Below the pieces are notes generated by a model. It worked only from the letters and a program-made list of their open reading frames with translations. It had not been told where the DNA came from and did no database searches. A stretch of DNA of 64,000 nucleotides from Strigamia acuminata (taxonomy: Eukaryota): the NCBI GenBank assembly GCA_949358305.1, contig OX442314.1, positions 6,572,001 to 6,636,000 of the forward strand, given 5' to 3'. Each line of letters begins with the position of its first letter. The first letter of the stretch is position 1. Position numbers and translations under genes: made by a program. Below are positions 1 through 64,000 of this stretch, in pieces.

Positions 1-350
1 AAGAAGAAATTATACCTTACTTATACCTTACTTATCTTAATGCCAACTGAGACATGTATTGTGGATAGAATAATAACTGTCGTACTTGAAACCTTAATCG
101 TTGTAATGTAGTGTCTAATGTTCTCTCATACAGTTACCACAGGAATAACGATTTTGTTTCTGATCTTAGGTCTGACAGTTCTTGTCTGCAGTTAATTCTA
201 CCTTAGCAGTTTTACTCATGGTTTATTTACACATTTAATAATTTAATAATATATTATCATGGTGACAGTTTGACAACAAAAGTGTTAACGATGATTGCCA
301 CTAGAATGCGATGTACCATGATAAGCTAAAATACGAAGTTTGACTATAAC
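1..350. repeat. Diverged direct repeat, copy A (pairs with 899-1229)
   Basis: Starts aagaagaaattatacc...tacttatcttaatgc and shares blocks such as tgtttctgatcttaggtctgacagttcttg and ttgccactagaatg with 899-1229; many substitutions and indels. Confidence 0.8.
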
Positions 351-589
351 AATTATGGTTGATATTTTGGATTTTGACATTATTTTGCCATCGGAGATCT
401 CAGCAGTGGCAAGTAATGTCTTTTTTTTTTTTTTTTTTTTTTTTACTGTTTGTAGTGTTCGGATGTTGATTTGGGTGCTTGAGCTCGTTGGCTGGTCCCT
501 AGCCTCCGATGCAGACTGGATGAAATTTTCCAGCTGACAGTTTTACAGGCTCAGGTCAGCTGGGTGTCATGGCGGCTAGCTGGACCTGT

Positions 590-788
590 TTAACGAATTT
601 TGCTAGAAAATTCGGGCTGAGCCAACTAGGCTGGTCAGCCGCCGCCGCGCCGACGCTACAATCTTGTGCGGTTGACTGAGCTGCCAGCCGCCGACCGCCG
701 GTAACAAGCCAGACTCGAGCCGCCGCCGTCTATTAGCAACCAGCGAGATTAGCCGCCGCCGACAAATTCAGCCCGGTGCACACCTCTA
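590..788. mobile_element. Possible terminus of a non-autonomous DNA transposon (hAT/MITE-like)
   Basis: GC-rich patch with repeated agccgccgcc motifs, ending in ccggtgcacacctcta (reverse complement TAGAGGTGTGCACCGG), which resembles hAT-type MITE termini. No matching second end was found in the window. Confidence 0.35.
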
Positions 789-898
789 GTTTGTTAACCA
801 ATTTTAGGCACGAATGTATACTTTGTTTAACTTTTAGAAATAATTCAGAGGAGCTATGACCCAAATTTAGTGAATATTAGTTAGTTAGAAATTTTGTT

Positions 899-1229
899 AA
901 GAAGAAATTATACCGTACCTTACTTATCTTAATGCACAGCTCGGCAAACTGAGTCATGTATTTGTGAACCGAATAATAAGTATCGTACCTGAAGCCTTAA
1001 CCGTTCTAATGTCTCATGTTTTCTCATACAGTTGCCAGAGAAATAACGATTATGTTTCTGATCTTAGGTCTGACAGTTCTTGTTGCAGTTAATTCTACCT
1101 TAGCCGTTTAGCTCGTAGTTTATTTACACGTTGAATAATATATTACCAAGGTGACGGTTTGACAACCATAATGTTACAATTATTGCCACTAGAATGTAGT
1201 ATACCATGATATAACAAGAAGTTTGACTT
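899..1229. repeat. Diverged direct repeat, copy B (pairs with 1-350)
   Basis: Colinear similarity to 1-350. Confidence 0.8.
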
Positions 1230-1475
1230 ATTGTTAACACATTAATTTCACATATATTCTTACATTACCAATTGATTTTATTTATTTTAGATCCGTTTTT
1301 GCACGTTTTATCGCCTGCTCTGTTATTAAATCCACAGTTTTCCTTGATGTAGTCCTGGTCATACTGCATTCTGTAGAAATTGTGTGGTTGCTTTTTTGAG
1401 TCGCTTCTCGGCTTAACACGAGTTCGATGCGCTTGCAATGTTGGTCGAAAGATCTCAGCTTTTCATAGGCCAGTG

Positions 1476-3222
1476 TGTGATGATTACAAATCCGTATTTA
1501 TCAATGTTCACAATAGATGGCGCTGTTTACAACACGCGCGTAATTCAAACTCGATAAAACTAAAAAGTGTGATAAATAATTATTTAGACACGGTGAATAA
1601 AATAAGACTATTTTATTCGATATAAACTAAGTATTATTTACTTGACAATGTTGATTCTATCGAATCAATATCTACATTACTTACCTGTCGAAGGGAACCA
1701 ATCGGACCCTTTCGGACCCCAACTGGGCCCATCTGGACATAGTCATATATTAGGTCCGGACTAGTGACCCACGAATCCGTTGATTCGTACGCTGATTGGC
1801 TGTCGCCAATCTAGTAGTTCTACAGAACTATATAAGCATCAGTTTCTCACCCACTCATCCCCCTGGCTTGATAACTGAACACGTATATTGTCTGTAGTTG
1901 AATTGTTATCGTTTGATTTCATTATTCTCTATCGACACATCAGGCCACCTCAGCTCTCCACAGTTAGTATTCATTACTATTTTGTTATTGCTGTTGTAGG
2001 GCTATTTCGGGAAGGCTAACTCCGGTAATAGACATGCATTCGCATGAAATGGCCCCGTAACGTTAGCCAGCTGTTCTACGGGACAGTAGGATTTCGTACG
2101 GTGGCCTAATATAACGGTCGTATACAGTACGACCTTGCTAAATGAAAGTAGGTCCCTCAGCTAACTGGCCTCAGTCCGCTGCAGGATGGTTGTTGTAAAC
2201 AGCCCACGCAGGTTCCCGTCTTTCTACGATTGGTCCTTCCGCTCGTTAAAAGTCGGTAAAGGCCTAATGCACAGGTAACACGCCGGGTTGGTAGCCCGTG
2301 AGTAATATCTTCAAGATGTTGCGATAAATAACTACCTGGATAATGGTAATCCAACGGCAGTGGCCAAATAATATTTTACCCGGTGCTCGATCAATGGATC
2401 CCGTCATCGTAAGGCATGCTGGCGGATGGAGGAGTCAAATCCTCCCGCGATGGTTCTCTCGACCGTCGTGACGGTCCCCGCCCCATCGTACCCTCCGGGT
2501 TAGTAACCCGTGAATGATATATAAAATATATCATGTTAAACAAATTACTCGGGCATTGGTAATCCTGTATTGGCAATATCTTTTTATACCGGTAAGTCCA
2601 TAGAAATGTTTACCTGGTGGTTGGTACCACCGATAGCGAGTTAAAGCACACAATTAAATACTCGGCGCCTGATCACGAGATCTTGTCGTCGTAAGGCATG
2701 CTGGCGGATGGAGTCTCAACAACTCCCGCGACGTTCTCTCAATTGTCATGACGGTCCCCGCCCAATTAATATTTATACAACAATTCATTTGTTGTATTCC
2801 ACTAATTACTTTACTTTTATTCATTTGGAACATGGAATATTCTGCTGAATATTCCTATTTATGCGAAGGACTCTTCGCATTATTAGATACTCGAGCTGCG
2901 GACCAAATACGTCTCCGTAGCGATATTTGTGACGATGCCGCAAGTCAGCCGTATCCCTCTGGCTTCGACCGGATCCTCAACCAGTTGATGCCGCCCGTTT
3001 ACACGCGTCAAGAACCCATCCTTTGTTGTTAATATTTAGTAATAAATATGTTATGTCACACTAAAACTGTAAGTTATTTCTATTCGATCACGTATTCATG
3101 TTTGTAAAGGCTTCCGTAGCTTATCTCGGTTAGGTTGTTGCTAAACTTAGCAACGTCTTGTATAAACCGAATTATCTATCTCAAAAGGACTAATAAATTA
3201 GCCCAAAAGTAGAATCGTCACA
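1476..3222 (+). repeat. E1 5' LTR (1747 bp)
   Basis: Direct repeat of 14087-15833; about 6 substitutions seen by eye. CCAAT boxes at 1795-1810, TATA at 1829-1835, AATAAA at 3041 and 3192. Confidence 0.97.
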
Positions 3223-3224
3223 AG

Positions 3225-3242
3225 TGGAGGTTCTACCGAGAT
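3225..3242 (+). promoter_or_regulatory. E1 primer-binding site, tRNA-Gln
   Basis: TGGAGGTTCTACCGAGAT, 2 nt after the LTR, complementary to the 3' end of metazoan tRNA-Gln (...ATCTCGGTRGAACCTCCA). Confidence 0.9.
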
Positions 3243-4337
3243 AGGCTGCCAAATTTTAAATAAAATTTGAAGTTTTGCATGTCCATGATGAATTCGAGTA
3301 GTGTAACGTTTATGGTGATTTTTGTGTGTAAAAAATAAATTTCGTTTGAAATTTATATGTGTTTAATATATTTTTATTTTAGAACATCTTGCCAAGTTAA
3401 TAAGTGTAACTCACTTTATTCCGATTTACCGCTGTGGGAATTGTAAGTTTTAACAAAACTAATAATTTCTACCGCGTGGTCAGGCCTAAAGGCCTAACAC
3501 GAAAATTGGAAAATCTTGCCCAAACTTGTTGAAGTTGGTCCCGCCCGGGTAGCGTCATTTTGTCATCGACAATCTGACAAAACCACGCGGTCGGGCCTAA
3601 TTTTGAAAAGTTGACCTTTTTGACGGAATTCTTAAAGAATTCTATCAATTTAACAGTTGTTTTAATTTTAGAATATTTATTCACGTGTGATTTGCTTGAG
3701 ACTTCGAGTTAAACCTAAATTTATTTGCCTAAATAAATTAGAAAGAAAATTGACATTTTCGAAGGAATTAAAATTTATATTTTATTTCAAAATGGTTTAC
3801 CTTATTTTACAGACTTGTCCTACATTAAAATGTCGGTTAAAAATCATGATTTCAAGACCTTGGAATTAAATTTTAAGAATGGAATACCATTCAAATTTAG
3901 CGAAAGAAATTCTCGCTGTTGTGTTGCCTAGCAACCAGGTTGTGCAGAGAAGCCGTCGATTCAAACGATTTGACGCGCTTTATTAAAATTGTGGGTTTTA
4001 ATACTTTAAAATTCTCATGGAATGGTCATTTTTATTAAATAAATTTGATAATATTTTAGAGTACTTTGAAAAGTATCCATATTGTTTGGGACTACGTCAT
4101 AACACTGAAATCTGACAAGATTAAGGTTCCACGAACTTAGTGATTTCCGCCAATCTCGGATGAGATTGGACTCTCGCGAGATTAGCGTTGATACTTGACC
4201 AATCAGAGAGGTGTCTTGAAGTACCCATACTTCCTTTCGAATAGTGTGACCACTGCTTCGTTTGCGACCCTCCTGAACGTTTGCAACTTCATCGTTATCT
4301 CTCAGACTTAGGAAATTTTCTTAGTTTAAGTTTAGTT

Positions 4338-6559
4338 ATGACTAGTAACCAGCATCACATGAACACCCGCGGTAAGGAAAGAACTTGTTTGACCGGTGGA
4401 ATGAATCTATCCGGGTTTGTACCTGCTCCTACTGGAATGGAAGAAGTGGGAAACCACGCGGTCCACAATGGCGTTTCAAATGAAACAGCCGGACCATCTG
4501 GTGAAAATAGGATTTCACGTGAACCCACTCCGCCTGGAGAAGAGGAATGCATTCCTGAAGGTTCTCATTTAGGCCGAGGCGGTCTATTATTTTGTCAGGA
4601 TCACGGTTTGAACCCAAACCAATTTAGATCTTTGACCGAAGTATTAGATTTCGTGCACGCACGTCGTGCTACGTCGGAGCATCCTAATTCCCCAGCCAGC
4701 CAAAGAATAAATAATTTTAGTCCCACTCCTTCGACGCCTATTTCTAGATAAAAAATCAGTCGAATTTGACACCAGGAGATTTTACTCGTGCTTTCCAACA
4801 ACGATTACGAGCGAATAACTTCGCTCGCAACCAACAAAGAGGATTTACAAATCCAGAGAACTTTGAGAATACGTTCAACAGAGCGAATTTGGGTCCGCCT
4901 AATATGGCTAACCCTAATCCAAGTTTTCCAAACGGATCAAATAGTTGTCCGAATCTCGCTGGAAATTTGAACCCAAATTCAGGTGCGACAAGAGGTCCAA
5001 ACCGCCGTTTTGACCCAAATTCTAGATTTGCAAATAATTCTAGTCCAGCACCTAACATGCAAAGGGGTCACCCAGTTCCTCCGAACTCGAATAACCAAAT
5101 TGACATGAATGATTTAAATAATCCTTCTAATCCTGAAACGCAAGGAGATTCCAATAATTATTTGAATCACGGTACACCAAGTAATTCGAACAATCGTCCG
5201 AATTTTGGTGGCTCAGGAAGTTCGAACAACCGTCCGAATTTTGACAATCGGGGTAATTCTAATAATCATTCGAATTATGGGAACCAAGGTAATTCGAATA
5301 ACCATTCGAATTTTGGTAACCACAGTAGACCAAATCAAGGAGGGTCGAATAACTTCAACCCCAACAATGGTGGCTCAAGTCAAAATAACTCGAGTCAATC
5401 AAACACTGGTGGATCGTCGAATGACCATTCGCGTCCCCCAAGCAGCTTTGGAATGACGGCTGATGACCTCGCGTCAATTGCCACGACCATGCACAAATTA
5501 ATGCAAGCTGGAAAAAGTTCCGCCATTGTCCCTCAAACTAACAGTTTGAAGCCCCCAGATATTCCTGTATTCTCTGGAAAGGCAGATGAAAGCGAACGCT
5601 TTCTCACTATCGTAAAAAATGTCGCTTTCCTGCGAAACATGTCACTCGATGACATGCTTATCAAAGGCGTTGCTGGTTATCTAACCGAGCAAGCGCATGG
5701 TTGGTTCCATGAAAGGAGAGGAGATTTCACATCTTGGGATATATTTGAACAGGCGTTCAAAGAGAGGTTTGTAGCCACTCGACAAGAGCGGACGAACCAA
5801 CTGACCAAGTTGAGACAACTTGAAACAGAAAGTCTTTACGACTTTATGCACAAATATTACCAGTTATGGATTTTACAAGACAACCTCGACGCGAAAGGGG
5901 CTGGAAGTCTGTTTATCGGGAGTGTAACTCCTGCTAACGATTTGCTTTTGCATATGCAAGGCCTAGCTGACTTACCTCTAACAGAGATTTATAGCGCGGT
6001 TACAAAAAGCAAAAGCTTGTACAGTCGTACAGCTAATGGAGCAAAGGAAAATAATTCCAATCCAGTTGTTTTTCCACCTCGGAAAACTGACACTCGTCCT
6101 CAGCCGAAGACAAATGCTAAATCTTTAACTTTGGATTCACAAGAACAACTTAATATTTGTGATGAAGAGTTACCTGAGGAGTGCGAAGCCGTTTATTTAA
6201 TAAATGGAGTAGTAGATCAGACCAGACGTGGTCAATTAGTCTGTTACAACTGTAAACAGCCCGGACATATGCGTCGGGAATGTACAAATCCAAAACCACG
6301 TACAAATTTCAACTCTGAAGAGTTACAAAAACGTGGTACTCCGGATTCCCCGACTGTGGATCCAACCTCTAAACGGCCTAATAATAGGTGGATAACTCAA
6401 GAAGTGTTGGACGCAACACTAGATGCTAAACTTGATGCGAAATTAAATACTTTTGAAACTAAGTTACAAACTTCGCTGACCAACTCGTTGGCGGAAATGG
6501 TCAAAACTTTGATCAAGCCCGAATCGACAGATTCAAGTGCTACTAGTTCAAAAAACTAG
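4338..6559 (+). CDS. gag: E1 Gag, interrupted by a frameshift near 4748 (ORFs 4338-4751 and 4766-6559)
   Basis: CCHC knuckle CYNCKQPGHMRREC and capsid-like IPVFSGK...WF...W region. The upstream ORF segment FCQDHGLNPNQFRSLTEVLDFV matches the E4 Gag N-terminus FCTHYELDRTQFKTIIEASEFV. Confidence 0.88.
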
Positions 6560-9500
6560 ATCCGGGGGACGAAGGTTTATTCCATCCCCCAGAAGTAGCT
6601 AATGCTACATCGGAGATTTTATTTATGGATGTAGACACAACTTGTCTTGAAATAGCCACTAGTCATAGTGGCGGAGTAGAGGAAAATCTGCAAGAAATGA
6701 CGGAGCAATTAAAAAATCTGACATTGTTTCCTCACAAGTGCTACACGAAGAAATTCTGTAGACTTCGCCGACTCAACAGAGTCATAGGCGGCAATAACTT
6801 GCACAACATTACTTTGGGTAATAATAAAGATGATCCTCGAATGAAGATCACAATTGGTGGGCTCACCTACAACGCGCTCATGGATACAGGAGCATCTCAA
6901 TGTTACATTGGGGAACAGCTTTTGTCTGAAACTCAGGCTCTGCCAGAATTTTTACAAGAAGCTCCCAGAAATATGTTGGTTAACGCTGTGGGCGTAGCAC
7001 ACAAGCCTGTCGGACAAATAACATTGTGCGTGCAATGGGCTGATGAATTCACACCAATGAATTTCATCGTTTTAGCAAAACGAGTGTGTGGCCTGATACT
7101 TGGTCACAATTTCATGCGCAGACAGAAAATTAGTCCGCATCCACATCTACAAGAGTTCTCTTGTGCAGATAAACTTAATTGGTCCGCCCCTTATGAGTCG
7201 GAAGAAGCCAATTTGGCCCTTGCCCCGTTGAATCGAATTACTTTCGAATATTTAGAAAGTCTAACGACTACAGTTGACTCAACTGAGCTGACAGACACTC
7301 CCGTGTTACCATGGGATGAGAAATTAGTAGAGGAGAGCGACTGCACTCCAGAACAACGACTAGCACTTCGCGAAGTGGTTAACTCGATACCGAATGTATT
7401 TCGTGATCAAGTTGGGTGCACTAACGTGACCCAACATCGAATCAAGTTTAAAGAAGGGCATTCATTGCCCAAAATGCAGTATAGAATGTATAACCCGGCT
7501 AAGAGAGCCATTATGACCAAACTAGCTGCAGAACTTGAACAGGATGGACTTATTGAAAAGGCCAAAGGGCCATTTATAAGTCATCCAGTCATCGTTGCGA
7601 AGCCTGACGGCTCGTATAGGATGTGTATTGACTACCGGTGGCTGAATGCCATCACCGAAGTCGAGGTAATACAGATGCCGAGCATTGACCTTTTATTGCA
7701 TAATACGGGTCCGGCTAAGTATTTCACGTCCATTGACCTTGTCAAAGGTTACTACCAAGTCGAGATGTGTAAAGAAGATCGTCCAAAGACGGCATTTTAC
7801 ACGCCAAATGGTCCCTACCAGTTTGTGCGAATGCCGTTTGGCCTTTGCAATGCGCCTTGTACTTTCCAACGACTGATGGAAGGCATTTTGGGCTCAGCTT
7901 TGCAAGACTACGCGTTAGTTTATTTGGATGACGTAATTGTGTATTCAGATAATTGGGATGATCATCTCAAACACGTTCGAGATGTTTTGGAAAGGCTTAA
8001 CCAAGCCAACATGACAATAAATAAAGCGAAATCTCGTTTTGGGCGTACAGAACTAAAGTTCTTGGGCCACTGGATTAAACCCGAAGGTCTCTTCGGTGAT
8101 CCCGACAAAATATCGGCGATCATGAAGTTTCCCACCCCCACGTGTGCTAAAGACATTCAGCGCTTTCACGGCATGACTAACTTCTTCCGGAAGTTTGTTC
8201 CAAATCACGGAACTATTGCCGCGCCATACACACGTATGATGAATGAGAAAACTCCATTTGAGTGGGGAGATGAGCAGACAGAAGCTTTTAATAGAATTAA
8301 AGAACTACTGTGTGGTGACAATTGTCTCCATAAACCAGACATGACTTTGCCATTTGTCGTCATGACTGACGCTTCTCATGAAGGCTTAGGAGCTGTCCTT
8401 TGCCAAGATGTCGATATATTCGACGAAAGGAAACAGAAAAACATTTCTGTACCCAGACCTGTAGCTTATGCAAGCAGAGTTTTACGTGGAGCGGAGAAGC
8501 GTTATACAACGCCGGAACTCGAATGTCTCGCAGTCGTGTGGGCTATCGATCGATTTAAACCATATCTCGAATATGGTACGTTCACTTTAGAGTCAGATGC
8601 AGAAGCACTGAAATGGTTGATGCGAACGCCTGAACCATCTGGGAAATTTGGCCGATGGGCCTTAAGAATCCAATGTGGAAATTTTAAAATTGTTTTTCGA
8701 AAAGGTGCTGCTAATCAAGTTGCAGACGCACTTTCTAGAGCTCCACTAACAGAGGAAGACATTCCTCTTCGAGATCATGTGGAACCTGTCGAAATTAAAC
8801 AATACTGGCCTGAATGGGACGGAAATCCTTCTGTTTCATTAAATCGTGCCCCTGAGAAACGAGAATTTTTGGCTAGTATGCGTTCCTATTTTTCAGAAAA
8901 TTCTAAAGAATGTTCTGAAGAAAGGGAGGGGGAAGAAGTACAAGAAACCTTGTACAGTGCGTTGACAGACGTACTTAAGGAAGTCCCTCCTACAAGGAGA
9001 GAAATAATAGATGCTCAGTTACTAGATACTGAATGCAAACGCATTCGAGAATATTTATTGAATGACAAGGTTGTTGGGATACCACAATCTGAAATAAAAG
9101 AATGGAAAAACAAAGTCAAAAACTATTGTTTAGACAAAAAAGAAGTTGATGGTGATCAAATGATCATCTATTTTAACCCTTCGTTCGAAGAGGAATTAAA
9201 CGATTTGGGAAATGGCTTTAAAGCCGTTGTACCCAGTGCACTCGTAAAACAAGTACTCTTCGCTTGTCATGGCCACCCCCTAAGCGGTCACGCTGGGATG
9301 AGTAAGACGCTTGAGAAAACGCGTTTAATATATTTCTGGCCTGGTATGAGTAGAAGTGTCAGGAACTACGTCAAAAGCTGCACGCACTGTGCTCAGTACA
9401 AGCCTATTCAACAGAAAAGGCACGCAGCTCCTTACACACCACACAACATGACCAATCCTTGGGAATGTATTAACATGGACTTGATGGGCCCGAAACCCGC

Positions 9501-10758
9501 GGGAAGGTCCCAAAACCAGTATATCTTTGTCATTATTGACAATTGTACCAAGTTCGTTGAAATTAAGGCTTTGACAAAAGCCACGAGCGCTAACTGCATT
9601 CAAGAATTAAGATCTGTTACAAACAGATGGGGACACCCCAAAAAGATTGTGAGCGATAACGGAAAACAATTTGTTTCCGATATTTACAATGAGTATTGCG
9701 AAATGTACAACATTCGCCCGTCTCATACGAGCACGTATCATGCCCAGGCGAACCCGACAGAGCGAGCCAATAGTGATATAAAGACGATGCTGGCCCTGTA
9801 CACAGACGTGCACACGCAATGGCCGCGTTATTTAGACGAATTTGCATTCGCAATGCGAAATAATGTTTCGGCAGCAACCGGCTCAAGCCCGATGCTGCTG
9901 AACACGGGACGAATCGTAACATTACCTTTCGACCCAAGGATTATTAAACATGCCAATCCATTTGACAAAGAAAATCCAGAAAAATATGTCAGAGTACTAT
10001 TGGATATATTACGTAGATCGCATCAAGAGATGCATCGCAGAATTCAATTGAATTTTGAACGACATAGAAAAATACACGAACAAAAGTTCGTAATTACGGA
10101 ATTCGAAGTTGGAGATTTAGTTTGGAAACAAACTCACATTCTCTCGTGCGCAGATAAAAATATTTCTGCTGGTTTCGCGGAGAAGAGAGATGGTCCGTGG
10201 GAGATTACTAAAGTACTTCCAGGCGGAGCGTATAAATTACGCAAATTATCTGATGGTTCGATCGAAAAATCAGTGAACATTAAAGCGTTGTATCCCTATA
10301 CTCCGTCGTACCCGATTGAGACTTGGAAAATAGGACAAAAGTCCGCCTCTTACTCGCCTCAAGAAAATCCTAAATGGATGGACGAAAGTAATCAACTTCC
10401 GGACACTGAAGAAATGGAGTTAATTCCTGAAACTTCCTCAGAAATTCCAATGGAATTATCCGACTCAACTTCAGTGCAGATTGACAAATCTGCGCCCATT
10501 AAGTCTAAACATAGACATAGACAACGCTTAACAGCTATAGAAAAGAAAGCGGCGTTGAAAAGAGGAGAAGTTTCAAAGAAACCACCTCGAAAACCCCGCA
10601 AACCCCAACCGGTAGTTCCTCGAACTAGCCTTCGTCCTCGACGAGAGCGAAGGCCGAATCCTAAATATTCGGATGAAAATTTCGTGCGAAATATTTCCGC
10701 GGTATTTAAGAAACCGTACCAACAACACGGCAAAGCCGCAAAGTTTTGTTGGAACTGA
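6550..10758 (+). CDS. pol: E1 Pol (protease, RT, RNase H, integrase), expressed by -1 frameshift
   Basis: Motifs ALMDTGA, YLDD, TDAS...ELECLAVVWA, HxHxxxGH...CxxC, D-D-E integrase core and GPW (GPY/F). The frame is open from the slippery site at 6550. Confidence 0.97.
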   Translation, partial: KKLDPGDEGLFHPPEVANATSEILFMDVDTTCLEIATSHSGGVEENLQEMTEQLKNLTLFPHKCYTKKFCRLRRLNRVIGGNNLHNITLGNNKDDPRMKITIGGLTYNALMDTGASQCYIGEQLLSETQALPEFLQEAPRNMLVNAVGVAHKPVGQITLCVQWADEFTPMNFIVLAKRVCGLILGHNFMRRQKISPHPHLQEFSCADKLNWSAPYESEEANLALAPLNRITFEYLESLTTTVDSTELTDTPVLPWDEKLVEESDCTPEQRLALREVVNSIPNVFRDQVGCTNVTQHRIKFKEGHSLPKMQYRMYNPAKRAIMTKLAAELEQDGLIEKAKGPFISHPVIVAKPDGSYRMCIDYRWLNAITEVEVIQMPSIDLLLHNTGPAKYFTSIDLVKGYYQVEMCKEDRPKTAFYTPNGPYQFVRMPFGLCNAPCTFQRLMEGILGSALQDYALVYLDDVIVYSDNWDDHLKHVRDVLERLNQANMTINKAKSRFGRTELKFLGHWIKPEGLFGDPDKISAIMKFPTPTCAKDIQRFHGMTNFFRKFVPNHGTIAAPYTRMMNEKTPFEWGDEQTEAFNRIKELLCGDNCLHKPDMTLPFVVMTDASHEGLGAVLCQDVDIFDERKQKNISVPRPVAYASRVLRGAEKRYTTPELECLAVVWAIDRFKPYLEYGTFTLESDAEALKWLMRTPEPSGKFGRWALRIQCGNFKIVFRKGAANQVADALSRAPLTEEDIPLRDHVEPVEIKQYWPEWDGNPSVSLNRAPEKREFLASMRSYFSENSKECSEEREGEEVQETLYSALTDVLKEVPPTRREIIDAQLLDTECKRIREYLLNDKVVGIPQSEIKEWKNKVKNYCLDKKEVDGDQMIIYFNPSFEEELNDLGNGFKAVVPSALVKQVLFACHGHPLSGHAGMSKTLEKTRLIYFWPGMSRSVRNYVKSCTHCAQYKPIQQKRHAAPYTPHNMTNPWECINMDLMGPKPAGRSQNQYIFVIIDNCTKFVEIKALTKATSANCIQELRSVTNRWGHPKKIVSDNGKQFVSDIYNEYCEMYNIRPSHTSTYHAQANPTERANSDIKTMLALYTDVHTQWPRYLDEFAFAMRNNVSAATGSSPMLLNTGRIVTLPFDPRIIKHANPFDKENPEKYVRVLLDILRRSHQEMHRRIQLNFERHRKIHEQKFVITEFEVGDLVWKQTHILSCADKNISAGFAEKRDGPWEITKVLPGGAYKLRKLSDGSIEKSVNIKALYPYTPSYPIETWKIGQKSASYSPQENPKWMDESNQLPDTEEMELIPETSSEIPMELSDSTSVQIDKSAPIKSKHRHRQRLTAIEKKAALKRGEVSKKPPRKPRKPQPVVPRTSLRPRRERRPNPKYSDENFVRNISAVFKKPYQQHGKAAKFCWN

Positions 10759-11814
10759 TAAGTTTTATTTAAAACTTAGAGACAGTAATTATTTTACATG
10801 TCTAACAGGTGTAGTGATTGAAAATCTCAACACCGGGGGACACTTTGATAGGAAGAGTATCGAAATTTATATTAAAATATGAATTTGTTGCGATTAGTTA
10901 AAAATATTCGATAGAGTATTTTATTATTTGGTCATATTTATATACGTATTTTAACTAAAATACGGAGAAATTACTTTGAAAAGTGATAATCTCGCCTCTT
11001 CACGAGGATACGAGATTTACGAGGTGTGATTAAACCTCGAACCCGACAATTAATAGGGAATAAAATTCCCAAGGTTCTTTGCACAAAAAACACTTCGTTA
11101 AACACACGGATACTAGTGACTTCGTCCCTTCAACCGTCTTCGCTTTTCGACTCGAGAATTCGACGCTAATTCATTTAGCCAACTTCAAGCACGAAAACTA
11201 GCTTCAACAGTAAGTAGTTTTCGAACTTATTCTTTGACCAAAGAATTACAAAAAATTGTTCGCAACAATTGAAAAATATCGGTGTCCCGATAAAAGTTAA
11301 AAGTTCACGTGTTGTTATAAGCGTGAATCGGCATTAAATCACTCTGGAAGTTTAGCTATTCAGTCGAATAGTTGGGTTAAATATTAATAATGAATTATTA
11401 AGATTTAAGTACGTAGGCACTAATTATTTAAATCAAGTCGCGGTCGAGGCTTGGATAAATTATTTGGCGATGAATTTTTCGATGTGAGATATTTATTAGA
11501 CTAAGTGTTAATTAATTAATACGAAAGATATTTTGATACTCGAAAATTGGATTAAATAGTTTATAGAAACGAAAAGAATTTTTCTTTTGAAAAATCAACA
11601 AGTTGCGATTTTCGATGAAAATCTCTGTCGACGAGTCCATTCTCGTGTCATAAACACAAGGGGAATGTGACTCATTAGTGTCACGTGTTAAGGGTTATAA
11701 ATAACTCGAGTTGTGTATTTTCGTTGCGAACAATACGTTTTAATTCTTTGGACTCAAGGAATGACTATTTAGAGTGGAATTATTTTTAATAAAATAATTT
11801 ATTTGCGTCTGCAG

Positions 11815-13332
11815 ATGGGAGGTAGTAAACACCGTTCAAAACGGAGTCATCGACGTCACCGTCATGAAAGTTCCAGCTCGTCCACCTCGTCTAGTGACGA
11901 GCAACGCCGTTCAGCGGAACGTGCTTACATGAGGGCCCAACCGATACCGACGGCGCCCGCCTCGATGTACGCCCTGACGCCGCTGCAACTCGCAACGCTA
12001 AATTGGCTGAGCGTCCATCCGGACGGACTTCCGCTCGATTTGAATTCGATGATGCAGGCCCCGTCCACATCTGCGCAGCCAACCGTTTATGAGTCGGCGC
12101 AGTTGGCCCCGTTGGCTCAGGTGGCATTTCCGCCCGCGAACGTTATCAACGTCCCGTTGGCCCCGCATTCACCAGAATTTCGGCCGCCAACTGCAAGCGT
12201 GGCGCCTACCGTCGCCAACACGTCGAATGCGACTGCACCGACTGTAGCGGGACAATCAACGTCTGATGTACGTCTCCCTGCTGGTGCTGAATCTTCGGCA
12301 TCAGAATACGGATGGAATGAGCCGCCGCCGGGCGCTTTACGTTTTTCGGAGCCTGTTTCTCGCAACCGCGAGTACCGAGCGGCTAATAAGGCAAGAAAGA
12401 AGGACGAGAAGGCCCGCTTGCGCAAAGAACAGTGCGAGCGTGACATGGCCGCAGGAATTCCGCACGATAACATCGTAACGGACCAGGCAACAGAGACAAT
12501 CTGCCCGTTCTGCGTCGGCTGCGGGTGGTGCTGCGGTGCATCCGCAGGGTCTTCTTTGATGCGTTGTCCAAACTGTCGTGGAAGGAAAACGCGACCGCGT
12601 TTGGAGCCGTGGAGGAAGGAGGTTCAGCCCCACGTAGTGAAAGGCATTAAGCCTAACGAGAAGCGATGTTGGGCTCACTGCCCAAAGTGCCGACTTTTCC
12701 TAAATAGTCGTGGCGAAGCGGTTTACATCGATCCACGTTTCCTCACCTGGACCCGCGCTGAAGCCAACGCCGGTGTAAGAGTCGAACTCCTTCGACAATC
12801 GCCACCGCCGTCCGAGGACTCTGAAGTTTCTACTGAAACTGTCCAGGCCACTGAAAGCGTCGGAAGCGAGGTGCAGGAAGAATTCGTTCGACCGAGAACG
12901 ATGTCGCGTGGTCGAGGCTGCCTCACGCTCGACCGAGCCAAGGAAATTGCCAAGGTTCAGCGAACCAACATCTTGGCACGAGGGCGAGCCCGTAAGCTTC
13001 GACAGGCTGTAGAAGCATCGTCTAAACCCGTGGAGAATCCTCCAGCGGCCGTAACCGACGTGTCCAGCGCCCCTCCAGCGTCTAAGTCCGAGACTTCGGA
13101 CGACGCTCAGTTTGAAGACGCCGAAGAGCTGCTTTCCGTCGTTGATTTCGTGGCTGAGTTGCTCGAGGATCTACCGTTCCCACCTCCGAGCCCAGAGGAA
13201 ATCGAAGCGCCGGAAGAAGCTGTGTTTTCCGCCGTCTCGACAGAGGCGACTGAAGAGTCTGATTTTCTGACTTCTGCTGAAGTCGAGAAGAAGGAAGAGA
13301 AAGATTCGACTGATGTCGAAAAGAAGGAATGA
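11815..13332 (+). CDS. E1 ORF3: 505-aa Cys-rich protein of unknown function (not env)
   Basis: GC-rich ORF within AT-rich flanks; ATG directly follows an acceptor-like ctgcag. Cys clusters CPFCVGCGWCC, CPNC and CWAHCPKC; basic N-terminus and acidic C-terminus; no signal peptide or transmembrane segment visible. Confidence 0.85.
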   Translation: MGGSKHRSKRSHRRHRHESSSSSTSSSDEQRRSAERAYMRAQPIPTAPASMYALTPLQLATLNWLSVHPDGLPLDLNSMMQAPSTSAQPTVYESAQLAPLAQVAFPPANVINVPLAPHSPEFRPPTASVAPTVANTSNATAPTVAGQSTSDVRLPAGAESSASEYGWNEPPPGALRFSEPVSRNREYRAANKARKKDEKARLRKEQCERDMAAGIPHDNIVTDQATETICPFCVGCGWCCGASAGSSLMRCPNCRGRKTRPRLEPWRKEVQPHVVKGIKPNEKRCWAHCPKCRLFLNSRGEAVYIDPRFLTWTRAEANAGVRVELLRQSPPPSEDSEVSTETVQATESVGSEVQEEFVRPRTMSRGRGCLTLDRAKEIAKVQRTNILARGRARKLRQAVEASSKPVENPPAAVTDVSSAPPASKSETSDDAQFEDAEELLSVVDFVAELLEDLPFPPPSPEEIEAPEEAVFSAVSTEATEESDFLTSAEVEKKEEKDSTDVEKKE

Positions 13333-14074
13333 AAAAGGACAAAATTAACATTCGTTATTTTTCCAAGTGGAGATTTTTATGACTAAAAATGTTCCAAGTG
13401 TTTGTTGTTTTTTTTTGCAATCACGAAATATTCTCATGAGTGTTGTGTTTGTTTGGTCTCAAGATCTTGAACTAATTATTTAAATATTCATAAGAATATA
13501 GTTGATTTAAAATTGGATTCAATTTAATTTGTTTTGTTTTCGAATTCAATTTGGATGTTTATTTAAACTAATCATATTAATATATGTTTGTTTGATTTAT
13601 TTTGCAAATTTCATAATTATTTGTGGAAACCTTGTGTTTATTTTGCTTTGATCGAAGCGTTAAAGAATTTCAAGTTGAAATTCGTTAATTTTTTTATGAC
13701 ATTCGTAATAAAGAATTAGTAGTTTAGATTTTCCGATAAATAAAATTTTGCATAAATTTATTTTATTTAATCATCTGGATAATTAATAAGCTGTGAAGAA
13801 GTTTATTTGATGGAGAAAATAAAATTTCTATCGAAATTAGTTTTCTCGAACATGTATCCATGTTCGGACGAGTTCATTTCCGTCGCTTAGCAACCGGGAG
13901 TTGCGTTGTACAGGGAAGCCGATTAGTCTAATCGGGTAACGAAGTTTCTGAAAGAAATAACGTGATTAAGTTTAATAAAAAATACTTACCCAGTGGATTC
14001 ATTCGATAGAATTAGGTGAACATTTCTTATACATTAAGAATGACAATTGAAGAGTTAGTAAACTCTATGCTTGT

Positions 14075-14086
14075 CACCGGGGGATG
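14075..14086 (+). promoter_or_regulatory. E1 polypurine tract
   Basis: caccgggggatg immediately before the 3' LTR. Confidence 0.8.
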
Positions 14087-15833
14087 TGTGATGATTACAA
14101 ATCCGTATTTATCAATGTTCACAATAGATGGCGCTGTTTACAACACGCGCGTAATTCAAACTCGATAAAACTAAAAAGTGTGATAAATAATTATTTAGAC
14201 ACGGTGAATAAAATAAGACTATTTTATTCGATATAAACTAAGTATTATTTACTTGACAATGTTGATTCTATCGAATCAATATCTACATTACTTACCTGTC
14301 GAAGGGAACCAATCGGACCCTTTCGGACCCCAACTGGGCCCATCTGGACATAGTCATATATTAGGTCCGGACTAGTGACCCACGAATCCGTTGATTCGTA
14401 CGCTGATTGGCTGTCGCCAATCTAGTAGTTCTACAGAACTATATAAGCATCAGTTTCTCACCCACTCATCCCCCTGGCTTGATAACTGAACACGTATATT
14501 GTCTGTAGTTGAATTGTTATCGTTTGATTTCATTATTCTCTATCGACACATCAGGCCACCTCAGCTCTCCACAGTTAGTATTCATTACTATTTTGTTATT
14601 GCTGTTGTAAAGCTATTTCGGGAAGGCTAACTCCGGTAATAGACATGCATTCGCATGAAATGGCCCCGTAACGTTAGCCAGCTGTTCTACGGGACAGTAG
14701 GATTTCGTACGATGGCCTAATATAACGGTCGTATACAGTACGACCTTGCTAAATGAAAGTAGGTCCCTCAGCTAACTGGCCTCAGTCCGCTGCAGGATGG
14801 TTGTTGTAAACAGCCCACGCAGGTTCCCGTCTTTCTACGATTGGTCCTTCCGCTCGTTAAAAGTCGGTAAAGGCCTAATGCACAGGTAACACGCCGGGTT
14901 GGTAGCCCGTGAGTAATATCTTCAAGATGTTGCGATAAATAACTACCTGGATAATGGTAATCCAACGGCAGTGGCCAAATAATATTTTACCCGGTGCTCG
15001 ATCAATGGATCCCGTCATCGTAAGGCATGCTGGCGGATGGAGGAGTCAAATCCTCCCGCGATGGTTCTCTCGACCGTCGTGACGGTCCCCGCCCCATCGT
15101 ACCCTCCGGGTTAGTAACCCGTGAATGATATATAAAATATATCATGTTAAACAAATTACTCGGGCATTGGTAATCCTGTATTGGCAATATCTTTTTATAC
15201 CGGTAAGTCCATAGAAATGTTTACCTGGTGGTTGGTACCACCGATAGCGAGTTAAAGCACACAATTAAATACTCGGCGCCTGATCACGAGATCTTGTCGT
15301 CGTAAGGCATGCTGGCGGATGGAGTCTCAACAACTCCCGCGACGTTCTCTCAATTGTCGTGACGGTCCCCGCCCAATTAATATTTATACAACAATTCATT
15401 TGTTGTATTCCACTAATTACTTTACTTTTATTCATTTGGAACATGGAATATTCTGCTGAATATTCCTATTTATGCGAAGGACTCTTCGCATTATTAGATA
15501 CTCGAGCTGCGGACCAAATACATCTCCGTAGCGATATTTGTGACGATGCCGCAAGTCAGCCGTATCCCTCTGGCTTCGCCCGGATCCTCAACCAGTTGAT
15601 GCCGCCCGTTTACACGCGTCAAGAACCCATCCTTTGTTGTTAATATTTAGTAATAAATATGTTATGTCACACTAAAACTGTAAGTTATTTCTATTCGATC
15701 ACGTATTCATGTTTGTAAAGGCTTCCGTAGCTTATCTCGGTTAGGTTGTTGCTAAACTTAGCAACGTCTTGTATAAACCGAATTATCTATCTCAAAAGGA
15801 CTAATAAATTAGCCCAAAAGTAGAATCGTCACA
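14087..15833 (+). repeat. E1 3' LTR
   Basis: Direct repeat of 1476-3222. Confidence 0.97.
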
Positions 15834-17124
15834 AGTGTATGATCCAATAGTCTACCCCAAACCCGTGTGTGTTTGGTCACGTTAATTTTTCAAAAACCAA
15901 ACAACAAAATTGTCAAAATTGTATCGTCAAAAATAATTTTAATAAAAACAAACAAATGGAAATTAAAGTAAAACAAGGTAATTTTTTGTTTTTTAGATTG
16001 ATCATTTAACTCCAATGAATCAAATATTAATTAATTTGTGCTTCTTGATACAAGTGACACAAGCCAGGATTCTATACCGTCTCCTTTGCCAGTTATGATC
16101 GCCTGAATCCGATCTGTTACATGTGTGTGTGGAGCAACCTCACACCTACCCAGGATAGCGTGTGAAACATAATAAAGTACCTTATCTCACCCAAAAAAGC
16201 TTGTAGAAGACGAAAATAATGTTTAAAGTGCAATCCAGAATCTCAAAAATCACTTTAAAAATGCGTGTGTCAAAATAGTGTAGTTTGTCGATTGTTTCGA
16301 CCAATCAGAGCATTCGGTTGTCAAAACTGGCTTAAATTGCAACTACGAAAAACAAAAAACTTGCAAATTTAATAGTCCAATCCAAGAATAAAAATTATAA
16401 ACTGCAGTATTATTTTAAAAAAAGAAGGCATAATTTAATTTCTATTTACACCAACAAGGCAATCACGAGATCACGATATTTTATTTGGTCAGTTCAATTT
16501 TTTCTCCCCAACAATTTTACTTGATATGTAATTTATGGTGTTAGAAGTTTTGGTGAAGAATTTGACTGAGGGACGAAAATTGCGGTAGAATGAACATATT
16601 AATGTTCATGATTTATTTTTTTATTTTTCCTTCTAATAGGTGCAGTGTACATTCTAATTTAGTCATAACAACAATTTTTGCTCAATAATATGAAATAAAT
16701 TACTCCGTACACATCAATAGGTAAAAGTACAAACTTGAACATTTAATAAACTAAGTCCAACTTCCGCTCATCAGCATGGAGCAAAACCACAGTTGGTTAA
16801 GAGGCGCACTAATACGCCACAAGTTACCCAATTAAATATAAAATTGAGAATAGAAATAGTTTTAGTTTTTTGTGCATTCAAACATGTGTTTTTAATTCAT
16901 TTATAAATACGATGTTCGTAGGGCACACAAAAAATAGACCTGGAGACAGACTCTGACTTTGACAATAATGATTTTTGCTGGTGCATGTTTAACTAACAAT
17001 TCGTGATGATTAAATATACATTTATTTTTTAATCAGTGACAAGAAATTTTAAATATTCGTATACAGTATGTGCTTATGGTAGCTAATATTAGTAATATTT
17101 TGTTTACACTCATCAGAGTATAAA

Positions 17125-17500
17125 TCAGGAAGCCATATTTCGATTCTGATACCAATTATAAGTTTTTAAAATCCAATCGTAGAAAGAGAGTAGCGACATT
17201 CCCAAACCTAGTCCTACAATGCTACCGAAATCGCTTACGAATTGAGATATCGGATATGCTTGTTTCTCTTCTACAATCTCTACAAAGCTATCAGCAAATT
17301 GGAATGTTAGTGCGGTTATATTATATTCTGGCAATTTACTTTCCCGAAAAGTACTTTTGTAATAAATATGGTTGCAAAGTTGTTTACATGTGCATTGTTT
17401 TTTATTTGAGTCAAAGTTGCTTAAATACGTGAAATGAGCGGTAGTTACGGCACTTGTAGTGTTACAAACTGGCAAATTAGGTTTTCCCATGTATGGTAAT
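17125..17500 (-). pseudogene. Last coding exon of the host DEG/ENaC (pickpocket-like) gene: C-terminal half of channel domain 2
   Basis: Follows acceptor tttgtttcag. Reads (R)LPYMGKPNLPVC...CTCKQLC...YPISQFVSDFGSIVGLGLGMSLLSFYDWI, with TM2 and the GxS filter, then stop. Confidence 0.88.
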
Positions 17501-17561
17501 CTGAAACAAAGAGGAGATTGGTCAAAGATGCAAATGGTTGCAGTTTATCTGCTGAAAAGGG

Positions 17562-18740
17562 TGTTGCGTTCCTGACGGTTCCAATTGAATTTTCACAACA
17601 ACACTAAATTTATATTTAGTCACTATGGGATTTTTCCAATTGCAAGAGATCCCGGCGTTCACCTGTGGAAGCAGTTGAATGCCGTTTATAGGTCTTCTAT
17701 CGGGTGGGTTAGCCGTTAAGTCGGTGTCTAGGGATTTGATCTCGAATAAAGGCTAGTTTAGTTATTTTAAGTCAAACAGTTAATCAATTTATTGAGCGTT
17801 AATTACAGGTTCAATTGAAGTGAATGTTAATAAAATGGGTTCTATGAGGATGAGATCGTCGGCGTGGAAGGCGACGTGCTCGAAGCAGCGCGGGACTCCT
17901 TCGGGCGGGAAAAAGCAGTGCAGAAATGGCGACACGTCGCCGCGCAAATTCTGCGAAGTGAGAAAGGAAGCGTGAAGCCGAAAGACTTCACAAAGAGTGT
18001 CGGCTGTTAAGCCTGACAAGACGAGAAATCTTAAGTTAAACCCTAGATTGCAACGGGAGATTTCCGTTGGAGACAAGTAGTCAAACGGCGGGTACCGCCG
18101 ATCGTTAAAACCTGACTGGAGATCCGCTACAATCTGAATTGGAATCGTCGTCAACAGGTCGAGGAGCGGCGACGATGGCTCTGCAATCCTCGGCGGCTGG
18201 CTGGCGTCGATCTTCAACGGCGTGGGCGCGTTGGTCTTCGGGCGGCGGCGGGAACGACGGTGGTTTGGGCCGTCGTGCGTCGTCTTCGCGGCTCGGAAAG
18301 TGATTCGTTTGAACGTTGGTTCAAACAAATCGGGTTGAAACTTGGCAAACTCACGGGTCACGGACAAAACAGTGTTTTTGGTTAGTGAACAAAGCTGTGT
18401 CGGTGTGAACGGTATGAGTGTGATGCAAAGAGTGAGTAATAATTTGAATTATTACTCGGAATATGGCCGGAAAACGGCCAGTGCGCAGGCGTGGCGTGTG
18501 CCAAGGCACGCATCAGCCCTAGCAACGGTGCAAAATTTGGGGATTGACTTAGCAACGCCCCAATCCAGGGCTCAAAATGCCAGGGCAGCCGTTACAGCTT
18601 CTGGGCCAATTGCCCAAAAGCGCAACAGGTGCATGGCAAAAAACACAATTCTAATGATTACGGTTAAAATATAAATGATATGTTAAAAACGTGGCAGAAA
18701 AACCTCTCTACAAATGAAGTGAACATTTGAGATCGCAACA
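17562..18740 (-). repeat. E2 3' LTR
   Basis: Direct repeat of 29554-30732 (2 substitutions seen); preceded on the minus strand by the PPT aattggggggaag (18741-18753). Confidence 0.97.
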
Positions 18741-18994
18741 CTTCCCCCCAATTAACTTTTACAATTTTTTGTTTGTTTTTTAGTTAATTACAACAAGACC
18801 AGGTAATTTTCTTTTTTCAAATTTGACATAGATATTTTTTAATATTCGTTATATAATAATAGATACATGCATTAAAGAAAACATTGGTGATTAAATAATT
18901 ACATGAAAGGGATATTCATAAAAATAAACGTTTCTCGAAAAGACTTATTTTCGGAAACAACCATATTTGTTTCTGTTCTCTGGCCGCAATCGGC

Positions 18995-21676
18995 CTACTC
19001 GGGTGTTTTAGGTGAAGGTAGGTCTATTGACATCATGTCCGTCTCGTCGGATAACGGATTTCCACTCTCGTTAACATTGATGAACGGTTGTCCCGTATTC
19101 GGCCCAGATGACAGGCCGGGGTTGACATGTATCCACACACTTCGGATGAGTCGGGATAAGGCGTCATCTCCAAACGCCATCTCGAAAAATTCTTGTGGGT
19201 CGGACGGGCGTCGGCGAGCTCGGATCAGCCGTTGATGCAACATCCACGGCCTCTTCTTTCGTATCTGCCGCTCAAGCCAGTTGAAAACGTGGTGGCAAAG
19301 CTCCACGTTGTGTTTGAGTAAAATCCTCGTATGCGGATGCATCTCGAGTCTTGGGTAAGTTTTTCGCAGCTTAATGTAGATTGGGCTGCTTTCCTGCTTC
19401 TTGGTTTCGGCAGCTCCGGCCGCCGATTGGATTGATTTCGGTGGATCGTCCTCTTTGGGCGATGGAGTGGGCGCTCGAATAGGCGAATGAACGCTCCTGG
19501 GTGGTGTCGGCGGGTTGGGCGCCGCGGCTGACTCGTCTGGACGTTTTACGTAACAAGATCGGCCCCCGGGCCGGAGGATCAAAGCTCCGCGTGGTTTCGG
19601 TCGAGTTTTGGGTCGCGCCCCCAAATCGGTGTTTTCGACGTGCGTAAAAAACGTGGTTGAACTTGAGGTCGTAGTTCGACCTCGACTCGGTCCAGGTCTT
19701 GGATCATCGAAATTTTCTACATCCATGGCGACGTGACTGTTGGACGGTTCAGTCGTGGTTTGGGCAACAGCTTGGCTCTCGATTGCGGCTGCAGTTGGCG
19801 TGTAAGTGGCTTCTGGCATCTTTCTTTTAGGCGTCTGATCCCTCGGCGGCATTCCTGCCGGTCGAATTGTTTTCAGTTCTTGCTGAAAAGTGATTTTGCG
19901 CATGTCCCACTCGCGTCGGAGACGAATGGCCGATGCGGCCGGGTTTTCTCCAATGACGGCAACTTGGCGCATCAATTCGCTGCACATGGTGGGCGGGTCC
20001 AATTGGATGGACCGCCAACAATCTAGAAACTCTGGTTTAACGGCCATGGCGGCCGTTCTTAGGCACGTGGTGGCAGCGAAGCCTGGTCTCGGACTGTCAA
20101 ATACCCCAAGAAACAAAATTCTCCGATAACTCGGCACAAGCTGTCGCTGTAACTCGTTCAAACGTGGGTCGTCGGGTCCCGTCGGTTCCATTCGGTTTAG
20201 CAAGCTGGCGACACGACGACTACCTTTCAGACTTTCGGTGACTTGGGCTATTTGGTATAAGTCCATGTCAGACAACTCAATCTCCTGAGTCTCTAACGGC
20301 GCTTCACAGAACCCCTGCCACATGGCGTCATAATGCTGATCGAATCCCTTTTTCAGAACTTGGGATACCATTCCGAATTTTCTCGTGGGCAATCGAGGCT
20401 CTGGAAGACTCGGGTCTGGGTTTATCGAATCCGTGTACTCTCTACACTCTACAGGAATCGGCCCATCGGTTGGCCGGTGACTCGCCTGGTCATTCGATTT
20501 TTGTGTGTTTGGAAGGCTCTTCCATTCACAGGCCGTGTTGTCGGCCATTGCGGGGGGTGAAATTCTATAGCTTCGGTCTACGATGTGGACTTCCGCGGAA
20601 CTTCCTCCCTCCAAGGCGGACACTGACGTTGGTGTATTTAACATCAAAGTCTCATTAGATCCTATCGTTGGTTCTTCTGCATCAGGCGATTGGAAACAGG
20701 CATCCCAATCGGCTTGCTGTTGCTCCAACGCTGCTTTCTTGCGAAGGGTGACTTGCATGGAATGCTCTTCGACTTCGCGATCCCATCGGCCAGGTAATTC
20801 GTCGTCCTTGGGCGGTGGTGGCATCAGGGCCAAGCGTTCGCGCTCTAACTTTTCACGGTTTTGTCGGCCTGCACGATGCTTGAGTCGGCCGTTGGCACGA
20901 AGCAAATCTGGTCTGGTTCCTGGGCGAGCGACGTATGGATCCACTCCTCCAGGGTATCGGCAAGCCGCGTCCCATCGTGAGACTCTGGCTTCCGAAACAT
21001 TATCAACGGCTCTTAAAGCCGTATTGTGGTGATTGCCACAGGTCATCTTGGCACGTGGTTCGTTTGATGCAACTGAACTCGACCGCTCTCGCTTATCATT
21101 GCGTTCTTGGTCGTGATATGCGTCTCTTTGACGTTCCCAGTCACGGAATCGGGCACGAGCGTAGCCGAAATGTCCGGCCATTCCCAGAATGTGCATCTCG
21201 TATTGTGAACTGGCGAGATCTGCCAAATCGTAATGTTTACGTCGATCGGCCCACCAGGCCTGCTCTTCTTGTAGCTTTCGCATAACTTCATCCTTCCGGG
21301 CCTTGAGTTTCTCCCAGATGGCATCCAAATAATCGTTCCTTTTGGCGTGTGGGATTCGGAAAAACCCGTAGAAGTCCGTGTCTTCCTCCTCCGTGGGAAA
21401 GAGCCAGCCAAAAAGCAATCTGGATCTCAACGGTGATGGTGGATCGATCCTTAGGTTCCAGGAAACGGGGTCGGCTACCATTAGCCGTCCACAAATTCGG
21501 CATCTACAGCCCCAATGTGTGGCGATGGCATTTGAGAACTCTTGTCTCACATCCTCCCACGTCTGACCAAGTTGTCGTAAACGTCGGACTTCGGCGGATA
21601 ATTCGCCTCTAAAAATTCCTGTTACCATGGGTACGTAATCTGGTAACGCGTACGGCTGATTGATTGCCATTAATAT
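18995..21676 (-). CDS. E2 ORF3 main exon (891-aa ORF; about 932 aa if spliced to 22104-22220), unknown function
   Basis: Long ORF starting right after the acceptor tttctgtag|ATA TTA ATG; shares N- and C-terminal motifs with E3 ORF3. Confidence 0.88.
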   Translation of the reverse strand: MLMAINQPYALPDYVPMVTGIFRGELSAEVRRLRQLGQTWEDVRQEFSNAIATHWGCRCRICGRLMVADPVSWNLRIDPPSPLRSRLLFGWLFPTEEEDTDFYGFFRIPHAKRNDYLDAIWEKLKARKDEVMRKLQEEQAWWADRRKHYDLADLASSQYEMHILGMAGHFGYARARFRDWERQRDAYHDQERNDKRERSSSVASNEPRAKMTCGNHHNTALRAVDNVSEARVSRWDAACRYPGGVDPYVARPGTRPDLLRANGRLKHRAGRQNREKLERERLALMPPPPKDDELPGRWDREVEEHSMQVTLRKKAALEQQQADWDACFQSPDAEEPTIGSNETLMLNTPTSVSALEGGSSAEVHIVDRSYRISPPAMADNTACEWKSLPNTQKSNDQASHRPTDGPIPVECREYTDSINPDPSLPEPRLPTRKFGMVSQVLKKGFDQHYDAMWQGFCEAPLETQEIELSDMDLYQIAQVTESLKGSRRVASLLNRMEPTGPDDPRLNELQRQLVPSYRRILFLGVFDSPRPGFAATTCLRTAAMAVKPEFLDCWRSIQLDPPTMCSELMRQVAVIGENPAASAIRLRREWDMRKITFQQELKTIRPAGMPPRDQTPKRKMPEATYTPTAAAIESQAVAQTTTEPSNSHVAMDVENFDDPRPGPSRGRTTTSSSTTFFTHVENTDLGARPKTRPKPRGALILRPGGRSCYVKRPDESAAAPNPPTPPRSVHSPIRAPTPSPKEDDPPKSIQSAAGAAETKKQESSPIYIKLRKTYPRLEMHPHTRILLKHNVELCHHVFNWLERQIRKKRPWMLHQRLIRARRRPSDPQEFFEMAFGDDALSRLIRSVWIHVNPGLSSGPNTGQPFINVNESGNPLSDETDMMSIDLPSPKTPE

Positions 21677-21950
21677 CTACAGAAACGTTTGAAAGTTTTA
21701 ATTATTAACTGGTAAATAATATTTTGTCTAAATATTTTTTAGCAAAAGGTAATTGAGCGCTGTCGTCATGGCAACTCCCTCACAACGCTTACTAGCCGTC
21801 GGGCGAAGTCACATGATCATAAAAAATGGCGCCATTTGGAATTTGTTAAGTGATTTTTTGAACTGACAAAGTTTATCTTGAATTTTTTCGGCCCTTTTAG
21901 CCAACTTTTGTGATAGAAGAGTGGAACGTAACTACGTGAAATTCAACGAG

Positions 21951-22220
21951 TTATTCGTTTAACATACTTTCAATACGATCTGACTCAGCTTTTATGAACT
22001 TTCGGTATTTTTCGAGCGTCCGTCGGGCTTGGTTATAAATTCGTTTGTCAGCCGATTTCAACATTTCAACGGCTTTTTTAAGTTTTTCAATGGCGATATT
22101 CACCTGATTTTGCAGATCGAAATCTTCGTCTAACATTTCGTCGGGCGGATTCATCACGAGATTTCTTTCGGGCTCCGAGTCCGAATCAATGTTGGGCGGT
22201 CCTTCGCCACCTTCGGCCAT
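21951..22220 (-). CDS. E2 small ORF (89 aa from MAEGG); its first 39 codons are the predicted first coding exon of ORF3
   Basis: Acceptor ttcacag 4 nt before the ATG. Internal CAG|GTGAAT donor at 22104/22103 is in phase 0 with the ORF3 acceptor at 21677. Confidence 0.65.
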   Translation of the reverse strand: MAEGGEGPPNIDSDSEPERNLVMNPPDEMLDEDFDLQNQVNIAIEKLKKAVEMLKSADKRIYNQARRTLEKYRKFIKAESDRIESMLNE

Positions 22221-22433
22221 GATTCTGTGAATGGGCCGTTTGTTTTTCATGACAAATCTAATCATTTCAAACTAACTGTTTCACTTACGAAGTTGAATCT
22301 ATTCTTTTCCTTCGTTAATCGGCGGATCGTCCCAATCAGTGTGTTGTCGGAATGGTTTCACTTTGGAAAGTAACAAATTTTTGCAAAGTCCCCCAACTTG
22401 ATGCTGATTGGTCGCCGTATGAACTACGTCATT

Positions 22434-25400
22434 TTAATTACTATTTTTAGAATGATGTGACATCATTATGTCTCCATCACTCACTAGAGTACTGTCTTGC
22501 CGTCCGCGTTCTGCGCAGAATCGACTAGTTTCTCTCTGTTTTGGTGATTTCCGGCTTCTCATGTTATATTTTTTAGCCGATTTTTCGTCATTTTTGTCAA
22601 AATCTGTATTTTGAGATACCACTGGGTGTAGCATGGATCTTCGTTTTACTTTTTTCGGCTTTGTGGCCGGTTCCAACGTGGTTTGTAGATCATCCTGGGC
22701 TATTTGAATGTTCTCAAAACTAATCGCCACGTGTTCAACTTCGTCATCGGAATTTGGCAGCGACGGTAAAGTTTTTACTTCGTCTTCAAATAATGTATTA
22801 ATTTTATTTTCAGTGGGTTGTCCCACCACCTCTCCCCTCCGCCAAATTTCCTGAGTAAATTGAGGGAAATATGGTGTAAGTTCGGATGCGTGGATAGACG
22901 GGAATTTTGCATTATCTTCCAAGCGCTTTAATTCGAAGGCATTGCCTTGATGTGCACGAATAATGGCAAAAGGTCCAGTTCGGCGATCAGCGATTCCGGC
23001 TGAAATTCCTTTAACAGCGCTGGATAATACGTGAGAATTTTTCCAGACTAAGTCGTTCACTTTGAAATTATCGAACTTCTTTTCTGATTGGTGATCTTGT
23101 ACTCTTTTTTGTAGATCAAATACATGTGACATCATGTGCTGATATGTGCTTGCGAGCACTTTCTCCAATTGATGAATGTAAACATGAGGATTTTTTGGGT
23201 CCACGACAAGAACTTCATCTGGCAAGCGCGGATCCCACGGCACTCTCAATTCTCTGCCGAAATTTAAATAAGCTGGTGAGAATTCTCTTCCGGCTGCAAC
23301 CGTAGTTCGCAGACTGAAGGCGAATTCTCGCAAATATTCATCCCAACGGGTGTGAACATCAGTGTATAAAGCAATCAAATATTTAATATCTCTGTTGGTT
23401 CTTTCAACAGGATTCGCCTGAGGATGGTACGGCGAAGTATAAGCCGGTAACATTTTGAATTTCTCGCAAAACTTCTGGTATACTTGCGATCTAAATTGCG
23501 AGCCATTATCAGACAATATTTTGCGTGGAAAGCCAAATTGCAGTGATAAATTATAAATGCAATCAGCTATTTTAGCCGAAGTTGGTTTCGACATTGGCCG
23601 CATCTCCGGCCATTTTGTAGCGACATCGATTATAACGAGTATGTGAGTGTTACCTCGTGGAGTTTTTGGTTTAGGCCCCATGAGATCAGCGCTCAAGCAA
23701 TCAAAGGGAGCATACGGACCCATTTGAGCTGCTTCAATTTCTAATTTTTGCCTTGGCTTGCAAGCCTGGCAGCGTTGACAATGTTTGATAAAGCGAGTAA
23801 TATCTCGTTTCATCGTCGGCCATGCGTAGATTCTTCTAGCTCGATACATCGTTCGAGTAATACCACTGTGTCCAGACAACGGGTGTCCGTGAGCTGTCCA
23901 GATGACTCTGTAAACGAGACTTTCTGGTACAACCACTTTTAACGCTCTTCCGTTTTCTCCTAACTCATCAGTTAGAGTTGGATGGAATTTTAGAAGCAAA
24001 TCTTCTTCAATTAGATAAGCAGACGCCTTTCGTTTAAAACGTCTCTTGCTCATCGCGTGCTTAAGTTCAGGAGGGTAACAGCCATTGAGCAGGAAATTTC
24101 GAATTTTTTGGCATTCTTTATCTTGTTTTTGCCCAACAATAATTTCTTCTCTTGTAGGTGGCTCACATTCTAATTTCTTCACAACGTTGGCTGCAAAAGT
24201 GTGGACGAGGACATTTGATGACGGGAATTCGAACTCTTGAGTCATCATGAGATGAATTTTTTCATTGGATTCAATATTAGGAGGATCATAAGCATGCGAC
24301 CAAAAATTGATTATTCTCTCGTCTTCAACAACTTCCGATGTGGGAAGCTGATTTGGTCCCCCCAGCTTCCAGTGTCGATATGGCGATGGACAATACGCCA
24401 GTAAATCGTCATCTTCACCGTCTACGTTATCTTCTTCGGGCGTGCAGACAGGAGCTCGAGACAAAGCATCGGCCAATACGTTCAACGGCCCTTTAATATA
24501 CTGGATTTCAAATGTATACGCCATTAATTCGAGTTGCCATCGTGCCAGACGTCCTGCCGGTTCCTCCAGAGACATTAGCCATTTCAAGGCCTGATGATCC
24601 GTTTGAACGGTGAATTTGGTAAATTCGATGTAAGGGCGATATTTTCTCAGCGCCCAAACAACGGCCAAACACTCTAATTCAGTAGCCGTGTAATTTACTT
24701 CAGCCGGCTGCAAGCTACGGCTTGAATAAACGCACGGTAGTTCTTCTTGTCCACCCTTTTCAGGCTGGATTTGCATTAATGCGGCGCCCAATCCTTGACG
24801 ACTGGCGTCCGTATGAATTATGAAAGGTTGATACAGATCTGGCATGGCCATCGTTCCTGAATCAGTGAGGGCTTTTTTAATTTTTTCAAAAGCCTCTTGA
24901 TGACTGGGTTGCCAATTGAAATCCATATCCTTTTTCAATAAGGGTCTCAATGGTTCTGCCATGACCGATAAATTTTTTAGAAGTCGATGGAAAAAGTTAA
25001 CCATCCCCAAAAAACGCTGAAGTTCTTTTAAATTGGTTGGGGTTGGAAATTTCGTAATTGCATCCAACTTCTTGGGGTCAACGGCGAGTCCGCCGGTTCC
25101 TAATTTGTACCCAAGAAAAATCAATTCTTTTCTGCAAAATTTTGACTTATCCGGGTTGACACACAAATTAGCTTGGTCTAATTTTCCTAAAATTTTATCG
25201 ACATTGATTAAATGTTCTTCATATGTCTTTGAAACAGTTATGATATCGTCCAGGTACGCCCAAGCTTGTCGCCTATACATTTCATCGAGGACTTTCTCAA
25301 TTAAACGTTGGAAACTAGTCGGTGCATTTTTCAGTCCAAATGCCATAACTAAAAACATCAATCGGCCTATAGGGCTCCAAAAAGCCGTTTTCGGCTGTGC

Positions 25401-26870
25401 AGACGGGGTTAAACCTATCTGCCAGTAGCCTTTTGTCAAGTCGATTGTGGTGACCCACTCAAATGAACCAATTTCTCTTAAAATTTCTTCGATTGTCGGC
25501 ATCTGAGGAGGATCATATTCTGTATGTTCGTTTAATGGCCGGTAATCTACACAGAGGCGTGGTTCGGCCCCCGGTTTGACCACTAAAACAATTCGCATGG
25601 CATAATCTCCAGTGGCAGGCACAGCGATTCCCTTGTCCACCATATCCTGACAGATTTGCCGAATTATTTCCCTTTTCTGAGGGTTATAACTTTTAAATGG
25701 TACCCTTATAGGTTTATCAGTTGTCAGCTTGATATCGTGCTGCACTATGTGTGTACGTCCAGGAACTCTTGATAGAATTCTCTGTCGTCTCTTTAATACT
25801 TCCGCCAATGAGAGTCCTTGCTCCAATGTTAGATTGGCATCATTCACCATTTTGGTGATATCATCTCCCATTTTCAGAGTAGCTGCGCCAGCCAAAATTC
25901 CTTCATGACATACAAATGTAGCATTGTCTGGCGGTAATTCTTCAATTTTGGTTTTATATCTGTCCAAAACTGACTGCGGTATATATGGTAGAGTTTCGGT
26001 CAATGGAGTAATAAAATTCCATGACATCGTTTTCGGATTCGGCTGTATACTTAGCCGCTTCATGAAATCATTTCCCAATAAAATCATCGGGAAGCGGTGT
26101 TCAATAACTATGAAAGGATGCACAAGGACTCCATGTGTCCATCGAAATGACAGCAACAGGGTTCCGACTGGTTGAATATCTTTGCCAGCCGTTCCAATAC
26201 AGAGACTTGGCGAGATGTACTGTAATTCTTTTTCTAATTTCAGATTTTCCATTACTGAAGCCGCCATAAAGCTTCTATTGGCTCCAGAATCTAACAATCC
26301 AGTAATTGGCCCTTTCATGGTCTGTAGTTGTATTTTCGGAATTCCCGTAAAATCTTCCATGTTCAAATTGCAGGTGACTCTACGTATCCGATGTTCTAAT
26401 GCAGGATAATCAATAGGGAGTTCGTCCATTTCATCGCTATATGATAGAACGACCCTTTCCATAGCTCTAGTCATTTCTTCAATTTCATCGACCTCTTTCG
26501 ACTTGGGACGGAATTTTTCCCAAAGTTTATCCATCCAGTTTTTACTTGGTTTGGGACAACATTGTAGCGCTTTCCTAACGTGATATTGAAAGTATCGTTT
26601 GTCGGCCGTTTTTTCGGCCAATACTTCGTTAAGTTTTGTAAGGTCAACTTTAGGAAATCTCAGGTCACATGGTTTAAATTGAGCTACCATCAAATGTTTT
26701 TTATCTACTGAATCCCAGTAGTCTAAATAGTTTTTATCCAATGGTTCACGGTAATCATGGGTTACTTCAATCTTGGGACAAACGTCGACGTCCATCTCCT
26801 TAATTGTTTCCGAGGCAACGGGCGCGAGTTTCAGCGTATTCGCTGCCAAACCCGCGCTCACAAGTTTTTT
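22434..26870 (-). CDS. pol: E2 Pol (PR-RT-RH-IN), -1 frameshift
   Basis: LLDSGA, YLDD, TDAS, HGHPLSGH...CQRC, DLMGP/SDNG/VER and GPF motifs. Confidence 0.97.
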   Translation of the reverse strand, partial: KKLVSAGLAANTLKLAPVASETIKEMDVDVCPKIEVTHDYREPLDKNYLDYWDSVDKKHLMVAQFKPCDLRFPKVDLTKLNEVLAEKTADKRYFQYHVRKALQCCPKPSKNWMDKLWEKFRPKSKEVDEIEEMTRAMERVVLSYSDEMDELPIDYPALEHRIRRVTCNLNMEDFTGIPKIQLQTMKGPITGLLDSGANRSFMAASVMENLKLEKELQYISPSLCIGTAGKDIQPVGTLLLSFRWTHGVLVHPFIVIEHRFPMILLGNDFMKRLSIQPNPKTMSWNFITPLTETLPYIPQSVLDRYKTKIEELPPDNATFVCHEGILAGAATLKMGDDITKMVNDANLTLEQGLSLAEVLKRRQRILSRVPGRTHIVQHDIKLTTDKPIRVPFKSYNPQKREIIRQICQDMVDKGIAVPATGDYAMRIVLVVKPGAEPRLCVDYRPLNEHTEYDPPQMPTIEEILREIGSFEWVTTIDLTKGYWQIGLTPSAQPKTAFWSPIGRLMFLVMAFGLKNAPTSFQRLIEKVLDEMYRRQAWAYLDDIITVSKTYEEHLINVDKILGKLDQANLCVNPDKSKFCRKELIFLGYKLGTGGLAVDPKKLDAITKFPTPTNLKELQRFLGMVNFFHRLLKNLSVMAEPLRPLLKKDMDFNWQPSHQEAFEKIKKALTDSGTMAMPDLYQPFIIHTDASRQGLGAALMQIQPEKGGQEELPCVYSSRSLQPAEVNYTATELECLAVVWALRKYRPYIEFTKFTVQTDHQALKWLMSLEEPAGRLARWQLELMAYTFEIQYIKGPLNVLADALSRAPVCTPEEDNVDGEDDDLLAYCPSPYRHWKLGGPNQLPTSEVVEDERIINFWSHAYDPPNIESNEKIHLMMTQEFEFPSSNVLVHTFAANVVKKLECEPPTREEIIVGQKQDKECQKIRNFLLNGCYPPELKHAMSKRRFKRKASAYLIEEDLLLKFHPTLTDELGENGRALKVVVPESLVYRVIWTAHGHPLSGHSGITRTMYRARRIYAWPTMKRDITRFIKHCQRCQACKPRQKLEIEAAQMGPYAPFDCLSADLMGPKPKTPRGNTHILVIIDVATKWPEMRPMSKPTSAKIADCIYNLSLQFGFPRKILSDNGSQFRSQVYQKFCEKFKMLPAYTSPYHPQANPVERTNRDIKYLIALYTDVHTRWDEYLREFAFSLRTTVAAGREFSPAYLNFGRELRVPWDPRLPDEVLVVDPKNPHVYIHQLEKVLASTYQHMMSHVFDLQKRVQDHQSEKKFDNFKVNDLVWKNSHVLSSAVKGISAGIADRRTGPFAIIRAHQGNAFELKRLEDNAKFPSIHASELTPYFPQFTQEIWRRGEVVGQPTENKINTLFEDEVKTLPSLPNSDDEVEHVAISFENIQIAQDDLQTTLEPATKPKKVKRRSMLHPVVSQNTDFDKNDEKSAKKYNMRSRKSPKQRETSRFCAERGRQDSTLVSDGDIMMSHHSKNSN

Positions 26871-29461
26871 CGGAGCAGTTCCCCCAACTTGCTGACAAGA
26901 CCTTCTATCTCGGCAGCTGCTGGACTTCTATCAGGACACTGATTCGACCAATGCCCCAACTTTCCACATCTATGGCACGGATCAGTTTCTGGTGACTTGC
27001 GCCTAGGACCGTTTCCTGAAGTGGGCGACTTTGAACGGGGTTCTACGGCTTTTTTATCTGTAGCCGATTCCTTTTCAGTATCCGGAATCACTTCGGGCTT
27101 GATGGGTAGCGGCAAAGGTGATTTTGATCGAGCATCTGTATTAAGGTTTGCTGTATTAAAAGTAACGTTTTTACCAACCATTTTTGGTCTGAATTTATTC
27201 TCAGTGACATGCTTCGCGAGTAATACAATAGCATTCTCAACTAAAGGGTCTAGCCCTGGGTCGTCTTCTTCGACTACATCAGTGCTGTCCTCTGACAAGG
27301 CAAGATTCGCGTAAGCTCGAGAATTTTTGGGTAGTTTGTGGGGGTTCGGAGGTCCGGCACTTGTAGTTTTATCCGTCTTCTCCGCAAAGTAATCCCCTCG
27401 ATCTCGGGGTTGCATTAAAGGAGCTTGTCCAAGCCTAGCTTCTTTCACATATTCTTTAATGCGTAACTGCCGTTTTTTAATAGCTGCAGTTTCCTCCGGA
27501 GTCAAATATTCATTATACTTTTCTTCAATTCTCAGGTCATTATCCCTTAAAAATTGGGAGAGTTCTTTGAACGATCCGACCGGCGGTGCATCAACATTTT
27601 GCAGAATACTTCGGGAATATGGTGTCATTGCCTTTCGAAATTTTCTGTCCACATCATGGTCAGTAGATGGCGTTGGTAATGATGACAACAAATCTTCGGT
27701 TCGGCGAAGATAGGAACGGATGTCTTCTCCCGCTGATTGAGCTAGATTGTCCCATAACTGATAAATATCTTCAGTAGGTTCAGCGTACTCTCGCATGAAT
27801 GCTTCTACAAATTGATTCCAATGCACGAATTCACGCTCAACGAACCAATTTTCGGCGCGTGCCACCAATGATTTTGGGACTAACTTCTCCAAAGTATCTT
27901 GAGGTGTTATACCATTTAGTCGAGCCATTCTGGTAATTTCTTCCAAAAAGGTTGATCCCATTTGGAATTCTCCATTAAAACGATCAGGGACTAATCGATC
28001 CCATCGAATTGTTTTCACATCGGCAATTTTATGCCGCCACTTATCAGTGGTGTATTTTGCAATTTTGCGCTTCAAGTCGAATTTACGTAACTCTGCTAGC
28101 CGTGTGGTTCGACTTGCTGACTGCGCTTGTTTTTGAAACATTGCATCAATCTGCTCAGCAGTGTAATAACGTTCGTCGCTGGACCGAGATCTTCTAGATT
28201 TCGTCCTTGAACGACTCTTTCGCTCTTTCCGCGTCTCAGATCGAGTAGATTTTTCGCCTTCCGAAAGGGATTCGTCCTTCGACCCTCGTGGCGGAGGTAC
28301 ATTGTCGTATTTCTGACGCTCATCCCCCTTATCACGATCTTCGGGGTCTGGAGACGCACTTCGACTTCCAGATTGGTCATAATTATCGTTGGACCGATGC
28401 GAATCGTTTTGTATCTTCATACGATTTCTCTCATCCATCATGGTCATGAGTTTGTCGCTATTAGTGAAAATTTCGGCATCTGAAGCGCCGTTCTTTTTTG
28501 ATGTAGGCCCCTCAGCATTGGAACATCTTCTTTTGCGCGACTGTCGCTCATCTTCACTTGATGTTTGAGACGATTCGTTGGTTGCAGAATCTTCTAGCTG
28601 CACGACTTTCTTTTTCACCTTGGCGGCAGGACCTTTCTGTTGTGAGGCGAATTCAGCAACACGTATTCGTTCTTGTTCCTCCTCAAATTCCTCTTGTTCT
28701 TTCAGCAATTTGGCTCGCCGCAGCTCATCTTCAGTTTCTTGAGCTTTTTTGTCGGCGGCTGCCATTTGTCTACGGAGTTCTTCATTAGATGATTCCTGTT
28801 GCTTTATGGAATCCCAAGCAATCTTCTGCTCTCTATTAAAGACTTCATTCTCTTTTTTAGACAAATGTTTCTTTCGAGCATCGAATTCCATGCGTTGGCG
28901 CTCCAGTTCGTCCGATTGTTTTTTCAGTTTTTCTTCACTGTGACGGTACTGAGCGTTTATCTCTTGCAAAGCTTGATTCGATTTTTCAGCAGCTTCCTTG
29001 GCTTGAGACGCTGAGTTCATTTTTCGAGTAACAGCAGCCATCTGCTCGTTCATATGATCGACCAGGCGTTTTCTTTCATGATTAGACATGGCTTCGTAAA
29101 TCTCCATAATCGTCATCTGATCAGTTACTTGTACCCCCTGGAGAATTGCTCGATCCAGAAGTTCCTTGTAACCCACCGGTTGCGTATCAGGAATCTCGAT
29201 GTTGTCCAAATCCATGGAAGAATCACCCCAGTTCGTTGGTCCAGCGGAAATCGCTTCTTCGCGTTCTTCACCGCCTGTTCCAACTTCCTTAGTCGTGACA
29301 CTCTCGGCGGCAACAGCGTCAATAGCTTCGGCTACATGTTGAGCCGTTAGGCTATTACGTGCCGTTCGAGGACGACCCGATCTACGGCGCTTAGCGCCCG
29401 TTTTCGTACGAGTCTGTACTCCTTCATCATCAATGGGGTTTTCTCCTTCTGAGTTAGACAT
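26858..29461 (-). CDS. gag: E2 Gag (867 aa, long coiled-coil-like N-terminus)
   Basis: CCHC knuckle CHRCGKLGHWSNQC, capsid-like RAENWF...W region, located between the PBS and pol. Confidence 0.95.
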   Translation of the reverse strand: MSNSEGENPIDDEGVQTRTKTGAKRRRSGRPRTARNSLTAQHVAEAIDAVAAESVTTKEVGTGGEEREEAISAGPTNWGDSSMDLDNIEIPDTQPVGYKELLDRAILQGVQVTDQMTIMEIYEAMSNHERKRLVDHMNEQMAAVTRKMNSASQAKEAAEKSNQALQEINAQYRHSEEKLKKQSDELERQRMEFDARKKHLSKKENEVFNREQKIAWDSIKQQESSNEELRRQMAAADKKAQETEDELRRAKLLKEQEEFEEEQERIRVAEFASQQKGPAAKVKKKVVQLEDSATNESSQTSSEDERQSRKRRCSNAEGPTSKKNGASDAEIFTNSDKLMTMMDERNRMKIQNDSHRSNDNYDQSGSRSASPDPEDRDKGDERQKYDNVPPPRGSKDESLSEGEKSTRSETRKERKSRSRTKSRRSRSSDERYYTAEQIDAMFQKQAQSASRTTRLAELRKFDLKRKIAKYTTDKWRHKIADVKTIRWDRLVPDRFNGEFQMGSTFLEEITRMARLNGITPQDTLEKLVPKSLVARAENWFVEREFVHWNQFVEAFMREYAEPTEDIYQLWDNLAQSAGEDIRSYLRRTEDLLSSLPTPSTDHDVDRKFRKAMTPYSRSILQNVDAPPVGSFKELSQFLRDNDLRIEEKYNEYLTPEETAAIKKRQLRIKEYVKEARLGQAPLMQPRDRGDYFAEKTDKTTSAGPPNPHKLPKNSRAYANLALSEDSTDVVEEDDPGLDPLVENAIVLLAKHVTENKFRPKMVGKNVTFNTANLNTDARSKSPLPLPIKPEVIPDTEKESATDKKAVEPRSKSPTSGNGPRRKSPETDPCHRCGKLGHWSNQCPDRSPAAAEIEGLVSKLGELLRKNL

Positions 29462-29533
29462 ACTGGGTTAGACAGATAAGAGAGAAAGATGATAGGAAAG
29501 TAGGAATAAATTCTAGGTTTAAACAATGGGATT

Positions 29534-29551
29534 ATCCCGGACGGGCCCCCA
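29534..29551 (-). promoter_or_regulatory. E2 primer-binding site, tRNA-Pro
   Basis: TGGGGGCCCGTCCGGGAT, one mismatch to the canonical tRNA-Pro PBS TGGGGGCTCGTCCGGGAT. Confidence 0.9.
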
Positions 29552-29553
29552 AG

Positions 29554-30732
29554 TGTTGCGTTCCTGACGGTTCCAATTGAATTTTCACAACAACACTAAA
29601 TTTATATTTAGTCACTATGGGATTTTTCCAATTGCAAGAGATCCCGGCGTTCACCTGTGGAAGCAGTTGAATGCCGTTTATAGGTCTTCTATCGGGTGGG
29701 TTAGCCGTTAAGTCGGTGTCTAGGGATTTGATCTCGAATAAAGGCTAGTTTAGTTATTTTAAGTCAAACAGTTAATCAATTTATTGAGCGTTAATTACAG
29801 GTTCAATTGAAGTGAATGTTAATAAAATGGGTTCTATGAGGATGAGATCGTCGGCGTGGAAGGCGACGTGCTCGAAGCAGCGCGGGACTCCTTCGGGCGG
29901 GAAAAAGCAGTGCAGAAATGGCGACACGTCGCCGCGCAAATTCTGCGAAGTGAGAAAGGAAGCGTGAAGCCGAAAGACTTCACAAAGAGTGTCGGCTGTT
30001 AAGCCTGACAAGACGGGAAATCTTAAGTTAAACCCTAGATTGCAACGGGAGATTTCCGTTGGAGACAAGTAGTCAAACGGCGGGTACCGCCGATCGTTAA
30101 AACCTGACTGGAGATCCGCTACAATCTGAATTGGAATCGTCGTCAACAGGTCGAGGAGCGGCGACGATGGCTCTGCAATCCTCGGCGGCTGGCTGGCGTC
30201 GATCTTCAACGGCGTGGGCGCGTTGGTCTTCGGGCGGCGGCGGGAACGACGGTGGTTTGGGCCGTCGTGCGTCGTCTTCGCGGCTCGGAAAGTGATTCGT
30301 TTGAACGTTGGTTCAAACAAATCGGGTTGAAACTTGGCAAACTCACGGGTCACGGACAAAACAGTGTTTTTGGTTAGTGAACAAAGCTGTGTCGGTGTGA
30401 ACGGTATGAGTGTGATGCAAAGAGTGAGTAATAATTTGAATTATTACTCGGAATATGGCCGGAAAACGGCCAGTGCGCAGGCGTGGCGTGTGCCAAGGCA
30501 CGCTTCAGCCCTAGCAACGGTGCAAAATTTGGGGATTGACTTAGCAACGCCCCAATCCAGGGCTCAAAATGCCAGGGCAGCCGTTACAGCTTCTGGGCCA
30601 ATTGCCCAAAAGCGCAACAGGTGCATGGCAAAAAACACAATTCTAATGATTACGGTTAAAATATAAATGATATGTTAAAAACGTGGCAGAAAAACCTCTC
30701 TACAAATGAAGTGAACATTTGAGATCGCAACA
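29554..30732 (-). repeat. E2 5' LTR
   Basis: Direct repeat of 17562-18740. Confidence 0.97.
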
Positions 30733-30978
30733 AGGGTTAGGTGTTTTTTGAACAGATTCAGTCTGGTGATGTAGCAAATGAATATTTAATGGCTATCAGG
30801 TCAAAATTAACTTGCAAGTTTGTATGTGGTTAATGCTAATGCGATGACCCATTGCCAACTGATAACTGACCGCGGATTAGCTCATCAGTTGATGTTTAGA
30901 ACAGCGAAAATGAAAATAGATGGGATAAAATTGGAACTGATGTATGAAAAGAAATGAAACAAGTAGTTAAGGATACTG

Positions 30979-31172
30979 TATAGATCAGTGGCTGTTTTTA
31001 TAGATCCAGATTTATAGATCCAGATTTTATAGATCCAGATTTATAGATCCAGATTTTATAGATCTGTGGATTTATAGATCTCTAATTTTTGGGTTTTTAT
31101 GAGTGTTGATTTATGGATCCACTCATATACTGATTTATAGATCCACTAATATGGATCTATAAATATAGATCC
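30979..31172. repeat. Subterminal 15-16-bp tatagatccagattt tandem array of the left arm (mirrored at about 51520-51715)
   Basis: Repeated (t)tatagatcc(agattt) units. Confidence 0.85.
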
Positions 31173-32689
31173 GAAATCTGATTTTTGCTGTATTTTATTT
31201 GTTTTTAATTCCAAATTTTGTGTTAATCGTTGCTAATAATTCACACTAGGGCCGCCACTTTGCAGTGGTGTTGTTATTTTTTCCCTCCACTTCTCTTCCG
31301 TCTCTTTGACCTGTGATTTGATCTTTTTTCCGGTAAAAAAAATAAGGGAAGTGACTGAAATTTTTTATTTTAATGAATTAAAAAATTTGAGATAAAATTA
31401 TAAAAATATTTTAAAAAATTCCAGGTAAATACAGTTTTTTCTCTCTGCTTTTTTTCTCTGCTTTTTCTCTCTGCTTTTTTTTTAAATTGTTTTTAAATAA
31501 AAAACAATGGATTTTGTCATTACTATTGCCAACAATGAGACGGAAGATGGCACCAGCATTGTGCAAGAGCAGTGCATTATTGCAACGAGATGAGAGTGTC
31601 TTTAGCTATGAGTGGTTTAAATAGGACTGTGATGGGTGTATCTAAGAGGGAAATCTGTAGGTTTTTATTTCATTTCTGTATTTTGAAGAGTAATTTGATT
31701 TCACAAAACACATTTTTTATTATTTTGTTTACATAATTTTGACACAGCAATTTGACATTTACATAAAGGTTACAAAGTTCAAATGAAGGAAGTAAGTTGT
31801 TTCCTCTTTTGAATGTATTTTTTTTCACTTGAATTTCACTTAAAATCACACTTTGATTTTACAAAACACATTTTTATTATTTTGTTTACATAATTTTGAT
31901 ACAGCAATTTGACATTTACATAAAGGTTACAAAGTTCGAATGAAGGAAGTAAGTTGTTTCCTCTTTTGAATGTATTTTTTTCACTTGAATTTCACTTAAA
32001 ATCACATATTCGTCACTTAAATTTCACTTAAAATCACACATTTTTCACTTGAATTTCACTTAAAATCACACTTTTTTCACTTGAAAAAACACTTTTCTCA
32101 CTTGAAAATCCACTTTTCTCACTTGAAAACACGTTTTTTTATTTTGTTTCATAATTTTGACAACAATTTGACATTTGCATAAAGGTTCCAAAGTTTGAAT
32201 GAAGTAAGTAAGTTAGTTTGGTGAATCAAAGCTTTACTTAACACAATTTCAAATGAAGATTACCAATAATTATTACAATGTTTGAATGAATGAAGTAAGT
32301 TATGTCTTTTGATTCTTTCACTTTTTCACATAAAATTTGAAACTTATATAGGAGGAGGAAGAAATCCATCTATTGCACGCTTTGCGTCCTATTTTACAAT
32401 TCGTGAAGTGAAGGAGACAAGGATGTCTCGAAAACCTGGCATCGCAATTCAACCAACGCGTAGGATACGAAAACAGGACAGGCGCTGCAAACGGGATAGG
32501 TGTCAGACTGTGCCGCAGCAACGCGTGGCCAGGCACTGCTTGTAAATAAACCTGTATTATTATGTAAATCTGCGTGGGTTGGGTATCGATCCGTACTGAC
32601 CTACAACGTGGACGATGAGATAAACTAAACCGAACACCTTATTCATGCAGTCCCTTGACCATCGGACCCCTGTCTTACACATGACTTAT

Positions 32690-33330
32690 AAAATTCTCTA
32701 ACATTTGGTGAAAATTCTCTAACATTTGTTGAAAATTCTCTAACATTTGGTGAAAATTCTCTAACATTTGGTGAATATTCTCTAACATTTGGTGAAAATT
32801 CTCTAACATTTGGTGAATATTCTCTAACATTTGGTGAAAATTCTCTAACATTTGTTGAAAATTCTCTAACATTTGGTGAAAATTCTCTAACATTTGGTGA
32901 AAATTCTCTAACATTTGGTGAAAATTCTATAACATTTGGTGAAAATTTCCTAACATTTGATGAAAATTTTCTTACATTTGGTGAAGATTCTCTAAGCTGT
33001 GTGGAAAAATCTCTAAGTTGTGTTGAAAATTGTCTAACTATTGATGAAAATTGTCTAACTTTTATTGAAAATTGTCTAACTTTTATTGAAAATTGTCTAA
33101 CTTTTATTGAAAATTGTCTTAGTTTTTGAGAAAATTGTCTTAGTTTTTGAGAAAATTGTCTTAGTTTTTGAGAAAATTGTCTTAGTTTTTGAGAAAATTG
33201 TCTTAGTTTTGGTGAAAATTGTCTTACTTCTGATGAAAATTCTCTTGGTTTTGATGAAAATTCTCTAGGTTTTGATGAAAATACTCTTGGTTTTGATGAA
33301 AATTCTCTTGGTTTTGATGAAAACTCTATG
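32690..33330. repeat. 21-bp minisatellite in the left arm
   Basis: Units like gaaaattctctaacatttggt, grading into gaaaattgtcttagtttttga and gaaaattctcttggttttgat; these give the 7-aa repeat ORFs (FSPNVRE). Confidence 0.95.
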
Positions 33331-33811
33331 TTGTGCTGAGAAATCTTTAACATTTGATGATGAAATACAGGAATTTTTTCAGTGGTTTTGTAACTATATA
33401 GAAACTTTCAAACACCTAGCACCTGCGGTTTGTAAGTCATGCTAATGTTGATGTCAAAACTACACAAACTGTTCAAAGAGTCTGTTTCTCGAGAACCGAT
33501 CATGGGATATGAATAAAACTTATTTTATTGGGTTTTTTACGAGGTTTTGTAACACTATCAAAACTATCAGTGACCTGATGCTTGCGGTTTGTAAGTCATG
33601 CTAATGTTGATGTCAAAACTGCACATACCGTTCGAATAGTCTGTTTCTTGAGAATCGACCATGAGATATGGATGAGTAAACTTTGTTGAAAAACAAATAA
33701 ATTAGCATGAAAGAGCATTGTTTTATCTACATTTTCACTTAAAAAAACCAGTAGAACTTCAACTAGTGGTGAAATAAAAAATTATTACAAAATCAACTCA
33801 GGGAAATTAAA

Positions 33812-34008
33812 TTAGTTTGGAATCATACAAATCTGAGGGAAAAAGTTTGGAATCATACAAATCTGAGGGAAAAAGTTTGGAATCATACAAATCTAAGGGA
33901 AAAAGTTTGGAATCATACAAATCTGAGGGAAAAAGTTTGGAATCATACAAATCTGAAGAAAAAAGTTTGGAATCATACAAATCTGAGGAAAAAAGTTTGG
34001 AATCAAAC
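33812..34008. repeat. 30-bp minisatellite (about 6.5 copies) in the central spacer
   Basis: aaaagtttggaatcatacaaatctgaggga repeated. Confidence 0.95.
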
Positions 34009-34205
34009 AAAAAAAGTGCTGTTTAGGTCCATTTAAAAATTTTAAAATCATTCCAATTTAATCAATGACATCCTTGACTCTGTGTCAGGGAGCATTGTTG
34101 TTCTGATAAGTTACCTCTTCATCCCCAACGTGATCCTCGATTGTTGGCAGTAAAAAATAGTACAAAATATCTATATATATATAGCTGCATTGACTATCTC
34201 ATTTA

Positions 34206-34571
34206 TCATACACAAATGTCCAGTGCCTTCTGAAGATATGCAGCTCCAAACCATCGAAGATTGAGGAATTTAATAGAAGATTTGAGGCAATCACTGCTGA
34301 ACTTCTCATCAATGCGCCTCCAGACAAATCCTCCATTGTCATCTCCACATTCAAGGCAAATTCTGGACTCATCACTGAATATGACTTTACTCCAGTCATG
34401 AGAAGTCCAGTGTTTATGTTGTTTTGCCTGTTTTAAACTTGCTTGCCTATGCTTTTTGGTTAGAAATGGTTTTACTTTAGTTTTTCTGGATTTAAAACCC
34501 ATTTCATTGAGTTGATTTTTGACTGTGCTGTCGCACACTTTGACAGTGGCTTTACTCCACTCTTGATTCAT
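34206..34571 (-). pseudogene. Tc1-family transposase fragment
   Basis: STVKNQLNEMGFKSRK...KPFLTKKH...WSKVIFSDESRI...VWRR is the typical Tc1 HTH-linker plus first catalytic Asp. The frame is lost after IKF. Confidence 0.88.
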
Positions 34572-34769
34572 CTCATTTGATGTGTTTTTTCACAATTTTT
34601 ATATAATTTTCCGCAATGTCCTATCCTGTCGTTTTGAAGTTTTCCTTGGTCTGCCATTTTTTGGGCGACACTTCCTGTCTCTTGATATTTTGTTCAAACG
34701 TTAAATACAGCAGATTGGGTAATACTGAACACAGTTCTGAGTTCTTCCTTCTTTTCATGCCTTGATAGT

Positions 34770-35560
34770 TTTGACATATCCCATGATCAATTCTCAAGAA
34801 ACAGACTCTTCGAACGGTTTGTGCAGTTTTGACATAACTGTCGGCATAACTTACAAATCGCAAGTATCAGGTCACTGAAAGTTTTGATAGTGTTACAAAA
34901 CCTCGTAAAAAACCCAATAAAACAAGTTTCATTCATATCCCATGGTCGGCTCTCGAGAAATAGACTCTTCGAACGGTTTGTGCAGTTTTGACATCACTGT
35001 CGGCTTAACTTACAAACTGCATGTGCTAGATGTTTGTAAGTTTCTATATAGTTACAAAACCATAGGAAAAACCCAATAAAACAGGTTTCTTACATATCCC
35101 ATGATCAATTCTCAAGAAACAGACTCTTCAAACAGTTTGTGTAATTTTGACATCAACTACGACGGACTTCAATACCACAACTGCTAGGTGTTTATAAGTT
35201 TCTATATACATGTAGTTACAAAACCACAGGAAAAATTTAATGAAACAAGTTTCATCCATATCTCATGGTCGATTCTCAAGAAACAGACTATTCGAACGGT
35301 ATGTGCAGTTTTGACATCAACATTAGCATGACTTACAAACCGCAAGCATCAGGTCACTGATAGTTTTGATAGTGTTACAAAACCTCGTAAAAAACCCAAT
35401 AAAATAAGTTTTATTCATATCCCATGATCGGTTCTCGAGAAACAGACTCTTTGAACAGTTTGTGTAGTTTTGACATCAACATTAGCATGATTTACAAACC
35501 GCAGGTGCTAGGTGTTTGAAAGTTTCTATATAGTTACAAAACCACGGAAAAAATTCCTGT
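34770..35560. repeat. ~160-bp tandem repeat (about 5 units) at the inner end of the right arm; about 2 inverted units at 33370-33675
   Basis: ttttgacatc...gagaaacagactctt...aacrgtttgtg recurs near 34829, 34987, 35147, 35310 and 35470. Confidence 0.85.
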
Positions 35561-38500
35561 ATTTCATCATCAAATGTTAAAGATTTCTCAGCACAACATA
35601 GAGTTTTCATCAAAACCAAGAGAATTTTCATCAAAACCAAGAGTATTTTCATCAAAACCTAGAGAATTTTCATCAAAACCAAGAGAATTTTCATCAGAAG
35701 TAAGACAATTTTCACCAAAACTAAGACAATTTTCTCAAAAACTAAGACAATTTTCTCAAAAACTAAGACAATTTTCTCAAAAACTAAGACAATTTTCTCA
35801 AAAACTAAGACAATTTTCAATAAAAGTTAGACAATTTTCATCAATAGTTAGACAATTTTCAACACAACTTAGAGATTTTTCCACACAGCTTAGAGAATCT
35901 TCACCAAATGTAAGAAAATTTTCATCAAATGTTAGGAAATTTTCACCAAATGTTATAGAATTTTCACCAAATGTTAGAGAATTTTCACCAAATGTTAGAG
36001 AATTTTCACCAAATGTTAGAGAATTTTCAACAAATGTTAGAGAATTTTCACCAAATGTTAGAGAATATTCACCAAATGTTAGAGAATTTTCACCAAATGT
36101 TAGAGAATATTCACCAAATGTTAGAGAATTTTCACCAAATGTTAGAGAATTTTCAACAAATGTTAGAGAATTTTCACCAAATGTTAGAGAATTTTATAAG
36201 TCATGTGTAAGACAGGGGTCCGATGGTCAAGGGACTGCATGAATAAGGTGTTCGGTTTAGTTTATCTCATCGTCCACGTTGTAGGTCAGTACGGATCGAT
36301 ACCCAACCCACGCAGATTTACATAATAATACAGGTTTATTTACAAGCAGTGCCTGGCCACGCGTTGCTGCGGCACAGTCTGACACCTATCCCGTTTGCAG
36401 CGCCTGTCCTGTTTTCGTATCCTACGCGTTGGTTGAATTGCGATGCCAGGTTTTCGAGACATCCTTGTCTCCTTCACTTCACGAATTGTAAAATAGGACG
36501 CAAAGCGTGCAATAGATGGATTTCTTCCTCCTCCTATATAAGTTTCAAATTTTATGTGAAAAAGTGAAAGAATCAAAAGACATAACTTACTTCATTCATT
36601 CAAACATTGTAATAATTATTGGTAATCTTCATTTGAAATTGTGTTAAGTAAAGCTTTGATTCACCAAACTAACTTACTTACTTCATTCAAACTTTGGAAC
36701 CTTTATGCAAATGTCAAATTGTTGTCAAAATTATGAAACAAAATAAAAAAACGTGTTTTCAAGTGAGAAAAGTGGATTTTCAAGTGAGAAAAGTGTTTTT
36801 TCAAGTGAAAAAAGTGTGATTTTAAGTGAAATTCAAGTGAAAAATGTGTGATTTTAAGTGAAATTTAAGTGACGAATATGTGATTTTAAGTGAAATTCAA
36901 GTGAAAAAAATACATTCAAAAGAGGAAACAACTTACTTCCTTCATTCGAACTTTGTAACCTTTATGTAAATGTCAAATTGCTGTATCAAAATTATGTAAA
37001 CAAAATAATAAAAATGTGTTTTGTAAAATCAAAGTGTGATTTTAAGTGAAATTCAAGTGAAAAAAAATACATTCAAAAGAGGAAACAACTTACTTCCTTC
37101 ATTTGAACTTTGTAACCTTTATGTAAATGTCAAATTGCTGTGTCAAAATTATGTAAACAAAATAATAAAAAATGTGTTTTGTGAAATCAAATTACTCTTC
37201 AAAATACAGAAATGAAATAAAAACCTACAGATTTCCCTCTTAGATACACCCATCACAGTCCTATTTAAACCACTCATAGCTAAAGACACTCTCATCTCGT
37301 TGCAATAATGCACTGCTCTTGCACAATGCTGGTGCCATCTTCCGTCTCATTGTTGACATCAACATTAGCATGACTTACAAACCGCAAGCATCAGGTCACT
37401 GATAGTTTTGATAGTGTTACAAAACCTCGTAAAAAACCCAATAAAATAAGTTTTATTCATATCCCATGATCGGTTCTCGAGAAACAGACTCTTTGAACAG
37501 TTTGTGTAGTTTTGACATCAACATTAGCATGATTTACAAACCGCAGGTGCTAGGTGTTTGAAAGTTTCTATATAGTTACAAAACCACGGAAAAAATTCCT
37601 GTATTTCATCATCAAATGTTAAAGATTTCTCAGCACAACATAGAGTTTTCATCAAAACCAAGAGAATTTTCATCAAAACCAAGAGTATTTTCATCAAAAC
37701 CTAGAGAATTTTCATCAAAACCAAGAGAATTTTCATCAGAAGTAAGACAATTTTCACCAAAACTAAGACAATTTTCTCAAAAACTAAGACAATTTTCTCA
37801 AAAACTAAGACAATTTTCTCAAAAACTAAGACAATTTTCTCAAAAACTAAGACAATTTTCAATAAAAGTTAGACAATTTTCATCAATAGTTAGACAATTT
37901 TCAACACAACTTAGAGATTTTTCCACACAGCTTAGAGAATCTTCACCAAATGTAAGAAAATTTTCATCAAATGTTAGGAAATTTTCACCAAATGTTATAG
38001 AATTTTCACCAAATGTTAGAGAATTTTCACCAAATGTTAGAGAATTTTCACCAAATGTTAGAGAATTTTCAACAAATGTTAGAGAATTTTCACCAAATGT
38101 TAGAGAATATTCACCAAATGTTAGAGAATTTTCACCAAATGTTAGAGAATATTCACCAAATGTTAGAGAATTTTCACCAAATGTTAGAGAATTTTCAACA
38201 AATGTTAGAGAATTTTCACCAAATGTTAGAGAATTTTATAAGTCATGTGTAAGACAGGGGTCCGATGGTCAAGGGACTGCATGAATAAGGTGTTCGGTTT
38301 AGTTTATCTCATCGTCCACGTTGTAGGTCAGTACGGATCGATACCCAACCCACGCAGATTTACATAATAATACAGGTTTATTTACAAGCAGTGCCTGGCC
38401 ACGCGTTGCTGCGGCACAGTCTGACACCTATCCCGTTTGCAGCGCCTGTCCTGTTTTCGTATCCTACGCGTTGGTTGAATTGCGATGCCAGGTTTTCGAG

Positions 38501-39397
38501 ACATCCTTGTCTCCTTCACTTCACGAATTGTAAAATAGGACGCAAAGCGTGCAATAGATGGATTTCTTCCTCCTCCTATATAAGTTTCAAATTTTATGTG
38601 AAAAAGTGAAAGAATCAAAAGACATAACTTACTTCATTCATTCAAACATTGTAATAATTATTGGTAATCTTCATTTGAAATTGTGTTAAGTAAAGCTTTG
38701 ATTCACCAAACTAACTTACTTACTTCATTCAAACTTTGGAACCTTTATGCAAATGTCAAATTGTTGTCAAAATTATGAAACAAAATAAAAAAACGTGTTT
38801 TCAAGTGAGAAAAGTGGATTTTCAAGTGAGAAAAGTGTTTTTTCAAGTGAAAAAAGTGTGATTTTAAGTGAAATTCAAGTGAAAAATGTGTGATTTTAAG
38901 TGAAATTTAAGTGACGAATATGTGATTTTAAGTGAAATTCAAGTGAAAAAAATACATTCAAAAGAGGAAACAACTTACTTCCTTCATTCGAACTTTGTAA
39001 CCTTTATGTAAATGTCAAATTGCTGTATCAAAATTATGTAAACAAAATAATAAAAATGTGTTTTGTAAAATCAAAGTGTGATTTTAAGTGAAATTCAAGT
39101 GAAAAAAAATACATTCAAAAGAGGAAACAACTTACTTCCTTCATTTGAACTTTGTAACCTTTATGTAAATGTCAAATTGCTGTGTCAAAATTATGTAAAC
39201 AAAATAATAAAAAATGTGTTTTGTGAAATCAAATTACTCTTCAAAATACAGAAATGAAATAAAAACCTACAGATTTCCCTCTTAGATACACCCATCACAG
39301 TCCTATTTAAACCACTCATAGCTAAAGACACTCTCATCTCGTTGCAATAATGCACTGCTCTTGCACAATGCTGGTGCCATCTTCCGTCTCATTGTTG
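35314..39397. repeat. 2042-bp tandem duplication in the right arm (35314-37355 and 37356-39397)
   Basis: Identical ORF sets at offset 2042; junction ctcattgTTG|acatcaac with TTG microhomology. Confidence 0.93.
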
Positions 39398-39663
39398 GCA
39401 ATAGTAATGACAAAATCCATTGTTTTTTATTTAAAAACAATTTTAAAAAAAAGCAGAGAGAAAAAGCAGAGAAAAAAAGCAGAGAGAAAAAACTGTATTT
39501 ACCTGGAATTTTTTAAAATATTTTTATAATTTTATCTCAAATTTTTTAATTCATTAAAATAAAAAATTTCAGTCACTTCCCTTATTTTTTTTACCGGAAA
39601 AAAGATCAAATCACAGGTCAAAGAGACGGAAGAGAAGTGGAGGGAAAAAATAACAACACCACT

Positions 39664-40294
39664 TGTCGTGATTCGACTTTGTGGTTAAAGATAATAAATA
39701 ATACACTCGGGAATACAATATATTTCAAATACTGCTTTATTAAAACACGCTTACTAATACAAATATAAGTCAAGATGTTTCCTGTGTTGGTCCTCGGATT
39801 CGGCTGCGAATACGAGTTGCCGCTAAACAATGGCGGATCCAATTGTTTAGTCCTACGCGTGGTCTATGTTTGTTGTCTAGGGTATTTCCACGTGTTATTA
39901 TGAACACGCGAGAATTCGCTTTCTCGTGCGAATTAAACGAATATCGTTCGAATATTTATTCTAGCGTAGATTGGCTACGCTAAATAAATGTGGCTGTTGT
40001 ACAGTTGAAATGGTCAGCGGGCACCGGTCCTCGATCAATCCGTGAAACGGCCTGAAAGGTGAGGTAAATGGTGCTCTTGCTGAAATGTGGTAACTGTAGT
40101 GTCGTTTCCGGTCAAGCATTGGCTATATATATTAACCGGAAATGACGTCATATGCAAATCCTTCTGATTATGCAGGTTCGCAGAAACACGCGACTAGTCA
40201 GTCTAGTCGGTATTTCTAGCGCGCTCTAGTGGCGAGTATTAGTAACACAATAATCACCGCTAATTACTTCTTCAGGTGATGCTGAATCACCACA
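39664..40294 (-). repeat. E3 3' LTR
   Basis: Direct repeat of 50795-51425 (no differences noticed); PPT cggggagggacg adjacent on the minus strand (40295-40306). Confidence 0.97.
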
Positions 40295-40488
40295 CGTCCC
40301 TCCCCGAGAATAAATCATCGGGGCCCCCCCTTTAAATAAAGGTGGAGCAGTATCTTTAATCATAAATAATCTTTTTATTAAATAATGATGAATGATGAAC
40401 AAAATATTTTACATTCTTGAAATTGATACATAAATAATTTCAGGGTTTTTTAGAGAAGACAGTCTTCTCGTTATGAATATGTAATTAA

Positions 40489-43179
40489 TTATTTCTTCAA
40501 GTTATCGGCGTAACTTGGCTTATCTTCCGAACTTGGTTCGTCCAGGTTGGGAGATGTGGTCAATTTTGAAGAGTAGTCCGAGGGGTCTTCGCTCTCGTTC
40601 AAGTAGAAACGTAAGTGACCTGGTGCTTCCAGCGGATTCCCCGTTCGTTCGTGGGCCCAAATTGGCGGCAAAAAGGGCGACATTCCCTGATTGGTGTGAT
40701 GGATTCTTTGGGCCTCGGCAATGCTGGTTGGCGCGCGATGGGCTCGGAGTAGTCGTTGATGCTGGATGAAGCGATCGCCTCCGGCTCCAGCTTCGATAGC
40801 GTTCTTCATCCAGACATAAAGAGAATAGCCACGGTCTGGGGTTTGGAGTAATTTTGTTTCAGTATCCTTCGTCAAGGACAACCCCGGGAAGTACATCCGG
40901 AGTCTGGCGGCGATCTGAGGTTCGGCCGTCTTTGAAGCTTTCATGCTCGATTTTGGGCGGAGCAATTTTCCTTTTGTTTCCTTCTTTTTGAGCGAGACTG
41001 GTTCGGCCAGTGGTTCGGAAGGTCTATTTTCCTTCGGCGGAGGCGGAGGAGGAGGCGTCGGATCCCTGGGAGCCGGAGTTTCCACGACGGGTGTGGTCAC
41101 TGAAGACGACGGGCGTGGGTGTTGGATGATCGCTCGAACGTTCTGATAGGAGGTCTCTGGATCCGGGTCCTGGGCCACCATTTGGGCTCGAATTACTGCC
41201 GCAGAGGGCACTAGGCGGGTCCAGCTGTCTACGAGAGCCGGCGGGACTTGGAAACCCTCGTGGGCCACCACGATCCAGGCTGCCACAGCAACACGTGCGT
41301 TTCGGAAGGTGGCGGCGGCCAGCAAAATCGACATCAAGTCGGTAATGGCAACCACGATCCTCGTATTCCAATTTGGATGATCCCGATTTTTGTTCTGCGT
41401 ATATTCAATCGAGATCCGCTGAAGGTTCGTGATGACGTTTTGGATCACGTTTTGTTGGTAGGAGTCCATCTCGCACAAAAGCGCTCTAGCTTGCTCCACG
41501 GTCGTTACCTCCAGAAACTGTTGCAACGTTACCTCCGAAGGGTTGATTGGAGTCGAGGCTTGGATGACTGCTGGGGCTGGCAACATCGGATTGGGTCCCG
41601 TGGATGTCGTTGGCTGAGGCACAGATCTGACCAGACGTCTTGATTTTTCCGGTTCGGGCTTGTCCCAAACGATTGGAGTTCTCGTTGAAGTTGAGGCTTC
41701 GGGGATAGTTGGGAGAGGTTCGACTTTGGCCGGTCCAAAGCGAGCTTCTCGATGTCTGAGTTGTTCTTCAGAACTCAGTGTCGGTGCGCCGATTATCACT
41801 TTCTTGCGAAAGGCGCTTGGGAGGCTGACGCTGGATGTTACGCTTCTCGTCTGCGAGAGTTCCGGCTTGATGAAAGCACTTGGCGCCGTCTCTAGACTCG
41901 AGGCGGTCGAGGGAGTCGGGCGGTAGACTGGTTTCGGCTGCATTTGTTGGTATTGCATAACTACCGCGAGGAGGTCCGCCTGAGTATACATCTTCTTTTG
42001 CTCGGGGACCTCGTCGATAATTACCTCATCGTCGATCTTCATTGGTTCGGGACTGTCCCGAATTGATCGTGTATCTTCGCAGCGCCTCCTATCTCGCTGT
42101 CGAATTTCTTCTTCACGATACGCTTTCCATGAACGTGCGCGACTCTCCGATCCTCTCCTTCTTCGTTCGTCTTGTAGACGGAGGTTCTCTCGTTCACGTC
42201 GGGCTCTTTCATCACGTTCGCGCAGGAACTCCTCTCGGTGTCTATTCCAGGATTCCTTGTTTTCTTCCCGCCGTCGGAAGTAATTTCTACGATAATCGTC
42301 CCAATTTTCTTGGTTCCTATCGCGTCGGCGTTGATCTTCTCGGCGGTCGGGGCGTTCGCGTACATTTTCTCTTCTTCGGCTGGTTGACGGGGCATCCCTG
42401 GATTGAAATCGCGATGTTTGTGGGATCTCCGTCTTTCCCAGGCGAGAGAGAGCGCTTGGTTTGGCCAGGCGTTTCTCTGTCGCGGGTTTCTTATTCTGCG
42501 CGCTGCTGGAAGTGCTTGGCTTGTCCAGGCATGGTTTCTTCGCTGAGCAGCCTGCTTCGTCGTGCTCGTTGGAGAGACGTTTCTCGGCCTTCTGGCGTTT
42601 GCGACCAAAGAAGCCCAAAAAATGCAATTGATGCATTGCTCGTTGCGAGGTGATGAAACCGTGTCTCGGTCTCCAATCTGGGCGGTCGGGCCGGTCTTCG
42701 CGGATCTGAAGGAGCCAAAACCTGATTTCCTCGGTCGAGTAACCGTCCGGCTGTAGATAATTGAAAACCTCGTCATGTGCGGTCCGCCTTACTTCTTCGT
42801 AATATGCCATATGAATCTGGTGTTTTTCTTCATCTGTTTCGGCGTCGCGCCATTGTTCGTAAACGTCCCATCCTCGCTGGTCGTCAGGAAAGGCGGCTCG
42901 GATTAGTGGATTCGGGATTGGCGCTGGCGGGTCCATATTTCTCGAGATAACTGCCCGTAAAGCTGCTTGATATTGGCGCGGCATGTAGTGGATCAACGTT
43001 TGCTGGCTGGACCAGTAGCGGCTGATCGCACGGGACAATAAAAGGCGAATTTTCCATGGTTCAAAGTCGACCGCTTCTTCGAGCGCTTGTCGGAACAGTA
43101 TGGGGATTACTTCGCGCCATAAGCTGCCTGCGGAAACTCTTTTCGGGTCGATTTGCCCCCACGTAGTGCGATATCCGTC
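40489..43179 (-). CDS. E3 ORF3 main exon (896 codons; 946 aa with exon 1), unknown function
   Basis: The frame is open from the acceptor tatttag|GAC GGA TAT at 43180/43179, 47 codons upstream of the listed non-ATG start. Homologous motifs with E2 ORF3. Confidence 0.88.
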   Translation of the reverse strand, partial: DGYRTTWGQIDPKRVSAGSLWREVIPILFRQALEEAVDFEPWKIRLLLSRAISRYWSSQQTLIHYMPRQYQAALRAVISRNMDPPAPIPNPLIRAAFPDDQRGWDVYEQWRDAETDEEKHQIHMAYYEEVRRTAHDEVFNYLQPDGYSTEEIRFWLLQIREDRPDRPDWRPRHGFITSQRAMHQLHFLGFFGRKRQKAEKRLSNEHDEAGCSAKKPCLDKPSTSSSAQNKKPATEKRLAKPSALSRLGKTEIPQTSRFQSRDAPSTSRRRENVRERPDRREDQRRRDRNQENWDDYRRNYFRRREENKESWNRHREEFLRERDERARRERENLRLQDERRRRGSESRARSWKAYREEEIRQRDRRRCEDTRSIRDSPEPMKIDDEVIIDEVPEQKKMYTQADLLAVVMQYQQMQPKPVYRPTPSTASSLETAPSAFIKPELSQTRSVTSSVSLPSAFRKKVIIGAPTLSSEEQLRHREARFGPAKVEPLPTIPEASTSTRTPIVWDKPEPEKSRRLVRSVPQPTTSTGPNPMLPAPAVIQASTPINPSEVTLQQFLEVTTVEQARALLCEMDSYQQNVIQNVITNLQRISIEYTQNKNRDHPNWNTRIVVAITDLMSILLAAATFRNARVAVAAWIVVAHEGFQVPPALVDSWTRLVPSAAVIRAQMVAQDPDPETSYQNVRAIIQHPRPSSSVTTPVVETPAPRDPTPPPPPPPKENRPSEPLAEPVSLKKKETKGKLLRPKSSMKASKTAEPQIAARLRMYFPGLSLTKDTETKLLQTPDRGYSLYVWMKNAIEAGAGGDRFIQHQRLLRAHRAPTSIAEAQRIHHTNQGMSPFLPPIWAHERTGNPLEAPGHLRFYLNESEDPSDYSSKLTTSPNLDEPSSEDKPSYADNLKK

Positions 43180-43448
43180 CTAAATATTAGAATATTAATA
43201 AATATATTAGGATCGTTGATTAATTTGTCATATTTTTGTAGAGATTCTTTCGTCTAACACAAGATGGCGTCATGGTCGGCCATGTGCTTTTCGACCACGT
43301 GTCTTGAAGTTAATTTTTCTTTCGGTATTTGATTAATTTTGATAATTTGTCACTTAAAGTTAAATTATTTCTTCGTTTGTGGTCAGTCCACGAACTTATT
43401 TCGTATTTTTGATTATCGATAATTGAATTTTTTCTATTTTTTACTTAC

Positions 43449-43598
43449 GTCGGGTTGGACATCGGGTTCATTGGGTTCGTCCCAATTTCCCTCTTCGTTG
43501 TTTACAATGATTTGTAACAAATCCACTTGATCTTCATCGTCATCCTCGGAAGCGTTGTTTACGGCCCGTTCAATTTCTTTCTTCCAATCATTTCTCAT
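43449..43598 (-). CDS. E3 ORF3 exon 1 (50 codons, acidic: MRNDWKKEIERAVNNASEDDDEDQVDLLQIIVNNEEGNWDEPNEPDVQPD)
   Basis: ATG at 43598, exactly 150 nt to a GAC|GTAAGT donor, phase 0 matching the acceptor at 43180. Confidence 0.8.
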
Positions 43599-43776
43599 TT
43601 TTCGGAAACTAATTTGATTTCACGGCTGTCTCGAGGTGATCGTTGCTTAGTCGGAGATGACAGTGATAAGTGTGGGTCGGGTTAGAGGTTAACTATTAGT
43701 CTCATGTCATCTTTGATTGGTTTGGCCAATTAAGACGCATTGTGGGACGTAACAGGTGTCCCCCCTGTGGTTGTTT

Positions 43777-46700
43777 TTATCGATTGTTTGAGACAATGGC
43801 CGGAGTCGCTTTTTGTTTTCCGACGAGTTTCCCGTCTTTTATGAACGGGTTTGGCTTGTGTCGGCGCATACCGTATATTTTATCAGGTTTGGGGATTCCT
43901 GTAGTCTTCTTTTTGTTTGATTGCTTTCCTTTTTTAGGAGATTCTGCGACTATTTCCTCCCTCCCCGAAATCTCATCCGGGGCGTCGGCCACTTCGAGTA
44001 ACTCATCTTGAACTAAATTGGTTGGGCCAGTTTGTTCATCTAAAAACATGTCGCGAATAATTGGATTTTTCGCTGGTTTCGTCTGATATTCCGTCCAAGC
44101 CTCTTGAGGAAACTCAGGTAAGTATGGAGTTAATTCTCGGGCGTGGATCGATCTAAAATTAACGTTATCTGCCAATCTTTTTAGCTTGAAAGCGTTTCCG
44201 CCGTGGGCTTCGAGTATGACGTACGGGCCGTCGCGTTTGTCTGCTAAGCCTGCGTGGATCCCCTTATCGGCGCTGGACTGAATATGTGTGTCTTTCCAGA
44301 CGAGGTCATTGACTTTAAAATTGCAGAAGGGCCGATCCTTTCCAGCAATGCTAATACGATCTCTCATGTCGAATATGTGTGACATCATGTGCTGATAAGT
44401 GGCCGAAATTATTTGCTCCAGTCTGTCGACATAAATATGAGGCTTCTCAGGATCAATTTCCAGTATTTCCTCCGGTATTCGTGGGTCCCAGGGTACTCTG
44501 AGTTCCCGAGCGAAGTTTAGAAACGCGGGAGAAAATTTGCGGTTCCTTGAGATCGTTGTGCGGATGCTGAAGGCAATTTCACGAAGATATTCGTCCCAGC
44601 TGGAGTGAACATCGGTGAAAATTGCTAGTGCATATTTTATATCGCGATTTAACCTTTCGACGGGATTGGCCCGTGGATTATAGGTTGATGTATATGATGT
44701 CTCGATGTCGAATTTTTTACAGAAGTCTTTATACAAATTTGACGCGAATTGTGGTCCATTATCGGAGATTAATTTTCGAGGGAATCCAAAATGAAGCGCC
44801 ACTTCGTACAAACATCGAATGATTTTTTGCTTAGTTGGTCTCTCCATTGGAAAGAGTTCGGGCCATCCAGTCGCGACATCCATGATTACTAATATATATT
44901 TGTTTTTATTGGATGACGTGGGTTTTGGGCCCATTAAATCCACGCTCCAGCAATCGAAGGGTGCGAAAGGGCCAAGTGAGATTCTCTCGTAGTTCTTGGG
45001 CGTCCTCGGCTTGCACGCTTGGCATCTGGGGCAGTGATGAATAAAACGAACAATATCTCGGGTCATTTTTGGCCAGAAATAAAGTTGATTTGCTCGGTAG
45101 ATCGTTCTGGCCACTCCAGAATGTCCGGCGAGCGGGTGTCCGTGGACCATCCACAGAAACCTTGTCAGCAGACTCCTGGGTATAACGACTTTCATCGAAG
45201 TTCCTGTCTCCGTCAGATCATCGCGGAAATTCGGGTGGTGTTTTAGTAGAAGTCCATCCTCGATTAAGTACGTGGAGGCTTCTCTTTCGAATTCTTCACG
45301 TTGGATTTCGTCGAAATTCTCGTCGGGAAATATTTTATCTGTGATGAAGTCTCGATAAGTTTTACAGAAGTCGTCTGCCATCTGGGCGGCTATTAATTCG
45401 TCCCTGGTGGGCGGTTTGCTATTCGTCCCCTTGCTTACGTGGGCGACGAATGCTCGAACGTACTTGTCGGAGATTCGAGGTTCTATTGTTAGCTCATAAT
45501 TTGGGTGAGCGTCCTTGACCGACTGGTACGCTCGGAGCCAATAACTGTAATAATTCTGGTCTCCTGACTCGAGTTTCTCCTTGGGTAATTCGTTTAGCTT
45601 TTTAAATTCCCATTTTTGGACGGGGTTCGGACAGTAGAAGAGGCGTGAGTCGTCCTCTCCGCAGTCGGTCTCGTCTTCGGGGTCTGAAGCTGGGGCTCGT
45701 GAGAGGGCGTCTGCCACGACGTTGAATTTTCCGGGTCGGTATTCAATGATTAAGTCACAAGCCATTAATTCTAGCTGCCAGCGAGCCATTCTTCCGGACG
45801 GTTCCTTCAACGCCATTAACCACTTTAGTGCTTCGTGGTCAGTTTGTACGTTGAACTTGGTAAATTCCAGGTATGGTCTGAATTTTCGGATTGCCCAGAC
45901 GACGGCTAGACATTCTAACTCTGTCGCATTATAATTCTTTTCGGCTGCTTGTAATTTCCGGCTGATGAACATCGTCGGGACCTCTAACACTACTCCGTCG
46001 ATGTCATGCTTTTGAAGCAACGCAGCACCTAGGCCAATTCGACTGGCGTCGGTGTGAAGAGTGAATTCTCGATTAAGATCTGGTAGGGGAATTCGTTTTA
46101 CATCGATCAGCATTTGTTTTATTTTGTTAAACGATGTTTCGCAGTGGTCAGTCCACTCGAAATCTTTATCGTTGCGTAACAGATCTGTGATGGGCGCCGC
46201 GACGTCTGCCAAATTTGGGAGCAATCGATTGAAGAAATTCACCATGCCCATGAAACGTTGGACTCCTTTTACATCTTCCGGGGCGGGGAACTGGCTAATC
46301 GCCTGGGTCTTTTTCGGGTCGATGGATAGGCCACCTGTTCCGACTGTGTAACCCAGGAATGCCAATTCTTTGCGGCAAAATTTACTTTTCCCTGGATGAA
46401 TGTTTAGACCGGCTTTTGTGAGTCGCTCCATGACGTCATTCACGTGTATCAGGTGATCTTCAAAAGTTTGGGAGACTATGACTATATCATCGAGGTAAGC
46501 CCATGCGTATTTGTGTAAGGCATCGCCGAGAACTTTTTCTATTAGTTTTTGAAAGGTGGCGGGTGCGTTTACTAACCCGAAGGGCATTACATTAAACATC
46601 AGTCGACCCTGTGGTGCCCAAAAAGCTGTTTTCTCTTTATCCTCTTCCCGCAATTCAACCTGCCAGTAACCCTTGGACAAGTCCATGGTCGTGACCCAGT

Positions 46701-47889
46701 TAAATGGGGCGAGCTCCCGTAGAATCGCTTCTATTGACGGCATTTGGATGGGGTCGATGACGGTTATGGCGTTTAAAGGTCTATAATCGATGCAGAGGCG
46801 CGGTTCGGAGCCTGGTCGCATGACGAGGACAATCCTCATTCCATATTCTCCGATGGCGTGCGACACGATCCCTTTTTCGAGCAACTCGTTGCACATCGTT
46901 CTTACGATATGTCTCTTTTGGGGATTCATAGTTTTAAAAGGTACTCGCACCGGTTTTCCCGTAACCAATTCGATCTCGTGCATTACGTAACTAGTCTTTC
47001 CTGGATCTTTATTTAAGTTCTTCGAGTGCTTCTTGAGCATTTCCTCGAGGAGTTTCGTTTGTTCTTCTCCAAGATTGGCGTCCATGGCCAGATTATGTAT
47101 TAAATTCTCCTCTTGGAGGATAGTATTAAACGACTTAAAATTATAGTCTTGGATGAACTTCTTAATTTCGCCTCCTCCCCATTCCTCGTCGTCCTTAGCT
47201 TTGTCTAGGAGTTCCGGAGGTATTATGGGTAGTCGTGGGTCCTCGTGGTTGTCGATGTAATTCCACGAACGTGTGACTGGGTTGGGCTGGATGTTCATCC
47301 GTTCCATCAAATCCATTCCTATCAGCAGGATTGTGTCTCGGGTTGGTAACACGATGAAGAAATGCTTAATCGTGCCTCCTTCCCATACAAAATCGGTTGA
47401 TAACGTCCCCACTGCTCTAACTTCTCCCGCTGCTGTAAGAACTCGAATATTCTCGTTCATTCCCCGTAATTTTTTCTGTATTTTTTCTTCGAGTGATTCG
47501 AATAAGTCGGTGGAGATAAACGACTGATCCGCTCCCGAGTCGAGTAGTCCCATTAACACCTTTTTGCCGAAAGAGACTGGTATTTTAGCCAGTACGCTCT
47601 TCGCTTCTGTTGATAGGTTGCAACGAAGTATTCGCTTTTTAAGAGGATTGGCCCCTTGGTCAAGCGGCAAAGTCATGAAAGCGTTGGCTATACCGTCTTC
47701 GTCTCTAATTTCGAATTTCCGTTTTTTGGTTGGAGTTGTGACTTCCTCGTTGGCAGCTTCCTCGAAGAATTCCAACAATTTTTTCATTTCTTTAATTTGT
47801 TTTTCCACCAGTGTAAGGTCCATCGTTTTCGAAGTTATCGCGAGCGGATGTGGAATCACTTTTGTTCCGCCCGCGAGTTCCAGTTTTTT
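43777..47889 (-). CDS. pol: E3 Pol (PR-RT-RH-IN), -1 frameshift
   Basis: LLDSGA, YLDD, TDAS, HGHPLAGH...CPRC, DLMGP/SDNG/VER and GPY motifs. Confidence 0.97.
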   Translation of the reverse strand, partial: KKLELAGGTKVIPHPLAITSKTMDLTLVEKQIKEMKKLLEFFEEAANEEVTTPTKKRKFEIRDEDGIANAFMTLPLDQGANPLKKRILRCNLSTEAKSVLAKIPVSFGKKVLMGLLDSGADQSFISTDLFESLEEKIQKKLRGMNENIRVLTAAGEVRAVGTLSTDFVWEGGTIKHFFIVLPTRDTILLIGMDLMERMNIQPNPVTRSWNYIDNHEDPRLPIIPPELLDKAKDDEEWGGGEIKKFIQDYNFKSFNTILQEENLIHNLAMDANLGEEQTKLLEEMLKKHSKNLNKDPGKTSYVMHEIELVTGKPVRVPFKTMNPQKRHIVRTMCNELLEKGIVSHAIGEYGMRIVLVMRPGSEPRLCIDYRPLNAITVIDPIQMPSIEAILRELAPFNWVTTMDLSKGYWQVELREEDKEKTAFWAPQGRLMFNVMPFGLVNAPATFQKLIEKVLGDALHKYAWAYLDDIVIVSQTFEDHLIHVNDVMERLTKAGLNIHPGKSKFCRKELAFLGYTVGTGGLSIDPKKTQAISQFPAPEDVKGVQRFMGMVNFFNRLLPNLADVAAPITDLLRNDKDFEWTDHCETSFNKIKQMLIDVKRIPLPDLNREFTLHTDASRIGLGAALLQKHDIDGVVLEVPTMFISRKLQAAEKNYNATELECLAVVWAIRKFRPYLEFTKFNVQTDHEALKWLMALKEPSGRMARWQLELMACDLIIEYRPGKFNVVADALSRAPASDPEDETDCGEDDSRLFYCPNPVQKWEFKKLNELPKEKLESGDQNYYSYWLRAYQSVKDAHPNYELTIEPRISDKYVRAFVAHVSKGTNSKPPTRDELIAAQMADDFCKTYRDFITDKIFPDENFDEIQREEFEREASTYLIEDGLLLKHHPNFRDDLTETGTSMKVVIPRSLLTRFLWMVHGHPLAGHSGVARTIYRANQLYFWPKMTRDIVRFIHHCPRCQACKPRTPKNYERISLGPFAPFDCWSVDLMGPKPTSSNKNKYILVIMDVATGWPELFPMERPTKQKIIRCLYEVALHFGFPRKLISDNGPQFASNLYKDFCKKFDIETSYTSTYNPRANPVERLNRDIKYALAIFTDVHSSWDEYLREIAFSIRTTISRNRKFSPAFLNFARELRVPWDPRIPEEILEIDPEKPHIYVDRLEQIISATYQHMMSHIFDMRDRISIAGKDRPFCNFKVNDLVWKDTHIQSSADKGIHAGLADKRDGPYVILEAHGGNAFKLKRLADNVNFRSIHARELTPYLPEFPQEAWTEYQTKPAKNPIIRDMFLDEQTGPTNLVQDELLEVADAPDEISGREEIVAESPKKGKQSNKKKTTGIPKPDKIYGMRRHKPNPFIKDGKLVGKQKATPAIVSNNR

Positions 47890-50702
47890 GTCATACTGTC
47901 GAATTTGGCGGTGAGTTCCTTCAAGATTTTTTCTTGTTCCTTCGCGAGCAATTTCACTAGCTCCTCACGCTCTGCGGCCTTGTCGTCGGCTTTTTTCTTT
48001 GCCAGTTTTGGGCAGGCCTGACGCCAGTGGCCGTCTTCGTTACAGAAATTACAAGGGCTTTTCTTCTTTCCCTCCCGCTCAAAAGGTTTTTTGGGGTAGT
48101 CCTTCTTCTCGGAAGTCGCCTCTGTTTTCGGGTTGTGGTGTTCCGATTTTCTGGACTTCATCTGAGGTCGGTAGCTGGGCGCCAGTTCCTTCCCCATGTT
48201 TGCGTGTACCACATCGTTGATACCTTCGTCAGCCTCATCGCTTTCCGAGAATTGCTCAGAGTCTTCGCTTACTTCGTCTTCCGACTTTTCCTCGGCGGCG
48301 TTAGTTTGCGTGCGATAGGCCTTATTCGGAGGTGGTAAAGGGTTAGAAGCTTGTTGGTTTTTCTTTGAGGGGAGTGGCTCTATACTTCCGTTTAGATAAT
48401 TTCGCGATTGGAGCAGCTTAGTGGAGTCTATGCTGCGCTCCTGTATTCGTTGCTGTCGGGCCACTCCTAGAGCTCGCTCTTCTTTTGTCAGATTTTCGTT
48501 ATACCGAGCATTTACTTCGGTGTGTTTCTTCTCGACGAAAGCTAGGATGGCTTTGAAATTATCCCCTTTAGGAGCGTTCATTTCTCGTAGGACTTTGGTT
48601 GCGGTTTCGTTTAGTCCTTGTTCGAAGAGAGCTTTCTGAGCGTGTTGGTCAAATGGTTTGTCCATTTCACGGAACAGGCTGTCGGCTCGTTGTACGTATT
48701 CCCTCAGAGTTTCCCCGGGAGCTTGCTTCATAGAGCTTACTCTTTTCTGGATTTCTTGGCTCGTCTCGCCATATTGATTGTGGAACTTTATGACGAAATC
48801 TTCCCAGTTTCGGGGTTGGACATCAGCGTACCAGTTTCGGGCCCGGTTGATCAGCATTTCTGGTATTCCGCGTGCAACCATTTCGTCGGGTTCCGCTCCT
48901 AAGCGATTAATCGTCAGGGCGACTTCGTCCAAAAACAAGTTGCCGGCGTTCCAGGATCCGTCGAACTTAATTAGTCTCAGGGTCGTCCACTTGATGTTGT
49001 TATCCTTGCGAGAATACAGCCATCGGTCTGCGGAGTAACGTTTCAACAATCCTTCGCTTCGATCGTCCTCCTCGGTCTCTTGGCCACGGCTTTGTTGAAG
49101 TTTTTGGTCCATGGCCTGAAGGAGTTCGTCTTTCATCGTCCGTAGTTGGTTGCTTAGCGAGTCAGTCTCACTAAGCAGCGGTGATGATCGTGGATTGTCG
49201 GAAGGGAGGCTTGGGTAATGCGTACCGTTGCCCGTCAGTCCGAACTGATTGTGTTGGAACGACGTTTTCCCTGATGATCCCGCGGTGTTCGGGTTATTCG
49301 TGAGGTCTTGCGCTATGGTTGAGTTATCTGGGTTCGCTTTCTCTGGAGCGGAGGTTTGGCTCAACTTTGTTCCGGGCGGTATCAGATCGTCCAGTCGGGT
49401 CCCCGTGAGGCCTTCGTTCGTTTTTTTGATAAAAACGTAGGAATCTCTCCCAGCATACGCTTCGGCGGCGTGTTTCTTTTCGAGGTGATTTTTAACTGCG
49501 TTAATCTCCTCGAGCGTCGGCATGGCCAGTTTATTTTGACCTACTTCGTTGCGTATTTGATTCTTCTGATTTATACATCTGATTAGCTCTGCGTTAGGGT
49601 CGCCTGGGTTGTTATTACTGGTTTGGCCAGTTTTCATTGCGAATGAGTTTTTTACTGCCCATGATTGTGCGCCCTGATTATTCCTCCTATCCTGTATAAA
49701 CGCCTCGTACAGTTCTCCTTTGACTTCGTCCGATTCGTTCAAGATGCTATCTAGTCCGTTGACTCGGATACTGCCGTGAGATGCTTGAGAGTCGATACTT
49801 TCGCTGTCTGACGTTGCTTCGCCGCCTGTCTCGGACTGTTGTCGATCTGCTCCGACCCGACGTCGTTTCTCTCCGCGTCTGGCCGTGTTATCTGCCGATC
49901 GTTTTTCAGTCCTCTGATTTACTAGGTCGATTACTCGGCTTAGCTCTGCGTAGGGATCCTTGTCCTGGTCGATCTCGATGCCGTGTGCGCAAGCTACCCG
50001 AGTTACTTCTATTGCTTTGGCTACCAGCTCCTTAGCTGTGTGAGACCGTTCTGGGGAGCTCTGTACGGAGTTTGGCTCCGAATGCTGGCTTAACCCGTTG
50101 CTTGGCGGCCGGATCTGGCAGTCCTTTGCCATTTCTCGTTCGATTATTTTCTGCTTCGCGAGCAATTCTCGAGCCAGCTCGCGCTCCAGTGCCATTTGTT
50201 TAGCTTGGTGTTCTTGTGCCAAGCTCTGTTCCATGGCAGCTAATTTCTCGCGATGCTCTCTGGCTAAATCTTCCATCAATTCGTTTTTCTTCTTCTCTAA
50301 CGCGACTGTTCTTGCTTGGTCTGCGCGGGCAGCCTCGTTGATAATTGCGGCACTTGTGTTTGCCGCTTTATTTAGAAGAGTCATTAGATCCATTTCACTG
50401 GGATCCTTTTCGACTGGTCTTGGGCTTTTCAATCCGAATCGAGGGTTTTCGAACGATTTATTTAGTCCGTTTTCTTCGTGAGAGCTTCCTGATCCTTCGA
50501 ATTCGCCTCCCGTAAACGGAAGTTGTCTTGCAAGGGGAAGGCTTTCACTTGATGATTCCGTTGAAACTTTAGTCGAGTTAGTCTCGACTTCTGGTTCCAC
50601 GTGGTTCGCTTCTTCCGCTTTTTGGCGTTCGATTTCTTCGGCTTCTTTTCTATCCTTTTCGTCGTTACGCCTTTTTCTATCTTCTGCGGTAGTTTTTGTC
50701 AT
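47856..50702 (-). CDS. gag: E3 Gag (948 aa)
   Basis: CCHC knuckle CNFCNEDGHWRQAC; RARNWY...W capsid-like region homologous to E2 Gag. Confidence 0.95.
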   Translation of the reverse strand: MTKTTAEDRKRRNDEKDRKEAEEIERQKAEEANHVEPEVETNSTKVSTESSSESLPLARQLPFTGGEFEGSGSSHEENGLNKSFENPRFGLKSPRPVEKDPSEMDLMTLLNKAANTSAAIINEAARADQARTVALEKKKNELMEDLAREHREKLAAMEQSLAQEHQAKQMALERELARELLAKQKIIEREMAKDCQIRPPSNGLSQHSEPNSVQSSPERSHTAKELVAKAIEVTRVACAHGIEIDQDKDPYAELSRVIDLVNQRTEKRSADNTARRGEKRRRVGADRQQSETGGEATSDSESIDSQASHGSIRVNGLDSILNESDEVKGELYEAFIQDRRNNQGAQSWAVKNSFAMKTGQTSNNNPGDPNAELIRCINQKNQIRNEVGQNKLAMPTLEEINAVKNHLEKKHAAEAYAGRDSYVFIKKTNEGLTGTRLDDLIPPGTKLSQTSAPEKANPDNSTIAQDLTNNPNTAGSSGKTSFQHNQFGLTGNGTHYPSLPSDNPRSSPLLSETDSLSNQLRTMKDELLQAMDQKLQQSRGQETEEDDRSEGLLKRYSADRWLYSRKDNNIKWTTLRLIKFDGSWNAGNLFLDEVALTINRLGAEPDEMVARGIPEMLINRARNWYADVQPRNWEDFVIKFHNQYGETSQEIQKRVSSMKQAPGETLREYVQRADSLFREMDKPFDQHAQKALFEQGLNETATKVLREMNAPKGDNFKAILAFVEKKHTEVNARYNENLTKEERALGVARQQRIQERSIDSTKLLQSRNYLNGSIEPLPSKKNQQASNPLPPPNKAYRTQTNAAEEKSEDEVSEDSEQFSESDEADEGINDVVHANMGKELAPSYRPQMKSRKSEHHNPKTEATSEKKDYPKKPFEREGKKKSPCNFCNEDGHWRQACPKLAKKKADDKAAEREELVKLLAKEQEKILKELTAKFDSMTKNWNSRAEQK

Positions 50703-50774
50703 TTCTTACGATATAATGATCGATCGAAAGATCCCGGTTATTATTTAAAGTATTGTCTTAAGGTTAGCAAATCT

Positions 50775-50792
50775 ATCCCGGACAGACCCCCA
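50775..50792 (-). promoter_or_regulatory. E3 primer-binding site, tRNA-Pro-like
   Basis: TGGGGGTCTGTCCGGGAT, 3 differences from the canonical tRNA-Pro PBS, two of them G:U compatible. Confidence 0.82.
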
Positions 50793-50794
50793 CG

Positions 50795-51425
50795 TGTCGT
50801 GATTCGACTTTGTGGTTAAAGATAATAAATAATACACTCGGGAATACAATATATTTCAAATACTGCTTTATTAAAACACGCTTACTAATACAAATATAAG
50901 TCAAGATGTTTCCTGTGTTGGTCCTCGGATTCGGCTGCGAATACGAGTTGCCGCTAAACAATGGCGGATCCAATTGTTTAGTCCTACGCGTGGTCTATGT
51001 TTGTTGTCTAGGGTATTTCCACGTGTTATTATGAACACGCGAGAATTCGCTTTCTCGTGCGAATTAAACGAATATCGTTCGAATATTTATTCTAGCGTAG
51101 ATTGGCTACGCTAAATAAATGTGGCTGTTGTACAGTTGAAATGGTCAGCGGGCACCGGTCCTCGATCAATCCGTGAAACGGCCTGAAAGGTGAGGTAAAT
51201 GGTGCTCTTGCTGAAATGTGGTAACTGTAGTGTCGTTTCCGGTCAAGCATTGGCTATATATATTAACCGGAAATGACGTCATATGCAAATCCTTCTGATT
51301 ATGCAGGTTCGCAGAAACACGCGACTAGTCAGTCTAGTCGGTATTTCTAGCGCGCTCTAGTGGCGAGTATTAGTAACACAATAATCACCGCTAATTACTT
51401 CTTCAGGTGATGCTGAATCACCACA
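50795..51425 (-). repeat. E3 5' LTR
   Basis: Direct repeat of 39664-40294. Confidence 0.97.
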
Positions 51426-51750
51426 CACTGCAAAGTGGCGGCCCTAGTGTGAATTATTAGCAACGATTAACACAAAATTTGGAATTAAAAACAAATAAAA
51501 TACAGCAAAAATCAGATTTCGGATCTATATTTATAGATCCATATTAGTGGATCTATAAATCAGTATATGAGTGGATCCATAAATCAACACTCATAAAAAC
51601 CCAAAAATTAGAGATCTATAAATCCACAGATCTATAAAATCTGGATCTATAAATCTGGATCTATAAAATCTGGATCTATAAATCTGGATCTATAAAAACA
51701 GCCACTGATCTATACAGTCTCCTTAACTACTGAAACATCTGTAACTCTAC

Positions 51751-52057
51751 CTGCACTTAACACCTCGAAATTCATTGTTATGCCAGCAAGTACTTTTACA
51801 CTTGAGACAAGCTCTTTTGTTCTCTTCACATGGATTGCGCTTTGTATTTCTTCGTACGATCTATTTCGTAAAAGAAATCTTAGTATGAGGATTTATATAA
51901 TTTATTTCATTTTCTACCTGAAAGTCTCGAAGTACTACTTCGTTGAAATACCCATAGTTTACGGTCATTGGTGTCAAAATGTTAACTTCCTCTTCCTGAT
52001 TATTTATGATTAGCTGCGTGTTATTATAACCCAAAATATTTATATTAATAATCAATA
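51751..52057 (-). pseudogene. Internal exon of the DEG/ENaC gene (domain 2 ectodomain) with an in-frame TAG at 51861-51863
   Basis: Reads ...HTKISFTK*IVRRNTKRNPCEENKRACLKCKSTCWHNNEFRGVKC-AG|gtagag. The phase-2 donor joins 17500 to give CRLPYM. The 5' boundary is less certain. Confidence 0.75.
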
Positions 52058-52658
52058 CTGTATGTGCAAAAAAAATATTTTTTATATTTTTCTATTCACA
52101 GTTAGGAACACATGCGTGTCCGAACCAAACACGAACCATTTTTATAACTTTTTTGGAATATTCTAAGAATTTTTTTGCTTCTTTGTGCTTGAATAAATAG
52201 ACTTTCTCGTTATTTTATTTAACAATGCTGCTTAAAAAGACACCGAGACTGTCAATTTAACACATTCCATTTTGTTTCCAAATTTCAGGCTATTTCGACT
52301 GAAAATATTTTTGTACACACCTTTAGCTGCGGATCACAAGCTTCTGAAGGAGTTAGATATCTACTAAAATCAATCATAAGCAAAGTGGTTTTGGTGCTTG
52401 TTTTATCTGTAAGACAGCGAAAAGGTCAGAATTAATTTTCCGACTCGTCTGCAAGAAAGCAAGTTTTAAAGTTAAATAAATCTGGAAAAAAAAGAAAACT
52501 TGATAAATCTCAAAATTGAAAAGCGAGACGTTTTCTATACAGCCATTAATTAACTAAAATCACAAATTAATGTTGTATATTACCATTCCTTATTTGTGAA
52601 CAATTACCAAATGGAAGTGAAATAAGATTAGTTGATGATTTCTGTAAACATAAAACTT

Positions 52659-53502
52659 TTATTGTTTGGTTTTTGTTTGAGGAATTTGACTTATTATAGT
52701 TACATCATTTCCAGTCCCAAAATAGCTAGCAGTTAACGTTCGGTGGATACTAAGCGATTTCCAGATGTTTTGCAATGACAATCTGCTGTTGAACAATTGC
52801 CAGGGTGATATGTTGTCACAAGTTTTATTGGATTGTTTAAGTAAGTGTAATCGAGCTTTGCGCATTTCTTCATTTTCTTTTTCACCACAAAGTGTGACAG
52901 AAGGAAATTCGGTGTAGCGTCGTTGACTTATTCGAACGATTCTTGTGCCCGGTTCATCAAGGTAGTAATTGACACGAATGTGCAGGCAATACAAAGTAAA
53001 TCCTGCAACAACTAATGCGAATATTAGCTTCAACTTTTCAAAGACTCTATGTATTTTGGTTTGCTTCTCAGTTTCATCGACTTTTTTTTTCCACATTTCA
53101 TACAGACGCCTAATCTTATTGACTGATCTTTTTCGGCGAATGTTTGATGCAACATAATAAAAATACCAAATGATGTCAGGTAATGAGATTACAGAAAGTC
53201 CAAGAAACAGGCCCAGATTGCCTCCTAAATCTGATAGTAAGGTAATAACGTCATATGAGTACCGTTCTTCATAAACAGTGACTTTCTCATTAGTTATTGC
53301 TAATGATACAGTCATCGTTTTTGGATTCTTTGCTATGCCTAAATCAGAAGATGGTATAAAAGTTATATGTTGACAAGGAAGTTGACATCCGCAATGAGCA
53401 ATTGGTTCGTGAAAGCTAACCAAGTGCAAAACATTATAATACATCTGAATTGTATCATTTGCTAATTTGCAAAGTGGCAAATCTAACTTCATGAACGGAA
53501 AT
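52659..53502 (-). pseudogene. Exon of the DEG/ENaC gene encoding the end of channel domain 1, a linker and the start of domain 2
   Basis: (R)FPFM...LPLC...CGCQLPC...YDVITLLSDLGGNLGLFLGLSVISL (TM2), then IFALVVAGFTLYCLHIRVNYY (TM1) and EFPSVTLC. The 3' donor was not located. Confidence 0.88.
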
Positions 53503-53529
53503 CTTGTATAGAATATATTTAATTAGCTG

Positions 53530-55285
53530 TATGACGGTTTATAAGTGCTATTTATTAATAACACGGCCAAATTTTAAGTGTTTTTTGCGAAACCCGCATT
53601 TGTCAATGCTCCGAGTCGCCACTAGATGGCGCGATTATAATTCAGCGGTAAATTCGAATTGCGAGTTAAGAAAACTGGTAAATAAATATAAGAATATATT
53701 TATTTGTATGAAACGACACTTTATTAGGATTAATATAAATATATATTAATAATTATTGTTCACACTAAGTGATGGGAATCTCTAGTTCAGCAGAAATGGA
53801 GATTTGATAATCCATCGATCAACCGATCGATGTGATTGGTGGATCCATTTCCGGTCCTGGGTATCCAGTTCCGGTTGTGGTGTGAATTAGCATATTGCTC
53901 CTCCGTATCCACTTCCGGCGATACGGGATTGGAGGGATTCGTGGAACCCATGTTCCAATTGGTTGATTGGATTAATCTCTAATCCAGTCAGGTTATATAA
54001 ACCCAAACAACCGGCCATCCGGCAGCTCTGTTTGATTATTTTCTGTTTGGTATTGTTACTTAAGAAATATGATTCGTTGTTCACGTAAAAAAACCTTTTG
54101 GTTCTTTGTTGATTTATTCACAAAGAACCGTTGCATGATTCTACAGAATCATGCCACCGCCGGCAATTGAAGTCGAAGTGCTGGGATCATTATGTTGCAT
54201 AAATGTTACAGTTTACGGTTGCGACGCCGAAGGAGAACCCGCCGTTGTGCAATTCAGTATCCTCCGGACAGGACCATGTGGTCTTTCTCGGTATGAACGT
54301 ATTCCGTTACCGCAAGTAGCATCGTTGCTGTTGAGAATTAGTTCCTTCACCGGATGGTGCCAAAGCAGTCTGTTTTACAGTAACCACGAGTAGCACCAAG
54401 TGTTTGGCAAGCTGATTCTCATGGTATTCGATGCCAAAGTAGTCGGTCTATTATTAGTACCGCGAGAGATTATACTGCTGTGCGGAGCCGCGAGCTATCG
54501 ACTCCTGTGTACGTGATACCGTCAATCGCCAGACGAACGACCGTGTCGCGACGCAGGGGACGCTTGATACCGTTCTGCATTGCAAGGCGTATATTTTCTT
54601 TCGACGGCAATTGTGTGTTGCGACGGGAAGCCTAATCTTCATTTTATTTATAACAGCTAAATATTAACTTGGCGACAAGTTGATTAACCAAGTCAGAAGA
54701 CTTAATTACGATCACGATTACATCAAAGACGCAAATGTAACCGATAAGTTGACGACAACTTATCCACAAAATATCTAAATAAGAATTCACAACGATATGA
54801 ATTAAATATAATTCATAAGCGGAATATTGATAAGTAAATGAATACATTTACTTACACCAATATCCTCCCAAAGTTGTGGCGGTGCAGACAAAGTCAACCG
54901 CAATGCTCAGATCATTCGATTTATCGACGTGCGATAATTTACACAGCGAACCAAGGAAACCAGCGAAGCCATATCGGACTCCAGGACACAGCCATCCGGC
55001 TTAGATGACATCTGTAAACCAGGTCGAGCGATGGGGAAACCGCTCCCTTATCCCAGACCCGTAGTGATATTATTCTAGGGCCAGTTGGCTAATTCTTTGT
55101 ATAGTTTAATAGCTGATTTAACTTGCCAAATGTTGGCATTAGTCTTATGTATAATTTAGCTCACTGCATATTGTTTGCCAACAATAAACTGTCTTGTATT
55201 TATCTCGTATTGTATTCACTGTTTATTTATTGCGATCTCTTCCCGGTACCATTGTTAAATGGGAGTTGTGGTCGTCACCGTCACA
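53530..55285 (+). repeat. E4 5' LTR (~1756 bp)
   Basis: Ends ccgtcaca; repeated from 62847. TATA at 53994 and AATAAA at 55183. Confidence 0.94.
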
Positions 55286-55287
55286 CG

Positions 55288-55305
55288 TGGAGGTCCCACC
55301 GAGAT
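55288..55305 (+). promoter_or_regulatory. E4 primer-binding site, tRNA-Gln
   Basis: TGGAGGTCCCACCGAGAT, complementary to the tRNA-Gln 3' end ...ATCTCGGTGGGACCTCCA. Confidence 0.9.
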
Positions 55306-56276
55306 TAGGTTGCAATTAAATTCGATTGAATTACAACAGTGAATATTGGAGATAAATTTTTTAACTAAAAAGATTGGTTAAAGAACAGACAATTAGATTT
55401 TCAGTTTATATCTCCGTACGAAGAAAAGTAAACTGATGAAATAGAATTACGTAGTGGATTTTCCTTCATTATTTTCGCTCGAAAATTTAAGAGATCTCGA
55501 AGACTACCAACTAATCTCACATGTGAAAGTTCCACTGAAGATTAGAATTTGCAATTAACTCGATAGAATTAAAAAAGTGAATTTTCTCGAGGAAAATGAA
55601 TAATTCAAATTCTACACGAAAGAATTGCAACAAATTACTGTTAAGATCTATCACATGATGTTGAGATAAGTTTTAATCGAAGTTGTTCAAAAAATTCGGA
55701 GAATTGGAAATAACAAGAATTCGTAGAAGAAGTATATTTAGATATTTGCTTTATTCTTAAAAAGATAAAAGTAAAAAGACAAGTCTAAACATGTTTTACG
55801 AATCGCAAGAAAAAGAAAAATCTTGCAGAAAAATGGAATTTCGAAGTAAAGTCCAGTCTTTAAGAAAAGTTACAATAATTAGAAACAATTTACAAGAGTT
55901 GAAATGAATTTATTTTATTTCATACAAAATTTGGGAAAATATTTACGAAATATCTCTCGAAAGAATTTTATGTTATCGGTAAATTCTAAGATTTCGAAAA
56001 GGAACGGACTTAGAAGAGAACTGTTAAACGAACATACTACGTCTGACATTTTGTGGTTGATATTGAATCAGCCAATCAGGAGCTAGGAGATCTAGGGATC
56101 CCCAGCCCCCTACTATTAAAGAAGGATCAGATCAGTTATTGATCATTCGCTTCCAGACCAGACTTACGAGACGTGCTACAGTAACTATTCTGACCGCACC
56201 AACCGATTCTAGTTACGATTCGAAGTTTTCCCATCGCTAATTATTTTAAAGACAGATTCAATTATATTTTTATAAA

Positions 56277-58613
56277 ATGGATCCAAACAATCTTCCTAAC
56301 GAAGAAAAAGTGGCTGAAGAAAAGGCCGTAGAAGAAATAGTTAGCTTGGATTCAAGTTATGTAAAACTTTGTGACCAAACGGAAATGATTCCCGATGAAC
56401 TCACACAGTTTTGTACGCATTACGAACTAGATAGAACTCAGTTCAAAACCATAATCGAAGCTTCTGAATTTGTGACGAAGCGGGCGTTACGTAACATACG
56501 TATTAATCCAACTCCGGAAAAACGAGCAGAACTTTCGAAGGAGAGTTCGGCGAACCATAATTCTGGAAAGGACCCAATCCCGTCGCCAAGAGATCTGTCT
56601 GAAGAAAACAGATCACGATCTAAAACTCCACAACGTAAGTTGGGAGATCAAGCAAGAATTAAAACTCCGTCGGTTCGTAACCAAGATATTCGAGAATTAT
56701 TTCGAACATCAAGCAAGGAATCGCTTGATCAGTCCAGTTTAGGAAATAGAACTCCTCACTCCCGCAACGCCAGTTACCACAATACTCCAAGTATTTCGGA
56801 GGTAGGAGGATCCAATTTTTCAACTTTTCAACCTGAAAATGCTAAAAAGCAACCCAATCCACATATTTATACGGAGAATGGGACGAGACATTTTGCCAAA
56901 CAAACCCCTAGAGGGCGAGGCAATAAATCCGCCATTCGACGGAAATTATCTCCACTACCATCTCCAGTCTTACCTCAAACTCGACAAGAACAATTGAGAT
57001 TAGACGAAGTGGAAAAGGAACGAATTAGGCTGGAAGCAATTAATCAAAAACAGATTAACGACGAAAAGATTCGCCAAGATAAACTTGAAGGAGAAGTTGT
57101 CAATCAAAACGAAGTTCGTAAGTCAATAGACAAAAACGATAAAATTCTAATTGATCAATTACGGGCTCAATGGCGACAGGAACACGATGAAAAGTTCCAA
57201 AAGCAACAAGATCAATACAATAAGAAGTGGGCGGAAGTGAACAGAATTGAAGACAATCAACGCAAGCGGGAGAAAACCTTACAGGAAAGCATCCGGCTAA
57301 ATCTCGCGGCGTCCACTCGGGCTAGCCATGGTAGTGAACCCCGAGACCAGACAAATCCGTCACGTGCATCTACCGATGACATTCCAAGTTCACATTCCTC
57401 GGCAGAAAGTTCTACAGAAACTAGACTTCCCTCTGACGGAACTAATATTTCATTTGACTATATTTTGAAAATGCAACAAAATATGGCCGCCCAATTCCAA
57501 AAACAATTGGATAGTCGAATAGATACATTCGTTCAAACTCAACAAACAGCTGGGCCGCAACGATCTAATAATCCAGGACCCAGTAAAGTCTTTTTCAAAG
57601 GACAAGACCTTCCAGTTTTCGATGGAAAACAGGAGGATATAGATAAATTTTTATCAGTAGCTAAAACTGTAGCTATTTCAAAGGGATTAACTCTGGACGA
57701 AATGGTTAATCAAGGTATTCCCACCTATTTGTCTGGATTAGCCCAACAATGGTATGACGAGAATAAAACCAAGTTTACCAACTGGGAAACCTTCGTAGAA
57801 TTATTTCGTGAAGAATTCGACATGATTCCAACTACTCGACTCCGAAATTTACGAAAAGTAATCCAAGGAGACGATGAACCTTTATATGAATTTCTAGTCA
57901 GATTCACTAAAGCCCAAGGATCGTACTCCGAAAGAGGAAATGTTGCCACACTTTTCGACAACTTGAATTGGACAAGTTACAATAGATTAATCGATCGAAA
58001 TCTATACAGGAGCGATTCAGTAGACAAAATCTTTCAATTCGTACGAACGAATAGAGCACTCTTTGAACCCCAAAGAATCCGTACAGAGAATTCCAAGGAA
58101 ATTGATAAAGTGGTATCTAACAACCAGAAGTATTCTAAAGATACCAAAAATATGAGACCTTCTGCTCGATCCACTCAAATGATGGAAATAGAGTCGGAAG
58201 AAGAAACGATCGAAGTCAATGAATTAACGGAGAATAATGTATCAATGGATAACTTATTATGTGCCATGTCGGAAAATCAGACAGGGAAATGTTTTCATTG
58301 TAAACAACCAGGTCATTTCAAAAGAGAATGTCCTCTGCTTCCAAAGCGAAAATTTAGCAATAATTTCCCTGGAAATAATAATTCCAATAACAATAGCGCT
58401 AATCAGCAGCCGAACGAATTTAAGCGACCACGCCAAAATTGGGTAACTGCCGAAGCTATTGATCAAAAAATGGAAGAATTAAAAACTGATATGAATAACA
58501 GTATGCAAACAACGATAAGTAAGACAGTGTCGGATTTATTTAGTAAATTCTTAGACCCGAAGAACGCTACTACGGCACCAATTACTGAAACCCCACCGGT
58601 TCCAAAAAACTAG
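56277..58613 (+). CDS. gag: E4 Gag (778 aa)
   Basis: CCHC knuckle CFHCKQPGHFKREC; DLPVFDGK...AQQWY...W region. Confidence 0.95.
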   Translation: MDPNNLPNEEKVAEEKAVEEIVSLDSSYVKLCDQTEMIPDELTQFCTHYELDRTQFKTIIEASEFVTKRALRNIRINPTPEKRAELSKESSANHNSGKDPIPSPRDLSEENRSRSKTPQRKLGDQARIKTPSVRNQDIRELFRTSSKESLDQSSLGNRTPHSRNASYHNTPSISEVGGSNFSTFQPENAKKQPNPHIYTENGTRHFAKQTPRGRGNKSAIRRKLSPLPSPVLPQTRQEQLRLDEVEKERIRLEAINQKQINDEKIRQDKLEGEVVNQNEVRKSIDKNDKILIDQLRAQWRQEHDEKFQKQQDQYNKKWAEVNRIEDNQRKREKTLQESIRLNLAASTRASHGSEPRDQTNPSRASTDDIPSSHSSAESSTETRLPSDGTNISFDYILKMQQNMAAQFQKQLDSRIDTFVQTQQTAGPQRSNNPGPSKVFFKGQDLPVFDGKQEDIDKFLSVAKTVAISKGLTLDEMVNQGIPTYLSGLAQQWYDENKTKFTNWETFVELFREEFDMIPTTRLRNLRKVIQGDDEPLYEFLVRFTKAQGSYSERGNVATLFDNLNWTSYNRLIDRNLYRSDSVDKIFQFVRTNRALFEPQRIRTENSKEIDKVVSNNQKYSKDTKNMRPSARSTQMMEIESEEETIEVNELTENNVSMDNLLCAMSENQTGKCFHCKQPGHFKRECPLLPKRKFSNNFPGNNNSNNNSANQQPNEFKRPRQNWVTAEAIDQKMEELKTDMNNSMQTTISKTVSDLFSKFLDPKNATTAPITETPPVPKN

Positions 58614-61600
58614 TGGCGGGGGTCCTCGAGCCCCCTATCATTAATTCCGAAGGAATTTCACCACCAGACTTAGAACAAGTACTTTCCGAAACTTTGGATA
58701 ATTTAACTATTCAAGATAAAGAAATTAAGCGTGCTCGTCCCAACCGGAAGACACGGAAAAGAAACTGGAATTACAAGTTTAAAATCGCATCAAATACACC
58801 TTTTCCGGCAGAGGAGACAGCAAACCCGTTCTTGAATTTTCACGACGACCTGTTTTCTCTAGATAAGGGGGACGAATCTTTAGCTAGATTGATACAAGAT
58901 ACATCCAATCTTAATATTCGTGATGAATCCACCAGTTCTAGTGGAGGAGTATTCGAGAATTTACAATCAATGATTGATAATTTGAATCCCGACTCCAAAT
59001 CCTCCAGATTTGCGAGATTAAAATCTTACATTAACGAGAATCAGTTAAAACGAAAAGATGGCATCGAACGAATTAATAAATTGGGAAATCACATCGACGA
59101 CCCCCGAATGAAAATTACAATAGGTGGACTCACCTATAATGCTTTGATGGACTCAGGAGCCACACAGTGTTTTATTGGGTTGCAATTACTAAGTAAAACT
59201 TGTGCATCTCCCGATTTCATACAAGATTGTCCAAAACACATGAGAGTTTGTGCAGTTGGAGTTACTCATATTCCACTAGGACAAATTACTTTGTGTGTAC
59301 AATGGGCAGATGGAGCAGAATTCACACCAATAAATTTTATCATTTTGGATAATAATGTGTGTGGATTAATTATCGGACATAATTTTATGCGCCGAACCAA
59401 AATTAATTTAAATCCAGCACGAGCTGTATTTACTTGCGACAGCAAGTCCGACTGGACTGCACCCTACGAAACTGACGAGTTAAATTGTAATTTAGCTCGA
59501 GTACAAGTGTTGACTGACAACGCAACAGCCACACACACGCCAGATAATTGGGAAGAATTGCTGGTAAAGGATTGTGACTGTTCAGATGAGGAAAAAAGTA
59601 AATTACGCGAAGTAATTGCTAGTGTTAAGAACGTCTTTAGAGATAAAGTCGGATGTACTAACATAATAAAGCATAAGATCACCTTTAAAAAGGATGTAAC
59701 GTGGAAAAAACAACCATTTCGAATGTATAACCCTGCTAAAATAGCCATTATGACTAAATTAGTAGAAGAATTAGAAGCGGATAATTTGATCGAAAGAGCT
59801 ACTGGACCTTACATAAGTCATCCAGTGATCGTAGCCAAACCAAATGGTACTTATCGTTTATGTATCGATTATCGGTGGTTGAATGCAATCACCGAAATTA
59901 ACGCCATACAAATGCCAAGTATTGATTTGTTACTCCACAATACAAATCAGGCAAAATATTTCACGTCTCTTGACCTTACCAAAGGTTATTATCAGGTCGA
60001 GATGGACGAGGAAGATAGACAGAAAACAGCCTTTTATACTCCGAAAGGCAATTACCAATTTGTCCGCATGCCTTTTGGTCTTTGCAATGCGCCGTGTACA
60101 TTTCAGTTCTTAATGGAACGAGTGATGGGCGAAGCATTATACAAACACGCGTTAGTCTATTTGGACGACGTGATAATCTTCTCCACCACTTGGGAGAAAC
60201 ATCTGGAACATATCAAAGATGTGTTGAAAAGACTAGATAAGGCCAACTTATCAGTAAACAAGGAAAAATCAAAATTTGGAAAAACTACACTCAAATTTTT
60301 GGGTCATTTGATAACTCCAACCGGATTAGCACCTGACCCAGACAAGATAGTATCCGTTAGGAAATATCCAACTCCTAAGAATTCCAAGGATATTCAACGA
60401 TTTCATGGCTTGTCAAATTTCTTCCGGAAATTTATTCCCGAACATGCAAAAATTGCTAGGCCTCTAACTAGCATGATGCATGATAAAGCAGTGTTCGAAT
60501 GGGGAGAAGAACAAGAGAAAGCTTTTGAAACAATAAAAAATATTTTATGTGACGAAACACAAGTTTTGTTAATGCCAGATATGATGAAACCATTCGTAAT
60601 CTTGACAGACGCATCACATGATGGACTTGGTAGTGTGTTATGCCAAGATGTAGAATTCTTCGATGAAGGAAAAAGAGAAATGATCATGACTCCTAGACCC
60701 GTAGCTTATGCTAGTCGAGTCTTACGAGGGGCAGAAGTACGCTACTCAACACCCGAACTCGAGTGTTTAGCAGTAGTGTGGGCAGTCGACAAATTCCGAC
60801 CGTATATCGAATATACGACATTTACTTTGGAATCAGACGCCGAAGCATTAAAATGGCTGATGGGAACACCAGAACCATCGGGACGATTTGGTCGTTGGGC
60901 AATTAAACTTCAATGTGGCGCCTTTAAGATTAAATATCGACGGGGTACCCAGAACCAAGTTGCCGACGCCTTCTCGAGAGCGCCTTTGGAGATCGAAGAC
61001 ATTCCAGAGAATGATTATTGTGAGCCAATCGAGATTACTCAATTCTGGCCAGAATGGGACGGAAATCGAGAAATTATTCGAAGGAATAATAAAGAAGATT
61101 GCCAATTTCTAACGAATGTGCAGCTTCATTTCGATTATTCCAAAGTATTATACAATACTTTGGAAAAGGGGGAGAAAATGGATGAAGCTACAGAAGAAAC
61201 ACTATTTAGTGCTTTAACGGAAGTTTTAAAGGAAGTTCCACCGACTCGAGAAGAAATTATAGAAGCTCAACTAGCCGACAAAGAGTGTAGAATAATAATC
61301 GATCATCTGAAACGAGATGAAATCGAACAAAGAAAGTTTAAGAAAACTAAAGAATGGATGAAAGCAGTCCAAGGTTACCAATTAGATTTTCAAGAAGAAA
61401 ATGGTAATGAAATGCTGATTTATTTCAAACCAACGTTTGAAGAGGAATTGAATGACTCTGGAAACGGATTTAAAGCTGTCATTCCACCGTCATTAGTACG
61501 AAGAGTACTGTTTGCCTGTCACGGACATCCATTAAGTGGACATGCAGGGATGAGTAAGACGCTCGAACGAGCAAAACTTATATATTACTGGCCGAAGATG

Positions 61601-62777
61601 AATAAAGATACTCGCAATTACGTCCGAAGTTGTATTCATTGCCAGCAATACAAGCCCTGTCAACATAAAAAGCATAGAGCGAGTTACACTCCTCATAACA
61701 TGTCTTACCCGTGGGAAGTAATCTGCATTGATTTAATGGGTCCCAAACCGACAGGAAGAAGCCAATACAGATTTGTATTAGTAATTATAGATCAATGTAC
61801 TAAATGGGTAGAATTATTCCCTTTAAGTAAGGCATCTAGTGAATCTATTGTGAATAGGTTAGGAGAAGTGATTCATAGATGGGGATACCCAAAGAAAATT
61901 GTTAGTGATAACGGGAGCCAATTCATATCCACGATTTATGAAGAGTTTTGTAAAAAACACAACATCAGAATGGCTCATGTGAGTCCATATCACGCTCAGG
62001 CCAATCCTACGGAAAGGGCCAATAGAGACATCAAAATAATGCTGGCTCTTTATTCAGACATTCACTCCCATTGGCCGAGATTCTTAAACGAATTTGCATT
62101 TGCCTCGAGAACGGCTAAATCAGAAGCTACAGGCGCAACGCCATTCTTATTGAACACAGGAAGAAATGTACCTCTTCCCTTTGATCCTCGGATCATTCAA
62201 CATGCAAAATGCATTTGACAAGAATAACCCGGAAGAATACGTATATAATTTACTTGGAATTTTACGTCGAGCACATCAAGAGATGCATTTGCGTATTCAA
62301 GCAAATTATGAGAGACACGACAAGATTCACAGAAATAAATTTCACATTTGTGAATATACTGTCGGTGATTTGGTATGGAAAGCCACTCACATCCTTTCAA
62401 ATAAAGAGAAAGGAATTACTAAAGGTTTCGCCGAGAAACGAGATGGACCGTGGGAAATTACGGAAGTTTTACCTGGAGGTGCTTATAAGTTGAGAAAATT
62501 AGTTGATGGATCAATAGAACCATCCATAAATACTGATGATCTCTCACCTTATATCCCATCCTACCCGATTGAAACTTGGACTCTCGATCAAAAGAGTGGA
62601 AAAGTAGAGAAACACCCAAACCCAGATTGGATGAACGAAAGTTCGATCATAAATAATTCAAGTGAATTAAATAATCAAGAATTAGGAAATAATTCTGCAA
62701 ATATGAAATTTATTTTGAGTCACCCGCATACGCACTCAGCTGTTCGGGATGAAAAAAGTCCTGTTTTGAGATATTAA
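58604..62777 (+). CDS. pol: E4 Pol (PR-RT-RH-IN) with a +1 insertion at 62206-62209 splitting the integrase C-terminus
   Basis: ALMDSGA, YLDD, TDAS, HHCC and DDE motifs. ORF 62166-62777 continues the E1-like sequence (N.FDK.NPE.YV...RDGPWEIT). Confidence 0.95.
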
Positions 62778-62846
62778 TAAAATCATTTCGCAAGAATAAC
62801 ATAAACTTATGAATAAAATTTATAAGTTGAGTAATTAAGGGGGATG

Positions 62847-64000
62847 TATGACGGTTTATAAGTGCTATTTATTAATAACACGGCCAAATTTTAAGTGTTT
62901 TTTGCGAAACCCGCATTTGTCAATGCTCCGAGTCGCCACTAGATGGCGCGATTATAATTCAGCGGTAAATTCGAATTGCGAGTTAAGAAAACTGGTAAAT
63001 AAATATAAGAATATATTTATTTGTATGAAACGACACTTTATTAGGATTAATATAAATATATATTAATAATTATTGTTCACACTAAGTGATGGGAATCTCT
63101 AGTTCAGCAGAAATGGAGATTTGATAATCCATCGATCAACCGATCGATGTGATTGGTGGATCCATTTCCGGTCCTGGGTATCCAGTTCCGGTTGTGGTGT
63201 GAATTAGCATATTGCTCCTCCGTATCCACTTCCGGCGATACGGGATTGGAGGGATTCGTGGAACCCATGTTCCAATTGGTTGATTGGATTAATCTCTAAT
63301 CCAGTCAGGTTATATAAACCCAAACAACCGGCCATCCGGCAGCTCTGTTTGATTATTTTCTGTTTGGTATTGTTACTTAAGAAATATGATTCGTTGTTCA
63401 CGTAAAAAAACCTTTTGGTTCTTTGTTGATTTATTCACAAAGAACCGTTGCATGATTCTACAGAATCATGCCACCGCCGGCAATTGAAGTCGAAGTGCTG
63501 GGATCATTATGTTGCATAAATGTTACAGTTTACGGTTGCGACGCCGAAGGAGAACCCGCCGTTGTGCAATTCAGTATCCTCCGGACAGGACCATGTGGTC
63601 TTTCTCGGTATGAACGTATTCCGTTACCGCAAGTAGCATCGTTGCTGTTGAGAATTAGTTCCTTCACCGGATGGTGCCAAAGCAGTCTGTTTTACAGTAA
63701 CCACGAGTAGCACCAAGTGTTTGGCAAGCTGATTCTCATGGTATTCGATGCCAAAGTAGTCGGTCTATTATTAGTACCGCGAGAGATTATACTGCTGTGC
63801 GGAGCCGCGAGCTATCGACTCCTGTGTACGTGATACCGTCAATCGCCAGACGAACGACCGTGTCGCGACGCAGGGGACGCTTGATACCGTTCTGCATTGC
63901 AAGGCGTATATTTTCTTTCGACGGCAATTGTGTGTTGCGACGGGAAGCCTAATCTTCATTTTATTTATAACAGCTAAATATTAACTTGGCGACAAGTTGA
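62847..64000 (+). repeat. E4 3' LTR (partial)
   Basis: Repeat of 53530-54683; no differences noticed. Confidence 0.95.

Follow-up and report, generated by a model that had tools for sequence, protein, structure and literature searches.

A third, non-Env gene with a candidate splice in a Ty3/Gypsy element of Strigamia acuminata and its distant relative in a neighbouring element

Few non-envelope accessory proteins have, to our knowledge, been characterised in animal LTR retrotransposons. The available text on CERV of the C. elegans element Cer1 describes a 517-aa protein, made from a spliced mRNA and built of three domains on linkers, which is needed for export of the genomic RNA (PMC10309623). 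For sense-strand additional ORFs located between pol and the 3' LTR (aORF-3S; PMC7264820) and the bdelloid ORF3s (PMC5408684) a separate transcript is said, in the accessible parts of these sources, to be typically spliced, and bdelloid LTR elements capture varied non-Env ORF3s (PMC5408684). The Grande accessory gene has its own promoter and encodes a nuclear protein, and DNA binding is predicted for extra ORFs of Retand, according to the part of PMC11963269 that was available. Animal Gypsy elements whose non-Env third gene is spliced or has a promoter of its own (PMC10309623, PMC5408684), together with an env internal promoter (PMC4402516), as the available text of these sources presents them, speak against the view, taken in an earlier sequence-only reading of the present locus, that internal coding introns are rare in such elements.

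The window analysed here (64,000 nt of S. acuminata contig OX442314.1) contains the elements referred to as E1 to E4. E3 is an intact, recently inserted Ty3/Gypsy element, with gag upstream, the domain order PR-RT-RH-IN, TG...CA LTRs, a primer-binding site, a polypurine tract (PPT) and a target duplication:

39664-51425, minus strand: E3, whole element, Ty3/Gypsy
50795..51425, minus strand: 5' LTR, TG...CA, 631 bp, 1 mismatch against the 3' LTR in 637 aligned nt
50775..50792, minus strand: primer-binding site, 2 nt past the LTR, near-identical to that of E2
47856..50705, minus strand: gag, open over 949 codons between stops, Retrotrans_gag at E 5e-10
43777..47964, minus strand: pol, PR-RT-RH-IN order, Ty3/Gypsy type, stop-free
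40295..40306, minus strand: PPT ahead of the 3' LTR
39664..40294, minus strand: 3' LTR, 631 bp

The primer-binding site may resemble the 3' end of a tRNA-Pro. Pol is in a different frame from gag and the two ORFs overlap; a CCHC knuckle in gag fell below the Pfam cut-off. The target duplication is 4 bp long (39660-39663 and 51426-51429), and the other arm of the foldback has an empty site with a single copy of the 4-mer. An empty-site joint found among the E3 copies was rejected as an insertion polymorphism because it may come from that other arm.

Between pol and the 3' LTR, on the gag-pol strand, E3 carries a further gene (ORF3) that is conserved across copies. The two-exon model proposed in the sequence-only reading (ATG 43598, donor 43448, acceptor 43180, phase 0, stop 40489) matches the sequence in all its coordinates, the splice itself being putative:

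43449..43598, minus strand: putative ORF3 exon 1, from ATG 43598, 150 nt = 50 codons, 17 acidic residues, without signal peptide
43180..43448, minus strand: putative ORF3 intron, phase 0, 269 nt, GTAAGT...TTTAG, 28% GC, stops in three frames
40489..43179, minus strand: ORF3 exon 2, 896 codons followed by the stop; codon 66 is the first Met

The predicted spliced product has 946 aa (50+896), and several features of the sequence make splicing likely. GTAAGT occurs once on the sense strand of the 10.5-kb internal region of E3, at the candidate donor; E2 and E3 each have a single sense GTAAGT, both in the pol-ORF3 spacer, and E1 has one of two there (chance 0.18, 0.11 and 0.37 per spacer). The acceptor TAG is, both in E3 and in E2, the in-frame stop that opens the main exon. 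Among the variants listed, substitutions amount to 1 per 150 nt in exon 1 and 7 per 269 nt in the intron; exon 1 differs in length in other copies by +3 and -6 nt with the frame kept, and the indels listed for its immediate flanks measure +2, +2 and +5. Upstream of Met66 in exon 2 there are 65 open codons, in which 4 of 6 variants are synonymous (p 0.054). No intron-less copy was present among the 6 DNA joints listed, which is weak evidence because contigs drop rare forms.

Since variants among related copies are mostly synonymous, ORF3 of E3, an intact open frame, is on these counts a real gene under purifying selection. At the 5' end of exon 2 (43179-42750), 22 of the 27 variants among those listed (40 of 41 rows) are synonymous against 27% expected, and in the rest of exon 2 the figure is 10/13 among variants listed (40 of 462 rows), the binomial p-values (7e-9 and 4e-4) overstating the independence of variants that are linked in subfamilies. 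Pol, counted likewise, gave 12/21.

Sequence comparison indicates that ORF3 of E3 is distantly related to that of E2. The full-length local score was 122 against 58.6+/-7.2 for window shuffles, of which 0/300 reached 122, so the homology suggested earlier is significant, and the motif pairs that had been quoted for the two proteins are present in both. Three colinear blocks are common to them, and a predicted long helix lies between the first two:

42589..43065, minus strand: N-terminal block common to E2 ORF3, exon-2 aa 39-197, helical in a low-confidence prediction
42061..42345, minus strand: Arg/Glu-rich long single helix (predicted), aa 279-373, 33 Arg and 25 Asp/Glu of 95, pLDDT about 80
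41170..41478, minus strand: middle block, weakly common to E2, aa 568-670, helical, containing a hydrophobic stretch
40582..40956, minus strand: C-terminal block, strongest conservation against E2, aa 742-866, motifs HQRL.RA.R.P, W.H and NES

With block limits set after the BLAST result was known, the C block scored z 12-13 (0/1000 shuffles reaching the score), the N block z 5-6 (0-1/1000) and the middle block z 3.3-3.6 (7-9/1000). The region upstream of Met66 aligns partially and is weak alone (143/2000), and the Arg/Glu helix has no clear or good alignment in E2. Homologous ORF3s have been retained in E2 and E3 even as pol diverged to 52% identity, so ORF3 is an old resident, and being under purifying selection in both families it must serve some need of the element.

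The earlier statement that the product is not an Env is supported: no signal peptide is seen at either possible start (both charged or non-hydrophobic, by eye and Kyte-Doolittle scan), and exon 2 has few Cys (4, scattered, with 1 NxS/T). It needs qualifying in that one hydrophobic stretch exists (exon-2 aa 606-626, Kyte-Doolittle 19-mer mean 1.84); since E2 ORF3 peaks at 0.87 anywhere along its length, this is not a conserved transmembrane helix.

The E2/E3 ORF3 family appears undescribed in the collections and literature searched, in agreement with the sequence-only reading, which did not recognise it. Exon 2 had no match in 5.8 billion proteins (7,991 candidates scored), phmmer gave 0 at E<=0.001 against 1.84 billion representatives, and a C-block profile gave 0 at E<=1 among 2,254 candidates from longer proteins. 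Pfam returned no match for E3 ORF3, thus no Env or chromatin domain, and sub-threshold matches only for E2; PHROGs and PDB sequences (best E 1.8 and 4.1) had no match, and no further homologue was found in viral contigs, in six-frame translations of the window and of 13 additional loci, or as a fused tail in 120 pol homologues checked. These blanks exclude close relatives only, as E2 and E3 ORF3 themselves score about 38 bits against each other, a level too low for such databases. The closest pol relatives did not exceed 37% in the region searched or 35% in metagenomes. AlphaFold2 models from two-sequence alignments covered the full length (pLDDT 40.1) and the C block (44.6); fold searches with these low-confidence models gave nothing (best E 0.004 at TM 0.06), and the C-block model reached a best Z of 3.8 against 48,161 chains, with no DNA-binding fold recognised. 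By eye the C block had suggested a histone fold, which neither the PDB sequence search nor the fold search supported. The openly accessible literature yielded no description of the protein.

The neighbouring elements vary in what follows pol:

18995..21676, minus strand: E2 ORF3 main exon, 893 codons, starting exactly at acceptor-like TTTCTGTAG, Met at codon 3
22104..22265, minus strand: candidate first exon of E2, acidic, with 39 or 54 codons and a phase-0 donor CAG|GTGAAT
11815..13332, plus strand: E1 ORF3, 505 aa, Cys-rich middle, ATG directly after acceptor-like CTGCAG, GTAAGT at 11210
43758..43765, minus strand: PPT-like GGGGGGAC of E3, 12 nt past the pol stop, sole G5A in the E3 internal sense strand

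The candidate exon 1 of E2, which has an alternative, non-coding donor (GTAAGT at 22288), shows no sequence similarity to exon 1 of E3 (997/2000 shuffles reach the score). E1 ORF3 has no detectable similarity to the E2 and E3 proteins (42/300 and 78/300 shuffles reach its scores), and E4 has no ORF3 and a split pol. Both E1 and E4 fall in the pol clade of E2 and E3 (SH-aLRT 92, in a quick tree with 45 of 114 rows usable and without named reference clades, hence giving no basis for an assignment to Micropia/Mdg3), and the description of ORF3 as a lineage-wide third gene is not supported in that form. As E1 carries an unrelated ORF3 and E4 none, the post-pol region looks like a swappable cassette, and the lineage would not strictly need the E2/E3-type protein. 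The PPT-like motif recurs 77 nt after pol in E1 and 40 nt in E2, and GTAAGT together with PPT-like GGGGGAC is present in the spacer of 3/3 ORF3-bearing elements (E1, E2, E3), a combination newly noted here; non-Env third genes as such are already known.

We favour, at a probability of roughly 35%, the explanation that E3 ORF3 is a non-Env gene with its own spliced mRNA, whose product is a CERV- or Rev-like nuclear helper for the element's transcript. Transcription of the short first exon would begin at a promoter within the 180-nt post-pol spacer, or an additional splice would connect this exon to the LTR. The ORF3 mRNA would lose the 269-nt intron, and the protein made from it, with three folded blocks connected by flexible linkers, would enter the nucleus. 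There it might, speculatively, bind or protect unspliced genomic RNA and aid its exit, since full-length genomic RNA has to retain the intron if daughter copies are to have it. The gene would be a cassette between the post-pol PPT-like motif and the true PPT, where E1 has another gene and E4 is empty. The spacer holds a CCAAT-box-like motif (43714..43722, minus strand), which resembles the NF-Y consensus; E2 has one too, each individually weak (P about 0.09). Composition, namely basic clusters (eight in E3 ORF3, six in E2) and the 33 Arg of the 95-aa helix, is the basis for a nuclear or RNA role, and the nuclear, RNA-binding or anti-silencing function proposed earlier is a guess on the same basis. 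The helix is the best candidate for binding RNA, and its lack of a clear match in E2 counts against this role.

By the available text of PMC10309623, E3 ORF3 resembles CERV as a large non-Env accessory protein of an animal LTR element, with three domains on flexible linkers, a spliced mRNA (putative in E3), a genomic RNA that retains usable splice sites, basic clusters and homologues confined to the lineage. However, CERV shares exons with gag, whereas the E3 gene follows pol and would encode 946 aa, and CERV has a function-requiring Cys loop (M domain) and a G-protein-like domain, whereas E3 ORF3 has no Cys cluster. CERV was absent from the matches of the large ORF3 protein searches; neither these nor the PDB sequence searches returned a match to the H, M and G domains of CERV or to Rev, and the models were of low confidence for a comparison of folds. 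The aORF-3S and bdelloid non-Env ORF3s share position, orientation and family-specific, exchangeable content with E3 ORF3, although those proteins are Env-like, transmembrane, coiled-coil, GDSL or DEDDy in the accessible text (PMC7264820, PMC5408684), and E3 ORF3 is larger than those described there and matches none of their types in Pfam. In Oikopleura Tor3b/4b a third gene is likewise driven from pol or the post-pol spacer, as E3 ORF3 may be, but its product is a transmembrane glycoprotein (env), according to the part of PMC4402516 available. F- and gB-type Env of errantiviruses is also an extra gene of invertebrate Ty3/Gypsy elements (10.1101/2023.10.26.564294, in its available text), yet E3 ORF3 lacks a signal peptide, a conserved C-terminal transmembrane helix and a Cys-rich glycosylated ectodomain. 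Should ORF3 prove to export or protect unspliced RNA, or to counteract silencing, this would add a new answer to one of the central problems of retroelement biology. A bolder and rather doubtful extension is that these elements represent a deep, unsampled arthropod-like Gypsy lineage having a dedicated exchangeable slot with second PPT, promoter and intron, in which E2 and E3 encode a new family of large nuclear proteins with three new folds. These proteins would overcome control of the element by the host, whether through RNA retention or through silencing by small RNAs, as an independently evolved animal counterpart of Rev/CERV or of an anti-silencing factor.

The product could instead act on chromatin or transcription, as a transactivator of, or an anti-silencing factor at, the LTR or an internal promoter; the acidic exon 1 (17/50 residues) would then be an activation region and a helical block would bind DNA. 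This is a tentative alternative, consistent with the basic clusters, the mostly helical blocks and the Grande and Retand parallels, as far as the available text of PMC11963269 describes them; against it stand the lack of a chromatin domain in Pfam and, with little weight given the low-confidence C-block model, the lack of a recognised DNA-binding fold. Somewhat less probable is an orphan or captured cargo in the exchangeable slot that targets the host cell (e.g. germline fate, small-RNA machinery or stress). The variable slot contents within one pol clade, the GC content of ORF3 (0.54 vs 0.46 in pol) and the bdelloid captures (PMC5408684, available text) are in keeping with such a cargo, but a donor gene was absent from every protein collection searched, and homologous ORF3s at 52% pol identity point to an old resident.

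An improbable reading takes these 269 nt chiefly for an internal promoter with its leader, so that translation would start, without splicing, at Met66 (831 aa) in E3 and at Met3 in E2. Within the candidate intron lie DRE-, E-box- and YY1-like motifs (P 0.016, 0.086 and 0.034, uncorrected); in E2 and E1 an ATG stands right behind the acceptor-like site, in E1 with a TATA-like motif there. The open, mostly synonymously varying codons before Met66 and their partial E2 alignment, the frame-keeping length changes of exon 1 and the lone GTAAGT argue against an unspliced start, although the two modes could coexist. That ORF3 encodes a membrane protein of Env or sORF2 type serving spread between cells is very improbable, for although ORF3 lies between pol and the 3' LTR with splice signals, a donor-like GTAAG stands at 50709 immediately before gag and one stretch is hydrophobic, that stretch is not kept in E2, signal peptide and Pfam Env match are lacking, Cys and NxS/T sites are few, and the sORF2 of the MDG1 group, also an extra Ty3/Gypsy gene, is a short single-pass transmembrane protein in the available text of 10.1101/2025.03.14.642691, far smaller than the 946 aa predicted here.

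Because its pol is split, E4 may move with help in trans. With one ORF3 family in E2 and E3, another in E1 and none in E4, the window is a natural comparison set in which gain, swap and loss of the third gene are testable.

The third gene (ORF3) between pol and the 3' LTR of E3, the Ty3/Gypsy element under study, is a real, selected gene and appears to be an orphan in an exchangeable slot, probably expressed by splicing. Its product appears to represent a new protein family, in an add-on of a known kind: PMC7264820 treats additional sense ORFs behind pol as a class. The elements and neighbouring features of the window are:

~1478-15833, plus strand: LTR element E1
~17562-30732, minus strand: LTR element E2
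39664-51425, minus strand: LTR element E3
53528 to window end, plus strand: LTR element E4
30962-39663 and 51416-51731: foldback-like element (inverted arms of 2 kb; tandem arrays of 21, 30 and about 159 bp)
52659-53522, minus strand: host amiloride-sensitive channel (ASC/DEG-ENaC) fragment, interrupted by E4
10835, 22394, 43765 and 62839: GGGGGA(C), resembling a polypurine tract (PPT), shortly after the pol stop (internal copy in E1-E3, true PPT in E4)

In each of the four elements gag includes a CCHC knuckle, and pol is ordered PR-RT-RH-IN. E3 lies in the right terminal repeat of the foldback-like element. Its 631-bp LTRs differ by a single mismatch, and its 4-bp target duplication is borne out by the opposite arm of the foldback-like element, where the site is empty; E3 is therefore a recent, intact insertion. 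Pol identity is 52% for E2/E3, 60% for E1/E4 and 34–37% between the pairs; all four elements clustered with one further sequence (SH-aLRT 92) in a quick tree built from 45 RT-RH sequences. The host lineage of ORF3 is an unusual Gypsy lineage, its closest pol relatives in the region searched reaching at most 37% identity (best named: centipede, ticks and moths). The host organism is probably an invertebrate whose lineage has been little sampled.

The coordinates proposed for E3 ORF3 by the sequence-only reading were all correct on recheck: exon 1 (43598-43449, 50 codons) and exon 2 (43179-40489, 896 codons), translated one by one rather than as a joined product, sum to 946 aa in phase 0, and the intron candidate (269 nt, 28% GC) has the ends GTAAGT and TTTAG. 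The claimed homology with E2 ORF3 was borne out by three colinear BLASTP blocks (N, middle and C; E 8e-4, 0.04 and 2e-6), with z of 5–6, about 3.4 and 12–13 in block shuffle controls and 8.8 for the whole proteins against shuffles preserving local composition; the N- and C-terminal motifs noticed earlier stood, but the middle block had been overlooked.

Variant E3 copies, taken from contigs of two DNA-like runs of one study, were numerous and spanned all 30 bins of the element, including ORF3. Within 43179-42750, 22 of 27 listed variants were synonymous (40 of 41 variants covered), where 27% would be expected if transitions are given four times the weight. The same count gave 10/13 for the rest of exon 2 and 12/21 for pol, from 40 of 462 variants, of which 35 were counted and five, in LTRs, left out. 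Among the variants listed, the synonymous signal in ORF3 is no weaker than in pol, although the variants are linked and the p-values of the excess therefore too small.

Splicing of the intron candidate is favoured on sequence features, at a probability of roughly 0.8. In both E3 and E2 the long frame opens right after a stop that is the TAG of the acceptor itself. In E2 and E3 the sole sense GTAAGT of the internal region falls in the pol-ORF3 spacer; E1 has one of its two there, and E4, which lacks ORF3, has none after pol (single chances for the spacer placements 0.18, 0.11 and 0.37). Exon 2 contains no Met before codon 66, and the 65 open codons ahead of it show 4/6 synonymous variants (p 0.054) and a match to E2 that is suggestive only (143/2000 shuffles). 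In other copies exon 1 varies by +3 and -6 nt, with adjacent indels of +2, +2 and +5. An unspliced start of the product, to which promoter-like motifs within the E3 intron candidate and an ATG immediately past the acceptor in E1 and E2 would point, seems improbable beside splicing. No strong acceptor was found directly upstream of E3 exon 1, and the E2 and E3 spacers carry a CCAAT-like motif, so exon 1 would more likely arise from an internal promoter than by splicing from the LTR, although there is a donor-like GTAAG ahead of gag (50709). Parts of the literature describe diverse non-Env ORF3s of bdelloid elements, typically from separate spliced messages (PMC5408684), an internally promoted third gene in Tor elements (PMC4402516), and a self-promoted Grande accessory gene with a nuclear product (cited in PMC11963269). 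If unspliced, the E2 spacer (21951-22265, minus) holds an acidic, coiled-coil-like small ORF of 89-104 aa, with sub-threshold Pfam matches to ERp29/syntaxin helices.

The E3 protein begins with an acidic stretch, followed by an N block predicted to be helical and by basic clusters; next come an Arg/Glu helix of 95 aa (model pLDDT about 80), a Ser/Thr/Pro linker, a middle block likewise predicted helical, a Pro-rich linker and the conserved C block. Sequence, profile and fold searches returned no family, homologue or fold, in line with the earlier failure to recognise one; these blanks weigh little for distant kin because E2 and E3 ORF3 themselves align at only 38 bits and the models are poor. 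A search of the open literature, repeat databases being outside its scope, found no description of the protein. With no signal peptide, four Cys and one NxS/T site it fails the defining features of Env, as had been claimed, and also fails those of sORF2, a short transmembrane ORF. On the supposed absence of a transmembrane helix, E3 has one hydrophobic stretch that had been overlooked, without counterpart in E2. An AATAAA at 40378 (minus), 110 nt past the ORF3 stop and upstream of the 3' LTR, is absent from E2 and may be chance in AT-rich DNA.

The gene had been called lineage-wide; the slot is common to the lineage but the gene is not, E1 ORF3 (505 aa, Cys-rich) being unrelated and E4 having none; the slot looks exchangeable. 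GGGGGAC lies 12-77 nt past the pol stop in all three ORF3-bearing elements, and the E4 true PPT 62 nt past it, so that ORF3 is bracketed by a PPT-like motif on one side and by the true PPT on the other. In E3 the PPT-like motif is the sole internal sense-strand G5A run; the gag-pol regions of E1 and E2 contain two and three more, respectively. The motif might act as an additional plus-strand priming site for a longer genome or be a gain/loss scar, a pattern spotted post hoc that gives no direction.

None of six listed DNA joints deletes the E3 intron, in contigs that lose rare forms; daughter copies retain it, so genomic RNA must escape splicing or intron-less copies are lost. Cer1 of C. elegans solves this through CERV, a nuclear protein with three domains that is made from a spliced mRNA (PMC10309623). 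Given the Arg-rich helix, the basic clusters and this precedent, the best single guess, still tentative, is that E3 ORF3 would be a CERV-like nuclear helper letting genomic RNA escape splicing. A putative chromatin or transcription role is somewhat less likely, host-directed cargo slightly less again, and a membrane role very unlikely.

The Cys cluster of E1 ORF3 (11815-13332, plus) is more CERV-like than the E3 protein; a basic His/Arg/Ser start precedes its Cys-rich middle with several CxxC, for which Pfam gave only sub-threshold zinc-ribbon matches. Upstream lie GTAAGT at 11210, a TATA-like motif near 11696 and a possible 31-nt mini-exon from 11179. E1 and E3 share the same 4-bp target duplication (1474-1477/15834-15837 and 39660-39663/51426-51429) and resemble each other in their LTR ends, although their pol genes are only 35% identical; the E2 duplication differs at one position, and a target preference is possible. 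E4 (53528-64000), with LTRs identical across 1,156 nt compared and pol broken into two frames near 62150-62220, is a recent copy that may be mobilised with help in trans. In the channel fragment the end of an ASC domain apparently precedes the beginning of a second one, and each E2 LTR contains a 219-codon open frame (17789-18448 and 29781-30440, minus).
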